Shown: piece after piece, positions 1-64,000 of the stretch
Position numbering within the stretch: the stretch's first letter is position 1
Layout of the letters: the number at the start of each line of letters is the position of its first letter
From: Micropruina sp.
Lineage (GTDB): Bacteria; Actinomycetota; Actinomycetes; Propionibacteriales; Propionibacteriaceae
Assembly: GCF_047606365.1 (NCBI RefSeq)
Contig: NZ_JASGEN010000039.1
Coordinates: 344-64,343 of the forward strand
Length of the DNA stretch: 64,000 bases
Direction: 5' to 3'
Made by a program: the position numbers and the translations under genes
Notes under the pieces: model-generated
The model's database searches: none
Told to the model about the DNA's origin: nothing
The model's input: only the letters and a program-made list of their open reading frames with translations

Positions 1-213
1 CGCCGGGACGGCGCGGACATCTTTCTCAGCGAGAATCCCGCCGACGATGTCGGTCCGGCATTGATCTTCGTCTGGGTTCCTGACGCGGACGAGGTCGCCC
101 ACCGGTTCGGCGCCACGGTCGAACAGCACCCGTGGGCGCGGGACTTCGAGGTCACCGATCCCGACGGCCACCACGTCCGGGTGGGCACGAAGGAGATCGG
201 CCAATCGGCCTGA
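1..213 (+). CDS. VOC/glyoxalase family protein, C-terminal part (5' truncated by window edge)
   Basis: Frame 1 reads ...IFVWVPDADEVAHRFGATVEQHPWARDFEVTDPDGHHVRVG...*; PW..R.F...DPDG is the VOC C-terminal signature. Confidence 0.7.
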   Translation, partial: RRDGADIFLSENPADDVGPALIFVWVPDADEVAHRFGATVEQHPWARDFEVTDPDGHHVRVGTKEIGQSA

Positions 214-216
214 ACG

Positions 217-310
217 CCACCGCTGGTTGAGCTTCATCGAAACCCAGACCACCGCTGGTCGAGCTTGTCGAGACCCCTTGGAAGGATCTCGACAAGCTCG
301 ATCAGCGGTG
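217..310. repeat. REP-like family 1 cluster (CGCTGGTCGAGCTTGTCGAGACC and its inverted copy)
   Basis: One variant copy plus an inverted pair at 252-308 between convergent genes. Confidence 0.85.
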
Positions 311-322
311 CGTATGTGGCTC

Positions 323-1126
323 TCAGCGCAGGAACAGTGCGCGTAGCCGCAGCGTGCAGAACGCGACGCCGGCCACCGACATCACCACGAAGTAGCCCAG
401 GTGCACCCAGGTGGCGTCGGTGAAGGCGCCGATCGAGAGCTGCCGCATCAACTCGACGCCGTGCCATAGCGGCAGCGCCTGGATGAACCATTGGACGGCC
501 TGCGGGTAGACGCCGATCGGGAACAGCGTGGCGCTGAACAGGAACATCGGCAGCAGCACGATGTTGATCAGATCCATCTGCTGGAAGGTGGTGAACCAGC
601 TTGTCACCGCCATGCCGACGGCGGCGAAACCGAGCGCGATCAGCACCGCGACCGGCACCATGGCCAGCGCCCACCACGATGTCGCGATGCCCAGTACCCC
701 CATCACGCCGAGGAAGCCGCAGGCGTACAACAAGCCCCGGAAGAGGGCCATCGCGATCTCGCCGGCGGCCACGTCCAGCGGGCCGAGCGAGGTGGAGAGC
801 ATCGCCTCGTAGATGCGTCCGAAGCGCATCTTGAAGAAGACGTTCCAGGTGGAGTCGTAGATGGCGCCGTTCATCGCAGACGTGGCCAGCAGCGCAGGTG
901 CGATGAAGGCCACGTACGACATCTCGGCACCACCCGGACCGGTCACGGTGCCGACCAGTCCGCCCAACCCGTAGCCCATAGCGAGCAGGTAGAAGACCGG
1001 TTCGAAGAAGCCGGACACGACGATCGTCCAGTTCTGGTTGCCGATCACCTTGAAGCCGCGCTCGAGCACGGCGCGGACGTTGCCCGCGTACAGGCCTGAC
1101 AGCGTTCGGGACGCCGGCGCGCTCAT
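323..1126 (-). CDS. ABC-2 type exporter permease (NodJ-like)
   Basis: Hydrophobic; FEP..Y, PMFLFSATLFP and PLWHGVEL.R motifs; ATG at 1126 overlaps upstream TGA (ATGA). Confidence 0.85.
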   Translation of the reverse strand: MSAPASRTLSGLYAGNVRAVLERGFKVIGNQNWTIVVSGFFEPVFYLLAMGYGLGGLVGTVTGPGGAEMSYVAFIAPALLATSAMNGAIYDSTWNVFFKMRFGRIYEAMLSTSLGPLDVAAGEIAMALFRGLLYACGFLGVMGVLGIATSWWALAMVPVAVLIALGFAAVGMAVTSWFTTFQQMDLINIVLLPMFLFSATLFPIGVYPQAVQWFIQALPLWHGVELMRQLSIGAFTDATWVHLGYFVVMSVAGVAFCTLRLRALFLR

Positions 1127-1989
1127 CGGGTCAGCCTCCGTTCGAACATCCGTGCGCTCGCCACGATGCCGCCGCCGGCGGCAACGACGAGCACCAGCAG
1201 GTGCAACCAGGTCAGCCACCACGGGTTCGCCATGCCGAAGCCGACGACGCGGGCCAACTGGGTGCCGTGCCACATCGGCGAGATCCAGCCGATCCACTGC
1301 AGATAGGTCGGCATCGCGCTCAGCGGGAAGAAGGTGCCGGCGAACAGGAACATCGGCATCACGATGAACCGCTGGACGAAGGTGAACTGATAGCCCTCGT
1401 CGGTCTGGGTGGCCGCGAACGCCATCAGCGGCGCCCCGAAGGCGAGCGCCGCCAGCGGCGCGATCAGCACCATCAGTACGGACGCCGGGGCGGTGACTCC
1501 GCCGAACCAGACCAGAGCCAGCCAGAACAGCAGTGCTTCGGGAATGAACCGCAGCCCGACGGCGACCACCTCACCCACCGCCACCTGACCGGGCGTGATC
1601 GGGCTCGCGGACGCGGCGAAGTAGTGCCGCTGCCACTTGAAGCCGCTCATCACCGGAAAGGTGAACTCGCCGCTGGACTCCATCACGATGGACGAGACCA
1701 GCAGCGCCGGGCCGACGAAGACCAGGTAGCTGACCCCTTCAACACGGCCGGCACCCGAGTCGACCAGGGCGCCCAGGCCGAGGCCCATCGACGACAGGTA
1801 CAGCAGCGGCAGCCCGATGGAGCGGATCAGGATGGTCGGCAGGTAGGCGCGCATCGAGGTCAGCCGGTATTCGGCGTAGAGCCACCAGCCCCAGCGGCGT
1901 CCGATACGGGCCTGGGACGCGGCCGGCAGTGCGCCGCCGGCGTAGGCGAGCCGGTTGGAGTCGAGCAGTTCGGGGGCACGGTCAGTCAA
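1123..1989 (-). CDS. ABC-2 type exporter permease (NodJ-like)
   Basis: PMFLFAGTFFP and SPMWHG motifs; coupled to flanking genes. Confidence 0.85.
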   Translation of the reverse strand: MTDRAPELLDSNRLAYAGGALPAASQARIGRRWGWWLYAEYRLTSMRAYLPTILIRSIGLPLLYLSSMGLGLGALVDSGAGRVEGVSYLVFVGPALLVSSIVMESSGEFTFPVMSGFKWQRHYFAASASPITPGQVAVGEVVAVGLRFIPEALLFWLALVWFGGVTAPASVLMVLIAPLAALAFGAPLMAFAATQTDEGYQFTFVQRFIVMPMFLFAGTFFPLSAMPTYLQWIGWISPMWHGTQLARVVGFGMANPWWLTWLHLLVLVVAAGGGIVASARMFERRLTR

Positions 1990-2902
1990 TGAGCGACCTC
2001 CCGGTGAGCCGCAGGAAGACGTCCTCGAGCGAGGAGCGCCGGACCAGCGAGGTGATCGGCTGAAGGCCGCGCGAGATGACCTGTTCGAGGGTGGCTTCGC
2101 CGTCGGCGGAGTAGAGCAGCACCCGGTCGGGCAGCACCTCGATGCGTTCGGCCACCCCGTCGAGTTGGGCGACGACTGCGGCGTTGCGGTCGGAGCCGAA
2201 CCGCACCTCGAGCACCTCGCGGGTCGAATAGCGCCGGATCAGTTGAGCCGGCGAGCCCTCGGCGACGATCTTGCCGTGGTCCATCACCACCAGCCGGTCG
2301 CACAGCTGCTCGGCCTCGTCCATGAAGTGGGTGGTCACCACCAGGGTGACGCCCTCTTCCTTGAGCCGGAACAGCCGATCCCAGAGGATGTGCCGGGCCT
2401 GCGGATCGAGCCCGGTGGTGGGCTCGTCGAGCAGCAGGATCCGGGGTTCGTTGATCAGCCCGCGAGCGATGGTGAGGCGCCGTTTCATGCCGCCGGAAAG
2501 GTTGTCGACCTTCTCGTCGGCCTTGTCGGTGAGCTGGGCGAAGGCCAGCAGATCATCGGCGCGACGCCGCAGATACGACCGCGGCAGGCCGAAGTAGCGG
2601 CCGTAGGTGATCAGGTTCTCGCGGCAGCGCAGCTCGGTGTCGAGGTTGTCCTGCTGCGGGACGACGCCCAGGTTGGCGCGCACCTCGGGTCCGTGGGTCT
2701 CGGGATCGAGACCGAGCACGGTGAGCGTGCCGGAGGTGCGCAGCGAAGTGCCGCCGATCATTCGCATCGTCGTCGACTTGCCGGCACCGTTGGGACCGAG
2801 CAGGCCGAAGGACTCCCCCGGCGCGACGTCGAAGTCGATGCCGTCGACTGCGTTCAGTTCGCCGTAGCTCTTCACCAGGGCGCGGGCTTCGATCACGGAC
2901 AC
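1982..2902 (-). CDS. ABC exporter ATP-binding protein (NodI-like)
   Basis: Walker A GPNGAGKST, signature LSGGMKRR, Walker B LLLDEPT; start moved to GTG 2902, 7 nt after a TAGGTT -10-like hexamer. Confidence 0.9.
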   Translation of the reverse strand: MSVIEARALVKSYGELNAVDGIDFDVAPGESFGLLGPNGAGKSTTMRMIGGTSLRTSGTLTVLGLDPETHGPEVRANLGVVPQQDNLDTELRCRENLITYGRYFGLPRSYLRRRADDLLAFAQLTDKADEKVDNLSGGMKRRLTIARGLINEPRILLLDEPTTGLDPQARHILWDRLFRLKEEGVTLVVTTHFMDEAEQLCDRLVVMDHGKIVAEGSPAQLIRRYSTREVLEVRFGSDRNAAVVAQLDGVAERIEVLPDRVLLYSADGEATLEQVISRGLQPITSLVRRSSLEDVFLRLTGRSLID

Positions 2903-3002
2903 GGCGAGAAACCTACCAACCGGCTCTGACAGATCCCGGGGCAAGCCCCCTGGGGCCCGCTTCGAGCAGCGCAACCACCGCGACAACCGGACGCCTACAC
3001 GC

Positions 3003-3719
3003 TCAGCGATGTGCCTCCGTGTAGCGGTCGAGGACGATGTCGACCAGCTCGGCGGGCACCGGGCTGTCCGGTTTGAGCAGCGGCGCCGTCGTGACATCGC
3101 CGCCCGCGCGGGCGGCCAGGCCGGCGAAGTAGCCGGGCGCCAGCAGGTAGCTGGCGACCACCACGCGGCGTCCGGGACGAGCGGCACGGGCGGTGACGAT
3201 CTCGTCGGCCAGTCGCGGCAGCGCGGCGGAGATGAAACCCACCGAGACCGGTAGGCCGAGCAGCCCACCGAGCCGGGAGGCGGTCTCGACGCAGTCGGCG
3301 ACCGCACGGGCATCGCTGGAGCCCGCGGCGGCCAGCACCACGATGTCGTCCCTGGTCAGACCGGCCTCGGCGAGGCGGCGGGCCAGCAGTCGCACCAGCC
3401 GTTCGTCCGGTCCGAGCGCTGCGGCGACGGTGGCACCGGTGGCGTGCGCCACCTCGGCGAGATCGACATGGACGTGGTAGCCCGCCGACAACAACAACGG
3501 CACGATCACCGACCGCCGGCCCTCCGGAAGCGCGCCGAGCACCGTGGGCACGTCGGGCTGTTGGACGTCGACGAAGCCCTCATGCACCGCTAGCTTGGGA
3601 CGGCTGCCGGTCACGGCGGCAACCAGGGCCGCCACCGCGGCCTGCCCGGCGGGCGACGACGTGCCGTGCGAGATGGCGAGCAGATCCGGCGCCAGGACCG
3701 GGGTGGCGACCGAAGTCAC
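3003..3719 (-). CDS. Sirohydrochlorin chelatase (CbiX/SirB family)
   Basis: HGT near N-terminus, PLLLSAGYHVHVD, YLLAPGYF; siroheme supply context next to nirD. Confidence 0.85.
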   Translation of the reverse strand: MTSVATPVLAPDLLAISHGTSSPAGQAAVAALVAAVTGSRPKLAVHEGFVDVQQPDVPTVLGALPEGRRSVIVPLLLSAGYHVHVDLAEVAHATGATVAAALGPDERLVRLLARRLAEAGLTRDDIVVLAAAGSSDARAVADCVETASRLGGLLGLPVSVGFISAALPRLADEIVTARAARPGRRVVVASYLLAPGYFAGLAARAGGDVTTAPLLKPDSPVPAELVDIVLDRYTEAHR

Positions 3720-4105
3720 GCCGCGACCTCCACCTCGACCTCGCCGGCCACCACCCGCGTCCGGTAGGTCGCCACCGCGAGCCCGGGATCGTCGAGGCAG
3801 GCTCCGGTCTGCAGGTCGTACACCTGCTTGAGCAGCGGGGAGGCGATGGTGGCCCGGTCACCGCGGCTGCCGACGATGCCCCGGGCCATCACATAGGCCG
3901 AGGTGACCGGGTCGCGGTGGTCGATGGCGTACAGCTCGCCAGGTTCGACCAGCACCAGCGCGATCTGCCGTCCCTCGATCAGCACAGCCTCGCCCCAAGT
4001 GGGTTCCAGGGCGTCCACCGGGCACACCCGGTGCCAGGCGACGGCGGCCGGTTCGATCTCGCGTGCGGGCTCGGACGTCGTCCGGTCGGGAAGGGTGAGA
4101 GTCAT
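3716..4105 (-). CDS. nirD: Nitrite reductase (NADH) small subunit
   Basis: W..VC, DP...A.VMARGIVG, SPLLKQVYDL.TG.CLD (Rieske-like fold lacking cluster ligands). Confidence 0.9.
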   Translation of the reverse strand: MTLTLPDRTTSEPAREIEPAAVAWHRVCPVDALEPTWGEAVLIEGRQIALVLVEPGELYAIDHRDPVTSAYVMARGIVGSRGDRATIASPLLKQVYDLQTGACLDDPGLAVATYRTRVVAGEVEVEVAA

Positions 4106-4152
4106 GATCGGGAAGTCCTTTCACTCGGCGACACCGACGCTAGGCAGCCGGT

Positions 4153-4190
4153 GTTTCGTCGGGTGACGGCCTGGGTTTCTCCTCGGTGAC
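4153..4190 (-). promoter_or_regulatory. Two tandem GlnR-type boxes upstream of nirD
   Basis: Minus strand GTCAC-n6-GAAAC (4190-4175), then GTCAC-n5-GAAAC (4167-4153); matches gTnAc-n6-GaAAc. Confidence 0.7.
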
Positions 4191-4229
4191 GCTCTACTCA
4201 CACGCTCCGGACGCCGTGGTGGGGTGGCT

Positions 4230-4256
4230 GTGAGGCGTCCGTTACATCGGGGAAAC
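4230..4256 (+). promoter_or_regulatory. GlnR-type box upstream of nirB
   Basis: GTTAC-atcggg-GAAAC at 4241-4256, with an extra GTGAG half-site 11 bp upstream. Confidence 0.75.
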
Positions 4257-4312
4257 AGTCGGGCAATCGTGGCTTCATACCGTCGAAGAGCATCGACGGA
4301 AGGCACACCCCC

Positions 4313-6892
4313 ATGACCGACAGCACTTCCCCACGCCAGGTGGTCGTGATCGGTGCCGGCCCGGCCGCGCACCGACTTGCCAGCACCATTCATCGCCGCG
4401 ACACCGAGGGCGACATCCGGCTGACCGTGATCGGTGAGGAGGAGCATCTGCCCTACGACCGGGTCGCGCTCAGCACCCGATTCATCGGCGGCGCCGACCT
4501 GGCCCTCGACCCGACGATCTGGGACGGCGACGCGATCAGCCTGATCCGCGGCGAGCGGGTGATCGCCCTCGACCGGACGGCACAGACGGTGACCACCGAC
4601 ACCGGACGATCACTGCCCTACGACGATGTCGTGTTCGCGACCGGCTCACGCGCCCCGGTGCCCGACATCGCCGGCGCCGACCATGCCCGGGTGTACCGGA
4701 CGATCGGTGACGTCGACGACCTGTCCGCCGAGGTGCGGCTGCTGGCGGTCGCGCTGGGCCGTCCGCCCCGGACGGTGGTGGCCGGCGGCGGCCTGCTCGG
4801 CCTGGAAGCGGCCGGCGGTTTGGCCGAACTGGGCGCCGAGTCGTCCATCGTGCACTCCGGCAACTGGTTGATGTCGGCGCAGCTCGACGAGGGCGCCGGC
4901 ACCTCGCTCGGACGCCTGATCGGCGCCCGCGGCATCACCATGCATCTGGGGGTGCGACCGCGGGCGATCCAGGCCACCCGCGGCGCCGTCACGGGGGTGG
5001 AGCTGACCGACGGACGCATCCTCGACGCCGACCTGATCGTCTTCGCCATCGGCATCTCGGCCCGCGACGAGGTGGCTGCCGCCGCCGGCGTCGAGGTGGC
5101 GCCCCGCGGCGGCATCGTCGTCGACGAGGCCTGCCGGACGTCCGACCCACGAGTGTGGGCGATCGGCGAGGTCGCCCACGTCCACGATCGCTGCGTGGGG
5201 CTGGTGGCGCCGGCCAACGCGATGGCCGAGGTGGTCGCCGACCGGCTGCTCGGCGGCGACGCGGCGTTCACCACGATCGACGACGCCACCAAGCTGAAAC
5301 TGGCCGGGGTGGAGGTGGCCAGCTTCGGTGACGCCTTCGGCCACGCCGAGGGTGCTCTCGAAGTGGTCTACGCCGACCCGGCCCGCGGCCTCTACCAGAA
5401 GGTCGTGGTGTCCGACGATGCCCGCACCCTGCTCGGCGGCGTATTCGTCGGCGACGCCTCCCCCTACCTGTCGCTGCGGCCGCTGCTCGGCCGGGAGCTC
5501 GGTTCCGAGCCGGCGGCGTACCTGTCGGCGTCCGGAGCCCAGCCGTCGGGTGCCGATGAGCTGCCCGACGACGCCCTGCTGTGTGCCTGCAACAACGTCT
5601 GCGTCGGTGCGGTCCGCGACGCCGTCACCGGCGAGCCGGCCTGCCAGACGGTGCCCGCGTTGAAGGCCTGCACCCGGGCCGGCACGCAGTGCGGGTCGTG
5701 CGTGCCGCTGCTGAAGAAGACCCTCGAACAGGAACTCGCCAAGGCCGGGCTGAGCGTGTCGCGGGCCTTGTGCGAACACTTCGCGCAGTCCCGCCAGGAA
5801 CTGTTCGAGTCGATCAGGGTGCTCGAGATCACCTCCTGGGACGAGGTGCTGGCCCGGTTCGGCACCGGCCGCGGCTGCGACATCTGCAAGCCGGCGGTGG
5901 CCTCGATCCTGGCCAGCCAGCACGGCAGCTACATCCTCGACGGCGGCCGCGGCGCCCTGCAGGACACCAACGACCGGGCACTGGCCAATATGCAGCGCGA
6001 CGGCAGCTACTCGGTGGTGCCGCGGATTCCGGGCGGCGAGATCACCCCGGAGAAGCTGGCCGTGATCGCGCGGGTGGCGTCCGATTTCGGGCTGTACACC
6101 AAGATCACCGGCGGCCAGCGGATCGACCTGTTCGGTGCCCGGCTCGACCAGCTGCCGGCGATCTGGGAACAGCTGGTGGAAGCCGGTTTCGAGTCCGGTC
6201 ATGCCTACGGCAAGTCGTTGCGCACCGTGAAGAGTTGCGTCGGCTCGACCTGGTGCCGGTTCGGCGTCCAGGACTCCGTCGGCATGGCGATCCTGCTCGA
6301 GCTGCGCTACCGCGGGCTGCGGGCGCCGCACAAGATCAAGCTCGGGGTGTCCGGCTGCGCCCGAGAATGTGCCGAGGCCCGCGGCAAGGACGTCGGCATC
6401 ATCGCCACCGACGCCGGCTGGAACCTCTACGTCGGCGGCAACGGCGGCTTCCAGCCCAGCCACGCGCAACTGCTGGCCGGCGACCTGGACGACGACACCC
6501 TGATCCGCTACATCGACCGCTACTTGATGTACTACATCCGCACCGCGGACCGGCTGCAGCGCACCGCCCGCTGGATGGAGGAACTGGACGGCGGCCTCGA
6601 CCACGTCCGGGAGGTGGTGGTGCACGACTCGCTCGGGCTGGCGGCGGAACTCGAGGCCGCGATGGCCGCGCATGTGGACACCTACGAGGACGAATGGGCG
6701 GCGACCCTGCGCGATCCGGAACGGCTGAAACGCTTCCGCAGCTTCATCAACGCACCGGCGGACGCCGCGACCGTGGCACCGCGGGTCGCGGAACGGGGTC
6801 AGCAGCGGCCCGCGACGGCGTCCGAACTGGCGGACGGCCGGGTCCTGCTGGCCGGCGCGAGCCTTCCGGTGCGGAGGAGCGGCGATGAGTGA
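4313..6892 (+). CDS. nirB: Nitrite reductase (NADH) large subunit
   Basis: FAD Rossmann VIGAG, GGGLLGLEAA, BFD-like CxC/CGSC/CxxC clusters, KSCVGSTWC and GCARECAE siroheme/Fe-S motifs. Confidence 0.95.
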   Translation: MTDSTSPRQVVVIGAGPAAHRLASTIHRRDTEGDIRLTVIGEEEHLPYDRVALSTRFIGGADLALDPTIWDGDAISLIRGERVIALDRTAQTVTTDTGRSLPYDDVVFATGSRAPVPDIAGADHARVYRTIGDVDDLSAEVRLLAVALGRPPRTVVAGGGLLGLEAAGGLAELGAESSIVHSGNWLMSAQLDEGAGTSLGRLIGARGITMHLGVRPRAIQATRGAVTGVELTDGRILDADLIVFAIGISARDEVAAAAGVEVAPRGGIVVDEACRTSDPRVWAIGEVAHVHDRCVGLVAPANAMAEVVADRLLGGDAAFTTIDDATKLKLAGVEVASFGDAFGHAEGALEVVYADPARGLYQKVVVSDDARTLLGGVFVGDASPYLSLRPLLGRELGSEPAAYLSASGAQPSGADELPDDALLCACNNVCVGAVRDAVTGEPACQTVPALKACTRAGTQCGSCVPLLKKTLEQELAKAGLSVSRALCEHFAQSRQELFESIRVLEITSWDEVLARFGTGRGCDICKPAVASILASQHGSYILDGGRGALQDTNDRALANMQRDGSYSVVPRIPGGEITPEKLAVIARVASDFGLYTKITGGQRIDLFGARLDQLPAIWEQLVEAGFESGHAYGKSLRTVKSCVGSTWCRFGVQDSVGMAILLELRYRGLRAPHKIKLGVSGCARECAEARGKDVGIIATDAGWNLYVGGNGGFQPSHAQLLAGDLDDDTLIRYIDRYLMYYIRTADRLQRTARWMEELDGGLDHVREVVVHDSLGLAAELEAAMAAHVDTYEDEWAATLRDPERLKRFRSFINAPADAATVAPRVAERGQQRPATASELADGRVLLAGASLPVRRSGDE

Positions 6893-8159
6893 GCCGGCGG
6901 CCACCACCGGCCTCACGGTGCCGACGTTCCGCCGCGACCAGCTGGAGGGCTTCCGGATCGGTGTCACCAGCGAGCGTCGCGCGGCCGATCTGATCGACGC
7001 CCTGGAGCGCCGCGGCGCGCAGGTGCTGCACGCCCCGACGCTGCGGATGGAGCCGGCCTCCAACGACGAGCGGGTGATCGCCGACACCGAGGCGATCATC
7101 GACGCACGTCCCGACGTGGTGCTGGTGACCACCGCGTTCGGCGTCCGGCGCTGGCTCGAGGTGGCGGACGCCGCGGGCCTCGGTGAGCGGCTGCTCGCCA
7201 CCCTGGCCGCCTCGGCGATCCTGGTTCGCGGTCCGAAGGCCCGGGGCGGCATCCGGGCCGCCGGGCTGGACGACGCCGGGATGAGCGAGGAGGAGACCAC
7301 CTCGTCCCTGGTGGCCAAGGTGCTGGCCGAGCACGGGCCCGGCCTGACCGTCGCCGTGCAGGCCCACGGCTACCTGCAGGACGCGGTGCTGGCGCCGTTG
7401 CGGGCCGCGGGACACCGGGTGGTGACCGTGTCGCCGTACCGCTGGAGCTCGCTCGACGAGGGCGACGAACGCATCCCGCGTCTGGTGGACGCCATCTGCA
7501 CCGACCAGCTCGACTGCGTCACCTTCACCAGCGCCCCGGCGGTGGACGCCCTGTTCGCCGCCGCCGAGGGCCTGGGCAGCCTGGACGCGCTGCTGTCCGC
7601 GTTCCGGCGCGGGGTGGTCGCCGCCTCGGTCGGACCGGTCACCTCCGCGGCGCTCACCGCGGCCGGGTTGCGGCCGATCCAACCGGAGCGGTTCCGGATG
7701 GGTGCGCTGATCCGGCTGGTCTGCGAACGGCTGCCCGAGCTTCGGGTGGTCCGCGCGCGGACCTTCCACGGCGAGTTGCTGATCCGGGGAGCTCTGGTCG
7801 AGCTGGACGGCTGCCGCGTCCCGCTGACCCCGGTGCCGTTGACCCTGCTGCGCACCCTGATGTCCGCCGGGGGCTCGGTGGTCTCGCGGGAGCAGCTGCT
7901 GCGCGCGGTGCGCAGTTCCGACGAGCACGCGTTGGAGATGGCGCTGAGCCGGCTGCGGCGCAGCCTCGTGGTCCCGGTGATCACGACGGTGGTGAAGCGT
8001 GGTTACAGGCTCGACGTGATCATGGACGCGGGCTCGGCGGACGTCGTGACGCGCCCGGTGTCCGGCGCCGGATCACGGCGCAGAACCGTCACGGCCAACA
8101 GAACCGCAGCCAGCAGGTACGCCACTCCGAACGCCATCCGGCCGACCGGCGGCAGATAG
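6885..8159 (+). CDS. nnaR: HemD-like domain plus C-terminal OmpR-type winged helix (NnaR-like nitrate/nitrite assimilation regulator)
   Basis: GFRIGVTSERRA, VRGPKARGGIRAAG, VTFTSAPAV, then wHTH ending TVVKRGYRL; directly after nirB. Confidence 0.7.
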   Translation: MSEPAATTGLTVPTFRRDQLEGFRIGVTSERRAADLIDALERRGAQVLHAPTLRMEPASNDERVIADTEAIIDARPDVVLVTTAFGVRRWLEVADAAGLGERLLATLAASAILVRGPKARGGIRAAGLDDAGMSEEETTSSLVAKVLAEHGPGLTVAVQAHGYLQDAVLAPLRAAGHRVVTVSPYRWSSLDEGDERIPRLVDAICTDQLDCVTFTSAPAVDALFAAAEGLGSLDALLSAFRRGVVAASVGPVTSAALTAAGLRPIQPERFRMGALIRLVCERLPELRVVRARTFHGELLIRGALVELDGCRVPLTPVPLTLLRTLMSAGGSVVSREQLLRAVRSSDEHALEMALSRLRRSLVVPVITTVVKRGYRLDVIMDAGSADVVTRPVSGAGSRRRTVTANRTAASRYATPNAIRPTGGR

Positions 8160-8692
8160 AACTGCGGCAGCACCAGGGCCACCAGAACCCCCAGCGGCCA
8201 CGCCGCCCGGCTGCCCGTGTAACGCGTCCAGGCCAGCGCGAAAGCGACGCCAGCAACGGCGAGCAGCAGCAGGCCGAGGCCGAACATGGTGATCGCCACC
8301 GGCTGGTTGCGGATCTGTTCGACCAACCCCAGCAGTGCCGGCTCGCCGTGCGCGGCGTGGCCTCCGATCACATGCAGGGCGAAGGTCTCGGCACCGAAGT
8401 AAGGCAGCACCAGCACCACGCCGGCGAGCCCCGCCCAGCGGGCCAGCCGGGTCACGAACCAGTCGCGCTCCAGGTCGGCCAGCCGCAGCGCGAGCCGTCC
8501 GAACCCGACCAGGGCCAACGCCCCGGCCACATGGGCAACCACCCACCACGGTGACGCGAACGCCGCCGCCTGCTCGGCCGCACTCGAGGTCATGTCGCCG
8601 TAGGGCCGCACCAACAGGTACACCGCCATCAGGATTCCGGTCGTTCCGAGCGGAACCAGCAGGTCCCGTTGCGTCCTCGCCTTGCTTCGCAT
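8003..8692 (-). CDS. Uncharacterised multi-pass membrane protein
   Basis: Several hydrophobic helices; RBS-like GAGGGGAG before ATG 8692; divergent from TetR. Confidence 0.7.
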   Translation of the reverse strand: MRSKARTQRDLLVPLGTTGILMAVYLLVRPYGDMTSSAAEQAAAFASPWWVVAHVAGALALVGFGRLALRLADLERDWFVTRLARWAGLAGVVLVLPYFGAETFALHVIGGHAAHGEPALLGLVEQIRNQPVAITMFGLGLLLLAVAGVAFALAWTRYTGSRAAWPLGVLVALVLPQFYLPPVGRMAFGVAYLLAAVLLAVTVLRRDPAPDTGRVTTSAEPASMITSSL

Positions 8693-8711
8693 ATCCACTC
8701 CCTCGCTATTC

Positions 8712-8774
8712 GAGAGCACCGCTCTCTGTTTAGAAGGTAGAGCACTGCTCTCGGAAATGCAAGAGCATTGCTCT
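8712..8774. promoter_or_regulatory. Three palindromic TetR-type operators AGAGCANYGCTCT
   Basis: Copies at 8713-8725, 8739-8751 and 8762-8774 between the divergent membrane gene and TetR. Confidence 0.75.
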
Positions 8775-8808
8775 CTTTTGTGGCAGACTGGTCACCCGAC
8801 ACCGAAAT

Positions 8809-8868
8809 GCCCTCCCTAACTAGCTCTGCCCTCCCGTCGACGGGAGGGTAGAACTAGTTAGGGAGGGC
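8809..8868. repeat. 60-bp near-perfect palindrome centred on GTCGAC
   Basis: GCCCTCCCTAACTAG (8809-8823) pairs exactly with 8854-8868; inner arms pair with 2 mismatches and no loop. Confidence 0.85.
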
Positions 8869-8886
8869 CCTACGAAGGGGCCGCAG

Positions 8887-9531
8887 GTGGGCAAGCGGGA
8901 TGAGGCACGAGCCAGGACGACGGCGGCGATCCTGGACGCCGCGCGACGGGCGATCGCCGAAGAGGGCGGCGGCGGGCTGTCGATGCGGGCGATCGCCCGC
9001 GAGGTCGGCATGGTGTCGTCGGCGGTCTACCGGTACTTCCCGACCCGCGAGGCACTGCTGACCACGCTGATCGTCGAGAGTTACGGCAACCTCGACCGGG
9101 CACTCACCCAGGCCTCCGACGCCGACGCGGGCTGGACGACGCTGGGTCGCGCGCTACGTGGCTGGGCACGACGGACGCCGCACGAGTTCCAGCTGATCTA
9201 CGGGACGCCGATCCCCGGCTATGTCGCGCCGCCGGAGACGGTTCCGGCCGCCGCCGCGGTCGCCGGTCACTTCCTGGCGGTCGCCGCCCGCTCCGCCCCC
9301 GCACCGTTCGACACTCCGGAGTTGGCCGAGCAGTTCGGTTCGCTGGCGTCCGTTCTGCCGGACGCCCAGCCGGCCGGCGTCGCCGCCGTGCTCACCGAAC
9401 TGGCCGCCCTGGTGGGGTTCGTCGGCCTCGAACTGGCCGGTCACTTCGTCGGCACCGCCGACCCTGCGGACGCCCTATACGACGCGCTGCTGCGGCGGCA
9501 GTGCGCAACCCTGGGAGTGGGCGAAGGCTGA
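8887..9531 (+). CDS. TetR/AcrR family regulator (WHG-like C-terminus)
   Basis: LSMRAIAREVGMVSSAVYRYF HTH; FQLIYGTPIPGY. Confidence 0.9.
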   Translation: MGKRDEARARTTAAILDAARRAIAEEGGGGLSMRAIAREVGMVSSAVYRYFPTREALLTTLIVESYGNLDRALTQASDADAGWTTLGRALRGWARRTPHEFQLIYGTPIPGYVAPPETVPAAAAVAGHFLAVAARSAPAPFDTPELAEQFGSLASVLPDAQPAGVAAVLTELAALVGFVGLELAGHFVGTADPADALYDALLRRQCATLGVGEG

Positions 9532-9542
9532 GCGGCGGGAGC

Positions 9543-9640
9543 GGGTCTCGACAGGCTCGACCAGCGGTATCCGGGCCTCGACCACAGGTGCGGGGCCTCG
9601 ACAAGCTCGACCAACGACGGTTCAGGCTCGACCAGCGGTG
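9543..9640. repeat. REP-like family 1 cluster (several co-oriented reverse copies)
   Basis: GGTCTCGACAGGCTCGACCAGCGG, GGCCTCGACAAGCTCGACC and CAGGCTCGACCAGCGG between convergent genes. Confidence 0.8.
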
Positions 9641-9652
9641 GCCGGCTGACGG

Positions 9653-10240
9653 TCAGCGCAGGTCGTTCTCCGGCGGCTGGTAGCCGCGATCGATGGCCCG
9701 CTGATTGTGTCGATCGGAACGATCGCGGCGGTTCGCGCCACCCATGAAGCCCATGATCATCGGGATCGCGGTGCCCACCATCGGCCACATCGGCCAGTAG
9801 TAGATCATGTGGCCCGAGGTCAGCACCGTCATCAGCCAGATCAGGTTGAGCATCACGGCCATGCTGATCCACCAACGCGGGAAATGCGACAGCCAACTCG
9901 GTCTCCCCCCACCACCAACAGCGTCATTGGAGGGCGCACAAGCCTCTTGCGGGGCGGACTGCTGACCGGCCACCGCAGGGGTGATGTCGGACAGCACCGG
10001 CACCAGCTCGCCGAGGCTCTTGGAACTCATCACCTGATCGAGCCGCTGGTTGTACTCGTCGTTGTCCAGCCGGCCCTCCGCGTAGGCGTCGGCGAGCATG
10101 CCGGACGCCTTGGTGCGATCGGCGTCCGAGGCACGCAGCTGTTGGTACTGGGGATCGCGCGGGTCGGCGGAGAACCCTGACCAGCTGCGCCCACCGCCCG
10201 ATTCGGGCACCGGGAGGTTCTGCCACTGCGGAGTTGACAT
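9653..10240 (-). CDS. DUF1707 (SHOCT-like) domain membrane protein
   Basis: LRASDADR...L..AYAEGRL...EY..RLD; C-terminal YYWPMWPM hydrophobic segment. Confidence 0.85.
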   Translation of the reverse strand: MSTPQWQNLPVPESGGGRSWSGFSADPRDPQYQQLRASDADRTKASGMLADAYAEGRLDNDEYNQRLDQVMSSKSLGELVPVLSDITPAVAGQQSAPQEACAPSNDAVGGGGRPSWLSHFPRWWISMAVMLNLIWLMTVLTSGHMIYYWPMWPMVGTAIPMIMGFMGGANRRDRSDRHNQRAIDRGYQPPENDLR

Positions 10241-10301
10241 GGGTCGTCCTACTTTCCTCGGTCGTCCCCATTCTGCATCAGTACGCCCCGGACGCCACCC
10301 G

Positions 10302-11639
10302 TCACCGGCCGCCGGCGTTGTATCGCAGCGAGTTCGGACGGCATTCCGCCTCGCTGCCGATGCGCAGATTGGCGGCGATCCGGCCGTCGTCGCGCAACGC
10401 CGCCAGCTTGGTCACCGTCCGGTCGCGAATCGCCCACGGATCGAGGGTGTTGAGGTAGATCTTGGTGGCACCCTCGAAGCCGGCCAGGGTCGAGATGCGC
10501 CACTTCAGCACGATCCGCCAGGGCATCGCGACGTCGACATCGATCGGCCGGTAGTGCCATTCCTCGTTGCTGGGCACCTCGACGCCGGTCGCGGCATGCA
10601 TCGCGTGCAGCATGTCGGACATGCCGCGCAGTTCCTCGGGTGACATCTCCCACGGATCGCATTCCGCGCTCTTGGAATAGATCTCCAGCGACGGGAACCG
10701 GTGCCCGAACCCGGCGAACGCGATCGCGTGGTCGCTCTCGGCCAGCACCAGGTTCTTGTAGCCGGCGTAGTTGACGGCGTCCTCGTTGAACACGTTGGGG
10801 TTGACCCGCAGCTGCTCCACCGCCCGTTCGGCCTGGACGCCGCGCTCATCGACGGCCACCAGTTGCTTGTGCAGATGGTCGAAGGACGCCCCCGCGGGCC
10901 GCAGCCAGTTCTGGAAGACGACCACATAGCGGGCGTAGCGGTTGAGCGTGAACAGCGCCGACATCGACTCCACCGTGAACGCCAGCAGTTGGTAGTGCTC
11001 GTCGGGAGTCAGCGTCCCCGACCCGGCGAGCTGGGTGTTGTCGACCGCCCCGTCGATGTAGTGCCGGCGGCTGATGATCACGTCGTGGCCGCTGCCGAAG
11101 AACCCGGCCGCGTAGTCCAGCTGCCCCTCGACACCCATCGCGTCGATCTGCTCCGGCGTCCGGCCGCTGGCCAGCAGCTTGGCCCGGGCGACGCCGAGCA
11201 CATGGGCCCGCCCGGCCTCCGACTCGAGGTAGGCCGTCCGCCGGGACGCCACCCGCGCGGGCAGCGCGTAGCCGTAGTTGGCATGCCAATACTGGAAGCT
11301 GAGGATCTCGAACAGGTTCGGCACCCGGCGGAACTCGGCGGTGCTGGCGAAGAGTTCCTCCGCGGTCGTGCGGTACAACGTCCGCCAGTCACCGCGGTCA
11401 TCGCGCACCACCCGGGACTTCTCCGGCGGCGTCTCCAGGTAGCGGCGCTCGCAGAACGGGCAGTACCGGCCGTGCTGCTCCGGGTCGAGCGGAATCGGCG
11501 GTGGCAGGGCCACCCCAAGGGGTCTGTTGCCCCGTCCGGCGACCGTCCAGACTTCGGTGCCGGAGAACGGATTGAGTTGCTTGACGGTTCCGTCGGCCAT
11601 GACGGTCAGCCAGTCAGGCTCTCTGTGGAACGCCTGCAT
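10302..11639 (-). CDS. DUF4921 family protein (GalT/HIT-like)
   Basis: NPFSGTEVWTV..R..RP, CPFC, FQNW..PAGASFDHLHKQL. Confidence 0.75.
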   Translation of the reverse strand: MQAFHREPDWLTVMADGTVKQLNPFSGTEVWTVAGRGNRPLGVALPPPIPLDPEQHGRYCPFCERRYLETPPEKSRVVRDDRGDWRTLYRTTAEELFASTAEFRRVPNLFEILSFQYWHANYGYALPARVASRRTAYLESEAGRAHVLGVARAKLLASGRTPEQIDAMGVEGQLDYAAGFFGSGHDVIISRRHYIDGAVDNTQLAGSGTLTPDEHYQLLAFTVESMSALFTLNRYARYVVVFQNWLRPAGASFDHLHKQLVAVDERGVQAERAVEQLRVNPNVFNEDAVNYAGYKNLVLAESDHAIAFAGFGHRFPSLEIYSKSAECDPWEMSPEELRGMSDMLHAMHAATGVEVPSNEEWHYRPIDVDVAMPWRIVLKWRISTLAGFEGATKIYLNTLDPWAIRDRTVTKLAALRDDGRIAANLRIGSEAECRPNSLRYNAGGR

Positions 11640-11842
11640 GGGTAGTGCTCCCCTGGATCGACAATCCCGGCCAGGGTAGCGTCCCACCTAGTGCCGAGGC
11701 ACTAGCCCGCTCGGAGTGCGCCCCATCCCGGGGCGGAATTCGGGCAGCGGAGACCGTCGCATTGTGCCCCCACAAGGGAGCAGCCCAACGGTTTCCGGGG
11801 GGAGTTGCAACCGAATCGTGACTGGCCGCGTCCAACCCCAAG

Positions 11843-12436
11843 ATGACCAGCCACGGAAGTGAGTACGACATGCCGCATCGCATCCGCGCCGAGCGCGCCG
11901 CCTGCATCGACAACCCGGCCCTGTTCCAGCACGAGCTGCTGGAGGATCCGTCGCTGGCCCGTGGCGACGGCGAACGGCAGCGCCGGCTCACCGTCCTGAC
12001 CGACCGGGCCCGCGCCACCTGCGCCGAGTGCCCGCTGTTCGAGTCCTGCCTGTACGACGCAGTGGTCAAGCACGACGTCGCCGGCTTCGTCGCCGGGACG
12101 ACCGAGCGTCAGCGCTCACAGATTCGATCCGCCCTCGGGGTGAGCGTCGAGCCCGAGGATCTCGACACCCTCGCCGGCGTGATGCGCGGCGGTCGTCAGA
12201 TCAACCACCAGGAGGTGCTGCGGCTGCGCCAGGCGAACCCGCACGAGAGCCTCGAGGTGCTGGCGATGCGGCTCGGCTGCTCGCTGTCGACCGTGAAGCG
12301 GCACATGCGCCGAGCGCGTGCCGCCGCGGCGTCCGAAACGAAGTTCGCCGTGGTGAAGCCGACCATCGAGCGGGTGCTGGCCGCGTTCGCCGCCGTCGTC
12401 CGGTCGCCTCGTTCTCGCGAACGTCGAGTCGCCTGA
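11843..12436 (+). CDS. WhiB-family Fe-S protein with additional C-terminal HTH
   Basis: Four Cys (AC...TCAECPLFESC), GFVAGTT..QR, then LAMRLGCSLSTVKRH; start could be ATG 11870. Confidence 0.75.
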   Translation: MTSHGSEYDMPHRIRAERAACIDNPALFQHELLEDPSLARGDGERQRRLTVLTDRARATCAECPLFESCLYDAVVKHDVAGFVAGTTERQRSQIRSALGVSVEPEDLDTLAGVMRGGRQINHQEVLRLRQANPHESLEVLAMRLGCSLSTVKRHMRRARAAAASETKFAVVKPTIERVLAAFAAVVRSPRSRERRVA

Positions 12437-12452
12437 CCTCTGTTCCGCTCTT

Positions 12453-12484
12453 CGCGCCCCGGACGCCCACGCGTCCGGGGCGCG
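12453..12484 (+). terminator. GC-rich hairpin after the whiB-like gene
   Basis: 14-bp perfect stem CGCGCCCCGGACGC with 4-nt loop; no U-tract. Confidence 0.5.
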
Positions 12485-12534
12485 GTGCGTCTCGGACGGT
12501 CGCGTGCGGAGAGCCCGGGATGACGGAGCCGAGC

Positions 12535-12586
12535 ACCGCTGGTCGAGCTTGTCGAGACCGCGGGATCCGCGGAGCTCAATCAGCGG
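12535..12586. repeat. REP-like family 1 copy
   Basis: ACCGCTGGTCGAGCTTGTCGAGACC...GAGCTCAATCAGCGG. Confidence 0.8.
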
Positions 12587-13369
12587 TCAGAACCAGCGCA
12601 GTAGTTCCTTGGCGGTGCCGTCGTCGGCGAACCGGTCGGTGACAGCATCGGCGGCGGCGACCACCTCGTCCGGGGCGTCACCCAGGGCGACCCCGCGTCC
12701 GGCCCAGCTGAGCATCTCGATGTCGTTGCGTCCGTCGCCCATCGCCAAGACGTCGGCGGCGTCGATGCCGAGGTCAGTGCAGACCCCGGCCAGCCCGTAG
12801 GACTTGTCGATGCCGTCCGGGGCGATGTCGAGCCAGGCGGTGTAGCCGATGAAGTAGCTGACGCCCTGCAGGCCGAGCCGGTGCGCGAGGCGCAGGAAGT
12901 CTGCCTCGGAAGCGTTCGGGTCACGGACGACGACGCGGGTCACCCGTTCGGCGACCAGTTCGTCCAGCTCGACCTCGACCAGTTCGCCGGTCAGCTCGCC
13001 CTCGGGGAACAACCGGTTGACCTTGAACCCGCGGCCGATCTCTTCGATGGCGAGCATCGCCTCCGGATGCTCGGCGAGCACCCGGTCGACGACATCGGTG
13101 GGGTCGAAGGTCACCCGTTCCAGCAGTTCCAGCGGCGGGTAGCTGACCCGGACGGCGCCGTTGGACGACACATGCTGGCCGGGCGGCAGGCCCAGCGCTT
13201 CGGCCACCGGCTTGGTGCCGGCCCAGCCGCGTCCGGTACTCAACACCACCGGGACACCGGCGGAGACCACGGCGTCCACGGCCGTCCGAACCGACTGCGG
13301 CAGCCGTCCGTCGAAACTCAACAGGGTGCCGTCGATGTCCAGCGCCACCAGGCGCGGTCGCCATGCCAT
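12587..13369 (-). CDS. HAD-superfamily hydrolase, Cof-like (subfamily IIB)
   Basis: ALDIDGTL, STGR, DK..GL, GDGRNDIEML motifs. Confidence 0.9.
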   Translation of the reverse strand: MAWRPRLVALDIDGTLLSFDGRLPQSVRTAVDAVVSAGVPVVLSTGRGWAGTKPVAEALGLPPGQHVSSNGAVRVSYPPLELLERVTFDPTDVVDRVLAEHPEAMLAIEEIGRGFKVNRLFPEGELTGELVEVELDELVAERVTRVVVRDPNASEADFLRLAHRLGLQGVSYFIGYTAWLDIAPDGIDKSYGLAGVCTDLGIDAADVLAMGDGRNDIEMLSWAGRGVALGDAPDEVVAAADAVTDRFADDGTAKELLRWF

Positions 13370-13405
13370 GCCGATACCCCCTTCTGGTTCAGGCTTTCAG
13401 GGCGT

Positions 13406-14680
13406 TCAGCTGACCGGGGTCAGGAACTCCCGGCCACCCAGGTAGGGACGCAGGGCCTGCGGGATGCGGACGGACCCATCGGCCTGCTGATGGTTCTCCA
13501 GCAGCAGGATGATCATCCGGGTCATCGCGCACAGGGTGCCGTTCAACGTCGCCACCGACTCGATGCCGGCCTCGGTGCGCATCCGGATGTTCAGCCGGCG
13601 GGCCTGGAAGGTGGTGCAGTTCGAGGTCGAGGTGATCTCGCGGTACTTGCCCTGGCTGGGGATCCAGCCGTAGCAGTCGTACTTGCGGGCCGCGCTCAGG
13701 CCGAGGTCTCCGGAGGCCACCTCGAGCACCTGGAACGGCAGTTCCAGCGCGGTGATGAACTCCTTCTCGAACTCCAGCAGCTTGCGGTGCAGGGCGTCGG
13801 CCTCGTCGGGCTGGCAGTAGACGAACATCTCGACCTTGTCGAACCAGTGCACCCGGAAGATGCCCTTGGTGTCCTTGCCGTAGCTGCCCGCCTCGCGCCG
13901 GTAGCAGGGCGAGTAGCCGGCGTAGAGCCGGGGCAGCGTCGCGGCGTCCAGGATCTCCTCGCTGTGGTAGGCGGCCAGCGCCACCTCGGAGGTGCCGACC
14001 AGGTACAGGTCGTCGGCGGGCAGGTGGTAGACGTCCTGGGCGGCCTGGCCGAGGAAGCCGGTGCCCTCCATCGCGGACGGCTTCACCAGCGCCGGCGGCA
14101 GGATCGGCGTGAAGCCCCACTCCATCGCCTTGGCCAGCGCCAGGTTGATCAGCGCCAGCTCGAGCATCGCCCCTTGTCCGGTGAGGAAGTAGAAGCGCGC
14201 GCCGGAGACCTTGGCGCCGCGCGGCATGTCGATCGCGCCGAGCAGTTCACCCAGCTCCAAGTGGTCGCGCGGGGTGAAGCCCTCGGCCTCGAAGTCCCGC
14301 GGGGTGCCGTGTTCGGAGACCACCACGAAGTCGTCCTCGCCGCCGCGCGGGACGTCGTCGAAGACCGGGTTGGGCAGCGCCAGCATCAGCTCGTCGAACC
14401 GCGCCCCGGCCTCGGTGGCGGCGGCGTCCGCGGCCTTGACCTGCGCGGCGAGTTCGCGGGTGCGGGTGATCAGCGCCGCCTTCTCGTCGCCCTTGGCGCG
14501 TGCGACGTCCTTGCCGAGCGACTTCTGCTCGGCCCGCAACGACTCGAACGCGGCGATCGAGGAGCGCCGAGCCTCGTCGGCGGCGATCAGCTCGTCGACC
14601 AGCGCGACGGACTCGCCGCGCGCCTCTTGCGCGGCTCGCAGACGGTCGGGTTCGGTACGCAGTAGCTTCGGGTCGATCAC
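13406..14680 (-). CDS. serS: Seryl-tRNA synthetase
   Basis: N-terminal coiled coil [43 protein letters not shown]. Confidence 0.97.
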
Positions 14681-14728
14681 CCGCTCAGCCTATCGGCCGG
14701 CGACGGACGCCCCGGTTACGCTCAGCCC

Positions 14729-15655
14729 ATGCCCGCCGTACCGCAGCCTGTCGTCGTTGTGCCGTCCGAAGCCGCCATCGTGCTGGTGATGACGATCGCG
14801 GAGGGGAAGGAGCAGGCCGCCCGCGCCGCGCTCGGCGAGATCACCTCGGTGATCCGCGCCGTCTGCTTCCGCTACCCGGACGCCGCCACCACCTGCGTCG
14901 TCGGGATCGGTTCGGACGCCTGGGACCGGTTGTTCCCCGGCGAGCCGAAACCCAACGGCCTGCACCCGTTCGTAGCGCTGCAGGGCGACGTCCATCACGC
15001 CCCGTCGACGCCCGGCGACCTGGTCTTCCACATTCGCGGCCAACGCTTCGACCTGTGCTTCGAACTGGCCCACCAACTGGCGATCGCCCTGGACGGCATC
15101 GCCGTCGTCGAGGACGAACTGCAGGGCTTCCGGTACTTCGACGAGCGCGACCTGCTCGGCTTCGTGGACGGCACCGAGAGCCCCACCGGCGTCGAGGCCG
15201 ACGCGGCCGCGTATCTCGCCGACGGCCCGTTCGCAGGCGGTAGCTATCTGATCGTGCAGCGCTACCTGCACGACCTGGCCAGCTGGAACCGGCTCAGCGT
15301 CGAGGAGCAGGAGCGGGCGATCGGCCGGCACAAACTGGACGACATCGAGATCCCGGACGCCCACAAGGCCGCCAACGCCCACGTCGCGTTGACCGTGCTC
15401 ACCGCCCCGGACGGCACCGAGCGGCAGATCGTCCGCGAGAACATGCCGTTCGGCTCGGTCGGCAGCGGCGAGTTCGGCACCTATTTCATCGGCTACGCCG
15501 CCGATGTGAGCGCGATCGAGGACATGCTGCGCAATATGTTCATCGGCGATCCGCCCGGCAATCACGACCGCATCCTCGACTTCTCCACGGCGGTCACCGG
15601 CAGCCTGTTCTTCATTCCCACCATCGACTTCCTGGACGCGCTCGGCGAAGCCTGA
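14729..15655 (+). CDS. Dyp-type peroxidase
   Basis: GFVDGTE, proximal His (AHV), distal Arg (IVRENMPFG), FIGYA, DFSTAVTGSLFF. Confidence 0.92.
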   Translation: MPAVPQPVVVVPSEAAIVLVMTIAEGKEQAARAALGEITSVIRAVCFRYPDAATTCVVGIGSDAWDRLFPGEPKPNGLHPFVALQGDVHHAPSTPGDLVFHIRGQRFDLCFELAHQLAIALDGIAVVEDELQGFRYFDERDLLGFVDGTESPTGVEADAAAYLADGPFAGGSYLIVQRYLHDLASWNRLSVEEQERAIGRHKLDDIEIPDAHKAANAHVALTVLTAPDGTERQIVRENMPFGSVGSGEFGTYFIGYAADVSAIEDMLRNMFIGDPPGNHDRILDFSTAVTGSLFFIPTIDFLDALGEA

Positions 15656-15686
15656 AACGTCCGGTCCTCGAATGCCACAATGACGC

Positions 15687-17243
15687 ATGCGCAGCCGACG
15701 GCCGAGCTTGGGCTTGATCGCCACCATCGGCTTCGGTGCGGGCTTCGCGCTCTGGACGGCACTGCTGTTCGCCGGCACGTTCACGACTCTGGACGCCCTG
15801 CAGGCCCCCACACCCCACTGGCAGAGCCACATCGTTCAGATCGCCGCCGCGGTGGCGATCGTGTTCCATCCGGTGGTGGTCAACTGTGCGCTGGCCGGCA
15901 TCGCGATCTGGGCGTTCCGGCGCCGGCTGCGCAACCTGACCGTCGGCATCCTGCTGGCCATCGCGCTCGGCTGGGCCGGCCATGAACTGACGCGCACCCT
16001 GATCGCCCGCCCGCGGCCGCCGGACACCCTCAGCGAACTGATCGGCAACACCGGCTACGCGTACCCGTCGGGCCACATGGTCGGCATCGTGACCGCCGCC
16101 CTGGTGGTCATCGCCACCACGACCACCACCAAGCAGCCGCGGTCGGTGATCGAACTGTGGCGTTGGCTCGGGGTGGCACTGATCCTGCTGGTGGCACTCG
16201 ACAGGTGGCTGCTGCACGCGCATTGGATCAGCGACCTGGTCGGCGGTGCGTTGTTCGGCGGGTTCACCGCCAGCCTCGCGCTCACCGTGACCCGGGTGCA
16301 CATGCAGCCGGAACGTCCGACCAGGGCGGCCGTGCTGGCGGCGAAGAACCCGCGGCGCTGCGCCATCGTGGTCAACCCCACCAAGATTCCCGACTGGGCG
16401 GCCTTCCGGCGGCACGTCGAGGGTGATTGTCGCGAATACGGCTGGACGCCGATGTTCCTGGAGACCACTCCCGACGATCCCGGACGCGGCATGACCCAGC
16501 GAGCCCTCGAAGCCGAGGTCGAGTTGGTGATGGCGGCCGGCGGCGACGGCACGGTGCGGGTGGTGTGTTCCGAACTCGCCGGCACCGGCGTCCCCTTGGG
16601 TCTGCTGCCCTCGGGCACCGGCAACCTACTCGCCCGCAACCTCCGCATTCCGCTGGACGAGGCCGAGGCGCTGCGGGTGATCCTGGACGGACGTCAGGAC
16701 CGGATCGATTTGGTCGAGGTGACGATCGACGACGCCGAACCCGAACACATCGCGGTGATGGCCGGGATGGGCCTGGACGCGCGGATCATGAGCGGCACCG
16801 ACGAGGGCCTGAAGAAGGTCTTCGGACCGGCCGCCTATGTGATGGCCGCCGGCGACGCGGCCAACCTGCCGTCCTTCGACGTGACCATCACCCTCGACGA
16901 CGGCGAACCGATCGAGCGCCATGCCGGGCTGGTGATGGTGGGCAACGTCGGCCAACTGCAGGGCAACGTGCAGTTGTTGCCCGAGGCCCAGTTCGACGAC
17001 GGGCTACTCGACCTGTTCGTCGCCTCCCCGGCGAGCGTGGCGGACTGGCTGCGGATCACCACCAGCGTGCTGCTGCCGGTGCCCGAGGCGTCCGAGATCG
17101 ACCGGGGTCAGGGCCGCCGGGTGGTGATCGAGGCGTCCGAGCCGGTGGAGTATCAACTGGACGGCGACGCCGCAGGTGAGTGCCGCCGGATGGTCGCCGA
17201 GGTCATCCCGCAAACCCTGACCGTGATGGTCCCCAAGCGCTGA
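15687..17243 (+). CDS. PAP2 phosphatase fused to a diacylglycerol-kinase-family (YegS/BmrU-like) domain
   Basis: RPRP, YPSGH, R....AHWISD, followed by VNPTK, GGDGT, PSGTGNLLARNL, DG. Confidence 0.85.
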   Translation: MRSRRPSLGLIATIGFGAGFALWTALLFAGTFTTLDALQAPTPHWQSHIVQIAAAVAIVFHPVVVNCALAGIAIWAFRRRLRNLTVGILLAIALGWAGHELTRTLIARPRPPDTLSELIGNTGYAYPSGHMVGIVTAALVVIATTTTTKQPRSVIELWRWLGVALILLVALDRWLLHAHWISDLVGGALFGGFTASLALTVTRVHMQPERPTRAAVLAAKNPRRCAIVVNPTKIPDWAAFRRHVEGDCREYGWTPMFLETTPDDPGRGMTQRALEAEVELVMAAGGDGTVRVVCSELAGTGVPLGLLPSGTGNLLARNLRIPLDEAEALRVILDGRQDRIDLVEVTIDDAEPEHIAVMAGMGLDARIMSGTDEGLKKVFGPAAYVMAAGDAANLPSFDVTITLDDGEPIERHAGLVMVGNVGQLQGNVQLLPEAQFDDGLLDLFVASPASVADWLRITTSVLLPVPEASEIDRGQGRRVVIEASEPVEYQLDGDAAGECRRMVAEVIPQTLTVMVPKR

Positions 17244-17440
17244 ACCACCGCTGATCGAGCCAACGGTCATCCCGGGCTTGACCCGGGATCCCGACGACGT
17301 CCTGAGCGAGCACGGAGACCCCTCCCGACCACCGGTGATCGAGCTTGTCGAGATCCTTGCGAGGGGTCTCGACAAGCTTGACCAACGGTCGGTCGTCCAT
17401 GGGCAGACCGCGGAGATCCCGGCGTTCGCCGGGATGACGA
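17244..17440. repeat. Composite REP cluster: family 2 inverted pair enclosing a family 1 pair
   Basis: GTCATCCCGGGCTTGACCCGGGATC at 17266-17290 and GATCCCGGCGTTCGCCGGGATGAC at 17415-17438 flank family 1 copies at about 17333-17390. Confidence 0.8.
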
Positions 17441-17448
17441 GGAATCGG

Positions 17449-19737
17449 TCAGCCGGGAGTGGGGCGGACGACCGGCGTCCGGGGCGACCAGGGCACCACA
17501 CCCAGGTTGCGGACGCCGTCCGGGAGATCGGTGACCGGGTGGCTGGTCACCCACAGGCAGTGGCCGTCGGCGTCGGTGAGCAGCTCGTCGAAGCCGGGGC
17601 CGCGTCCGACCAGGGAGGCGATCGAGGCCACCGACGGGGCGAGCACGATGCCGCGCAGGGTCGGGTCTGAACCGTCGCGATGCTCGTCGAAGGCGCCGGG
17701 CTGGCCGACGATGAGGAACCGGGTGATCGAGCCGGAGAGGTCGTCGATCTCGCGCTCGACCACGTGCACGAACGGGTGGTCGGCCTCGGCGCCTGAGGAG
17801 GCCAGCGCGATCGCCGGACCGCCGGCGGTGAGCAGCTGGCCGAGCGCGTCCGCGGTCGAGGCGCACGGACGCGGATCCAGACCCCAGCGTCGGACGAAGT
17901 TGGTGCACTGGGCCAGCGCCTGCGGATGGCTGAACACCGGTGCGCCGCGCAGTTCGGACAACGCGACCGGGGCAGCCGCGTACGCATCGAACCGGACGGC
18001 GACGTCCACCACGCCGCCGGCCACCACCGGCACATCGGAGGCCAGCAGCGCCTTGGTCGAGCGGGTGACCAGGCCGGAGGCCGAGCTGGTGATCGGCAGC
18101 ACGCCGAGCCCGCCGGCCCGGGTCGCCTCCAGCACGTCGTCGAAGGAGTCCACCGCCTCGATCTCGACGTCGTGCTCGCCGGCCCCGGCCAGGCCCACCG
18201 CGAACTGCCGGGCGGCGTTCTCGGAGAAGGTGCCGGGAGGCCCCAGATAACGCAGCTCGGGACGGGTTTCGCGCAGCGGCCGGGCCACCCCGTGCGGCCA
18301 GGCGTAGGCGACCTCGACGGCCCGCCGGAGCCGCTCGATGGTCTCGTCCAGGTCGAGGTCGGCACGGATCTCGGTGCGGATCACCACCGCCCGCTGACCG
18401 GTCCGGACCGCTTCGGAGACCAGGTAGGCGGCGCCCACCCCGCGCTGTTCGCGCACCACCGAAGCGACCCCGTCGCCGGCCACCGATTCGGGCACCAGGA
18501 AGCGGATGTCGCGGCGCAGGTAGGCCAGCCAGGAGTCGAGAGCGACCTCGAGTTCGGCGTCCGAGAGCACCTCGACATGCCCGATGCCGAACCGGGTCCG
18601 GACGGCCTTGCCGCGGCGTCCGAGCCGTTTGGCGTTGCGGACGCCCGGTCCGAGCAGCAGCGCGGCCTCGCCCCGTGGGCCGATCAGCAACTCCTCCAAC
18701 ACCAGGTGCACCGGGGTCAGGTCGACCAGCCGTCCGACCCGCAGCTTGTCGGGGCGCCCGGTCGGATACAGGCCGACCAGGCCGCCCAGCCGGCGCACCC
18801 GGGCCAGGGTGGCCCGCTTCGACTGGCCGGCGGTCAGGGTCGCGGCGGCGGTGTTGCGGACGGTGTCGAACAAGGCACCGCTGAACCGGTCCCGGGTCGC
18901 GGTGATCCGGGCCACCAGGTCGTCGCGGGAGGTGGCGGACGCGCTCACCGACGCCACCGCGGCGGCCAGTTCGGCGGCGGCGGTTTCCCCGTCGACGCTG
19001 GCCTGGATGTGCGCCAGGGTCAGTTCCTGGTTCTCTTCCAGCAGGCTCACCGCCAGCCCGAGCAGCGCCTCGAACAGCGGCGTCCGGGCGGCCCACAGCT
19101 CGTCGGCCAGGTCGAGTCCGCTTTCGGCGACGGCGGTGACGAAGCCGAGCAGCGCCTGGTGGGTGAGCGCCAGCACGTAGGTCATGATCCGGTCGTGCCG
19201 CTCGGGTGACAGCACCGTGTAGATGCCGCCGCGGCTGGTGATCGCCTCGGCCAGCCAGCCGGTCGCCACCCCGCGCACCTCGGTCGCGCACACCGTCTGG
19301 CCGTCCAGCGAACGGGCCGCGGTGTCCATCAGCGGGTGCAGCGCGACGGCCGTCCGGTCGGGGACGGCGGCCAGCAGGTCCATCGTCCAGCTGAAGCTCG
19401 CACCGACCATTATGATCGGCGCATCGGCCGGCAGCAGGGCGTCCACATCGGCGAGCACGCCGGCGGCGGCGCCGTCCGGAACGGCGAGGCAGATGATGAA
19501 GCCCGCGGCGCCCAGTTCGGACGCGACCTCGTCGAGGGTGCCGGTGCGCACCGGCGTCGCACCGTAGGCGTGGGTCGCCCCCTCGAGCAGTTGCGCGGAG
19601 GCGGCGGTGTCGACCAGCACGACCTGCTGCCAGGGCAGGTCGGCGAACAGGTGATCGGAGAGCCAGCGCCCCATGCCTGCGGCGGCGCCGACGACGAGCA
19701 GCCGGGAAGGTTCGCCGGGCTGCGCTGACTGGGTCAC
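17449..19737 (-). CDS. Fusion: prephenate dehydrogenase-like N-terminus, central uncharacterised region, prephenate dehydratase-like C-terminus
   Basis: GAAAGMGRW, CLAVP, HPLM, SPERHDRIMTYVLALTH (TyrA-like); YLGPPGTFSE.AA, SHPQALAQC, TRF (PheA-like); GTG start 6 nt after TACACT. Confidence 0.75.
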   Translation of the reverse strand: MTQSAQPGEPSRLLVVGAAAGMGRWLSDHLFADLPWQQVVLVDTAASAQLLEGATHAYGATPVRTGTLDEVASELGAAGFIICLAVPDGAAAGVLADVDALLPADAPIIMVGASFSWTMDLLAAVPDRTAVALHPLMDTAARSLDGQTVCATEVRGVATGWLAEAITSRGGIYTVLSPERHDRIMTYVLALTHQALLGFVTAVAESGLDLADELWAARTPLFEALLGLAVSLLEENQELTLAHIQASVDGETAAAELAAAVASVSASATSRDDLVARITATRDRFSGALFDTVRNTAAATLTAGQSKRATLARVRRLGGLVGLYPTGRPDKLRVGRLVDLTPVHLVLEELLIGPRGEAALLLGPGVRNAKRLGRRGKAVRTRFGIGHVEVLSDAELEVALDSWLAYLRRDIRFLVPESVAGDGVASVVREQRGVGAAYLVSEAVRTGQRAVVIRTEIRADLDLDETIERLRRAVEVAYAWPHGVARPLRETRPELRYLGPPGTFSENAARQFAVGLAGAGEHDVEIEAVDSFDDVLEATRAGGLGVLPITSSASGLVTRSTKALLASDVPVVAGGVVDVAVRFDAYAAAPVALSELRGAPVFSHPQALAQCTNFVRRWGLDPRPCASTADALGQLLTAGGPAIALASSGAEADHPFVHVVEREIDDLSGSITRFLIVGQPGAFDEHRDGSDPTLRGIVLAPSVASIASLVGRGPGFDELLTDADGHCLWVTSHPVTDLPDGVRNLGVVPWSPRTPVVRPTPG

Positions 19738-19774
19738 CGGGTCAGTGTAAGCGGAACCCCTCGGTGCCGCCTTT

Positions 19775-19844
19775 CGTTGGTCGAGCTTGTCGAGACCCTG
19801 GACGTGCGTGCGCTGGCAAGGGGTTTCGACAGCTCAACCAGCGG
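19775..19844. repeat. REP-like family 1 inverted pair
   Basis: TTGGTCGAGCTTGTCGAGACC...GGTTTCGACAGCTCAACCAGCGG. Confidence 0.8.
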
Positions 19845-19865
19845 CGGTTATGACCGGCCTCCCGC

Positions 19866-20603
19866 TCAGCCGACCGCGACGACGGACGCCGCGGCACGAT
19901 CCAGCGCCGGGAACTGGGCGGCCGCACCGGGATGGTCGGGTCGCAACTCGACCAGCGCGAAGTGGCGTCCGTTCGGCAGCGCCACCACCAGCATCGACAA
20001 CTCGACCCGTTCGGCGGCGCCGTCCGACAGCGTGCCGGTCACCGTCGCGTGCGCCCAACGTGCCGGATACGGCCCGATCGCCGTCTCCGGGTCGCTGCGG
20101 ACGTCGCTGACCCGCAGATCGGTCAGCGAGCGGTAGACGCGGGCCCCGACCTCGGCGAGGACGCCCCGTCCGGTGGCGTCCAGGTCACCGACGACCACGG
20201 TGCGCGGCTCGAGGTCGGCGACGATCAGACCCACCGGCAGGTTCTGGTTCTGCTTCCAGCCCGGGTCGGCGGCCCACGCGATCAGCGTCGCCTCGGTGAA
20301 CAGGCCGGTGGTCGAGGTGGGGTCGGCGACACCGAACGGCTTGCCGGGCATTCGCCCACTCAGGTACGGCTCGACCGTCAGTGTGCGGCTCAGCGGATCG
20401 ACGCTGACCCGGTGCACGGGCTGGCTGGGCAGGATCGAAGCCGGTCCGGCAGTGGGTGCGGGCACCGTCGGCGCCGGTAGCACTGGTCCTCGGACGGCGC
20501 CCACCACGGCCAACGCGACGGTGACCACTAGCGCGGTCACCGCCACGGTGACCAGGGCACGAATGGCGACGCTGCGTCGCCGTCCGACCTCCGTGCCACT
20601 CAC
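19866..20603 (-). CDS. Hypothetical membrane-anchored extracytoplasmic protein
   Basis: RRR followed by a hydrophobic helix and Pro/Thr linker; GTG 20603 lies 6 nt after TACACT. Confidence 0.65.
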   Translation of the reverse strand: MSGTEVGRRRSVAIRALVTVAVTALVVTVALAVVGAVRGPVLPAPTVPAPTAGPASILPSQPVHRVSVDPLSRTLTVEPYLSGRMPGKPFGVADPTSTTGLFTEATLIAWAADPGWKQNQNLPVGLIVADLEPRTVVVGDLDATGRGVLAEVGARVYRSLTDLRVSDVRSDPETAIGPYPARWAHATVTGTLSDGAAERVELSMLVVALPNGRHFALVELRPDHPGAAAQFPALDRAAASVVAVG

Positions 20604-20650
20604 CCGGGGAGTGTAACCAGGCACCGGTCAGGCCTCGGCGCTCGATCCGG

Positions 20651-22225
20651 TCAGGGTGTCGCCGGACGACCGCGGAACCGGCGCCAGCCGTCCCGCAGCA
20701 GGCTCATCCGGGGCATCTCGCCGCCCTCGGAACGCCACCACCAGATCACCCAGACGATGGCTGCGATCTGGGCGGCGGTGCACAGCACATCGCGCATCGC
20801 GAAACCGGCGATCACCACGCCGGGCCCGAACTCGATCACCCGGCCGGTGACGTAGGCCAGCGACAGCCAGGTGCCGCGCCACATGGTGATCACATCGAGC
20901 CGGTTGGCCGCCATCAGCGCCAACGGCACCCAGGTGATCAGGTCGTACCAGCTCAGCGTGTACGGCGAGGTGATCAGCCACGCGGCGGTCAGCAGCGCCG
21001 CCGTCCGGACCGCGATGGTCAGCGGATCACGCCTCGGATCGGTTCCCGCCGGGGCGCCCGGGGCGGTCTCCCAGGGCAGCACCCGGGACAGCATCCAGCC
21101 GACCGCCACCATGCCGGCCATGCCGAGCACGCTGATCACCCGGCGGGTGATGCCGTCGCCGACCGTGACCACGCCGAGGCCGAGCAGCCACTCCGCCCAG
21201 GAGCCGGCCGACACGTACGAGGTGTTCCGGCCGGCCGCGAACAACGCCTCGGGGGCGAACAGTCCGTAACCGAGTCCGATGGTGACCGCGGCCGCCACAC
21301 ATAGCTGGATCAGCTTGCGCGGCTGATGCCGGTAGCCCCACACCATCGCCAACCCGTAGTAGACCAGCGACACCTTGACGCAGCCGGCCAGGCCGATCCC
21401 GACGCCGGCCAGCCAGGCGTTGCGCCGCATGAACCACAGTCCGGCGACGGCGAACACCAGCGTCAGCGGCTCGTTGTGGGCCTGCGCGCAGATCGACCAG
21501 ATCATGATCGGGTTGAGAATGGTGAACAGCACCGCGCGGGTCTGGAAGGCCGGGTCGCCGTGCGCCATCTTCACCGCGATGAACGCCACCACCAGGAACG
21601 GCAGCACGGCGAACATCTGCAGCCAGAAGACCACCTGGTGCATGCTTTCGCCGCCCAGGGTGGCGGCCAGCCACTGGCTGAACGAGGCGATCGGGCCGTA
21701 CACCGAGGGGGTGTCCTGCCAGGGCGCCTCCATCCAGCGCATCACCGGATCGAACTCCTGCCGGACGATGTTCGCCGGGGTGATGTCGTAGGGGTTCCAG
21801 CCCAGCACCATCAGCCGTCCGTAGGCGGCGTACATCAGCACATCGGCCGAAGTCAGCGGCGGTACCAGCGAGGTGACCAGGCAGAGCACCGCGCCCAGCA
21901 CGAAGAGCCGATGGATGTTCGGTCGCCAGCCGGTGTCGACGGCGCGATAGCAGATCCACAACCCGATCGAGCCTGCGATGAGGGCGATCCACAGCGACAG
22001 CACCGCCACCCACTCGTTGAGGCTGACGATGCCCGCCGGCAGGTACCAGGGCGGCATCAGCGAGCTGCGCGGACCGAGCCGCAGCGCAACCGCCGACGGA
22101 CCCATGAAGGCGATCACGATGGTCACGATGGTGGCGGCGACGATCAGCCGCAGACCGAGCCGGGAGTTCTTCGTCCACTCCTGGTCGAGGACCGCGCGAG
22201 CACGAGTAACCAGCGCGCTCGACAT
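20651..22225 (-). CDS. GT-C polyprenol-phosphomannose-dependent mannosyltransferase (MptA/MptB-like)
   Basis: SADVLMYAAYGR..VLGWNPY, TPSVYGP, AHNE, many TM helices. Confidence 0.8.
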   Translation of the reverse strand: MSSALVTRARAVLDQEWTKNSRLGLRLIVAATIVTIVIAFMGPSAVALRLGPRSSLMPPWYLPAGIVSLNEWVAVLSLWIALIAGSIGLWICYRAVDTGWRPNIHRLFVLGAVLCLVTSLVPPLTSADVLMYAAYGRLMVLGWNPYDITPANIVRQEFDPVMRWMEAPWQDTPSVYGPIASFSQWLAATLGGESMHQVVFWLQMFAVLPFLVVAFIAVKMAHGDPAFQTRAVLFTILNPIMIWSICAQAHNEPLTLVFAVAGLWFMRRNAWLAGVGIGLAGCVKVSLVYYGLAMVWGYRHQPRKLIQLCVAAAVTIGLGYGLFAPEALFAAGRNTSYVSAGSWAEWLLGLGVVTVGDGITRRVISVLGMAGMVAVGWMLSRVLPWETAPGAPAGTDPRRDPLTIAVRTAALLTAAWLITSPYTLSWYDLITWVPLALMAANRLDVITMWRGTWLSLAYVTGRVIEFGPGVVIAGFAMRDVLCTAAQIAAIVWVIWWWRSEGGEMPRMSLLRDGWRRFRGRPATP

Positions 22226-22400
22226 GGGACTCCTCGGGGTAGACGGCACCGCCGAGGATATCGGGCACCCACGGGCCACCCCCAGCAGCACGACCGGTCG
22301 AGATGATCCTGTTATCCGCCGCTATTCCACGGGAGCACGGGCCAAGTGCCTCCGCCGCGGATGCCGAGTGCCCGCATCAGGTTTGGGTTACCGTGCGGGG

Positions 22401-23213
22401 ATGGACGCGGCGACGAACCCGGGCGGTTGGCCCGCGGAGTTGCCGGTGCCGGTCAGCGTCGAGCCGCTGAGTGGCGGCTGGGTCGGCGATACCCGACTGG
22501 CGACGCTGACCGGCGGACGTCGCGTCGTGGTCAAGGACTGCCCCTATCCGGCGGTGATCGAGGCCGACGGGCTGGGTGCGTTGCGGCGGGCCGGCGTCCC
22601 CACACCGAAGGTGCTGGCGGCGTCGGGAACACGGCTGATCCTCGAGTACGTCGACGGCCCCCCGGATTGGCCGGCGCTGGGCCTGGCGATCGGCCGGATG
22701 CATCGCCAGGCCGGGCCGCGGTACGGCTGGCACCGGGAAAACCGGGGCGGTCGTTTCCGCCAACCCAACGCCTGGTCGGACGACTGGCCGGCGTTCTTCG
22801 CCGAGCAACGCGTCCGCACCCACCTGGCCGACCCGTCCGTTCCGCGTGCGGTCGCCCGCCGCCTGGATCGGGCCTGCGACGGCGCGATCCAGGCGCTGCT
22901 GCCGTCCCGACCCGTCCCCTCGCTCACCCACGGCGACCTGTGGACGGGCAACACCGTCGCCGGCCGCTGGGTGATCGACCCGGAGGTGTCGTTCGCCGAC
23001 CGTGAGCTCGATCTGGTGCACATGCTCGGCGTCAGCCAGAATCCGTTCCCGCCGGAGTTCTGGGAGGCCTACGAACACGAATGGCCGATCCCGGACGACT
23101 TCGCCGAACGCAGCAAGGTGCTCGGCCTGCACCACCGGCTGCTCGGCGTCCGGCACTTCGGCGACCGCGGGGTCCCCGCCCTGATCGCCGACCTGGACGC
23201 CCTCGGCTGGTGA
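22401..23213 (+). CDS. Fructosamine kinase family protein
   Basis: VVVK, EADGL..L, HGDLWTGN, IDP...ADRELDL. Confidence 0.85.
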   Translation: MDAATNPGGWPAELPVPVSVEPLSGGWVGDTRLATLTGGRRVVVKDCPYPAVIEADGLGALRRAGVPTPKVLAASGTRLILEYVDGPPDWPALGLAIGRMHRQAGPRYGWHRENRGGRFRQPNAWSDDWPAFFAEQRVRTHLADPSVPRAVARRLDRACDGAIQALLPSRPVPSLTHGDLWTGNTVAGRWVIDPEVSFADRELDLVHMLGVSQNPFPPEFWEAYEHEWPIPDDFAERSKVLGLHHRLLGVRHFGDRGVPALIADLDALGW

Positions 23214-23214
23214 C

Positions 23215-24078
23215 CTACTTCAGCAGCTTGGACATCCGGCGGTCGGCCAGGGGTTTACCGCCGGTCTGACAGCCTGGACAGTACTGCAGGGACGAGTCGG
23301 CGAAGGAGACCTCGGCGATCGGCGTGCCGCAGACGTCACAGGGTTCGCCGGTGCGGCCGTGGACCCGCAGGCCGATCTTCTTCTCGCCCTTCAGCTCCTT
23401 GGCGGCCCGGCCGACCGAACGGGCGATCGCGTCGCCGAGCTCATCCTTGATCGCGGCGAACAACCGGGCATGTTCCTCGGCCGACAAGGCATTGGACGGC
23501 TTGAACGGGCTCAGCTTGGCGGCGTGCAGAATCTCGTCGCTGTAGGCGTTGCCGATGCCGGCGATCACCCGCTGGTCACGCAGCACCCCTTTGAGCTGGG
23601 CGCGTCCGGCCTTGGCCAGGATCGCCGCCAACGCGTCGGAGTCGAACTCGTCGGCCAGCGGATCGGGGCCGAGGCTGGCCAGCATCGGCACGTCCTGCGG
23701 GGCGCCGACCACATAGATGGCCAGCTTCCGCTGGGTGCCCATCTCGGTCAGATCAAAGCCCGAACCGTCGGCCAGCACCACCCGCAGACTCAGCGGACCA
23801 CGTCCGGGACGAGCCGGCTTGGTGGGCATGGCGTCCTTCCATTGCAGCCAGCCGGCCCTGGCCAGGTGGAACACCAGCCAACTGCCCGAGACGTCGATCG
23901 CGATGAATTTCCCGTAGCGGCGGACCTGTTCCACCTCGCCCCCGTGCAATGCCGAGAGCGGCAGCTGGAACGTCTTCAGCGCGCTGAACGCCAACAGCTC
24001 GGTGCGGGCGATGGTCGCGCCGGTCAGCTTGTCGGTGAGGAACGAGCGCAGCGCCTCCACCTCGGGCAGTTCAGGCAC
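23215..24078 (-). CDS. Fpg/Nei family DNA glycosylase/AP lyase
   Basis: N-terminal PELPEV, RYGKF, LRDQRVIAGIGNAYSDEILH, C-terminal CxxC...CxxC zinc finger. Confidence 0.92.
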   Translation of the reverse strand: MPELPEVEALRSFLTDKLTGATIARTELLAFSALKTFQLPLSALHGGEVEQVRRYGKFIAIDVSGSWLVFHLARAGWLQWKDAMPTKPARPGRGPLSLRVVLADGSGFDLTEMGTQRKLAIYVVGAPQDVPMLASLGPDPLADEFDSDALAAILAKAGRAQLKGVLRDQRVIAGIGNAYSDEILHAAKLSPFKPSNALSAEEHARLFAAIKDELGDAIARSVGRAAKELKGEKKIGLRVHGRTGEPCDVCGTPIAEVSFADSSLQYCPGCQTGGKPLADRRMSKLLK

Positions 24079-24787
24079 CGTCGTCCTCCGTTCCCCGCTC
24101 ACTCAGTTCTCGCTCGGACGCCCAGTCGGGCCCGGGCAGGCCGAGGGTTTCGTCCAGCGCCGCCAGGTATTCGTCGCGATCAATCTCGATCACCCCGAGC
24201 GAGGCCAGGTGGTCGGTGCGCCATTGGACGTCGATCAGCCGCTCGGTGCCGCCGTCGCGCTGCATCGCCCGGACCAGCCGCAGCAGTGCCACCTTGGACG
24301 CGTCCCGGCCGATCTCGGGGTCGTGGAACATCGATTCGCCGGCGAACAGGCCGCCCAGCGACACCCCGTACAGACCGCCGGCGAGCCGTCCGTCGGGAGT
24401 CCAGGTCTCGACGCTGTGCACCACCCCGTGCTCGTGCAGCAGGGTGAACGCGTTGACGATGTCGTCGTCGATCCAGCCGTGCGGACGGCTCGGGTCGGCG
24501 CAGCGGCTGATCACCTGGTCGAAAGCGGCATCGACGGTGGTCACATAGCGTTTCGCGGCTTGCCGCAGCGAGCGGGTGACCCGCATGCCGTCGGGCAGCA
24601 GAACCCCGCGCCGCATCGGCGACCACCAACCCATCCGGGCCGGGAACCAGGAGTTGTGCAGGGGCATCGGGAAGACCCCGCAGCGGTAGGCCAACACCAC
24701 CAGGTCGGGGTCGAGCTCGTCGGAGAGCCCGATCAAGTCCTGCGCCGGCCAGTCCCGCGGCGGTCCGAAGATGCCCGGGCGACTCAT
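24071..24787 (-). CDS. aat: Leucyl/phenylalanyl-tRNA--protein transferase
   Basis: AYRCGVFPM, WWSP..RG, HSVETW, GGLYGV..GG.FAGESMF, DASKVAL, IDVQW.T.HL.SLG. Confidence 0.92.
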   Translation of the reverse strand: MSRPGIFGPPRDWPAQDLIGLSDELDPDLVVLAYRCGVFPMPLHNSWFPARMGWWSPMRRGVLLPDGMRVTRSLRQAAKRYVTTVDAAFDQVISRCADPSRPHGWIDDDIVNAFTLLHEHGVVHSVETWTPDGRLAGGLYGVSLGGLFAGESMFHDPEIGRDASKVALLRLVRAMQRDGGTERLIDVQWRTDHLASLGVIEIDRDEYLAALDETLGLPGPDWASERELSERGTEDDGA

Positions 24788-24883
24788 TGCTCGATTGTGC
24801 CATCCGGCACCGACGATTCGACCGATCCTGGCACCCGCGCCTCCGATCACTGGGCGCCTGGCCACCGAGGACGCCGAGTGGCC

Positions 24884-24951
24884 CGAAAAGAACCGTCCCT
24901 CCGGTCCATTTCCGGGCAAAGTGGAACGAAAAGAACCGTCCCTCCGGTCCA
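24884..24951. repeat. Perfect 25-bp direct repeat, 43-bp period
   Basis: CGAAAAGAACCGTCCCTCCGGTCCA at 24884-24908 and 24927-24951 in the aat/ecsC divergent gap. Confidence 0.8.
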
Positions 24952-25051
24952 CTGTGCCGGCCCAGGGATGCCGCGGGGTCACCCCCGATAGTGGCTGGGG
25001 GCACCGTGAGTAGTGTGGACGGCGAATCCCGCGACGCTCAGGAGTGACCGC

Positions 25052-25729
25052 ATGTCCACCCAGGAACCCAGCTCCTCCCAGGAAGCCAGCAAGACCCTCG
25101 TTCAGCGCGCGCCCGAAGTGGCCGGCAATGTGCTCCGGCAGATCCTCGAGTTCGCCATCGACGGCAATATGACCATTCCGGGCGCCAAGGACGCGGCCGC
25201 CCGCTGCCTGCAGACCCGCGGCGATCATGAGGCGGCCGTCGAGTCGGTGGTTCGGCAACACGTCGGACTGGCCGGGGCGCAGGGCTTCCTGACCAACCTG
25301 GGCGGCCTGCTGTTGCTGCCGGTGGCGCTGCCGGCCAACCTGGCCGGGCTGGCGGTCGTCCAGATGCGAATGATCGCGGCGATCGCGCACCTGCGCGGCT
25401 ACGACCTGAACGACCGGCGGGTGCGCTCGGCGTTGACCCTGGCGATGCTCGGTGAGGACGACGTGCGCAAGCTGGTGGCGTCCGGCAAGTTGCCCAGCAC
25501 GCCGATGGGGGTGGCCACCGCGCCCGTCTTTGACCCGATTCTGGAGCATGCGGTCAGCGAACGGGTGTTCGGCGACCTGGGCATGAAGATGGCCGGCAAG
25601 CATGCGGTGGTGCAGGTCGCCAAGCGGATCCCGCTGGTCGGCGGCGGCGTCGGCGCGGCCGCCGACGGCTACTTCACCTACGCCCTGGGTCAGTACGCCC
25701 GGCGCGAGTTCGTCCGGCGTCGCGGCTAG
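25052..25729 (+). CDS. EcsC family protein
   Basis: GAQGF.T.LGG....VALPANL, AHLRGYDL, K.IPLVGG.VGA..D. Confidence 0.8.
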   Translation: MSTQEPSSSQEASKTLVQRAPEVAGNVLRQILEFAIDGNMTIPGAKDAAARCLQTRGDHEAAVESVVRQHVGLAGAQGFLTNLGGLLLLPVALPANLAGLAVVQMRMIAAIAHLRGYDLNDRRVRSALTLAMLGEDDVRKLVASGKLPSTPMGVATAPVFDPILEHAVSERVFGDLGMKMAGKHAVVQVAKRIPLVGGGVGAAADGYFTYALGQYARREFVRRRG

Positions 25730-26670
25730 GTCTCACTCGCGGCGGTGAGTCGAGCGGCCAGTTCGCGGACGGCGGCCCGCAGCTCAGGTCCTTCCTCGAC
25801 GACGAACGGGAACGGCACCTGCGCCAGCCACTCCCCCGCGTACATCTCCGGATTGCTGGTGGTACCGGTCAGCACGCACTCGTCACCGTCGGGTTCGAGG
25901 CGGCCCATCGGTGCCCGCAGCCAGGGCCGGACGCGCTCGGCGGACGCATGGAACCGCACCCGGGTGGTCAGCCCCCAGCCCTCGCCGAGACTGCGTTCCA
26001 GGACGGCGGCGGCGTCCAGATCGGCGGGCACCTCGGAGGCGGTGCTGAGCAGGTCGACCGAACCGATCCGGTCCAGCCGGTAGGTGCGCAGTTCGCCCGA
26101 GCCAGTCCGGCACAGCAGATACCAGAGTCCGTAGCGCACGACGACGGCCCACGGGTCGACCTCGCTGGTCCACTCATGTCCGGCCGCGCTGCGATACGAG
26201 ATCCGGACGCAGCGGCCCGCAGCCACCGCCTCGACCAGGGCGGAGGTGACGCTGAGGTCGGGCCGCGGCGTCCGTGCACCGGCGGACGCGACGTGCTGCC
26301 AGAACTGCGTGGCGGGCCGTCCGACCGATTCCGGAAGTGCCCGCAACAGCTTCGCCACACCCGAGCCGGCCAAGCTGTCGGGGTCCGGTGCGCCGGCCGG
26401 CGAATCCAGCACCGCCATCACCGTCGCCAACGCCTCGGCGCCGCTGAACACCACCGGTGGTAGCCGGACGCCGCGTCCGATCTGATAGCCGCCGTACGGT
26501 CCGGTGGTGGCGGTGACCGGGATGCCGGCGTCGCGCAGGGTGCCGACGTAGCGACGGACGGCCCGCTCGCTCACTCCGAGCCGGTCGGCGAGGTCAGCGG
26601 CGCGGATCCCGGGCCGCTGGTGGATCAGGTCGAGCGTGCGCAGGGCCCGGGCGGTGGGGCTGGAGTCCAT
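25726..26670 (-). CDS. HTH_11 + WYL domain transcriptional regulator (YafY-like)
   Basis: LADRLGVSERAVRRY...LR..G, G..GGY, VDPW.VV....LWYLL, RTYRLDRI. Confidence 0.9.
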   Translation of the reverse strand: MDSSPTARALRTLDLIHQRPGIRAADLADRLGVSERAVRRYVGTLRDAGIPVTATTGPYGGYQIGRGVRLPPVVFSGAEALATVMAVLDSPAGAPDPDSLAGSGVAKLLRALPESVGRPATQFWQHVASAGARTPRPDLSVTSALVEAVAAGRCVRISYRSAAGHEWTSEVDPWAVVVRYGLWYLLCRTGSGELRTYRLDRIGSVDLLSTASEVPADLDAAAVLERSLGEGWGLTTRVRFHASAERVRPWLRAPMGRLEPDGDECVLTGTTSNPEMYAGEWLAQVPFPFVVEEGPELRAAVRELAARLTAASET

Positions 26671-26691
26671 GGCGTCATGGTAGGTCGGTTG

Positions 26692-26708
26692 CGGACGCGG
26701 ATCGTCCG
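26692..26708. promoter_or_regulatory. Candidate WYL-regulator operator CGGAC-n7-GTCCG
   Basis: Inverted repeat between the divergent WYL regulator and hydrolase genes. Confidence 0.45.
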
Positions 26709-26729
26709 GATTCGCTCCTAGGGTGCAAG

Positions 26730-26854
26730 GCATCGCTGATCATTCACGTCATCCCAGGCTCCGACCCTGGAGCTCCGGCCGGGGAAAGACCCCGGAGAGA
26801 TCCCGGATCAAGTCCAGGATGACGAGGGCGGGGCTTTGATCAGCGCATCGCTGA
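26730..26854. mobile_element. REP family 2-derived miniature element with 10-bp flanking direct repeat
   Basis: GCATCGCTGA at 26730-26739 and 26845-26854; ends nearly identical to the copy at 49101-49190. Confidence 0.55.
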
Positions 26855-26865
26855 AGGAGGAGACG

Positions 26866-27537
26866 ATGACCGACATCGTGCTGGTTGCGGGCCTGTGGCT
26901 GGCCCCGCAGGTATGGACGGACGTGGTGACCGAGCTCGACCGGCGGGGGCATCGGGGCATCCCGGTGGCCCTGCCCGGACAGGGTGACGGCAACACCGAG
27001 GCAACCCTGGACGACCAGGTCGCGGCGGTTCTGGCCGCGATCGACGACTGTGCCGCACCGCCGCTGGTGGTGGGCCACTCGGCGGCGGCATCACTGGCCT
27101 GGATCGCGGCCGACCGGCGTCCGGTGGCCGGGGTGGCCCTGATCGGCGGCTTCCCGGTCGGGGACGGCGAGGCCTACGCCGATTTCCTGCCGATCGTCGA
27201 CGGAGCGATGCCGTTCCCCGGCTGGCCGGCGTTCGAGGGTCCGGACTCCGCCGATCTGGACGCCGCGACCCGCGAACGGCTGGCGTCCGCGATGATCCCG
27301 GTGCCCGAGGCGGTCGTCCGCGGCGTCGTCCAGCTGCAGAACGAGGGCCGCTACGACGTCCCGGTCACGCTGATCTGCCCCGAGTTCACCCCGGACGACG
27401 CCAAGGCCTGGCTCACCGCCGGCGAACTGCCCGAGCTGGCGAAGGCGCGGCACCTCGACCTGGTGGATCTCGACTCTGGGCACTGGCCGATGGTCACCCA
27501 GCCGGCCGCGCTGGCAGCTGTGTTCGCCGACCTCTGA
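26866..27537 (+). CDS. Alpha/beta fold hydrolase
   Basis: LV.GLW, LPGQG, VVGHSAA nucleophile elbow, DSGHWPM; RBS AGGAGG. Confidence 0.85.
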   Translation: MTDIVLVAGLWLAPQVWTDVVTELDRRGHRGIPVALPGQGDGNTEATLDDQVAAVLAAIDDCAAPPLVVGHSAAASLAWIAADRRPVAGVALIGGFPVGDGEAYADFLPIVDGAMPFPGWPAFEGPDSADLDAATRERLASAMIPVPEAVVRGVVQLQNEGRYDVPVTLICPEFTPDDAKAWLTAGELPELAKARHLDLVDLDSGHWPMVTQPAALAAVFADL

Positions 27538-27563
27538 GGCCTCGGCAAGCTCGACCAGCGGTG
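27538..27563. repeat. REP-like family 1 single degenerate copy
   Basis: GGCCTCGGCAAGCTCGACCAGCGG right after the stop codon. Confidence 0.65.
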
Positions 27564-27619
27564 GTCACCTCCGCAATGCGTTCACGGGCGGCTGCCCGGC
27601 CGGGCACAGCGACAGCACA

Positions 27620-28405
27620 GTGCTGGCCGCTGAACTCAAGGACATGATCACCAGCAGCGAAACGGCCCTCGACAGCATCCGCACCATCGACCTCGACGAG
27701 CTGATCGCCGGTCGCCCCCTGCTCACTCGCGTCCACCGCAGATACGTCCTCTCCGCAGCGGATGCCGCGATGGCGCTGGAACTGGTGGATCCGACGACGA
27801 CCCGGGTGCTCGAGGTCGACGGACGCCGTGACCTGGGCCACACCTCGGTCTACCTGGACACCCCCGAGCTGGACGCCTTCCGGCGGGCCGCCCGCGGACG
27901 CCGGCATCGGTTCAGGATTCGCACCCGCCGGTACGAATCGGGTGGCACGTTCCTGGAGGTCCGGACGCGCCAACAGCAGCGCACCGTCCCTCACCGGCTG
28001 CCGGGCGAGCACCTGCCCGACGGTGGCTTCTCGGAAGCCGGGGCGCGGTTCGTCGCCGAGACGTTGCGTGGCGCCGGCGTCCGCAATCCACCGATCGCCG
28101 AGCTACGCGCCTCGTTGCGCGCCGACTACCGCCGGATCACCCTGCTGCACGAACCGACCACCTCCCGCATCACCATCGACTCGGGACTGACCTGGTGGGA
28201 CGTCCGCACCGGTAGCTGGCTGAGCCGTCCGGAGCTGGCGATCATCGAGACCAGGTCGGCGGGCCAGCCCTGCGGAATGGACCTGTTGCTGTCGTCCCTG
28301 GGTCATCGCCCGGCACGGTTCTCGAAGTACGCCACAGCGCTGGCGGCGATGAACCCACGGCTGCCGGCCACCAGATGGCGGCGCACCCTGCGGCAGTATT
28401 TCTGA
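27620..28405 (+). CDS. VTC / polyphosphate polymerase (CYTH-like) domain protein, divergent
   Basis: SVYLDTPEL..F, RIRTRRY, FLEV, RITID, FSKY. Confidence 0.75.
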   Translation: MLAAELKDMITSSETALDSIRTIDLDELIAGRPLLTRVHRRYVLSAADAAMALELVDPTTTRVLEVDGRRDLGHTSVYLDTPELDAFRRAARGRRHRFRIRTRRYESGGTFLEVRTRQQQRTVPHRLPGEHLPDGGFSEAGARFVAETLRGAGVRNPPIAELRASLRADYRRITLLHEPTTSRITIDSGLTWWDVRTGSWLSRPELAIIETRSAGQPCGMDLLLSSLGHRPARFSKYATALAAMNPRLPATRWRRTLRQYF

Positions 28406-28501
28406 CCCGTCAGGGCGGCACAGGGTGGCAGAATTGCCACCTGTCCGGACGTCGGAACGACCTGCGATTCTCACCTCGCCACGGGAGGGGAAGGGTCCAC
28501 C

Positions 28502-29320
28502 ATGTCCATGTTCCGCCGGTTCTGCGCTGTCACTGTGACAGCGCTCGCCCTGATTCTGGTAGCGGCACCGGGGGCGTCCGCTCACCCCGTGCCACAACAC
28601 CGAGGGGGCCACCACAGTGCGCCACAACGCAGCTACGTCGCCCTCGGCGATTCGTTCGCCGCGGGCACCGGGGCCGCACCCGCGACCGACGCCTGCGGCC
28701 GCTCGAACCTCGCTTACCCGCGGCTGCTGGCGAAGGCCGCCAGGCTGAAGCTGACCACACTCGCCTGCGCCGGGGCGACGATGACCGATGTCGCCACCAA
28801 GCAGTTGCCGTCGGTGTCCCCGTCCGCCCGCTACGTGACCGTGCAGGCCGGCGGCAACGACATCGGCTTCACCCAGGTCTTCGGGCTCTGCGCGCAGCAG
28901 GACAACGATGACCAATGCGCGGCGGCGGTTGCCCAGTCGACGGCCTACATGAACTCGACCTTCACCGGCCAGGCGAGCGCACTGTTCGCCGCCGTCCGGC
29001 AGATCGCCCCGCAGGCGCGGATCGTCGTGGTCGGCTACCCGCGGCTGTTCAGCGGCAAGGACTGCAGTCCGCTGGTGGACTACAGCGCGAAGGAGCAGCG
29101 CCTGATGAACGGCGCGATCGACCTGCTGAACACGCGACTGTCGCAGGCAGCGGCCTCGGTCGGCGCCCGGTTCGCGAATCCGACCAGGTCGTTCAAGAAC
29201 CACGCCTGGTGCGCCCGGCTGCCCTGGATCACCGGCCCGGAGAACCCGGTCGCCTTCCACCCCAACGCCCTCGGGCAGGTTCTGGGCTACCTGCCGACGG
29301 TTGCATCGAAGTTCTTCTGA
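28502..29320 (+). CDS. Secreted SGNH/GDSL hydrolase
   Basis: Signal peptide, YVALGDSF.AG, C.RS..AYP, GGND, GYP, FHPN. Confidence 0.9.
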   Translation: MSMFRRFCAVTVTALALILVAAPGASAHPVPQHRGGHHSAPQRSYVALGDSFAAGTGAAPATDACGRSNLAYPRLLAKAARLKLTTLACAGATMTDVATKQLPSVSPSARYVTVQAGGNDIGFTQVFGLCAQQDNDDQCAAAVAQSTAYMNSTFTGQASALFAAVRQIAPQARIVVVGYPRLFSGKDCSPLVDYSAKEQRLMNGAIDLLNTRLSQAAASVGARFANPTRSFKNHAWCARLPWITGPENPVAFHPNALGQVLGYLPTVASKFF

Positions 29321-29371
29321 CGGCGCGTCACCCATAGCGAGAGCGTGGGTTCCGGCCGGTAGTGTTCGGCC

Positions 29372-30718
29372 ATGCCGGAACCCCGCTTTCGCGTCGCGAT
29401 CGTCGGCGCCGGGCCGTCCGGACTGTTCGCGGCCCAGTTCCTGTCCGCCCGCGACGACGTGGCCGTCGACATCTTCGACCGCCTGCCGACCCCGTACGGG
29501 CTGCTGCGGTACGGGGTGGCACCTGATCACACCTCGATCAAGGCGGTCGCCCACGCGCTGGCCCGGGTGTTCGACGCGCCGTCCGTCCGCTTCCTGGGCA
29601 TGGTCCACTTCGGACGCGACGTCACCCGCGACGAGCTGCTCACCGGCTACGACGCGGTGATCTACGCCGTCGGCGCCAGCGAGGACCTGCGGATGGGGGT
29701 TCCCGGCGAGGACGCCGTCGGCAGCCGCTCGGCGCGCGAGTTCGTGGCCTGGTACTCGGGCCATCCGGACGCCGAACCGCAGTCGCTGGACGGCGTGCGG
29801 CAAGCGGTGGCGGTCGGCGTCGGCAACGTGGCGGTGGACGTGGCCCGCATCCTGGTCAAGGAGCCGCTGGCGCTCGCCGTGACCGACATGCCCGAGGACG
29901 TGCTGGGCGAACTGCGCCGGGCCCGGCTCACCGATGTCTGGGTGGTCGGACGGCGCGGCCCGCAGCACGCCAGCTTCACCACCACGGAACTGCGTGAACT
30001 GTGCCGGACCCCCGGGGTCGCGGTCAGCGTCGACCCGGAGGCGTTCGACGACATCGACGACGACGCCCTGGACCGGCGCACCCGGGCGAACGTCGCCGTG
30101 CTGCGCGAGGCGTCCGGGACCGAGGTGGCCGATCCGCGGATGCGGCTGCACTTCCTGTTCTGGCGCCGTCCGGTCGAGCTGCGCGGCGACCCGGTGCGCG
30201 AGTTGGTGCTGGAGCGCACCCGGCTCGACGACGGACGGGTGCTCGGCACCGGCGAAACCGAGACGCTCGAGGTCGAACTGGTGCTGCGTGCCATCGGCTA
30301 CCGCGCCGTCCGGCTGCCCGGGGTGGCCTTCGACGAGAAGCTCGGCGTGATCCCCTCCGAGCATGGCCGGGTGCTCGACGGTGCCACGGTCGCGCCGCGC
30401 GAATACGTGGTCGGCTGGATCAAACGCGGCCCGATCGGGGTGATCGGCACGAACAAGTCCGACGCCCGCGAAACCGTGGAGCAGGTGCTGGCCGACCTGG
30501 CCGAGCTCGGTCCGCGCGCCGACCGTGTCGATCTGGTCGATGCCCTCGCGGCACGTGGCTTCGTGCCCTCCAGCTACGACGACTGGCGGCGGATCGAGGC
30601 GGCCGAGGCCAACCGTGGCGCGTCCTACGCGCGGGAACGGATGAAGATCGAGGCGTGGCACGAGTTGCTCGACCTGGTGCAGGCCGAGCGTCCGGGCGGG
30701 CCGATACCGCCCGGCTGA
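29372..30718 (+). CDS. Ferredoxin--NADP reductase, adrenodoxin-reductase type (FprA-like)
   Basis: GAGPSG, PTPYGLLRYGVAPDH, GVGNVAVDVAR, GRRGP...FT..ELRE, GWIKRGP.GVIGTN. Confidence 0.88.
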   Translation: MPEPRFRVAIVGAGPSGLFAAQFLSARDDVAVDIFDRLPTPYGLLRYGVAPDHTSIKAVAHALARVFDAPSVRFLGMVHFGRDVTRDELLTGYDAVIYAVGASEDLRMGVPGEDAVGSRSAREFVAWYSGHPDAEPQSLDGVRQAVAVGVGNVAVDVARILVKEPLALAVTDMPEDVLGELRRARLTDVWVVGRRGPQHASFTTTELRELCRTPGVAVSVDPEAFDDIDDDALDRRTRANVAVLREASGTEVADPRMRLHFLFWRRPVELRGDPVRELVLERTRLDDGRVLGTGETETLEVELVLRAIGYRAVRLPGVAFDEKLGVIPSEHGRVLDGATVAPREYVVGWIKRGPIGVIGTNKSDARETVEQVLADLAELGPRADRVDLVDALAARGFVPSSYDDWRRIEAAEANRGASYARERMKIEAWHELLDLVQAERPGGPIPPG

Positions 30719-30911
30719 ACCCTCGATATTCGCTCCCGGACGCCCCGCTTCCGGCGGCCCGAGACCCGCGCTGACGCGCGGTGTCAGAACCGCTCATCGT
30801 TCATTGCCCGGGCCGCCGCAATACGTGTAGATTCGACGGTCCGGCGCATCGTGGCGACTGTTCACCCTCAAGTGCCCGGTGGCGGCTCGACGGGAGAGGA
30901 GACGTGCAGCG

Positions 30912-31940
30912 ATGCCCGGCAGCACGCGCGTCCCACACGTGGTGACACGAGCCGATGTCGCGCGCTACGCCGGCGTGAGCACCGCCGTGGTCAGCTACGT
31001 CATCAACAATGGTCCCCGCCCGGTGGCGGCCACCACCGCCGAACGGGTGAAGCAGGCCATCGACGTGCTGGGCTATCGCCCCAACGGCAGCGCGCGTGCG
31101 CTGCGCCGAGGGGTCAGCGACACCGTCGGGCTGATCACCCCCCACCTGGACAATCTGTTCTTCGCCGAACTCAGCCAAGAGATCGAGCAGCTCGCGGTCA
31201 GCACCGGCAAAGCGGTACTGCTCGGCAACTCGCTCGGCGACCTGCGCCATCAGCGCCAACTGATCGACGGCATGCTGAGCCGCCAGATCGACGGCCTGAT
31301 CGTCCGGGGCAGTTCGTCGCACGACGATCCGCTGGCTGGCATTCGCACCAATGTGCCGTGCGTGTTGCTGGACACCATGGTTCCGCTGCCCGGACGGCGC
31401 TCGATCGGCTCCGACCTCCGGGGCGGCGCCGATCAACTGGTCGACCATCTGATCACCGTCCATGGCCTCACTCGGATCGCCCTGGTGGTGGGGCGCGACC
31501 TACCCGGCCTGGTCGATCCCCGCGAGCTGGGCTGGCGCGATGCCCTGCGTCGCCACGGCCTGCCGGAGGGCCCCATCGCGCGTGCGGCGTTCGACCGGAC
31601 CGGCGGCTACCGGGCGGCGCACCAGCTACTGGCCGCACCTCTGCCGCCGCAGGCCGTGTTCGCGTCGTCGGATCTGCAGGCGACCGGTGTGCTGCGCGCG
31701 CTGCACGAGAGCGGCACGAAGGTGCCGTCCGACGTGGCGGTGGTCAGCTTCGACGGCACGTCGGAGTCCGCGTTCACCTACCCGGCGCTGACCGTGGCCC
31801 GGCAGCCGGTCGCCGCCATCGCCCGACGGGCCTTCGAGCTGCTGGCCGACCACGCCACGGCCGAGGTTTTCGAGCAGCTTCCCACCGACCTGATCGTCCG
31901 CCAGTCCTGTGGCTGCGCCGGGACGACGATCACGCCTTAG
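30912..31940 (+). CDS. LacI family transcriptional regulator
   Basis: VTRADVARYAGVSTAVVSYVIN, LGYRPN, VSFDG, LTV..QP. Confidence 0.92.
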   Translation: MPGSTRVPHVVTRADVARYAGVSTAVVSYVINNGPRPVAATTAERVKQAIDVLGYRPNGSARALRRGVSDTVGLITPHLDNLFFAELSQEIEQLAVSTGKAVLLGNSLGDLRHQRQLIDGMLSRQIDGLIVRGSSSHDDPLAGIRTNVPCVLLDTMVPLPGRRSIGSDLRGGADQLVDHLITVHGLTRIALVVGRDLPGLVDPRELGWRDALRRHGLPEGPIARAAFDRTGGYRAAHQLLAAPLPPQAVFASSDLQATGVLRALHESGTKVPSDVAVVSFDGTSESAFTYPALTVARQPVAAIARRAFELLADHATAEVFEQLPTDLIVRQSCGCAGTTITP

Positions 31941-31978
31941 CCGCGTCTCAGTGAAAGAACCGAACTCTCAAGGAGCCC

Positions 31979-34183
31979 GTGTTGTCCACTCGACCATCTG
32001 AAACCGCCGCGAACTCCGCTCGGCTGAACGGCCCTCGGGCCGTTCTGATGCGGCGGGGCGGGACGTGCCTGGTGCTGCATTGCGAGGCCGACTCACTGCC
32101 TGAGGTGCTTCATTGGGGACGCGATCTCGGCCCGCTGAGCGACGCGCAGCTGGCGGCCTGGCGTTCCGCCCGGGCCGGCGTGGTGTCCGGCAACGCCGAC
32201 GTTCCGCCTCGGCTGTCCCTGGTTCCCCAGCAGGCGGAGGGCTGGACCACCACCCCGGGGCTGGTCGGTTCGCGAGCCGGGCTGGGGCAGTTCTCCGACT
32301 TCCACCCGACGGCGATCGAGGTCGTGGCTGCCGAGGGCACCGACCAGGCGCCGTCGCACGTCCGGGTCGAGGCGCACGATGCCGAAGCCGACCTCGACCT
32401 GGCCATCGAGATCGAGCTGACGGCGTCCGGGCTGGTACGCACCCGCGCCACCCTGACCAACCGCGGCGCCGACGGCTACGGGGTCGACTCGTTGCTGCTC
32501 GCGCTGCCGACGCCGCCCAGCGAGACCCTAGTGCTCGACCAGTCCGGCCACCATCTGCGTGAGCGCGAGACCAGCACCCACGAGTTCACCCTCGGCAGCC
32601 ATGAGCGCACCACCCGGACCGCCCGCGCCCACGCCGGCTCGAGCATCCACGGCACCTGCGAACCGGGCACCAACTGGAACCGCGGGCTGGTGCACTACGT
32701 GCACGTCGCCTGGTCGGGCAACACCCGGACGCTGGCCGAGCGGGTGGTGACCGGCTTCCAGGCGATCCTGGGCGGCGAACTGCTGCTGCCGGGCGAAGTG
32801 GTGCTCAACACCGGTGACTCGTATGTCACGCCGTGGCTGATCGCCACCTGGGGCGAGGGCCTGGACGAGGCCGCCGGCCGCATCCACGACTACTTGCGCG
32901 CGCGGCCCGGGCATCCCACCTCGCCGCGGCCGGTCACCTTCAACGCCTGGGAGGCGGTGTACTTCGACCACACGCTGGAGCCGCTGCTGGCCCTGGCCGA
33001 GGTGGCCGCCGAGGTCGGCGCCGAGCGATTCGTGCTCGATGACGGCTGGTTCGGTTCGCGACGCGACGATCGCTCGGGTCTCGGCGACTGGGTGGTCTCG
33101 GTCGACGCCTGGCCGAACGGCCTCGCCCCGCTGGCGGACGCCGTCCACGCCCACGGCATGGAGTTCGGCCTGTGGTTCGAACCCGAGATGGTCAACCCCG
33201 ATTCGGACGTCGCTCGCGCCCACCCGGAATGGATCCTGTCGCCGCGGACCCACCGGCCCCAGGAGGAGCGTCAGCAGCAGGTGCTCGACCTGAGCAATCC
33301 GGACGCCTTCGCACACGTCCGCGATCAACTGCTGGCCGTCCTCGACGGGGTGCGGATCGACTACATCAAGTGGGATTTCAACCGTGACCTGCCCGAGGCG
33401 GTCTCCCCGCTGACCGGCAGGCCCGCGTATCACGCGCAGACTCTGGCCACCTATCGGCTGATGGACACCCTGCTCGCCGCCCATCCGGAGTTGGAGATCG
33501 AGTCCTGCGCCGGCGGCGGCGGACGGATCGACCTGGGCATCCTGGAGCGCGCGGTGCGGGTCTGGGGCTCGGACTGCATCGACCCGCTCGAGCGGCAGGA
33601 CATCGAGGCCGGCACGGCGCTGCTGCTGCCGCCCGAGATGGTCGGTTCGCATGTCGCGTCGACGACGTCGCACACCACCGGCCGGACGCTGAACCTGACC
33701 TTGCGTGCCTCGACCGCCCTCTTCTCGCACATGGGCATCGAGTGGAACCTGCTGGAGGCCAGCGAGCAGGAACGTGGCGACCTGGCCGCCTGGATCGGCC
33801 TCCACAAGCGGCTTCGTCCACTGCTGCACACCGGGCGCGTGGTGCACCTCGACGCTCCGGACGCCAGTTGGCGCGCGCACGGCGTCGTTTCGGCCGATCG
33901 GGACGAGGCCGTCTTCACGTTCGTGCGGATGAGCACCTCGGCCGTCCGGCCGTCCGTCGCGATGCGCCTGCCCGGCCTCGATCCGAGCGCCGACTACCAC
34001 CTGGTGGAGCTGCTGCCGGACGGCGTCCCCTCCGACCTGGCCCTGTCGCTGCGGTCACCGGAGAACTGGGGCTGGTGGCGCGAGGGTGTCACCCTTCCCG
34101 GCGCGGTGCTGGGCGAACTGGGCCTGAGAGCCCCCGACCTGTACCCGGAGCGGGCGACTCTGCTCCACCTGCGTCGAGCCTGA
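31979..34183 (+). CDS. Alpha-galactosidase, GH36
   Basis: FNAWEA.YFD, FVLDDGWF, FGLWFEPEMVN, YIKWDFNR, ESCAGGGGR, SD..D. Confidence 0.92.
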   Translation: MLSTRPSETAANSARLNGPRAVLMRRGGTCLVLHCEADSLPEVLHWGRDLGPLSDAQLAAWRSARAGVVSGNADVPPRLSLVPQQAEGWTTTPGLVGSRAGLGQFSDFHPTAIEVVAAEGTDQAPSHVRVEAHDAEADLDLAIEIELTASGLVRTRATLTNRGADGYGVDSLLLALPTPPSETLVLDQSGHHLRERETSTHEFTLGSHERTTRTARAHAGSSIHGTCEPGTNWNRGLVHYVHVAWSGNTRTLAERVVTGFQAILGGELLLPGEVVLNTGDSYVTPWLIATWGEGLDEAAGRIHDYLRARPGHPTSPRPVTFNAWEAVYFDHTLEPLLALAEVAAEVGAERFVLDDGWFGSRRDDRSGLGDWVVSVDAWPNGLAPLADAVHAHGMEFGLWFEPEMVNPDSDVARAHPEWILSPRTHRPQEERQQQVLDLSNPDAFAHVRDQLLAVLDGVRIDYIKWDFNRDLPEAVSPLTGRPAYHAQTLATYRLMDTLLAAHPELEIESCAGGGGRIDLGILERAVRVWGSDCIDPLERQDIEAGTALLLPPEMVGSHVASTTSHTTGRTLNLTLRASTALFSHMGIEWNLLEASEQERGDLAAWIGLHKRLRPLLHTGRVVHLDAPDASWRAHGVVSADRDEAVFTFVRMSTSAVRPSVAMRLPGLDPSADYHLVELLPDGVPSDLALSLRSPENWGWWREGVTLPGAVLGELGLRAPDLYPERATLLHLRRA

Positions 34184-34385
34184 CCCATCGCTGATTGAGC
34201 TTGTCTGAGCCACCGCTGGTTGAGCTTGTCTCAGCCACCGCTGGTTGAGCTTGTCGAAACCCTTGGTGACCCGAGGTCTCGACAAGCTCGACCAACAACA
34301 TCTGGGGACAAGCTCGTCCAACGCGGAAGAGCCCGCCGAAACCCTCGCCCCAACGGGGCTCGGGTCTCGACGGGCTCAACCGGCG
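34184..34385. repeat. REP-like family 1 cluster with three tandem 25-bp units
   Basis: GCCACCGCTGGTTGAGCTTGTC units starting 34184, 34209 and 34234, followed by inverted copies. Confidence 0.85.
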
Positions 34386-34398
34386 ATACGGCGTTTCG

Positions 34399-35310
34399 TC
34401 AGCCCTTGACCGCACCTGAGGTGAGGCCGCGCACGAAGTAGCGCTGCAGGGCGAAGAAGACGATCAGCGGCATGATCATCGACACGAAGGCACCGGCGGT
34501 GACCAGGTGCCAGTTCTCACCACGGCTGCCGAGCAGGCCGGCCACCGCGATGGTCAACACCGCGTTGTCGCCCTGGCCTAGGAAGATCAGCGCCACCAGC
34601 AGATCGTTCCAGACCCAGAGGAACTGGAAGATCGCGAATGACGCCAATGCCGGTGTCGACATCGGAATGATCAATTGCCAGAACGTCTTCCAATGGGACG
34701 CCCCGTCGATCTCGGCCGATTCCACGACCGATTTCGGCAGCGACGCCATGTAGTTACGCAAGATGTACAGCGCCAGCGGCATGCCGAAGCCGGCGTGCGC
34801 CAGCCAGACGGTGGCGAACTGACCGTTGATGCCCATCTGCTGGAAGATGATGGACAGCGGCACGAACGCGACCTGGTTCGGCACCACCAGCAGGCCCACG
34901 ATCAGGATGAACAGGGCGTCGCGGCCCGGGAACTTCATGAACGTGAACACGTATGCGGCGAAGGCGGCGATCAGGATCGGGATCACGGTGGCGGGCACCG
35001 CGACCGCGAGCGAGTTGACGAACGCCTGCCCCATCGGAATGGCGCCGGTGGTGAGCACCTCGCGATAGTTGTCGATGGTGATCTGCGTCGGGTTGGCGAA
35101 GACGTTCCACCAACCGTTCGAGTTCGATTCGCTGCGAGGACGGATGGACGCGATGAACAGGCCGATGGTCGGAATCAGCCAGAGCAGGCACATGATGACG
35201 ACGATGATCTCGATGATCAGAATGCCCTTGCCGGCTCCGACCGAACGGCCGGAATTCTCGTCGTGCCCGGCGTCCTTCTTCTTCTTGACGGTCTGAGTGG
35301 CGGTGCTCAT
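34399..35310 (-). CDS. Carbohydrate ABC transporter permease (MalG-like)
   Basis: EAA-loop variant ESAEIDGA, FQFLWVWNDLL. Confidence 0.92.
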   Translation of the reverse strand: MSTATQTVKKKKDAGHDENSGRSVGAGKGILIIEIIVVIMCLLWLIPTIGLFIASIRPRSESNSNGWWNVFANPTQITIDNYREVLTTGAIPMGQAFVNSLAVAVPATVIPILIAAFAAYVFTFMKFPGRDALFILIVGLLVVPNQVAFVPLSIIFQQMGINGQFATVWLAHAGFGMPLALYILRNYMASLPKSVVESAEIDGASHWKTFWQLIIPMSTPALASFAIFQFLWVWNDLLVALIFLGQGDNAVLTIAVAGLLGSRGENWHLVTAGAFVSMIMPLIVFFALQRYFVRGLTSGAVKG

Positions 35311-36299
35311 GAGTTGGCCTCCTGAATCCGGAACTGCCGAACCTGGTAGATCAGGACCGGGATGATCGCGATGATCAGGATCACCACGATGGCCGATGCC
35401 GTGCCCGGGTCACCGGCTTTGAAGAGCGCCCCGTAGAAGGCATTGCCGAGCACGTTGGTGGTGTAGTTGCCGTTGGTCATCGCATACACGATGTCGAAGA
35501 CCTTCATGACGCCGATGAGCACCGTGATGAATACGGTGATCACGGTCGGCCAGGCCTGCGGAAGAATGATCCGGAAGAAGATCTTTCCTTCGGTGGCGCC
35601 GTCGATGCGTCCGGCCTCGATGGTGTCCTCGGGGACGGCCTTCAACGCCGAGCTGAGCAGCACCATCGAATAGCCGACCTGCGTCCAGACGTAGACCATC
35701 ATCAGCAGGAACGTGTTGAAGCGGAACGTGTCGATCTGCAGCCAGGTCTGCGGCACACCGCCGAACCAGACCACGATCTGGTTGAACAGGCCGATCTGCG
35801 GCTGGCCCTCGGGCTTCCAGGCGAAGACCAGGTTCCAGATAGTCGACGCGCCGACCATCGAGATCGCCATCGGCAAGAAGATGATCGACTTCGCGATCTT
35901 CTCGCCGCGTGCGTTCAGCTTGTCGACCAGCACCGCGACGCCGAGACCCATCGCAACGATCAGTGCCGGAGCCACGATGATCCACAGCACATTGTTGATC
36001 AGCGTATTGATGAAGTCGGGATCGGTGAACAGATGTCGATAGTTGTCGAACCCGACCCAGCGGCCCAGCCGTCCGTAACTGCCCTTGCGGAAGGACGACA
36101 TCACGGTTTCCACCGCCGGGTACAGCAGGAAGATTCCGATCACGGCGAAGGCCGGAAGAATCAGCGCGTACGGCTTGAGCCGGTTCTCCCATTTGCGGGG
36201 AAGTAGTTCGCAGGCTTTGTTCAACAACCAGAAGAGGGCGACTGCGCCGACGACGCCGACAACCACGGCGCCGAGGGCAAGCCCCAGTTTCTCTACCAC
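35307..36299 (-). CDS. Carbohydrate ABC transporter permease (MalF-like)
   Basis: WVGFDNY, EAGRIDGA, KVFDIVY.MT.G. Confidence 0.92.
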   Translation of the reverse strand: MVEKLGLALGAVVVGVVGAVALFWLLNKACELLPRKWENRLKPYALILPAFAVIGIFLLYPAVETVMSSFRKGSYGRLGRWVGFDNYRHLFTDPDFINTLINNVLWIIVAPALIVAMGLGVAVLVDKLNARGEKIAKSIIFLPMAISMVGASTIWNLVFAWKPEGQPQIGLFNQIVVWFGGVPQTWLQIDTFRFNTFLLMMVYVWTQVGYSMVLLSSALKAVPEDTIEAGRIDGATEGKIFFRIILPQAWPTVITVFITVLIGVMKVFDIVYAMTNGNYTTNVLGNAFYGALFKAGDPGTASAIVVILIIAIIPVLIYQVRQFRIQEANS

Positions 36300-36318
36300 G
36301 ATTTTCTCCTAAGTTCGC

Positions 36319-36358
36319 GCCTGGCGGTGCCGCGAACACCTTCGCAGCACCGCCAGGC
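36319..36358 (-). terminator. Stem-loop between the substrate-binding gene and first permease (attenuating/stabilising hairpin)
   Basis: GCCTGGCGGTGC pairs with GCACCGCCAGGC. Confidence 0.55.
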
Positions 36359-36378
36359 TGAGACTCGGACCTCTGGTT

Positions 36379-37701
36379 TTACTCAGTCGGCCACTTCGCG
36401 TCGATGCCCTTCAGGGTGTCGTCCAAGTTGGACCGGCCGCTGGTGTAGTTGACCATTCCGGTCCAGAAGGCACCGGAACCCACCACACCCGGCATCTGGT
36501 CGGAGCCGTCGAAGCGGAACACCGAGGCGCTCTGGATCGACTTGACCACGTCCTGCAGCACCTTGTTCGGGTACTTGTCGAGCGGGAAGGACTTCAGCGG
36601 CGACAGCCACGCACCGGTCTTCACCTGGTTCTCACCGAAGGTCGGATCGGAGGTCATGAAGGCCATCACCTTCTTGACGTTGGTGTCGTTCTTGGTCAGC
36701 GCCGCGGCCAGGTCGCCACCGCCGAGCACCGGGTGCTCGCCGTTGACGGTCGGGGTCACGAACATGCCCACCTGGGTGTCGAGCTTGGCGAAGACGTCGT
36801 CGGGGAAGAAGCCCTTCTGGGTGACGAAGTTGCCCTGCTTGCCCAGGTAGCACTTCGGGGTCTTCTCGAACATCGGGTTGAGCGCCTGCGCGAACGCGTT
36901 CGACGGGGCGTTCTTGATGCCACCGAAGACGTTGCCGTCGGTCATCAGGATCTGGTTGTAGACGTCGAACGCCTTGCGGATCTCGGGGCTGTCGAACTTG
37001 ATCTCACCCGCGACCCACTTGTCGTAGACCTCGGTGCCCGAGGTCTGCAGCACGTAGTCCTCGATCCAGTCGGTGGCCGGCCAGCCGGTCGCCGAGCCCG
37101 ACTCCATGCCGTAGCACAGCGGAGCGGTGCCATCAGCCTTGATCTTGTCGATCAGCGTCAGCAGCTCGGCGTGGGTGGCGGGCACGGTGTAGCCCTTTGC
37201 CTCGAAGGCGGGCTTGTTGTACCAGTAGAACGACTTGCCGTTCATCGCCATCGGCGCGCCGTAGGTCTTGCCGTCGACGGTCGCGGCGTCCAGGAAGCCC
37301 GGCACCACATCGGCCTGCAGCTTGGGCAGATCGACCTGGGTGCTCAGGTCGGCCACCTGGCCGTCCTTCGCCAGCTGCCGGAGGATGCCCGGCTGCGGGA
37401 AGACCGCGATGTCGGGCGCATTGCCGGACTGGATCTTGGCGGTGATCTGCACCTCGAACTCGTTCGACTGGATGAAGTCCAGCTTGATGCCCTGGCTGTC
37501 GGCCCAGGTCGTCATGTCTTTCTGGAAGGCCGTGGACTGGTCGCCCGAGAAGGCGTACATCACCTGAACGGTGTCCTTGGCCGTGGCCGGCCCGGTCTCG
37601 GTCGCACCTGGCTCGGGCTCTCCGCCGCCGCTCAAGCAGCCAGTCAGCAACAGGCTGCTCGCCGCCAGGCCCGTGATCAGGGCAAGGCTCTTTTTCCTCA
37701 T
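36379..37701 (-). CDS. Sugar ABC substrate-binding lipoprotein (AglE/alpha-glucoside-like)
   Basis: Lipobox LLLTGC; PQPG, GWPATDWIED, FDGSDQMPG.VG. Confidence 0.88.
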   Translation of the reverse strand: MRKKSLALITGLAASSLLLTGCLSGGGEPEPGATETGPATAKDTVQVMYAFSGDQSTAFQKDMTTWADSQGIKLDFIQSNEFEVQITAKIQSGNAPDIAVFPQPGILRQLAKDGQVADLSTQVDLPKLQADVVPGFLDAATVDGKTYGAPMAMNGKSFYWYNKPAFEAKGYTVPATHAELLTLIDKIKADGTAPLCYGMESGSATGWPATDWIEDYVLQTSGTEVYDKWVAGEIKFDSPEIRKAFDVYNQILMTDGNVFGGIKNAPSNAFAQALNPMFEKTPKCYLGKQGNFVTQKGFFPDDVFAKLDTQVGMFVTPTVNGEHPVLGGGDLAAALTKNDTNVKKVMAFMTSDPTFGENQVKTGAWLSPLKSFPLDKYPNKVLQDVVKSIQSASVFRFDGSDQMPGVVGSGAFWTGMVNYTSGRSNLDDTLKGIDAKWPTE

Positions 37702-37854
37702 AACTTCAGTCGCCCCCTTGCAACAGAAATGGATGTGAGCGGCTTCTGAGTGCCCGCTCTGGACCGCAACATACAGGAGACGACTCTTCTCGTGTAGACA
37801 GCAGCCCTAAGTTGCAACCATCGTGTGATCTAGGGGTGTTGGTATCTGCCCGGA

Positions 37855-39342
37855 TCAGTGGCGTTCGTAGCTGCTGCCCATCCGGTGCACGTTCAGCTTG
37901 GTGACGGACGCCGTCCCGGCCTCGCTGAACAGCTCGACCGATCGTTCACCCTCGCCGGGGAACACCAGCAGGCTCAACGCCTCGCGTCCCTCGTCGAGGA
38001 ACACTTCGACGCTGGAGGCGTCCAGCAGGATGCGCATCCGCAAGGTGCCGCCCCGCACCGCGGCGCTGCGGTAACCGCGCTGGCCGGCGCCGGAGTGACG
38101 CCTGTCGACCACCAGCCGTCCGGTCTGGACGTCGTAGGCGATCAGGGTCTCGTCACCACCCGGGGTCTTGTGAACGGCCAGGCCGATACGTTCGGCGGTG
38201 CTCGCCGCCAGGTCGATCTCGATGTCGATCTCCCCGGCCGTCAGATCGGTGGCGACCACGCGCGTTTCGTCCTCGGTCAACTGCAGGGCGCCGTGTTCGT
38301 CGGTGGTGCTGCGCAACGCCTCCACCTCGGCGACCGGCCACATGGTCAGCTTGTTGTCGGTGGTCAGCCCGAGTTGGCGCGGCACGGTCAGCTGGGAACA
38401 CCAGCCGTCCGCCTGGGAGGGCATCGGCTGATCGGGGCCGCCGCCCATCCAGCCGAACAGCAGGCGGCGCCCGTCCGGGGCTTCGAAGGTCTGCGGCGCG
38501 TAGAAGTTGCCGCCCCGGTCCAGTTCGGTGTGTTCGGCGATCACCTCGAAGTCGCTTCCGGGCTGCCAATGCCCCACCACGTAACCGACGTTGTGGATGT
38601 TGCGGCGCTCGTAGCCGTCCGGGAGGGCCCGCATCGGACAGAACAGCAGCACCCAGCGGTCGCCGAACGGGAAGAAGTCCGGGCATTCCAGCATGAATGT
38701 GCCGGGCAGCGACGACCGATACAGCACCCGCTCGAAACGCCAGTCGCGCAGGTCGTCGGAGTCGTAGAGCCAGACCTCGCCGAAGCCGTCCGGGGTGCCC
38801 ACCCCGACCACCAGGTACCAGGTGTTCCCCTGCCGCCAGACCTTCGGATCGCGGAACTGCGGGACGCCGTCCGGATTGTCGATGACGACCCCCACCTTGT
38901 CGAAGTGATTCCCGTCGGCGCTGACCGCGAGTATCTGGCGCTGGCTGACACCGTCGGTGAAGTCGACACCGTTGTTCCAGACGTGCCCGGTGTAGTAGGC
39001 GTACAGCTCGCCCGAATCGGCGACCACAGCGGAACCGGAGAAGACGCCGTCCCGATCGGCGGGCAGGCTCGGCGCCATCGCGATCGGCTCACGCCGCCAG
39101 GTGATCAGGTCGGCACTGCTGACATGCCCCCAGTGCATCAGCCCCCAGTCGGTGCCGTAGGGGTAATGCTGGAAGAACACGTGGTAGCGGCCGTTGAAAT
39201 AGCACAGGCCGTTCGGGTCGTTGATCCAGCCGGCCACCCCGGCGATGTGGAATCGCGGGTACCACCGGTCGCGACGGGTCGCCGCCAGGTCGCCGACGGC
39301 GGCCTCGGCGCGCTGCAACGCCTCGCTCATGCTGACAGTCAT
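37855..39342 (-). CDS. GH32 beta-fructofuranosidase / sucrose hydrolase
   Basis: WINDPNG, MHWGH, FSGS, FRDP, ECP, FYAPQ; start may be ATG 39330. Confidence 0.92.
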   Translation of the reverse strand: MTVSMSEALQRAEAAVGDLAATRRDRWYPRFHIAGVAGWINDPNGLCYFNGRYHVFFQHYPYGTDWGLMHWGHVSSADLITWRREPIAMAPSLPADRDGVFSGSAVVADSGELYAYYTGHVWNNGVDFTDGVSQRQILAVSADGNHFDKVGVVIDNPDGVPQFRDPKVWRQGNTWYLVVGVGTPDGFGEVWLYDSDDLRDWRFERVLYRSSLPGTFMLECPDFFPFGDRWVLLFCPMRALPDGYERRNIHNVGYVVGHWQPGSDFEVIAEHTELDRGGNFYAPQTFEAPDGRRLLFGWMGGGPDQPMPSQADGWCSQLTVPRQLGLTTDNKLTMWPVAEVEALRSTTDEHGALQLTEDETRVVATDLTAGEIDIEIDLAASTAERIGLAVHKTPGGDETLIAYDVQTGRLVVDRRHSGAGQRGYRSAAVRGGTLRMRILLDASSVEVFLDEGREALSLLVFPGEGERSVELFSEAGTASVTKLNVHRMGSSYERH

Positions 39343-39430
39343 GCTTCTGCTCCCAGACCAAATAGCTGTGTGTGTGATCGGACGGCACGATGCCCGCCAC
39401 CCGATGGTGACGGGCATCGCATGGAGTGCG

Positions 39431-40267
39431 CTACTTGCCGGCGCCCGCGGTGAGGCCCTCACGAAGCGGCTTCTGACCGAAGACGAACACCAGCAGCGCC
39501 GGGATCATCGAAATGATGACACCGGCCAGCACGGTCGAGACCGAACCGCTGCCGAGCTTGCCCTGCAGCGACACCAGGCCGAGCGGCAGGGTGAAGTTCT
39601 GCTCGCTGATCGTCATGATCAGCGGACGGAAGAACTCGTTCCAGTGGTAGTTGAACGCCAGGATTCCGACGATCGCCAAACCGGGTGTCGACAGCGGCAG
39701 GTAGATGCTGAAGAACGTCTTCCACGGACCGGCACCGTCGATCTCGGCGGCTTCACCGAGTTCGGCGGGCAGGCCCATGAAGTACTGCCGCATCAGGAAC
39801 GTACCGAACGCCGTAGGCAGCGCCGGAATGATCAGGGCGAGCAGCGTGTCGGCCAGCCCCATGCCACGGATCAGCATGAACACCGGGACGATGGTCACCT
39901 GCATCGGCACCATCATCGTGGCGAGCACGACCGCGAACAGGGCGTTCTTGCCGCGGAAGTCGAACCGGGCGAACACGTAGCCCGCCATGGCCGCGCTGAT
40001 CATCTGGCCGGCGGCCACCAACACGGTGACCAGTGCGGTGTTCCACACGTACAACCAGACCGGGATCTTCTCGAACACGTCGGCGAACGCGCTGAAGCCG
40101 GGGGTGATCTCGTGGGTGACCGGATCCTGCGGGTTGAGCGCCGAGTACAGCGTCCAAACCACGGGTCCGATGGTGAGGAACACGCCGAGGGCGAGCACCA
40201 GATACTTGGCAAACGTGCCGAGCCCCGAAAGCGGGGATCGGGTTTTCACTGCGTCGATATTGCTCAT
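39431..40267 (-). CDS. Carbohydrate ABC transporter permease
   Basis: EAAEIDGA, WNEFFRPL. Confidence 0.92.
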   Translation of the reverse strand: MSNIDAVKTRSPLSGLGTFAKYLVLALGVFLTIGPVVWTLYSALNPQDPVTHEITPGFSAFADVFEKIPVWLYVWNTALVTVLVAAGQMISAAMAGYVFARFDFRGKNALFAVVLATMMVPMQVTIVPVFMLIRGMGLADTLLALIIPALPTAFGTFLMRQYFMGLPAELGEAAEIDGAGPWKTFFSIYLPLSTPGLAIVGILAFNYHWNEFFRPLIMTISEQNFTLPLGLVSLQGKLGSGSVSTVLAGVIISMIPALLVFVFGQKPLREGLTAGAGK

Positions 40268-40274
40268 GGAAACC

Positions 40275-41165
40275 TCACCCGTAGAAGACGTAACGCTTGC
40301 TCAGCTGGAACTGCAGACCGGTGACCAGCATGATCACGAGGGTCAGCACGATGCCGACGGCGGATGCGCCGCCGAAGTCGAGCTGCCGGAAAGCCGACTC
40401 GTAGATCACCATCACCGCCGTCCGCGTGTCGTCACCTGGGCCGCCACGGGTGAGAACCCACGGCTGATCGAAGATCTGCAGCGCGCTGATGATCGCCATC
40501 ACGGACGCCACCAGCATCGTCGGGCTGATCAGCGGAATGGTGATGTGCCGGAACTGCGCCCAGCCCACCACACCGTCGATCGACGACGCCTCGTACACCT
40601 CCTTCGGAATACCGGCGACACCGCCGATGAACATCAGGAAGGTGAAGCCGAAGTTCTGCCACACGTAGACCAGCAGCACCACGACCTTGGCGCCGAAGCC
40701 GGTGGTCAACCAGCCGACCTTGCCGATGCCGATCCAGGTCAGGAACTGGTTGACCAGGCCGAACTCGTAGTTGAACAGGTAGGCCATGATCAGCGACACC
40801 GACGCCGCCGACAGGATCAGCGGGAAGAACAGCGCCGAACGGAAGAACGTCCGCAGCCAGTTGGGCATCTTGGACTGCACCAGGATGGCGAGTCCGAGAG
40901 CGACCGCCAACTGCACGATCACGGCGGCAATCACGAAGGTGATGGTGTTGAGGAAGGACACCCGAATCGTCGGATTGGTCACCATCTGACCGAAGTTGTC
41001 GAAGCCGACGAACTCGGGATTCGTGATGATGTCCCAGCGGAAGAACGCCAGGACGACGGAGCCGATGATCGGCACCACGCTGAACAGGCCCAGCCCGATC
41101 ACCGTGGGAGCAAGGAAGACCCAGACCAGCGCCCGGTTCTTCTTTCGAGGATTTGATTCGGACAT
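40275..41165 (-). CDS. Carbohydrate ABC transporter permease
   Basis: FVGFDNF, EASSIDG, QIFDQP..LT.GGP. Confidence 0.92.
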   Translation of the reverse strand: MSESNPRKKNRALVWVFLAPTVIGLGLFSVVPIIGSVVLAFFRWDIITNPEFVGFDNFGQMVTNPTIRVSFLNTITFVIAAVIVQLAVALGLAILVQSKMPNWLRTFFRSALFFPLILSAASVSLIMAYLFNYEFGLVNQFLTWIGIGKVGWLTTGFGAKVVVLLVYVWQNFGFTFLMFIGGVAGIPKEVYEASSIDGVVGWAQFRHITIPLISPTMLVASVMAIISALQIFDQPWVLTRGGPGDDTRTAVMVIYESAFRQLDFGGASAVGIVLTLVIMLVTGLQFQLSKRYVFYG

Positions 41166-42547
41166 CAGCGTCCCTTCAGTGCGAATTCGAGGTCACGCTG
41201 CATCAGCTCGAGGCCGGGCCGGACACCGCCCGGTCCATTCATGATCGTGCCGACCACGTTCTTGAGCAGCGCGGATTCGACCGCCGCCTGCTGGGGCGGG
41301 GCCGGCATCGGACCGGTGGTGGGGAATTTGATCAGCGTGTCGTAGAAGACGTTCCAGTGCGCGGGGCCGACCCCGGCGCCGTAGAGCTTGTCGTTCAGCG
41401 ACTTGCGCGGCAGTGACGAGTCCGGCTTGTTGTGGGCGATCGACATGCCTTCGAGAGACACGCAGTACTTCAGCCATTCCCAGGCCTCGTCCTTGCGCTC
41501 CGAGATGTCCATGATGGCGTAGCCGCCGGCACCGAACTGGTGCCGCTGGCCGTTCATCGCCGGGAAGTAGGTGACGTCGTAGGCGTCGTTGGCCACGCCC
41601 GCCTCCTTCAAACCCTGCACCCAGTAGCCGCCGGCCGGCGTCATGCCGACCGCACCGGTGGAGAACAGTGCGACGAGTTCGTTGCCGCCGCCCTGAGCCG
41701 GGTTGGCCGCCAGACCTTCGCTGACCAGTCGCTGCAGCACCGAGAAGCTCTCCACGGTGGCGTCACTGAGGGCGTCCGCGTTCTCCCAGAGGTAGCCGCC
41801 ACCGCGTGGCGTCTCGTTGGGATAGAACTTCTTCCAGAACCAGTCGCCGCCGGGGGCCTTCTCCTCGGTGAGGAAGCTGGTCTTGTTGACGTACAGCCAC
41901 GGCACGACGCCGCCCCACAACCGGTTGTTCCAGAAGTAGGGCAGGAAGCTGCCCTGGCCGCTGGACTTCATCTTCCGGGCGACGGTGAAGAAGTCGTCGA
42001 CCGTCCAGTTGTCGTTGGGCCGCTCGAGGCCGGCACGTTGCAGCGCGGAGGTGTTGTAGAACACATTCGCCGCGTTGAAGTTGTCCGGCAGCTGGAACAG
42101 GCTGCCCTTGTAGAAGAACGATTCGATCAACGAGGGATGGACGTCGTCGAAATACTCCTGCATCTCGGCGGCGTCGCGTTGCACGAACTCGTCGAGCGGA
42201 TAGGCCATCCGAGAGGCGAACAACTGGGTGCCCTCGGTGGCGACGGTGACAACGTCCGGCGGGGTGCCGGCCGCGATCATGGTGAGAATCTTGGCGAAAT
42301 ACTCGCTCCAGTCCTGGCCCTGGATCGCCACGATCCGGACCGGGATATCGGGATGTTTCTTCTGGAAGCCGGCGATCAGCCCCTGGCGCTGCTGGGCGTC
42401 CTGCTCGGTTCCGAAGAGCGCGATGGTGAGGGCGCTCTGCCCTCGGCCGGGGATGTCCTGAGCGGTGAGCCGCGGCCACGAGACCACCGTCCCGATCGCA
42501 CCGAGGCCCAACGTCGCGAGCATTGCTCTTCGTGTGATGTCAGCCAC
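41165..42547 (-). CDS. Sugar ABC substrate-binding protein with twin-arginine N-terminus
   Basis: ITRRAML, GTPPDV, FYN, KDEAWEWLKY. Confidence 0.85.
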   Translation of the reverse strand: MADITRRAMLATLGLGAIGTVVSWPRLTAQDIPGRGQSALTIALFGTEQDAQQRQGLIAGFQKKHPDIPVRIVAIQGQDWSEYFAKILTMIAAGTPPDVVTVATEGTQLFASRMAYPLDEFVQRDAAEMQEYFDDVHPSLIESFFYKGSLFQLPDNFNAANVFYNTSALQRAGLERPNDNWTVDDFFTVARKMKSSGQGSFLPYFWNNRLWGGVVPWLYVNKTSFLTEEKAPGGDWFWKKFYPNETPRGGGYLWENADALSDATVESFSVLQRLVSEGLAANPAQGGGNELVALFSTGAVGMTPAGGYWVQGLKEAGVANDAYDVTYFPAMNGQRHQFGAGGYAIMDISERKDEAWEWLKYCVSLEGMSIAHNKPDSSLPRKSLNDKLYGAGVGPAHWNVFYDTLIKFPTTGPMPAPPQQAAVESALLKNVVGTIMNGPGGVRPGLELMQRDLEFALKGR

Positions 42548-42614
42548 TCTGCTGCTCCTTCTGCTTGGGTCACAGGCAGCGACGACCGCTGATCGGGACC
42601 CGAGTGTGGCGCGA

Positions 42615-42631
42615 TGCTAATCGTTTTAGCA
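42615..42631. promoter_or_regulatory. LacI-type operator TGCTAATCGTTTTAGCA
   Basis: Imperfect palindrome with central CG between the SBP gene and divergent LacI. Confidence 0.65.
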
Positions 42632-42752
42632 CTCGTGCGTCAACGATTTTGCAGCCGCTCGGCCGACTTTCTGAGGCCAAGTCTCGGAAGGCGCTTTTCG
42701 CCCCTACTTGGACCTGGCGCTAGCATCCATGCCCTAAGCGAGGGAGCCTGGG

Positions 42753-43772
42753 ATGAGGAAGCGCGTCACACTCGCCGACGTTGCCGCCCGCGCCGGTGTC
42801 TCGACGGCGTCCGCCAGCCTTGTGCTCAACAACCGGCCAGGCACCCGGCTCTCCGCCACCTCCGCCGCACGGATCCGGGCAGCAGCCGAGGAACTGAACT
42901 ACCGCCCCAACCACACCGCGCGCAGCCTGCGGCTGGGTTCGACCCGAACCGTGGCCTTCCTCTCCGCCGACGTCACCACCACCCGCTTCGCCTCGGCGAT
43001 GATCCTCGGCCTGCTGCAGGAGGCCGACGCGCGGGAGCACACGGTGCTGATCGCCGAGACCGGCAACGACGCGGCCCGCACCGAACGCGCGCTGCTCACC
43101 ATGCTCGACCGCCAGCCGTCTGCACTGATCCTCGGCTTCATGCAGGCACGGCGGATCCATGTTCCGCCGGTCCCCTCCGACGTGCCGGTGATCATGGTGA
43201 ACGGTGCGAGCGATGAGCAGCACCCCACGGTGCTGCCCGCCGATCACGAGGGTGGCCGGCAGATCGCCTCGGTGCTGGCCGACGCGGGGCACACCGACAT
43301 CGCCGTCATCGGCTACGACCCGAATCGGGACCCGGACTGGGGCGAGACGGTGACCATCGGAGCCCGATTCGCGGGCATCGACGAGGTGATCGCCGAGCGC
43401 GGGCTGCGGGTCACCGGCTACCGGGCCCGTCGCTGGGATCCGGACGTCGGCTTCGAGGGCATGAACGAACTGCTCGATTCGGGCGCGGAGTTCACCGGGC
43501 TGATCTGCCTGAACGACCGGCTCGCCTTCGGCGCCTACCAGGCCATGCAGTTGCGCGGGTTGCGCATTCCGGACGACGTCTCGGTGGTGTCGTTCGACGA
43601 CGACGTGATCGCCGCGCACCTGCGTCCGGCACTGACCACCGCGCTGCTGCCGTACGAGGAGATGGGACGCCGGGCAATGGAGATGGCGCTCAGCGATTCG
43701 GTCGACCCGCAGAATCTGCTGGTGCCGATGCCGATACAACTGCGGGATTCCGTGCGCGAGCTGCGCTCGTGA
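42753..43772 (+). CDS. LacI family transcriptional regulator
   Basis: VTLADVAARAGVSTASASLVLN, LNYRPN, NDRLA.G, VSFDD, LTT. Confidence 0.92.
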   Translation: MRKRVTLADVAARAGVSTASASLVLNNRPGTRLSATSAARIRAAAEELNYRPNHTARSLRLGSTRTVAFLSADVTTTRFASAMILGLLQEADAREHTVLIAETGNDAARTERALLTMLDRQPSALILGFMQARRIHVPPVPSDVPVIMVNGASDEQHPTVLPADHEGGRQIASVLADAGHTDIAVIGYDPNRDPDWGETVTIGARFAGIDEVIAERGLRVTGYRARRWDPDVGFEGMNELLDSGAEFTGLICLNDRLAFGAYQAMQLRGLRIPDDVSVVSFDDDVIAAHLRPALTTALLPYEEMGRRAMEMALSDSVDPQNLLVPMPIQLRDSVRELRS

Positions 43773-43887
43773 GCCCTCGCGTGGTGGGACGTCGTCGGGA
43801 CTCCCTCAGGTCGAGATTCGGCGTCCGGTCGATCCGCGCCAACTTGCTCACGGGGCGCTGCGAGACGCCAGTGCTTTACTGACATGC

Positions 43888-44685
43888 ATGGCCCCTCGAC
43901 CTCGGCTGGAGATGCTGTGGGAGTCCGCCGACCCGGCGGCTGCGCTCACCTCGCGATTCGGCTTCGTGGGCGAGGACCACGCCGCGGCATGGCTCACTGA
44001 TGCGTTGCGCGACGCCTGGGGTCTTCGTGTCGAGCGTTGCGATCGTCTTGTCATCAGTGCGAGCAAGCTTCTGGCGTGGCTCACCGTCGACGGTAGATGT
44101 CTCATCGCCAAGTGCGCAGTCGATCCGACGCTGTTTGCGCGGCTTGCTGAGATCGACGAGCTCATCGCCTGGCTGCACCATGAGGGTCTTCCCGTCGCGG
44201 CTCCTCTCGCCACCACAGATGGGCCCCGACGCCTCGACCGAGACCGCTACTCCGTCGGCCTCTACCCCGTCATCGGCGGTGACCTGCTTGACGTGGATGA
44301 CCAGGACCAGGTCGAGGCCGCGGGTCAGACACTCGCGACGCTGCACCGGTCGCTGGCGGCCTACCCCGGGGAACTCTCGGGCGGTCAAGCCCAGGAGGGT
44401 CAGCAGCTCGTGCATGGCGATTTCCGGTCTGCGAACATCCTCTGTGCCGACCAGATCACGGCAGTCCTCGACTTCGACGAGGCGTCGCACCGCAGTCGGG
44501 CAGACGAACTTGCCCGCTCCGCGGTGCTCCTCGGTACCCGCTATCACAATTGGCAGCCGACACCGCCAGCAACCCGGAAGGCATTCGTCGCTGCCTACAA
44601 CGATGTCTGGCCTCTGACTGGCATGGAGTGGAAGGAATACGATCTCGTCGTCGCTGCAGTCGCAAAGCACTTCGGCTGGACATAG
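43888..44685 (+). CDS. Aminoglycoside-phosphotransferase/choline-kinase-like phosphotransferase
   Basis: IAK, LATLH, HGDFRSANIL, VLDFD. Confidence 0.8.
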   Translation: MAPRPRLEMLWESADPAAALTSRFGFVGEDHAAAWLTDALRDAWGLRVERCDRLVISASKLLAWLTVDGRCLIAKCAVDPTLFARLAEIDELIAWLHHEGLPVAAPLATTDGPRRLDRDRYSVGLYPVIGGDLLDVDDQDQVEAAGQTLATLHRSLAAYPGELSGGQAQEGQQLVHGDFRSANILCADQITAVLDFDEASHRSRADELARSAVLLGTRYHNWQPTPPATRKAFVAAYNDVWPLTGMEWKEYDLVVAAVAKHFGWT

Positions 44686-44703
44686 TCGGCCGCGTCCTGG
44701 CCG

Positions 44704-44958
44704 TCAGATCTCGTCGAGGTACTGCGAGCGGGCCTTCATGGCATGGATGAGCAGTTCATAGCCGTCATCGAAGACCAGGGCAACCAGTTCGAGAAGACGG
44801 CCCGCGGGGTCCGTCCCGATCATGAGCTAGCGACGAGGATCGTCCTCGTCGTCAAGTGGGCGGAAGTGCAGGACATGGGCGGCCGCGTAGAGGACTGAAG
44901 CATCATCGAGCCGGTCGCGACCATAGTGCTTGCGAGCGGACGGGTGAAGCTCAAGCAA
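44704..44958 (-). pseudogene. Putative type II toxin (BrnT/RelE-like fold) interrupted by one in-frame TAG at 44827-44829
   Basis: LELHPSARKH...DDEDDPRR*LMIGTDPAGRLLELVALVFDDGYELLIHAMKARSQYLDEI*; both halves in the same frame. Confidence 0.7.
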
Positions 44959-45223
44959 CGTGAGTCGTCCACTCGCGCACCGCGGCCCGGATGGCCTCAG
45001 AGCGCGTGGCAATACCCTCGGCTTCGGCACGCGCAGTGAGTGCGGCGAGGGTGGCTGCGTCGAGACGTACCGGCACGACCACACCGGGGCCGTCCCCCAC
45101 CGGTGGACGACCGCGACGCGCCTTCGGGAGCTTCGACAGGTCGTAGCCTGCCTCGGCCTCATCGGCCCACGCTTGAATCTGCTCATCGGTCACAGACTCG
45201 CCGTGCAGCAGGTGCTCACTCAT
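44951..45223 (-). CDS. Ribbon-helix-helix (CopG-like) putative antitoxin, 90 aa
   Basis: TDEQIQAWADEAEAGYD..K...RGRP, VVVPVRLD...L..L...A......RSEAIR.AV; ATG 6 nt after TACGAT. Confidence 0.8.
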   Translation of the reverse strand: MSEHLLHGESVTDEQIQAWADEAEAGYDLSKLPKARRGRPPVGDGPGVVVPVRLDAATLAALTARAEAEGIATRSEAIRAAVREWTTHVA

Positions 45224-45230
45224 GGACTTA

Positions 45231-45261
45231 TCGTATACGGAAACATTGTTTCCGTATACGA
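45231..45261. promoter_or_regulatory. Perfect 31-bp palindromic operator over the antitoxin promoter
   Basis: TCGTATACGGAAACA-T-TGTTTCCGTATACGA. Confidence 0.8.
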
Positions 45262-45370
45262 AACTCCTGCGTCGTTGGTCAAGATCGGTGAGAACTCCCC
45301 TACTCAGGGGGAGAGGCGCCATTCTGTACCTGACCGACGCGGTCGACGGAGACTGACGAAGAGGAGTCCG

Positions 45371-46567
45371 ATGAGCGAGTGGCAGCAGGCCTGGCCGAGT
45401 GAGGTCGGCGTCCGGACGGCACGAGAGTTGTTCCGGACGGCGTACGACGCCGAGCCGGACGGCGTCTGGGCCTCGCCGGGGCGGGTGAACCTGATCGGCG
45501 AGCACACCGATTACAACGGCGGGTTGTGCCTGCCGATCGCGCTGCCGCACCGCACCTATGTGGCCGTCTCCGCCCGGTCGGACGGCCGGGTCCGGATGAC
45601 CACCGACATCGGCGATGAGGTGTGGGAGGGCGAGGTCGCCGAGCTCGCTCCCGGCAAGGTGTCGGGCTGGGTGGCCTACTGCGGCGGGCCGGCCTGGGCG
45701 CTGCGGGAGGCGGGCTTCGAGGTGCCCGGATTCGACCTGGCCGTCGCCTCGTGCGTGCCGCTGGGTGCCGGACTGTCGTCGTCCGCGGCGGTGGAGTGCG
45801 CCGTCGGCCTGGCGCTGGCCCAGCTGGCCGGACAACGACTCGACACCGACGATGACTCCCGGGCCCGGCTGGCCACGCTCTGCGTGCTGGCCGAGAACGA
45901 AGTCGCCGGTGCGCCAACCGGCGGCATGGACCAGGCGGCCTCGCTGCGCACCACCGCAGGACATGCGCTGCTGCTCGACTGCCGCGACGGCTCGGTTGAA
46001 CAGGTGCGCTTCGATCTGGCGTCCGCCGGCCTGGAGTTGCTGGTGATCGACACCCGGGCCAGCCACTCACTGGCCGACGGCCAGTACGGCGCCCGCCGTG
46101 CCGCCTGCGAATCGGCCGCCCGCACCCTGGGCGTCGTGACGCTGCGTGAGGTCAGCGATCTGGACGCGGCGCTGGCGCAGCTCGACGACGAGGAAGTGCG
46201 CCGCCGCGTCCGTCATGTGGTGACCGAGATCGCGCGGGTGACCGAGTTCGTGACAGTCGCCGAAGCCGGTGACTGGACCGCCGCCGGCGAGCTGATGAAC
46301 GCCTCGCACGAGTCGCTGCGCGACGACTACGAGGTCAGCTGCCTCGAACTGGACGTGGTGGTGACCGCCGCGCGGGCCGCCGGCGCCCTCGGTGCCCGGA
46401 TGACCGGCGGCGGCTTCGGCGGCAGCGCCATCGCGCTGGTCCGCGGTGAGGACGCCGCGTCCATCGCGCATGCGGTGCGTGAGGCGTCCGGGTCGCGCGG
46501 TCTGCCCGTGCCGGACGTTCATCAGGCCACGCCGTCCGAACCCGGAGGTTGCCTGGTCGAGCCGTGA
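45371..46567 (+). CDS. galK: Galactokinase
   Basis: PGRVNLIGEHTDYN.G, P.GAGLSSSAA, G.MDQ, GARMTGGGFGG. Confidence 0.95.
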   Translation: MSEWQQAWPSEVGVRTARELFRTAYDAEPDGVWASPGRVNLIGEHTDYNGGLCLPIALPHRTYVAVSARSDGRVRMTTDIGDEVWEGEVAELAPGKVSGWVAYCGGPAWALREAGFEVPGFDLAVASCVPLGAGLSSSAAVECAVGLALAQLAGQRLDTDDDSRARLATLCVLAENEVAGAPTGGMDQAASLRTTAGHALLLDCRDGSVEQVRFDLASAGLELLVIDTRASHSLADGQYGARRAACESAARTLGVVTLREVSDLDAALAQLDDEEVRRRVRHVVTEIARVTEFVTVAEAGDWTAAGELMNASHESLRDDYEVSCLELDVVVTAARAAGALGARMTGGGFGGSAIALVRGEDAASIAHAVREASGSRGLPVPDVHQATPSEPGGCLVEP

Positions 46568-46614
46568 GGCGATCGGGACCAGCGAAATTCGAGCCCCGCG
46601 TCCTCGCCCCGCCC

Positions 46615-46712
46615 GAGATCCCGGCGTTCACAGCCGGGATGACAGGCCACCAAGACCAACGAGACTTGGACCCCTGCCTCAGCCGGTCATCCCGGGCTCG
46701 ACCCGGGATCTC
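46615..46712. repeat. REP-like family 2 pair
   Basis: GAGATCCCGGCGTTCACAGCCGGGATGAC and GTCATCCCGGGCTCGACCCGGGATCTC. Confidence 0.8.
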
Positions 46713-46781
46713 GTGCGGGAGTTATCCACAGGTTGAAAAGTAATTCTGAGGATCGGGCAATTTTCGCTCTAGCTTGTCCGC

Positions 46782-49082
46782 ATGAGTCGTTCCCGGTGGT
46801 TGATCATGGTGCTGGCGTTGCTGGTGCTGACGGCCTGCACGGGCGAGCCGCCGCGTCCGCCGGCGAACACTCCCGGCCTGCCGGCCGACGTATTCCCCGG
46901 ACTGCCGAACCTGGGTGCCGGCGTCGAAACGACTGTCGAGGCGATGGCCAGCGACGGCGACACCATGCTGATGGTCGCGACGATCGAGGGCCGCACCTCG
47001 ATTCCCCTCCTGCGCTACTCGACGGACGCCGGCGCGACCTGGCACGACGGCGTGCCGAGCGCAGCAGCCGCGTCTGCGGCTGCCATCGGCGAAGAGGCCG
47101 TTGGGGTCGCCGCCGTGGCCGGCGCCGGGGCGGATCGTCGCTGGCTGAGTCTGACCAGTAAGAGCCAGACGCTGTTCGCCTGGACCAGCCCCGACGCACA
47201 GACCTGGGAGCGCACCCCAGTGGCCGGCATCGATCCCAAGAAGGGCGAAGAGGTCTTCAGCATCACCGGGCTGTCCGGTGGTGGTTTCGTGGCGGTCGGC
47301 GGCGGCTGGCGCCACGACAAGACCTGGCCAATGGCTTGGACATCGCCGGATGGCGTCACCTGGACGGCACAGAAGCTCCCCGGCGAGGGCCACCTGAGCG
47401 AGGTCGCCGCCAATGGCGACCGGCTGGTGGCGGTGGGCAGGAATGAACTGCCCCGGCTCCGCAAGGGCCGGTCGCAATTCTCCCTGCTGTTCACCTCCAC
47501 CGATGGCGGCACGAACTGGCGTCGCGTGGCGGTGAAGGAGCCGGCCACCTCGGGGAACTTCATCAGCTCGCTCAGCCATGTGGTCACCACCGACAAGGGC
47601 TTCATGGTCGGCGGGAGCTACTGCGACAACCCCATGGGGACCTACCGTCCGCTGATGTTGACCAGCGACGATCTGCGTTCGTGGCGTTCTCCCCGCCGAC
47701 TACCCGACGCAGGCGAGTCGTCCGGCGTCACCGAGCTGATCAGGATGGGGTCGGGGACACTCGCTGTGCAACGCGCCTCCGCTGCAGGTGCGAGCGACGA
47801 GGTGCGCGTTTGGCACTTGTCGCCCGGCGACATGTTCTGGACACCGGTCACCATCCCGTCCACCAGGGGAAGCGCGTGGGCAGAGGCCGGCGCCGGTGCG
47901 GGTGCGGTCGGAGTGGTCGCGATCGGTATCGATGGCAACCCGGGATCGACCCGGCTGTGGCGCTTCGACGGCCCGGCGCGGGTTGACGCGACGGAAGTGG
48001 CGGCTCCGTCCGAGACTCGCGAACGGATTCAGCCCAGTGGGCTGCTCGTCGTTGAGAACCACCTGGCCGCATACGGGCGCACCCAGGGCTCCTATGCCCT
48101 GTGGCACGCCGACGGCTCCGCCTTCAGCACGCCCATCCCGGTCGGGGCCGCGGCGGACGAGACGATCGACGCGGTCGCCTGGAGCGCCGACGGAGGCTAC
48201 CTGGCGACCGGGGAGGTGGAGGGCACCGACGCCTTCACGCTGCACTCGACGGACGGCCAGAAATGGCGACGAACCGCGCCGAAGGCCTTCAACAAGGTGG
48301 CGCAGTACCACTACTCGAGCATCGCCGACGCCATCCGTGCCGACGGACGGTGGGTGGTGGTCGGCGAGCGGAGCACCAACGGCGAAATCCGCCGCTCGGC
48401 ACTCGTGGCCAGCTCAGCCAACGGGCTCTCCTGGACACACGGACGTCCCGCCAGAACGACAACGCGCGGTGACTGGTACGACCGGCGCGACCCGTTGGAC
48501 GACCTGCACGGTCTGGACGGCCGAGAGCGAGCGATGACCGCGGTAACGGCATTCGGACGCGGCCTGGTGGCAGTCGGCTCGATCAGCGACGGTCCCGGCA
48601 CCGAGCCCGCGGCATGGGTGGCTGCCGATGCTCGGACCTGGCGCCTGATCCCGCTGCCGTTCGATCACTACGAGCAGGCCGAGGTGAACAGCGTGCACCG
48701 CGTCGGAGAGGTCCTGGTGGGCTACGGCTGGGCTCTGGGGAAGGGCACGACCCGCAGCACCCGTGCGGTGTGGCGCTCCACCGACGGCGGGGCTCATTGG
48801 TCCTTCACCGCTTTCGAGGGCGTCCATTCGGGGGCGCTGATGGCTCACTCCGGCGGCGAGTTCCTCGAGGTCTTCCTCTCCGACGACCACCGGACGCTCA
48901 CCTTGTCGCGATCCTCGGACGGCCTGACCTGGGCGAAGGCGCCACTGAAGGTCGAGGATCTGGCGGACGGAATGGAGCTCTCACTGGATGACGTGCTGGT
49001 GCACGACGGCGCGCTCCACCTGTTGGTGACCGTTCAAAGCCGCAGCGACGCGGTCACCCTGGTGCAGCGCGTGCCGCTGTGA
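46782..49082 (+). CDS. Large lipoprotein with multiple Asp-box/BNR repeats (beta-propeller-like)
   Basis: Lipobox LTAC; repeats STDAGATW, SPDAQTW, SPDGVTW, STDGGTNW, SDDLRSW, STDGQKW, SANGLSW, STDGGAHW, SSDGLTW. Confidence 0.75.
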   Translation: MSRSRWLIMVLALLVLTACTGEPPRPPANTPGLPADVFPGLPNLGAGVETTVEAMASDGDTMLMVATIEGRTSIPLLRYSTDAGATWHDGVPSAAAASAAAIGEEAVGVAAVAGAGADRRWLSLTSKSQTLFAWTSPDAQTWERTPVAGIDPKKGEEVFSITGLSGGGFVAVGGGWRHDKTWPMAWTSPDGVTWTAQKLPGEGHLSEVAANGDRLVAVGRNELPRLRKGRSQFSLLFTSTDGGTNWRRVAVKEPATSGNFISSLSHVVTTDKGFMVGGSYCDNPMGTYRPLMLTSDDLRSWRSPRRLPDAGESSGVTELIRMGSGTLAVQRASAAGASDEVRVWHLSPGDMFWTPVTIPSTRGSAWAEAGAGAGAVGVVAIGIDGNPGSTRLWRFDGPARVDATEVAAPSETRERIQPSGLLVVENHLAAYGRTQGSYALWHADGSAFSTPIPVGAAADETIDAVAWSADGGYLATGEVEGTDAFTLHSTDGQKWRRTAPKAFNKVAQYHYSSIADAIRADGRWVVVGERSTNGEIRRSALVASSANGLSWTHGRPARTTTRGDWYDRRDPLDDLHGLDGRERAMTAVTAFGRGLVAVGSISDGPGTEPAAWVAADARTWRLIPLPFDHYEQAEVNSVHRVGEVLVGYGWALGKGTTRSTRAVWRSTDGGAHWSFTAFEGVHSGALMAHSGGEFLEVFLSDDHRTLTLSRSSDGLTWAKAPLKVEDLADGMELSLDDVLVHDGALHLLVTVQSRSDAVTLVQRVPL

Positions 49083-49100
49083 GGGCAGGCCCCAGGGAAA

Positions 49101-49190
49101 CGCTGGTCATTCACGTCATCCCGGGCTCTCAAGCGGAGAGATCCCGGATCAAGTCCGGGATGACGATGGAGGGGCTTTGATCAGAGCATC
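49101..49190. repeat. Second copy of the REP family 2-derived miniature element
   Basis: CGCTGGTCATTCACGTCATCCCGGGCTC...GAGAGATCCCGGATCAAGTCCGGGATGACGA..GGGGCTTTGATCAGAGCATC. Confidence 0.75.
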
Positions 49191-49191
49191 C

Positions 49192-50313
49192 CTAGCGGTA
49201 GTCGCGGGTGACCCGGCCGGTGATCAGGCAGGTCACCTCGTACGGGATGGTGCCCATCAACTCGGCGACCTCGGCGACGGTGATCTCCTGGTCGCCGTAA
49301 CGTCCGATCAGCACGACCCCGTCACCGACCGCGACGTTCGGCTCGGGGCCGAGGTCGATCATGGTCTGGTCCATGCAGACCCGACCGACGATCGGGTAGG
49401 AGGTGCCGTCGATCAGCACCCGTCCCCGGTTGGACAGCAGTCGCGAATAGCCGTCGCCGTAGCCGACCGGAATGGTGGCGATCCAGGTGTGGCGGGGGGC
49501 CGTCCAGGTGCGTCCGTAGCTCACCGTCTCTCCTGCAGCCACCGGTTTCACGAACGAGATCTCCGTGGTCAGCGCCAGGCCGGGGCGCAGTTCGACGCTG
49601 CGTTCAGCCTGCGGGTCGGGCAGGCTGCCGTAGATCATGATCCCGGGACGGACCAGGTCGAACCAGGTGTCGGGGTGGCCCAGCACGGCGCCCGAGTTGG
49701 CCAGATGTTTGATCTCCACCGGGCCTGCGGCGTCCTCGACGGCGGCGATCGTCTCCCGGAACAGCTCGGTTTGCGCGCGGGTGAAGTCGACGCCGTCCGG
49801 AGTGTCCGAGATCGGCAGGTGGCTGAACAGACCCTGCAGATGCAGGTGCGGATCGGACGCGATCCGCGCGGCCAGCGCCGGCGCCGCGGCGGGTTCGATG
49901 CCGACCCGGCGCATGCCGGTGTCGACCTTCAGATGGACGGAGACTCCGGTCAGCCCGACCTGCTCAGCGACCCGGGACGTCTCTTCCACCGACGCCTCGT
50001 CGACCACGGTCAGGGTGAGCGCCGAGATCAGCGCGCGGCCGACCTCGTCCAAGCCACGGGTCGGCGACAGCTTCAGGATCGGCAGCCCGATGCCGGCGCG
50101 GCGCAGCTGCCGTCCCTCGTCGACGGTGGCGACGCCGAGCCAGTCAGCCGCCTGCCGCTGCTCGATCATCGCCGCCACCGCAGCCGCGCCGTGCCCGTAG
50201 GCGTTGGCCTTGACCGCGGCCAGCACCTGCCGGTCACCGACCCGTGCCCGGACGCCGCGCAGGTTGGCCTCGATGTTGTCGAGCAGGGTGTGTGCGGTGG
50301 TGGGGTAGCTCAT
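49192..50313 (-). CDS. alr: Alanine racemase
   Basis: AVKANAYGHG, HLKVDTGM.RVG, HLANS, VRPGI..YG, VSYG..W, PVGYGDGY.R, GRVCMDQ. Confidence 0.95.
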   Translation of the reverse strand: MSYPTTAHTLLDNIEANLRGVRARVGDRQVLAAVKANAYGHGAAAVAAMIEQRQAADWLGVATVDEGRQLRRAGIGLPILKLSPTRGLDEVGRALISALTLTVVDEASVEETSRVAEQVGLTGVSVHLKVDTGMRRVGIEPAAAPALAARIASDPHLHLQGLFSHLPISDTPDGVDFTRAQTELFRETIAAVEDAAGPVEIKHLANSGAVLGHPDTWFDLVRPGIMIYGSLPDPQAERSVELRPGLALTTEISFVKPVAAGETVSYGRTWTAPRHTWIATIPVGYGDGYSRLLSNRGRVLIDGTSYPIVGRVCMDQTMIDLGPEPNVAVGDGVVLIGRYGDQEITVAEVAELMGTIPYEVTCLITGRVTRDYR

Positions 50314-51137
50314 GCGGGTTCCGACTCACCGGTCGCGACCGGACGCGACGGGTCGTTGCTCCAGGCCGACCATGACCCCGGGTAGAGCGCGATCTCGAGG
50401 TCGAGCGCAGCACCCGCCAGCACCAGCTGCGCGGCGCTCACCCCCGAGCCGCAGTAGGCCGCCAGCGGAGCGGTCTGGTCGCCGAGCAGTTCGCGCAGGC
50501 GGTCCTGTTCGGGCAGCCGTCCGTCGGCGGCGAAGAAGTCGCTGACCGGAACGTTGACCGCTCCGGGGATGTGCCCGGCGACCGGATCCATCGGCTCGGT
50601 CTCGCCGCGGTATCGCTCGGGCGCGCGGGCGTCCATCAGGGTGCCGGAGAAGCCGGCGGCGTCGTCGGCCTCGATGGTCGGCAACTGTCCGGGCGTGACG
50701 TGCAGCTCGGCACTCTCGACGATCGCATCACCGGTTGTCATCGGGCGGTTGTGCACCGTCCAGGCATCGATTCCGCCGTCCAGGACGCGGACGTCCAACC
50801 CGGCCCAGCGCAGCACCCACCAAGCGCGGGAGGCGGCGAACGAGCCGGCCTCGTCGTAGACCACGATCGGACGGCTGCCGTCCACACCCAGCGCACCCAG
50901 GCCGCGGGCCAGGGTGTCGGCGTCGGGCAGCGGATGCCGTCCGTCGGTCGGTTCGCCGTGCCGGGTCAGCACGGTTTCCAGGTCGAGGAAGCGGGCACCC
51001 GGGAGATGGGCCTCCCGGTAGCGGTCGCGCCCCGCCCCGGACGGCTCACCCAGCCGCCATCGCACGTCGAGCAGATCGACATCGGCGAGGACGCCGTCCA
51101 GTTCGTCGGGAGTGATCAGCACATCGCCACGGGCCAT
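50310..51137 (-). CDS. Tandem-rhodanese sulfurtransferase (SseB-like)
   Basis: HLPGA, GRHPLP, LDGG, DAR..RYRGE..P.D..AGHIPGA, YCGSGVSA, YPGSWS.W. Confidence 0.92.
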   Translation of the reverse strand: MARGDVLITPDELDGVLADVDLLDVRWRLGEPSGAGRDRYREAHLPGARFLDLETVLTRHGEPTDGRHPLPDADTLARGLGALGVDGSRPIVVYDEAGSFAASRAWWVLRWAGLDVRVLDGGIDAWTVHNRPMTTGDAIVESAELHVTPGQLPTIEADDAAGFSGTLMDARAPERYRGETEPMDPVAGHIPGAVNVPVSDFFAADGRLPEQDRLRELLGDQTAPLAAYCGSGVSAAQLVLAGAALDLEIALYPGSWSAWSNDPSRPVATGESEPA

Positions 51138-51279
51138 GCCCCCAGCCTGTCAGACCCGGCCGTTGATGATCACCCCCGGCTCGTCGAAGAACGGCCGGCG
51201 GTCGATCGCGCGATCGGCCACAGGTTTCGGGATCGGCCACTGCTTTCGGCATATTTCCCGAAACCAGTCGCGCAACCTG

Positions 51280-51537
51280 TCAGCAGTTGTCGATCGCGCG
51301 ATCAGTGAGCCGCGGGTGCCCGCGCCAAGCCGGCAGGGACGCCATGTAGGCCCGGGTCTGTTCCTCGATCATCTCTTGGGACTGGTCGGGGTGCCGGCGC
51401 CGCTGCCAGCCGACCATTGCGGCGAAGCGGGTGTCGAAGTCCTGCAGGTTGCCGTCGGCGTCGGTGCAGTACTGGCAGTAGTGCCCGCTCTCGATGGGCA
51501 TGCCGCAGCTCTCGCAGGAAGCGGTCTGGGTGGTCAT
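51280..51537 (-). CDS. Small putative zinc-ribbon protein
   Basis: CESCGMP, YCQYC, LPAW; ATG overlaps the marR stop. Confidence 0.75.
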   Translation of the reverse strand: MTTQTASCESCGMPIESGHYCQYCTDADGNLQDFDTRFAAMVGWQRRRHPDQSQEMIEEQTRAYMASLPAWRGHPRLTDRAIDNC

Positions 51538-51962
51538 CGGTGGTCCTCTCGTCGGGCCGCGGCGATCAGGGCGTTCAGCCCGTCGATCAGCCCGCGGCGG
51601 GTGGTGTCGTCCAGTTGCTCCATGGCGCGTGCGACCAGGGTGCGGTCGAGCACGTCGGCGTCGTCGCGCAGCCGGTTCATCCCGGCCTCGGTGAGCCAGA
51701 CCAGGGTGCGGCGCCGGTCGTCCGGATCAGGTTCGCGCTCCAGCAGGCCATGGCCCTCCAGTTGAGTGACGATGTCACTGACCACCGACTGGGCGCGGTC
51801 GAGATGCCGAGCGGCCTCACCGACGGTGATCGGACCCGACCCGGCCAGGTGGGTGAGCACCGCCCGGGAGGCGTTGGTCAGCTCGCTGCGGCGTCCGTCA
51901 CGGCGGTGAAAGGCCAGGTAGGTCCGTGGGAACACCTCGCAGAACGCATCGGAGTCGGACAT
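51534..51962 (-). CDS. MarR family regulator
   Basis: ITVGEAARHL....S.VS.IV..LE..GLL.R..DP.DRRR..V.LT.AG. Confidence 0.9.
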   Translation of the reverse strand: MSDSDAFCEVFPRTYLAFHRRDGRRSELTNASRAVLTHLAGSGPITVGEAARHLDRAQSVVSDIVTQLEGHGLLEREPDPDDRRRTLVWLTEAGMNRLRDDADVLDRTLVARAMEQLDDTTRRGLIDGLNALIAAARREDHR

Positions 51963-51985
51963 GACTTCATCGTCCGGCGGAGTGA

Positions 51986-52008
51986 ATCCATCGTCAATCC
52001 CGATGGAT
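51986..52008. promoter_or_regulatory. Candidate MarR operator ATCCATCG-n7-CGATGGAT
   Basis: Perfect 8-bp inverted repeat about 25-45 bp upstream of marR ATG. Confidence 0.6.
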
Positions 52009-52121
52009 CGGACCGCTCACAACGTGTAGACGCTTCTGTCCATGGTCCGCACCTAGATTCGTCTAGATAGCGGAGCTTTATAGGCGAATGTAGATGAATA
52101 CAACCTCCCTGGTGGGGCCCC

Positions 52122-52178
52122 GAACAAAAGGGATCCGGATCGGGCTGGTCAGTCCAAGCCCGATCCGGATCCTTGTTT
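52122..52178 (-). terminator. Intrinsic terminator after the PTS gene (possibly bidirectional)
   Basis: 16-bp perfect stem 52131-52146/52157-52172; CTTTTGTT follows on minus, TTGTTT on plus. Confidence 0.8.
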
Positions 52179-52186
52179 CAGCTGCT

Positions 52187-54055
52187 TCAGACCGCCGCGC
52201 TGACCGATACGACGCTGTCACCCCGCTGCAGCGCGGCGTCGGCGTCGTCGAACTCGTTCACGGTGGAGACCTTGCCGAGGTTCGTCACCAGCACCAGGAT
52301 CACGGGATCCTTGCCGGCGCGACGGACGGCGTCGAGGTCGACCCGGGCGATCAGGGTCGACGGGTCGACCCGGTCGCCCGGCGCGCATAAGACCTCGAAA
52401 CCCTCACCCTGAAGCGACACCGTGTCGATGCCGAGATGAACGAGAACCTCGACTCCGTCATCGGTCTCCAGGCCGATCGCATGCTTTGTCGGGAAGACCA
52501 CCGTGACGGTGCCCGACACGGGCGCATACACGTCGCCGTCTGCGGGCTGCAGCGCGTAGCCGTCGCCGACCGTCTTGCTGGCGAAGACCGCGTCGCTGAC
52601 CTCCTCGAGGGGCACAAAGGCGCCCCGCGCGACCGCAACCAGTTCCACACGCTCACCCTTGACTCCCAGCGCCGCCGCCTCCGGGGCGACTGCAGATTCG
52701 TCCGCCGGACGCTCGGCCGGCACCAAGAACATCGTCAGGATGAACGAACTGGAGATGGCGATGGCAATGCCGGCCAACGCGAACGGGAAGTAGGGACCGA
52801 CGTAGGCCGGCAGACTGAAGATCGACGACAGGATGTAGGCGTAGATCCGGACGCCGGTGACGGCGAAGAACGTCGCCGCGAGAGTACTGCCGATCGTCGC
52901 CGCCACGAACGCCCGGCGGTACTTGGAGAGCACGCCGAACAGGGCCGGCTCGGTGATGCCCAGCAGACCTGACACGGCGGCAGATGCGACGACCGTCTTC
53001 TGATCCTTGCTGCGCACCTTGAAGTAGACCGCCGCAGTCGCACCGGCGATGGCCATGTTGGCCATGAACATCATCGGCATGAGCATGTCCCAACCCTGGG
53101 TCGCGAAGTTCTGCAACGCGATGGGGGTCTCGGCATGGTGCAGGCCGGTGAAGATCGCGATCGGGCGAGTGGCACCGAAAATGACGCCCGCGAGGATGGG
53201 CGAGAAGGCGAACAGCCAGGCAACGCCGGCGGCGAGCTGGTTGCCCAAGAAGATGCCGATGGGGCCGATCACCGTGAGCGCCAGCGTGCCGGCGATGAAT
53301 AGCGAGAAGGTGGGCGTGAAGACCGTCCGCAGGACGCGCGGCAGTGCCCGGTCCACCCAGCGATAGATGTGACTGAGCGCGAAGACCGAGAAGATGATCG
53401 GAATCACGGTTCCGGCGTAGTTGAACACCGGGACCGGAATGACGCCGAACAGCATGAACGCCGTGATCTCCTTGGCGGCTGCGGCGGCGGTCATCGTCGG
53501 GTACTGCATGGCGGCGGCGATGGCGACCGCCATGAACATGTTCGTCTTGAAGATCTTCGCCGCGGACGCGGCCACGAAGAACGGCAGGAAGGTGAAGACA
53601 CCGCTCGCGAGCATGTCGATGACGACGTAGGTGTCGTTCTTGTTCGAGATCACGCCCAGTGCCGCGAGCCCGGCCATCAGGCCCTTGATCATGCCCGCGC
53701 CCGCGATGGCAGGGACGATCGGCCCGAAGACACCGGACACCGTGTCCATGGCCAGTGCGACCCAGCCGCGCTTTCCACCGGCTGCTTCGCCGCCACCCGC
53801 TTTGTCGGAGAGCCCGAGCTTGTCAGCCAGCGGTTCGTAGTACTTCTCCACCTCGGTGCCGACCACCACCTGCAGTTCACCGTTCTGGACGTTGGTCCCG
53901 ATCACCTCAGGAACGCCGTCCAGTGCGGCCATGTCCACCTTGGCGCCGTCCTTGAGGTCGAAGCGCAAGCGCGTCATGCAGTGCCACGCGTTGCTGACGT
54001 TGTCCACCCCGCCGACGGCGGCGATGACTTTCTCAGCTACCTCGCTGTAGCGCAT
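52187..54055 (-). CDS. PTS EIIBCA, beta-glucoside/sucrose (Glc family) type
   Basis: EIIB HCMTRLRF, EIIC GLHHA and GITEPALFG, EIIA D.VFASKTVGDG and VLVHLGIDTV.L.G. Confidence 0.92.
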   Translation of the reverse strand: MRYSEVAEKVIAAVGGVDNVSNAWHCMTRLRFDLKDGAKVDMAALDGVPEVIGTNVQNGELQVVVGTEVEKYYEPLADKLGLSDKAGGGEAAGGKRGWVALAMDTVSGVFGPIVPAIAGAGMIKGLMAGLAALGVISNKNDTYVVIDMLASGVFTFLPFFVAASAAKIFKTNMFMAVAIAAAMQYPTMTAAAAAKEITAFMLFGVIPVPVFNYAGTVIPIIFSVFALSHIYRWVDRALPRVLRTVFTPTFSLFIAGTLALTVIGPIGIFLGNQLAAGVAWLFAFSPILAGVIFGATRPIAIFTGLHHAETPIALQNFATQGWDMLMPMMFMANMAIAGATAAVYFKVRSKDQKTVVASAAVSGLLGITEPALFGVLSKYRRAFVAATIGSTLAATFFAVTGVRIYAYILSSIFSLPAYVGPYFPFALAGIAIAISSSFILTMFLVPAERPADESAVAPEAAALGVKGERVELVAVARGAFVPLEEVSDAVFASKTVGDGYALQPADGDVYAPVSGTVTVVFPTKHAIGLETDDGVEVLVHLGIDTVSLQGEGFEVLCAPGDRVDPSTLIARVDLDAVRRAGKDPVILVLVTNLGKVSTVNEFDDADAALQRGDSVVSVSAAV

Positions 54056-54290
54056 CTACAGTCCCCTCTCTCATTTCTCATTCACAGCTCGACCCCAGCC
54101 GAGCGATGGTACCGATCCAATCCCCGGTCCCGACTGGGTAGATTGGAGCATGTAAGCCTGCTCTTTACGAAGCCGCGAAAGCATTGGACTGGCAACTACG
54201 AGCTTTTGGCGCCGTTGACCGAGCCATGCTGGCGGCTCCTCCGGCGCAGCCGGTTGAATAGCGGCGCAGACATGCAGCGAAAGGATCCTG

Positions 54291-55490
54291 ATGACCCCCA
54301 GCACGATCACCCAGGTCGAGGCCATCGTGACGAAGCCAGACAAGCACAACCTGGTGGTCGTGCGAGTTACCACCGACGCCGGCGCCTGGGGTCTCGGCTG
54401 CGCCACCTTCCAGTTCCGCCCATGGGCCGTCCGGAGCGCCGTCGACGACTACCTCCGGCCGCTGCTTTTGGGGCGTGACGCCAATGACATCGAGGACCTG
54501 TGGCACGTGATGCGCATGAGTTCGTACTGGCGCAACGGCCCGGTGCTCAACAACGCCATCGCGGGGGTCGATATGGCCCTGTGGGACATCAAGGGAAAGC
54601 TGGCGGGGATGCCGCTGTATCAGCTTCTCGGCGGACGGTCGCGAACGGCCATCCCCGCCTACGCCCACGCGGTAGCCGATGATCTGGGCGGCCTCTACAC
54701 CCAGATCGACAGGCACCTCGCCGACGGCTACCGCCACGTCCGGGTCCAGTTGGGCTTCTACGGCGGTAATGCGACAGATCTGCAGGCGCCCGAGAACCCG
54801 CTGCCCGGCAGCTACTACGACCCGCGCCAGTACGCGGCCACTACGCTACGGCTGTTCAAGGCGGTCCGCGACCGCTACGGCGACGACATCGAGTTGCTGC
54901 ACGACGTGCACGAGCGATTCAACCCGTCCGACGCGATCCGGTTCGCGAAAGAGTGCGAGCCTTTCGGCCTGTACTTCCTCGAGGACGTTCTGCCGCTTGA
55001 GCAGACCGCCTGGTACGAGAAGCTGCGGGCCCAGACATCGACCCCGATCGCAACGGGCGAACTGTTCAACAATCCCAAGGAGTGGGAGGAACTAGTCGTG
55101 CGTCGCCAGATCGATTTCCTGCGCATCCATGTCTCGCAGATCGGAGGCATCACGCCTGCTCTCAAGGTGGCCCACTTCGCCGATGCCATGGGCATCCGGC
55201 TGGCCTGGCACACGCCGTCCGACATCACTCCGGTCGGTTTGGCGGTCAATACCCACCTGAACGTTCACCTGCACAATGCGAGCGTGCAGGAGAACCTCGA
55301 CGTGCAGCCGAATACAGCGGCGATGTTCGCGGGCTACCCGGTGCAATCCCGCGGGTTCCTGCGGCCTTCCGACGAGCCCGGCATCGGTGTCTCATTCGAC
55401 GTGGATGCGGCCGCCGAGTTCCCAGGGGTGTTCAAGGAGCACCCCTGGACCACCAGTCGCACCGCCGACGGCACGCTCGTCACCCCGTGA
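54291..55490 (+). CDS. Enolase-superfamily acid-sugar dehydratase (D-mannonate dehydratase/RspA subgroup)
   Basis: GLGCATF, SSYWRNGPVLNNAI.GVDMALWDIKGK, LLHDVHER, FLED, ATGE, AWH.P.D. Confidence 0.88.
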   Translation: MTPSTITQVEAIVTKPDKHNLVVVRVTTDAGAWGLGCATFQFRPWAVRSAVDDYLRPLLLGRDANDIEDLWHVMRMSSYWRNGPVLNNAIAGVDMALWDIKGKLAGMPLYQLLGGRSRTAIPAYAHAVADDLGGLYTQIDRHLADGYRHVRVQLGFYGGNATDLQAPENPLPGSYYDPRQYAATTLRLFKAVRDRYGDDIELLHDVHERFNPSDAIRFAKECEPFGLYFLEDVLPLEQTAWYEKLRAQTSTPIATGELFNNPKEWEELVVRRQIDFLRIHVSQIGGITPALKVAHFADAMGIRLAWHTPSDITPVGLAVNTHLNVHLHNASVQENLDVQPNTAAMFAGYPVQSRGFLRPSDEPGIGVSFDVDAAAEFPGVFKEHPWTTSRTADGTLVTP

Positions 55491-55508
55491 CGAGGCGCGG
55501 CTCTCGAT

Positions 55509-56216
55509 CTAGAGCCGCGCCTGGTGCACCTCGCGGTCGAACCGGCTGATGTAGGACACCTCATAGTTCAGCGCGATCATCTCGCTGTGTGCGAAGACGC
55601 GACCGTCGGTCAGCACCCCGCGGCTATCGATGGCCATCGCCGGGGCTCCCCGGCGACACTCCAGGATGCTCGCGTCCTGTCGAGTCACGGTCACCGGCCG
55701 ATAGCTCGTCATGTAGTGCGAGATGCGGTAGCCGGCCCCCTCCACGAACCCCTGAACCGACTTCTCCAGAACGGCGTCCGACAAGGTCGGGAACATGGCT
55801 GCGGGCATCACCGTGCGCTCAATCTGGGAGCTCACCCCGTCAATGATTCGCAGTCGGTCGAACTGCCAGATCTCACCACCGGAGGGCAGCTGGAAGAGGA
55901 GAGCCTCATCGGCGCTCGGGGACGTGCGGTTCAGGTGCAGCACGCGCGAGTCGATCTGTTCGTACGGCGTTCGGGTCATCGTGTTGTAGATCAGAGGATT
56001 CTTACGCAGGCCCTCGCGCACGTAGGTGCCCGAACCCTGCGTGGAGCTGAGCGCTCCGATCAGCGTGAGGTTCTCGATCACCGCCTGAATGGTGAACCTC
56101 GAGACGCCGTACTCACGCGCGAACTCCCGCTGGGTCGGCAGCTTTCCCGACGGCCATTGCTGGCGGAAGATGCGACTCAAGACGTCGGCCACGATGAAGT
56201 CGACTTTCTTACCCAT
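55509..56216 (-). CDS. GntR family regulator (HutC/UTRA type)
   Basis: LPTQRE.A..YGVSRFTI, QGSGTYV, C-terminal UTRA-like region. Confidence 0.88.
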   Translation of the reverse strand: MGKKVDFIVADVLSRIFRQQWPSGKLPTQREFAREYGVSRFTIQAVIENLTLIGALSSTQGSGTYVREGLRKNPLIYNTMTRTPYEQIDSRVLHLNRTSPSADEALLFQLPSGGEIWQFDRLRIIDGVSSQIERTVMPAAMFPTLSDAVLEKSVQGFVEGAGYRISHYMTSYRPVTVTRQDASILECRRGAPAMAIDSRGVLTDGRVFAHSEMIALNYEVSYISRFDREVHQARL

Positions 56217-56227
56217 GAGCCACACCC

Positions 56228-56272
56228 AGATTCGTCTAGAAGAGCCGGTCGTCCCGGACGAATCTAGACGAT
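56228..56272. promoter_or_regulatory. Paired TCTAGA-core sites upstream of gntR (candidate operators)
   Basis: AGATTCGTCTAGA at 56228-56240 and inverted GACGAATCTAGACGA at 56257-56271. Confidence 0.55.
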
Positions 56273-56305
56273 GCGCCCGTCGTCGCGATTGCGCCGCAAA
56301 TATGG

Positions 56306-56347
56306 ATCGGGACCGGGCACCGACTACCGTGCCCGATCCCGATCCTT
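56306..56347 (-). terminator. Hairpin terminator after the E2 gene
   Basis: GGATCGGGACCGGGCAC / GTGCCCGATCCCGATCC stem, followed by ATATTT on minus. Confidence 0.55.
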
Positions 56348-56361
56348 ATTTGCCGCAGGGT

Positions 56362-57843
56362 TCAGAACATCATCGCCAGGCCGGGATCGGCCAGGATCGC
56401 CGCCACATCGCTGAGGAACTTCGACGCGAGCTCGCCGTCCACCAGCCGGTGGTCGAAGGTCAGCGACAGCGTGCACACCGAACGGATCACCATCTGTTCG
56501 TCGGCACCCTTCCCGATCACCCACGGACGGCGGGCGATGGTGCCGAGGCACATGATCGCCGACTCGCCCAGATTGAGGATCGGCGTGCCGCCATCCACGC
56601 CGAAGACGCCCACGTTGGTGATGGTGAAGGTGCCGCCCTGCATGTCCTCGGCGGAGACCTTTCCCGACTTCGCCACCTGCACCATGTTGTGCAGCGCCTC
56701 GGCCAACTGCAGCAGGTTCATCGTGTTCGCCTGCTTGATGTTCGGCACCAGCAGCCCGCGCGGGGTGGCCGCGGCGATGCCGAGGTTGACGTCCTCGTTG
56801 CGGACGATCTCGGTGGCGGCCATGTCGAGGGTCGAGTTGATGTCGGGGTTGCGGGCGATCGCCAGGCAGGCGGCCTTGGCGAAGATCAGCAGCGGCGAGA
56901 CCCGTAGCCCGGCGAACTCGCGGCGTGCCCGCAGCCGCTCCACCAGCTCCATCGAGGCGGTCACGTCGGTCTGCATGATCACCGTCGCGGTGGGCACCTT
57001 GTACGACTCGGCCATGGTGCGGGCCATCTCGCGGCGGACGCCCTTGAGCGGCACCCGCGAGGTCACCCCGGTCTGAGCCTCGGGCGTCCCGCGGGAGAGC
57101 ACGGCTGCGGTGAGCACGTCGTCAGAGGTGATCGTGCCGCCCGGCCCGGTGCCGATCACGGCGTCCAGGTCGAGACCGAGGTCGCGGGCCAGCCGGCGCA
57201 CCGGCGGTTTGGCCAGCGCCCGCTTGGCGGCCGACGGCGGCTTGGGGGTCTTGCCCGGACGGGGCAGCGGCTCGCCGCTGGCCTCGGCGCTGAGCGGTCC
57301 GGTGGTGGTCGACTGATCGATCGGACGGGACACCGGCTGGTCGGCGGCATACGAGTCGTGCACCTGGTCGGTGACCGGGCCGATCGGCTTGCCGACCCCG
57401 CCCGCGGTCTTGCGCGGACGCCGCGCCAGCGACGACGACTTCGTGCCGTAGCCGACCAGGAACGCCTCGGATTCCGGGGCGGGCTCGGCCGAGCCGGTCT
57501 GGGTGGCGGCTGCAGCCTCGGCGGGCTGCGCAGCCGGAGCCTCAGCAGGCTGAGCCGGTGGCGCATCGGTGACCTCGGTCGGCGCCTGCGGCGCAGCAGG
57601 TGCGGCGACCCCGTCGTCGATCAGCACGATCGGGGCACCCACCTCGACGGTCGCGCCCTCGTCGACCATCAGCCGGGCGATCCGGCCGGCCCACGGCGAG
57701 GGCAGCTCGACGATCGACTTCGACGTCTCGATCTCGACCAGGATGTCGTTGACCTTGACCTCGTCGCCCTCGGAGACGACCCAGCGGACGATGTCGGCCT
57801 CGACCAGTCCCTCGCCGGGATCGGGCAGGTGGAATTCCTTCAT
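56362..57843 (-). CDS. pdhC: 2-oxoacid dehydrogenase E2 (dihydrolipoamide acyltransferase)
   Basis: Lipoyl ETSKS, PSBD PPVRRLARDLGLDL..V.GTG..G.I, catalytic DHRLVDG; substrate (pyruvate vs branched-chain) not resolved. Confidence 0.9.
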   Translation of the reverse strand: MKEFHLPDPGEGLVEADIVRWVVSEGDEVKVNDILVEIETSKSIVELPSPWAGRIARLMVDEGATVEVGAPIVLIDDGVAAPAAPQAPTEVTDAPPAQPAEAPAAQPAEAAAATQTGSAEPAPESEAFLVGYGTKSSSLARRPRKTAGGVGKPIGPVTDQVHDSYAADQPVSRPIDQSTTTGPLSAEASGEPLPRPGKTPKPPSAAKRALAKPPVRRLARDLGLDLDAVIGTGPGGTITSDDVLTAAVLSRGTPEAQTGVTSRVPLKGVRREMARTMAESYKVPTATVIMQTDVTASMELVERLRARREFAGLRVSPLLIFAKAACLAIARNPDINSTLDMAATEIVRNEDVNLGIAAATPRGLLVPNIKQANTMNLLQLAEALHNMVQVAKSGKVSAEDMQGGTFTITNVGVFGVDGGTPILNLGESAIMCLGTIARRPWVIGKGADEQMVIRSVCTLSLTFDHRLVDGELASKFLSDVAAILADPGLAMMF

Positions 57844-57853
57844 CGCATTCTCC

Positions 57854-58828
57854 TCAGTAGGCCATGGATCGGTCGACGGCGTCGAGCACCCGATCGAGGT
57901 CGGGCAGGTAGGCGGATTCCACCCGGCTGGGCGGATACGGAATGTCATACCCGGTGACCCGCAGCACCGGCGCCTCCAATGAGTAGAAGCATGCCTGCTG
58001 CAGCCGGGCGGCGATCTCGGAGCCCATGCCCAGCGTCATCGCCGCCTCGTGGACGACGATCGCCCGTCCGGTCTTGGTCACCGACTCGATCACCGTGGGC
58101 ATGTCGAGCGGCGCCAGCGAGCGGAGGTCGATCACTTCGATGTTGCGACCCTCTTCGCCGGCGGCGAGCGCCGCCTCGACGCAGGTGCGCACCATCGGTC
58201 CGTAGGTGATCAGGGTGAGGTCGTCGCCGGGTTTCACCACACGCGCCTGGAACAGCGGCATCGGTTCGATCTCGGTGTCGACCTCGCCCTTCTCGTGATA
58301 GCGCCGCTTGGGCTCGAAGAACACGATCGGGTTGTTCGAGGCGATGGCCTGCTGCATCATCCAGTAGGCGTCCAGCGGGTTCGAGCAGGTGACCACCTTC
58401 AGGCCCGGCGTGTGCGCGAAATAGGCCTCCGGCGATTCCGAATGGTGCTCGATCGCACCGATGCCGCCGCCGTAGGGAATGCGGATCACGATCGGCATCT
58501 TCAGGTGCCCATGGGTGCGGAAGTAGAGCCGTGACACCTGCGAGATGATCTGGTCGTAGGCCGGGTAGACGAAGCCGTCGAACTGGATCTCGACGACCGG
58601 CCGGTAGCCGCGCATCGCCAGGCCGACCGCGGTGCCGAGAATGCCCGATTCGGCCAGCGGCGAGTCGATCACCCGGTCGGGGCCGAAGTCACGCTGCAGG
58701 TGCTCGGTGATCCGGAACACACCGCCGAGCTTGCCGATGTCCTCGCCGGCCAGCAGCACCTTGGGGTCGGCCTCCAGGGCCCGACGCAGGCCGGCGTTGA
58801 GCGCCTTCGCGAGAGTCATGGTCGCCAT
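57854..58828 (-). CDS. pdhB: 2-oxoacid dehydrogenase E1 beta subunit
   Basis: GEDIG.LGGVFR, DSPLAESGI, EIQFDGF, EHHSESPE. Confidence 0.92.
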   Translation of the reverse strand: MATMTLAKALNAGLRRALEADPKVLLAGEDIGKLGGVFRITEHLQRDFGPDRVIDSPLAESGILGTAVGLAMRGYRPVVEIQFDGFVYPAYDQIISQVSRLYFRTHGHLKMPIVIRIPYGGGIGAIEHHSESPEAYFAHTPGLKVVTCSNPLDAYWMMQQAIASNNPIVFFEPKRRYHEKGEVDTEIEPMPLFQARVVKPGDDLTLITYGPMVRTCVEAALAAGEEGRNIEVIDLRSLAPLDMPTVIESVTKTGRAIVVHEAAMTLGMGSEIAARLQQACFYSLEAPVLRVTGYDIPYPPSRVESAYLPDLDRVLDAVDRSMAY

Positions 58829-59979
58829 CAGAACGCCTCCTGAACCTGGACGTGGGTCTCGTCATCGGTGTCGGCGTCCGGATGATCGGCGAAGCCGGCC
58901 TCGTATTCGAGATACTCGTCACGCTGCTCGAGCAGCACCTCGCCCGGGTCGATCACCGTGTGATCGAAGAACTCCTCCAGGGTCGGCTCGCGCAGCGTCA
59001 GGCAACCTTCCCGGACGCGGACCGCCAACTCTTCGCATTCGGCGTCCAAGGCGTCGAGCCAGGCCTGGTCGATGGCACCACGGTTCTGCAGGTAGGTCTG
59101 CACCCGACTGATCGGGTCGCGCTGGCGCCACTGCTCGGTCTCGTCGTTGCTGCGGTACTTGGTCGGGTCGTCCGAGGTGGTGTGGGCACCCATCCGGTAG
59201 GTGTAGGCCTCGATCAGCGCCGGACCCTTGCCACGCCGCGCCCGGTCGAGCGCCCAACTGGTGACGGCATGCACGGCGAGGACGTCGTTGCCGTCGACCC
59301 GGACGCCGGGGAAACCGAAGCCGGACGCCCGGCGGTACAGCGGGATCTTCGACTGCAGCGCGATCGGTTCGGAGATCGCCCACTGGTTGTTCTGGCAGAA
59401 GAACACCACCGGCGCCGTGTACGAGGCGGCGAAGATGAACGCCTCATTGACGTCGCCCTGGCTGGTGGCCCCGTCGCCGAAATAGACCACCGCGGCGCCG
59501 TTGGCATCGGGGTCGGCGTTGCCCACCAGACCGTCGCGTTGCAGGCCCATCGCGTAGCCGACGGCGTGCAGTGTCTGGGTGCCGATCACGAAGCTGTAGA
59601 CGTGCATGCCGGGAACGTCGTTGGCCCACGGTGCCATCGCGGTGCCCCGGAAGGTGCTCAGCATCTCGACCGGGTCGACCCCCAGGTGCAGCGCGATCGC
59701 GTGTTCGCGGTAGGAGGGAAAGACGTAGTCGGGCAGCCGGGTGGCGCTGGCCGAGCCGACCTGGGCGGCCTCCTGGCCCAACGCCGGCGGCCACAGGCCG
59801 AGCTCGCCCTTGCGCTGCAGCGCCGTCGCCTCGCTGTCGAAGCGCCGGGCCAGGATCATCTCGCGCAGGTAGCCGGCGATGGTCTCGTAGCTGCCCTCGA
59901 AACTGAAGTCGGGGTGCTGAACGCGCTCACCGTCGGGGGTGAGCAGCTGGACGAAGTCATCTACAGCGGGTTCGGACAC
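58828..59979 (-). CDS. pdhA: 2-oxoacid dehydrogenase E1 alpha subunit
   Basis: GQEAAQVG, TPP motif GDGATSQGD...QNN, TYRMGAHTTSDDP.KYR; could be the branched-chain (BkdA) paralogue. Confidence 0.92.
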   Translation of the reverse strand: MSEPAVDDFVQLLTPDGERVQHPDFSFEGSYETIAGYLREMILARRFDSEATALQRKGELGLWPPALGQEAAQVGSASATRLPDYVFPSYREHAIALHLGVDPVEMLSTFRGTAMAPWANDVPGMHVYSFVIGTQTLHAVGYAMGLQRDGLVGNADPDANGAAVVYFGDGATSQGDVNEAFIFAASYTAPVVFFCQNNQWAISEPIALQSKIPLYRRASGFGFPGVRVDGNDVLAVHAVTSWALDRARRGKGPALIEAYTYRMGAHTTSDDPTKYRSNDETEQWRQRDPISRVQTYLQNRGAIDQAWLDALDAECEELAVRVREGCLTLREPTLEEFFDHTVIDPGEVLLEQRDEYLEYEAGFADHPDADTDDETHVQVQEAF

Positions 59980-60037
59980 GTCGGATCCTTTCGGGTCGCA
60001 CGAACCGGGAAATTCTGCGTGCGCTGCGCCAACTTAC

Positions 60038-60051
60038 CGGTTACGTAACCG
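60038..60051. promoter_or_regulatory. Perfect palindrome CGGTTACGTAACCG upstream of E1 alpha
   Basis: 14-bp palindrome about 60 bp upstream of the start, imperfectly extendable to 60032-60056. Confidence 0.55.
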
Positions 60052-60269
60052 TAGGTCAAAGGTCGCTGCGAGGCGCCGGCGGGTGATTGCTGGTCGATCA
60101 CGAGCGACGTCAGGCTCCTCTCCGCGGGCCTCCTCGCCCGCGTTGCCCATCCTCCACCTCACGGCGTCCGGGGTCGAGACCCCGCGCCACGGTGTCGTCG
60201 CGACGACCATCTGCCGTCACCGCATCGAGGGCGCCGCGCCCGTCGACGATCTACGCCGGGCGTCTCGGA

Positions 60270-60650
60270 CTATCGCCAGCCCGACCCGGACGCCGGGCCG
60301 TCACCGTAGTGATAGAAGCCGATCTCCACCTCACCCGAGGGACGCGGATAGCGCTCGTACCCGTCCGTCGCCGCGGGGGATTCGCGGGCATGCCTGGCCT
60401 CCGCCCGCGCACGCTCGATCATGGTCTTCTCGATCTCGCGGCGGCTCAGCCGTCCGGTCGCGTGCAACTCCTCCAACGCCTGCAGATAGGACTGTCGGCG
60501 CGCGGAGGGCCACGAATCGACCGTCTCGGCGGTGCGGGGGTACTGCTCGACGCCCCACAGCGGATCGCCCACACCGCCTGGCGCTGCCTCGCGTCCGCTC
60601 ATGTCGGGAGCATAGATCGGCCGTGCGAACGCCCCTCTCCCTCCCTCCAT
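60270..60650 (-). CDS. Hypothetical protein
   Basis: Only plausible ORF in the gap; no recognised motif; start uncertain (60650 or 60602). Confidence 0.35.
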   Translation of the reverse strand: MEGGRGAFARPIYAPDMSGREAAPGGVGDPLWGVEQYPRTAETVDSWPSARRQSYLQALEELHATGRLSRREIEKTMIERARAEARHARESPAATDGYERYPRPSGEVEIGFYHYGDGPASGSGWR

Positions 60651-60745
60651 GAGTTCAGTACAGCTTCACGATGATGAAGAAATCAGCGCTGGTGCTAATC
60701 AGTGAGTAGGGCCAGGCTGGAATCCAGATCAATCTGGAGGAGGCC

Positions 60746-60955
60746 GTGATGACAGGCATCGAGTTCGTGCTCGCGGTGGCGATCTTCATTCCCGTGGCGT
60801 GGCAGTTGGAGGCCACCCATCGGCGCACCCGCGACCTGCCCCGCATCCCGTTCGGAGCGGACGCCGAATCTGAGGCGTCCGCCAAGTACCGCCGGCAGAT
60901 CGCCGAACTCCGGCAACTGAGCCAACTGGCCGCCGGCTCCGAGCGACAAGGATGA
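60746..60955 (+). CDS. Small protein with N-terminal TM helix (LE.THRR motif)
   Basis: RBS GGAGGAGG; hydrophobic N-terminus then LEATHRRTRDLPRIPFGAD. Confidence 0.6.
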   Translation: MMTGIEFVLAVAIFIPVAWQLEATHRRTRDLPRIPFGADAESEASAKYRRQIAELRQLSQLAAGSERQG

Positions 60956-61088
60956 CCAGCGAACTCCACGACGGCCGTCGGTGCCTCCGCCCGCGAAGTC
61001 ATCTGAGCGCTCCGCTCACCATGAAGCAGCGCTGCTGTTTCGACCTCTATTCGGTGGCCGTGTTACCTCGTGCTCTACGGTGACGCTC

Positions 61089-62054
61089 ATGATGGATCTC
61101 CAGCGACTCCGGATCTACCGCGCGGTCGTCGCCGCCGGCTCCATCCAGGGCGCGGCCGCGAATCTGGGCTATACGCCGTCCGCGGTCAGCCAGCAGGTGG
61201 CGGCCCTGAGCCGGGAGACCGGGTTGGCGCTGGTCGGCAAGGCCGGACGCGGTATCGAACCCACCGACGCAGGCCTCGAGTTGGTGGCCGCGGCCGAGCG
61301 GCTGTTCGGTGAGCTCGCCGAGGTCGAGGCACGGGTGTCCGATCTGCGCGAAGGACGGGCCGGCTCGCTCAGCATGGCCTACTTCACGTCCGCGGCGATG
61401 GCGTGGATCCCCGGCATCGTGCGCCGGGTGCTGGCGGAGCACCCCCGGTTGCGGCTCGATCTTCGCGTCTTGGAGATGCCCACCGGCGAAGGTGAACACG
61501 TCGACGTCGAGGTGCTGGTGGGGTCACGCGACTTCGCCGCCCCGCCGGGCTTCCACTCCCACCATCTCCTGGACGAGCCCTACGTCGCCGTGCTGCCGCA
61601 GAACCACCCCCTCGCCGGACGCGATGAGGTCGACCTGGCCGAACTCGCCGGTGAGCGATGGATCGCGCACGACTCGGAGGAATCCTGGTGCGTGATCAAC
61701 CTGCACCGGGCCGCCGTATCGGCCGGGTTCTCCCCGCCCTACTCGGTGCGGACGGCGAACCACCCCACCGCGATCGCCTTCGTCGCCGCCGGCATCGGCA
61801 TCGCTGTGATGCCGCGCCTGTGCACCATCGACCTGCCGGCCGGCGTCGCGGGGGTCACGGTGACCAATCCCACACCGACACGCTCCATCCACCTGATGGT
61901 CCGGCGGGCGGTCGAGTCCTCCCCCGCCGTACAACTCGTCGTCGGAGGCTTGCTCTCCCACGCGCGGACGGCGTCCGAGGGCTCGGCGGGATCGGCCAAC
62001 GAATCTCAACGCTCCCCGAACTACTTAGGGCTCGCTGAATTCGGCGAGCCCTAA
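61089..62054 (+). CDS. LysR family transcriptional regulator
   Basis: DLQRLRIY.AV...GSI..AA..LGYTPSAVSQQV..L.RETG..L, T.AG; substrate-binding domain. Confidence 0.92.
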   Translation: MMDLQRLRIYRAVVAAGSIQGAAANLGYTPSAVSQQVAALSRETGLALVGKAGRGIEPTDAGLELVAAAERLFGELAEVEARVSDLREGRAGSLSMAYFTSAAMAWIPGIVRRVLAEHPRLRLDLRVLEMPTGEGEHVDVEVLVGSRDFAAPPGFHSHHLLDEPYVAVLPQNHPLAGRDEVDLAELAGERWIAHDSEESWCVINLHRAAVSAGFSPPYSVRTANHPTAIAFVAAGIGIAVMPRLCTIDLPAGVAGVTVTNPTPTRSIHLMVRRAVESSPAVQLVVGGLLSHARTASEGSAGSANESQRSPNYLGLAEFGEP

Positions 62055-62069
62055 GTAGTTCGGCGAGCG
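62010..62069. repeat. 60-bp near-perfect palindrome centred on GAATTC, overlapping the lysR 3' end
   Basis: CCGAACTACTTAGGGCTCGC pairs with GCGAGCCCTAAGTAGTTCGG; two mismatches overall. Confidence 0.85.
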
Positions 62070-62142
62070 CGAGGGTGGGGTGGCTCTGCGACACTCTGGC
62101 TCAATCTGCCGTCAGCGCTAGAGAAGGCCATACAGTCCCATC

Positions 62143-63327
62143 GTGGACCCGATCAGAAACCCGTACGCGCCGGGCGCCGGCCAGCGGCCGCCCGAACTGG
62201 CCGGACGCGACCCGCAGTTGGAGGCGTTCCGCTTCGTCATCGAACGCATCGCCCGGGGCCGTCCGGAGCGCTCCATCGTGCTGGTCGGGCTGCGCGGCGT
62301 CGGCAAGACCGTGCTGCTCAACGCCACCCGGTCGCTGGCCGTCCGAGCCGGCTGGGGAACCGGGAAGCTGGAGGCCCGCCCCGACCAGGGCATTCGCCGT
62401 CCGCTCGGGGCGGCGCTGCACATGGCCATCCGTGAACTCGGCCACCCGGACGCCACCGCCGTCCTGTCCACCCTGAAGGCCTTCGTGGAACGCGCCGCGC
62501 CGCCGAACACCAAGGCCTACGACCGGTGGAACTCGGGCATCAGCGCGCCGTCCATCGCGGGCCGGGCCGACTCGGGCGACATCGAGATCGATCTGGTCGA
62601 ACTGCTCACCGACGTGGCCGGACTGGCCGCTGACCAGGGCAAAGGCGTCGCGGTGTTCATCGACGAGATGCAGGATCTGGGTGCCGACGACGTCTCGGCA
62701 CTCTGCGCCGCCTGTCACGAACTCGGCCAGCAGAGCCTGCCGCTGATCGTCGTGGGCGCCGGGCTGCCGCATCTGCCAGCGGTGCTGAGCGCGTCCAAAT
62801 CGTACTCGGAACGGCTGTTCTCCTACGCCCGGATCGACCGGCTGGATCGTGAGTCGGCCGATCTGGCGCTGGTCGCACCGGCCGCGGACGAGGGTGCCGC
62901 GTTCACCCCCGAGGCCCTGGACGCCATGTACCGGGTCACCGGCGGCTACCCGTACTTCGTTCAGGCCTACGGCAAGGTGGTCTGGGACCTGGCGCCGAGT
63001 TCGCCGATCACCGCCGAGGACGTCGCGGTCGCCGCACCCGAGGCCGAGCACGAACTCGCGGTGGGCTTCTTCGGATCGCGGCTGGAGCGGGCCACGGCCG
63101 CCGAACGGGAGTATCTGCGGGCGATGGCGGACGCCGATGCCGACGACACCGGCACTGTGCCGTCCGCGCTGGTCGCCCAGACGCTGGGCCGCAAGCCGCA
63201 GTCCCTCTCCCCCGCCCGCGATGCGCTGATCAAGAAGGGTCTGATCTACGCCAGTGAGCGCGGCCGGATCGCGTTCACCGTGCCGCACTTCGGACGCTTC
63301 CTGCGCGCCCAGGCCGAGGCGGCCTGA
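62143..63327 (+). CDS. AAA-family ATPase with C-terminal winged helix
   Basis: NPYAPGAG..P..LAGR, Walker A GLRGVGKT, Walker B VFIDEMQ, GGYPYFVQ. Confidence 0.85.
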   Translation: MDPIRNPYAPGAGQRPPELAGRDPQLEAFRFVIERIARGRPERSIVLVGLRGVGKTVLLNATRSLAVRAGWGTGKLEARPDQGIRRPLGAALHMAIRELGHPDATAVLSTLKAFVERAAPPNTKAYDRWNSGISAPSIAGRADSGDIEIDLVELLTDVAGLAADQGKGVAVFIDEMQDLGADDVSALCAACHELGQQSLPLIVVGAGLPHLPAVLSASKSYSERLFSYARIDRLDRESADLALVAPAADEGAAFTPEALDAMYRVTGGYPYFVQAYGKVVWDLAPSSPITAEDVAVAAPEAEHELAVGFFGSRLERATAAEREYLRAMADADADDTGTVPSALVAQTLGRKPQSLSPARDALIKKGLIYASERGRIAFTVPHFGRFLRAQAEAA

Positions 63328-63354
63328 GCTTCCGCGGCCACGCGGACCGATCCG

Positions 63355-63412
63355 CCGGGTCGGGCTTGTCGAGACCCGAGCCGCGCAGATTTCGACAGGC
63401 TCGAGCAACGGC
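63355..63412. repeat. REP-like family 1 inverted pair
   Basis: GGTCGGGCTTGTCGAGACC...ATTTCGACAGGCTCGAGC. Confidence 0.75.
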
Positions 63413-63450
63413 TGGTGGCCGTGCGTGCGCCGGAACGGCATGCTGAACCA

Positions 63451-64000
63451 GTGGAAGCCGAACACGTCGTCATCCTGCTGACCGCCGTCCTGTTGTGCGT
63501 CGCGGCGACGTCGGCGCTGAGCGGGCTGATCCGGGTCGCCGCTCCCCTGCTGCTGGTGGTCATCGGCGGGGTGGTCGGGTTCCTGCCCGGCGTGCCGAGC
63601 CTGGAGGTCGATCCCGAGTGGATCCTGATCGGCGTGCTGCCCCCGCTGCTGTTCTCGGCAGCCGCGTCCATGCCGGCGATGAGTTTCCGCCGGGAGTTCC
63701 GCTCGATCGCGGGCCTGTCGGTGGTGTTGGTCGTACTCAGCAGCCTGTTGCTGGGCTGGTTCTTCAGCGCCAGCCTGGACATCTCGCTGGCCTGGGGCAT
63801 CGCGCTGGGTGCCATCGTCAGCCCCACCGACGCCGTCGCCACCGCGATTGCCCGCCGGGTAGGCGTCCCGCAGCGGGTGCTCACCATGCTGGAGGGTGAG
63901 AGCCTGCTCAACGACGCCAGCGCGCTGGTGCTACTACGTTCGGCGATCGCCGCCGCGGCCGGCGGCATCGCGCTCGGCGGAGTCGTGCTGGACTTCCTGT
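63451..64000 (+). CDS. Na+/H+ antiporter, CPA1 family (3' truncated by window edge; not in the ORF track)
   Basis: GTG 63451 opens a frame with LPPLLFSAA, LGAIVSPTDAVA, LEGESLLNDA. Confidence 0.9.
   Translation, partial: MEAEHVVILLTAVLLCVAATSALSGLIRVAAPLLLVVIGGVVGFLPGVPSLEVDPEWILIGVLPPLLFSAAASMPAMSFRREFRSIAGLSVVLVVLSSLLLGWFFSASLDISLAWGIALGAIVSPTDAVATAIARRVGVPQRVLTMLEGESLLNDASALVLLRSAIAAAAGGIALGGVVLDFL

Follow-up and report, generated by a model that had tools for sequence, protein, structure and literature searches.

A conserved PTS permease, ManD-like enolase-superfamily enzyme and HutC-type GntR cassette of Micropruina and other Bacteria, with a probable role in acidic carbohydrate catabolism

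Several described systems resemble parts of the locus considered here. In the bgl/asc operons, a permease of EIIBCA architecture (BglF/BglP) is accompanied by a GH1 phospho-beta-glucosidase and by a BglG/LicT antiterminator. In the MurP/MurQ/MurR system, N-acetylmuramic acid, a sugar bearing a carboxylate, is taken up through an EIIBC of the glucose family; the 3-O substituent is then taken off by one cytoplasmic enzyme, the SIS-domain etherase MurQ, by elimination rather than by glycoside hydrolysis, and the regulator MurR belongs to the RpiR family. The D-glucosaminate PTS (DgaABCD; PMC9529869) couples acid-sugar uptake through a mannose-family EII to elimination by a PLP enzyme; the 2-keto-3-deoxy-6-phospho acid so formed is the substrate of an Eda-type aldolase, and no kinase is needed. 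Finally, the ManD set of the enolase superfamily (Novosphingobium ManD 2QJJ, Chromohalobacter 3OW1 and Salmonella 3TW9) follows a product logic leading to 2-keto-3-deoxygluconate (KDG), in association with MFS/TRAP transporters and dehydrogenases.

In Micropruina sp., elements of these systems are combined in a different way. The window, which is the whole analysed stretch of 64,000 nucleotides, contains a module of three genes: a PTS EIIBCA permease (52187..54055, minus strand), a ManD-subgroup enzyme (54291..55490, plus strand) and a HutC-subfamily GntR regulator (55509..56216, minus strand). The original prediction, made from the letters alone, had proposed exactly this composition and the absence of any GH1/GH4, kinase, dehydrogenase or aldolase; profile and ORF analyses located the three genes at the predicted positions, and domain searches together with the annotated neighbours revealed no GH1/GH4, sugar kinase, dehydrogenase or aldolase either in the module or in its flanks. 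The left flank consists of MarR, a Zn-ribbon protein, a rhodanese and alr, the right one of the E2, E1beta and E1alpha subunits of a 2-oxoacid dehydrogenase, while the closest sugar gene is a galactokinase at about 5.6 kb. The locus shares EIIBCA architecture and phosphorylation motifs with bgl/asc operons, but it has neither GH1/GH4 nor, among the annotated neighbours, a PRD antiterminator (BglG/LicT), the regulator being the GntR protein. Likewise, the module contains neither a MurQ-type SIS-domain etherase nor an RpiR regulator, and it differs from the D-glucosaminate system in using a glucose-family EII and an enolase-superfamily enzyme. A functional description of the three-gene cassette was not found in the literature searched.

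The permease (622 aa) belongs to the glucose/beta-glucoside superfamily and comprises PTS_EIIB, EIIC and EIIA_1 domains in the B-C-A order recognized by Pfam; the phosphorylation sites and motifs are kept, namely EIIB Cys26 in HCMTRLR, the EIIC GITE motif (366-369), and EIIA His525 and His540. Its full-length score against TIGR01995, the model for beta-glucoside-specific PTS EIIABC, is 575.9 bits, a near miss of the curated cut-off of 614.7 bits; the MurP model gave 107.6 bits against a cut-off of 516. The nearest EII paralogue in the same genome has 34.5% identity and adjoins a GH1, and two other EIIC genes of this genome are each adjacent to their own GH1, whereas identity with the cassette EIIs of Bacillota, Coriobacteriia and Enterobacterales is 53-67% (42% with that of Vibrio). 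Sequence comparison supports the view that the cassette EII represents a lineage of its own, distinct from the ordinary bgl transporters. The ptsH and ptsI genes are also present in the Micropruina sp. genome.

The second gene product (399 aa) contains the MR_MLE_N/C domains (N-terminal capping domain PF02746, 83.8 bits; C-terminal barrel domain PF13378, 151.4 bits, each above cut-off) and has the fold and the Pfam domains of the ManD set; however, it scores 368 bits with the ManD equivalog NF043051 (cut-off 550) and 356.2 bits with PRK15072, the 'D-galactonate dehydratase family' (cut-off 430). The catalytic set is complete (R151, Y157, D205, H207, E231, E257, R278, H307, E334, W386), and D205, H207, E231, E257, R151 and Y157 are unchanged across 16 clade members. 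The ManD signature is therefore kept, with Asp, Glu and Glu as the Mg2+ ligands, a His acid at Asp+2 and an Arg-Tyr base dyad after strand 2, and D205/E231/E257 have the same 26/26-residue spacing as D210/E236/E262 of ManD. We tentatively equate D205, H207, E231, E257, R151 and Y157 with D210, H212, E236, E262, R147 and Y159 of ManD as reported by Rakus et al. 2007.

The enzymes linked to the PTS form a single clade, separate from the ManD set, on a long branch (SH-aLRT 99, branch length 0.63). Basic or polar residues specific to the clade were gained at K/R15, R/K18, H19, Q41, Y196, N324, H326, R/K382 and H384, and bulky ones were lost (H317L, F330A, W335N); the predicted pocket is strongly remodelled, larger and more basic than in the free-aldonate clades. 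Eight PDB entries fall within the clade (4HNL, 3S47, 3GY1, 3TJI, 4GGH, 3R25, 3SBF and 3DFH), with scores of 520-636 bits, whereas the next group does not exceed 391 bits; 4HNL from Enterococcus gallinarum (E = 2.5e-190) aligns over the full length with no gaps. Their deposited names are just 'mandelate racemase/muconate lactonizing enzyme' or 'enolase', and no paper assigning a function to them was found in the literature searched. The sister clades (44-48% identity) have MFS transporters, SDR enzymes and L-idonate dehydrogenase as neighbours, a free-aldonate context, and they are reported to dehydrate free gluconate or mannonate (Wichelecki et al. 2014).

The genome-neighbourhood analysis showed that the pairing goes far beyond chance. 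An enolase of 54% identity or more is encoded at 25 of the fetched loci, and each of these has the same EII gene in divergent orientation, 230-390 bp upstream of the enolase gene; the arrangement recurs in 4/4 plasmid or replicon records selected at the same identity; the same GntR follows the enolase gene in every clade locus whose contig extends far enough. Conversely, neither EII nor GntR is present at any of the 68 loci with an enolase identity of 53% or less. The three-gene block was found in Listeria grayi, Enterococcus asini and Collinsella vaginalis, on plasmids of Cronobacter, Rahnella and E. gallinarum, and on a 1.8-Mb Vibrio replicon, the flanks of these plasmids and of the replicon being unrelated each time; the cassette thus spans Actinomycetota, Bacillota and Gammaproteobacteria, large plasmids included. 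The identities of enolase and EII co-vary (r = 0.99 for all loci together and 0.91 when Micropruina is left out). These comparisons show that EIIBC(A), ManD-like enzyme and HutC-type GntR behave as one unit in inheritance, divergence and position; strict synteny, co-varying divergence, monophyly of the enzyme clade and a conserved operator pair, described below, indicate that the unit is a functional one. Most likely, it is a self-contained cassette, mobile by horizontal transfer, that degrades an acidic carbohydrate by a hitherto undescribed route.

The only additional genes that recur beside the cassette code for a KdgK-like KDG kinase and for the KDPG aldolase Eda. In Bacillota, Eda is followed by PfkB (PRK06552 type, in two placements), and a KDG kinase adjoins the cassette in three loci; in Vibrio, PTS, KdgK and Eda form one operon, with members of proteobacterial subfamilies (NF052444, 377 bits, and PRK05718). 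KdgK and Eda joined the cassette on at least two occasions, with distinct subfamilies and gene orders. Most cassettes have neither gene alongside; adjacent KdgK-like and Eda genes occur in 8/8 cassette genomes checked, and in Micropruina sp. they are encoded on contig C72. KDG/KDPG is a likely end point of the pathway, since the two enzymes were recruited repeatedly.

We consider that the cassette encodes a co-regulated route of PTS uptake and acid-sugar elimination feeding KDG/KDPG, with a probability of about 0.7. The original prediction that the coupling of a PTS to a dehydratase marks an unusual catabolic route is upheld in part, namely as regards the single unit, the non-ordinary EII and the likely end point. 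It had put forward two mechanisms, dehydration of a phosphorylated aldonate or elimination from a glycosyl-aldonate. The recurrence of KdgK and Eda points to unphosphorylated KDG as a product, and the repeated presence of a KDG kinase speaks mildly against direct KDPG formation and for the glycosyl-aldonate. We therefore lean tentatively, at less than even odds, towards the cleavage of an imported, phosphorylated glycosyl-aldonate by the enolase-superfamily enzyme. The EII would import a glycoside with an aldonate aglycone, of the glycosyl-gluconate or glycosyl-mannonate type, and phosphorylate O6 of the glycosyl ring; the ManD-like enzyme would bind the carboxylate on Mg2+, abstract the C2 proton and eliminate the C3 substituent, a 3-O-linked sugar being the leaving group. 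With a 2-O-linked sugar, the 3-OH would be lost instead, giving an enol ether that would then be hydrolyzed. In both cases the glycosidic link would be broken without a glycosidase, yielding hexose-6-phosphate and unphosphorylated KDG, which would proceed through KdgK and Eda, encoded elsewhere in the Micropruina genome and, in some hosts, within the operon of the cassette.

Removal of the alpha-proton of the aldonate with the help of Mg2+, followed by elimination, may thus break a glycosidic linkage, as MurQ removes a 3-O substituent by elimination. It is possible, albeit doubtful, that the enzymes of the PTS-linked ManD clade are phospho-glycosyl-aldonate lyases, a kind not described before, which would stand in for the phospho-glycosidase of a PTS pathway. 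Within the enolase superfamily, the expulsion of a glycosyl leaving group has, to our knowledge, no precedent, and 3-O- or 2-O-glycosyl aldonates, on which nothing was found in the literature searched, are not established as abundant natural compounds. If the proposal were true, EII, lyase and HutC repressor would make up an undescribed and widely transferred route for di- and oligosaccharides ending in an aldonic acid, and eight orphan crystal structures would gain a function.

The same carboxylate-binding enzyme could operate with other partners or on other substrates. The presence of 2-20 GH1 genes in each of the 8 cassette-bearing genomes checked makes a glycosidase acting in trans possible: the EII would take in and phosphorylate a glycosyl-aldonate (cellobionate, gentiobionate or another aldobionic acid, for example), a distant promiscuous phospho-beta-glucosidase would release glucose-6-P and a free aldonate, and the ManD-like enzyme would convert the latter to KDG for KdgK and Eda. 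This is conventional chemistry, it agrees with the contexts of the sister clades and with the recruitment of enzymes for free KDG; nevertheless it appears unlikely, as the cassette, examined at more than 25 loci in three phyla, recruited KdgK and Eda at least twice but never a GH gene, and the pocket predicted for the clade departs strongly from that of free-aldonate enzymes. Moreover, structural-genomics proteins of the clade were reportedly inactive on libraries of free acid sugars. Chemistry of a different type, on the carboxylate of a short hydroxy-acid glycoside (glycosyl-glycerate, -malate or -tartrate), or by an enzyme with epimerase or racemase instead of dehydratase or lyase activity, would give a product other than KDG, in line with the lack of KdgK and Eda at most cassettes and with the mechanistic diversity of the superfamily. 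A precedent is offered by MngA/MngB/MngR of E. coli, in which a PTS serves glycosyl-glycerate use under a HutC-type regulator, and the best NCBIfam match of the GntR protein, although weak, is a model from the MngR group; this alternative is likewise unlikely given that the enzyme has its entire hexonate-type catalytic and binding set in common with gluconate and mannonate dehydratases and that recruitment of KdgK and Eda was recurrent and independent.

Distinctly improbable, in our opinion, is the direct dehydration of a phospho-aldonate, in which a monomeric acid sugar, perhaps as a pyranose-like 1,5-lactone, would be phosphorylated at O6 during import and converted to KDPG or a KDPG-type product for cleavage by Eda. 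As a member of the enolase superfamily, the enzyme would then correspond to Edd or to the route through glucosaminate-6-P ammonia-lyase, and a one-enzyme cassette would suffice. The D-glucosaminate PTS with DGL provides a precedent for the one-step conversion of a PTS-phosphorylated aldonate to KDPG (PMC9529869). The additional basic residues of the clade, in its 20s loop and C-terminal segment, could bind phosphate, and at one Lederbergia locus (L006) Eda was added with no kinase. On the other hand, glucose-family EIIs act on pyranosides, the cassette EII being closest to beta-glucoside carriers, and a 6-phosphogluconate dehydratase would duplicate Edd in Enterobacterales; the KDG kinase found in the Vibrio operon and beside the three Bacillota cassettes would be superfluous. 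Since kdgK and eda are frequently transferred together, the kinase could have accompanied Eda without being needed. Finally, the GH1 genes and a canonical ManD-KdgK-Eda cluster elsewhere in the Micropruina sp. genome would allow permease and enzyme to be independent neighbours, the former serving ordinary beta-glucosides via a distant GH1 and the latter free mannonate or gluconate from another uptake route. The conservation data make this very unlikely: the synteny is strict amid unrelated flanks, the enzymes form a single PTS-linked clade diverging in step with the EII, and a pair of promoter boxes is common to both genes.

These boxes lie in the control region from which the PTS and enolase genes diverge (54056..54290), blocks of which are conserved among Micropruina loci. 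Box 1 (ATTGGACTG, 54183-54191) is operator-like and occurs exactly in 13 of the 19 PTS-enolase intergenic regions, located 108-163 bp upstream of the enolase start in the regions compared; box 2 (54113-54121), also operator-like, reads CGATCCAAT, or ATTGGATCG on the minus strand, and is found a further 68-70 bp upstream in 10/19 regions from three phyla. The GntR protein (wHTH, PF00392, 37.6 bits; UTRA, PF07702, 85.3 bits) matches no NCBIfam equivalog above cut-off and has no paralogue in its own genome at E < 1e-8. It would repress both promoters until a phosphorylated intermediate occupies the UTRA domain. Its gene is convergent with that of the enolase, with a gap of 18 bp, and probably starts with the ATG at 56216, a GTG at 56225 being an alternative. 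An inverted repeat upstream of gntR (56228..56265), with arms AGATTCGTC (56228-56236) and GACGAATCT (56257-56265) each overlapping a TCTAGA, is similar to the box variant ATTGGTCTG and is a candidate auto-regulatory operator.

The Micropruina cassette, carried by four species, was probably gained by horizontal transfer. The visual impression of a less GC-skewed module holds weakly: its GC content is 0.647 compared with 0.686 for the genome (6th percentile of 4-kb windows) and GC skew turns negative across 53.5-56.5 kb; GC3 of its genes (0.86-0.88) is close to native. The module is enclosed between two copies of a direct repeat of about 140 bp, containing a TCTAGA-core motif and a hairpin, at 52040..52180 and 56213-56353, i.e. 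4173 bp apart. On the minus strand, a GC-rich hairpin followed by a T-rich run (52126..52177; 21-nt arms, 90% complementary) is likely the terminator of the PTS gene. The hairpin is REP-like, and further copies are found elsewhere in the genome.

The window harbors, at 52187-56216, a three-gene module composed of a PTS permease (EII), an enolase-superfamily enzyme of the ManD subgroup and a GntR regulator. The three open reading frames were found where the original prediction had placed them. Genes for a glycosidase, a sugar kinase, a dehydrogenase or an aldolase are absent from the module, as the prediction had stated, and from its immediate surroundings. The permease (52187-54055, minus strand, 622 aa) contains EIIB, EIIC and EIIA-Glc-type domains according to domain matches; in a family-model search it gave a full-length match to TIGR01995 (beta-glucoside IIABC) of 575.9 bits, slightly below the cut-off of 614.7, and its phosphorylation sites and motifs are intact (Cys26 in HCMTRLR, GITE at 366-369, His525 and His540). 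The enzyme (54291-55490, plus strand, 399 aa) was recognized by its MR_MLE_N/C domains; its top family model is the ManD equivalog, yet with 368 bits against a cut-off of 550. The third product (55509-56216, minus strand, with an alternative GTG start open at 56225) matches a GntR protein with a UTRA domain, of the HutC type. The flanking genes are unrelated to the module: they code for a MarR regulator, a Zn-ribbon protein, a rhodanese and an alanine racemase on the left, and for the E2, E1beta and E1alpha subunits of a 2-oxoacid dehydrogenase, arranged in an operon, on the right.

Gene neighbourhoods were compared for 113 loci containing relatives of the enzyme, fetched from species genomes, assemblies and metagenomes and each searched for the EII and the GntR of the window. 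The EII gene was located divergently upstream, at a distance of 230-390 bp, in 25 of 25 loci where the enzyme is at least 54% identical, and the GntR gene directly follows the enzyme gene in these loci wherever the contig extends far enough; neither was found in the 68 loci with an enzyme at most 53% identical. The 25 loci come from Micropruina, Collinsella, Bacillus subtilis DE0224, Lederbergia, Oceanobacillus, Listeria grayi and Enterococcus, as well as from gut, soil and fermentation metagenomes. Maximum-likelihood analysis of 90 sequences groups the PTS-linked enzymes in a single long-branch clade (SH-aLRT 99, length 0.63), and the identity of EII and GntR to the window proteins follows that of the enzyme across loci (for EII, r = 0.99 with all loci and 0.91 without Micropruina). 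The window EII is 53-67% identical to the cassette permeases of Bacillota, Coriobacteriia and Enterobacterales and 42% to that of Vibrio; its nearest paralogue in the same genome, which adjoins a GH1 gene, is 34.5% identical. Synteny, the single clade, the covarying identities and the distinct permease therefore identify EII, enzyme and GntR as one co-inherited cassette. Among 401 sampled Bacillota genomes a single member of the clade turned up, too few for a statistical treatment, and this sampling was replaced by a scan of metagenomes and by look-ups of proteins.

The three genes are also found on Cronobacter plasmids of the pCDU1/pESA3 type, on Rahnella megaplasmids, on an E. gallinarum megaplasmid and on a 1.8-Mb Vibrio replicon, with different neighbours on each. 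The cassette is constant on the Cronobacter RepFIB plasmids of the pESA3/pCTU1 type (C. dublinensis pCDU1 and 31 others), and in the case of pCDU1 a T6SS hcp gene is located a few kb away. At the Listeria grayi locus a separate PTS operon (12086-18564), with a GH38 alpha-mannosidase and a PRD regulator, directly adjoins the cassette, in an arrangement similar to that of mannosylglycerate mngA/mngB of E. coli. On Rahnella aceris pRAHAQ01 a membrane-bound PQQ-dependent dehydrogenase of the glucose/quinate type is encoded at 10743-13220, 1.8 kb past the GntR gene of the cassette and 2.5 kb from the enolase gene; such dehydrogenases produce aldonic acids extracellularly, and the link may be coincidental.

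The clade of the enzyme is structurally known and functionally orphan. The closest structure, 4HNL from E. gallinarum, aligns full-length and gap-free (E = 2.5e-190), and the top eight (4HNL, 3S47/3GY1, 3TJI, 4GGH, 3R25/3SBF and 3DFH) score 520-636 bits, followed by a group (3T6C, 4IHC, 3TW9) at no more than 391 bits and by canonical ManDs at about 250-290 bits. All eight carry generic deposition names only, and a full-text literature search retrieved no function assigned to them or to the PTS-linked ManD clade. Over-annotation is notorious in the ManD subgroup, and members of the PTS-linked clade are labelled in databases as ‘mannonate dehydratase’, ‘RspA’ or ‘D-galactonate dehydratase’ with the curated cut-offs missed.

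The ManD catalytic set is invariant among 16 clade members (R151, Y157, D205, H207, E231, E257, R278, H307, E334 and W386), and for this reason the enzyme should retain abstraction of the alpha-proton from a Mg2+-bound carboxylate and elimination of the beta-substituent. Compared with 68 sequences of neighbouring clades, the PTS-linked enzymes have gained K/R15, R/K18 and H19 in the 20s loop of the capping domain, which in the enolase superfamily closes over the distal portion of the substrate, together with Q41, Y196, N324, H326, R/K382 and H384, and have lost bulky residues adjacent to the catalytic Glu (H317L, F330A, W335N); these clade-specific changes suggest a larger and more basic pocket. 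P309, equivalent to the Pro mutated in 3SBF, was rejected as a clade marker, being universal in all 89 aligned sequences. Genes of the neighbouring clades have a free-aldonate context, with MFS transporters, SDR enzymes and L-idonate 5-dehydrogenase encoded nearby; such a context was never found for the PTS-linked clade.

All open reading frames of 22 clade loci were clustered in order to find recurrent additions to the three core genes, and only an Eda-type (KDPG) aldolase (four loci) and a PfkB protein resembling 2-keto-3-deoxygluconate (KDG) kinase (three loci) emerged. The order is PTS-Eda-PfkB in Listeria grayi and in one metagenome locus, while Eda and PfkB are placed after GntR in B. 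subtilis DE0224 and Eda is alone in Lederbergia. The Vibrio cassette has genes for a proteobacterial-type KDG kinase (KdgK; 377 bits on NF052444, cut-off 400) and then for Eda (307.6 on PRK05718, cut-off 241) behind the PTS gene, across gaps of no more than 36 bp and 12 bp; the opposite gene order and the different subfamilies, compared with the Bacillota pair, indicate an independent recruitment. An adjacent pair of KdgK-like and Eda genes occurs somewhere in 8/8 cassette genomes examined, including that of the window, where contig C72 (9734-12689) holds a second ManD-like gene, 39% identical, directly adjoined by a PfkB kinase and an Eda aldolase; this cluster is a conventional route from mannonate or gluconate to KDG and KDPG, and it could take over KDG from the cassette. 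The recruitment of these genes, together with the presence of the pair in all eight genomes, points to a 2-keto-3-deoxy-hexonate as the cassette product, and the repeated presence of a kinase suggests that it is unphosphorylated KDG. Just past the Vibrio operon (sp. THAF191c replicon, 1500-2147) lies a HAD phosphatase gene, whose product resembles the 6-phosphogluconate phosphatase YieH (182.7 bits, cut-off 211); should it take part in the pathway, this would hint at the dephosphorylation of a phospho-aldonate intermediate.

Overall, a co-regulated PTS and acid-sugar elimination pathway feeding KDG/KDPG is the probable general frame (probability about 0.7). As for its mechanism, we tentatively favour, at less than even odds, the import of a glycosyl-aldonate: EII would phosphorylate the glycosyl O6, and the ManD-like enzyme would cleave by elimination, the 3-O-glycosyl group leaving directly or a 2-O-glycosyl enol ether being formed and hydrolysed, to give hexose-6-P and KDG. 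An unphosphorylated KDG would place the PTS phosphate most simply on a separate sugar moiety, the ancestry of EII among beta-glucoside carriers fits a glycoside, and the cassette never recruited a glycosidase, though it did recruit KdgK and Eda. The last point also bears on the alternative that an unlinked GH1 performs the cleavage and the ManD-like enzyme dehydrates the free aldonate; GH1 genes are present in all cassette genomes examined, and a search for one devoid of GH1, or of KdgK and Eda, showed that all have both, so that gene content did not discriminate between the models. We deem this explanation unlikely.

A 6-phospho-aldonate dehydrated directly to KDPG would have a parallel in the glucosaminate PTS route; with a KDG kinase repeatedly found at the cassette, it is quite unlikely. 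Some other chemistry on a carboxylate, set beside recruited genes that point to a 2-keto-3-deoxy-hexonate, appears somewhat unlikely, and that the PTS and enzyme genes are independent neighbours is highly improbable in view of their co-inheritance. That the enzyme catalyses a new type of reaction is a real possibility, though less likely than not; if elimination does cleave the glycosidic link, this would be a new reaction type in the enolase superfamily and a new way for PTS pathways to dispense with a glycosidase.

The cassette is real, conserved and mobile, and it is not explained by the literature searched, although it is akin to known PTS sugar-acid routes and to ManD-type dehydratases. 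Because the enzyme is so strictly linked to a PTS permease, few kinds of substrate come into question, all of them testable: acid sugars in phosphorylated form, or acidic glycosides. Eight solved structures are ready for soaking and docking. Since its hosts span gut (Enterococcus, Collinsella), food and plant (Cronobacter, Rahnella), marine (Vibrio) and wastewater (Micropruina) habitats, a widespread, unrecognised carbon source is suggested, possibly oxidised oligosaccharides.

Within the genus the cassette was found in 4 of 22 species genomes, and it was absent from the compared genomes of other genera of the family and order; in the tree the Micropruina sequences are next to Collinsella, inside a Bacillota-dominated clade. 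This patchy distribution and the tree position make acquisition by horizontal transfer likely. The earlier impression of a distinct composition received weak support: module GC is lower (0.647 versus a genomic 0.686, which places it at the 6th percentile among 4-kb windows) and GC skew is below zero across 53.5-56.5 kb, but GC3 is close to native and codon composition has been largely ameliorated, so composition is weak evidence of transfer, and phylogeny and distribution carry the argument instead. The genome also encodes ptsH-ptsI, and thus the permease can be energised, as well as six other EIIC genes. The closest public relatives of the window are Micropruina MAGs, with a protein identity of 98% for locus L001.

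Between the PTS and enolase genes, the nonamer ATTGGACTG is common to the intergenic regions of 19 loci, 13 of which have an exact copy. One box occupies the enolase strand, 108-163 bp ahead of the start of the enolase gene; 10 of the 19 regions, representing Actinomycetota, Bacillota and Gammaproteobacteria, carry another box in inverted orientation, 68-70 bp farther upstream. In the window the two operator-like boxes are at 54183-54191 (plus strand) and 54113-54121 (minus strand), within blocks conserved among four Micropruina sequences. Conservation of the pair is shown, and the GntR of the cassette is predicted to bind the boxes. An inverted repeat upstream of gntR, with one arm at 56228-56236 and the other at 56257-56265, each overlapping TCTAGA, is similar to the box variant ATTGGTCTG. 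Scans of the high-GC window DNA for sigma-70 and terminator consensus sequences gave nothing useful. Metatranscriptome runs contain the full cassette of a 97.5% variant, in contigs of flat depth with a k-mer depth of 295.

A direct repeat of about 140 bp flanks the module (52040-52180 and 56213-56353, 78% identity, spacing 4173 bp), each copy containing, in this order, a CCATG..CACCyAGATTCGTCTAGA motif, a GC-rich hairpin and the stop codon of a gene on the minus strand; TCTAGA occurs four times in the 64-kb window, in every case inside the module or next to it. The left copy, which is located upstream of the MarR gene, is absent or different in L001 and in sludge contigs of the 97.5% variant, whose left flank departs from the window exactly at 52131; the repeat may reflect either the duplication of an operator or the boundary of a recombination event. 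Downstream of the PTS and E2 genes (52126-52177 and 56293-56356), the GGATCGGG...CCCGATCC hairpins are members of a REP-like terminator-hairpin family that is dispersed over the genome (contigs C2, C6, C61, C67, C145 and others). Elsewhere in the window, the galactokinase reading frame (44960-46567) is listed at 535 aa, with an N-terminus of about 150 residues beyond the Pfam-matched core, which begins near residue 156; its true start may be internal.
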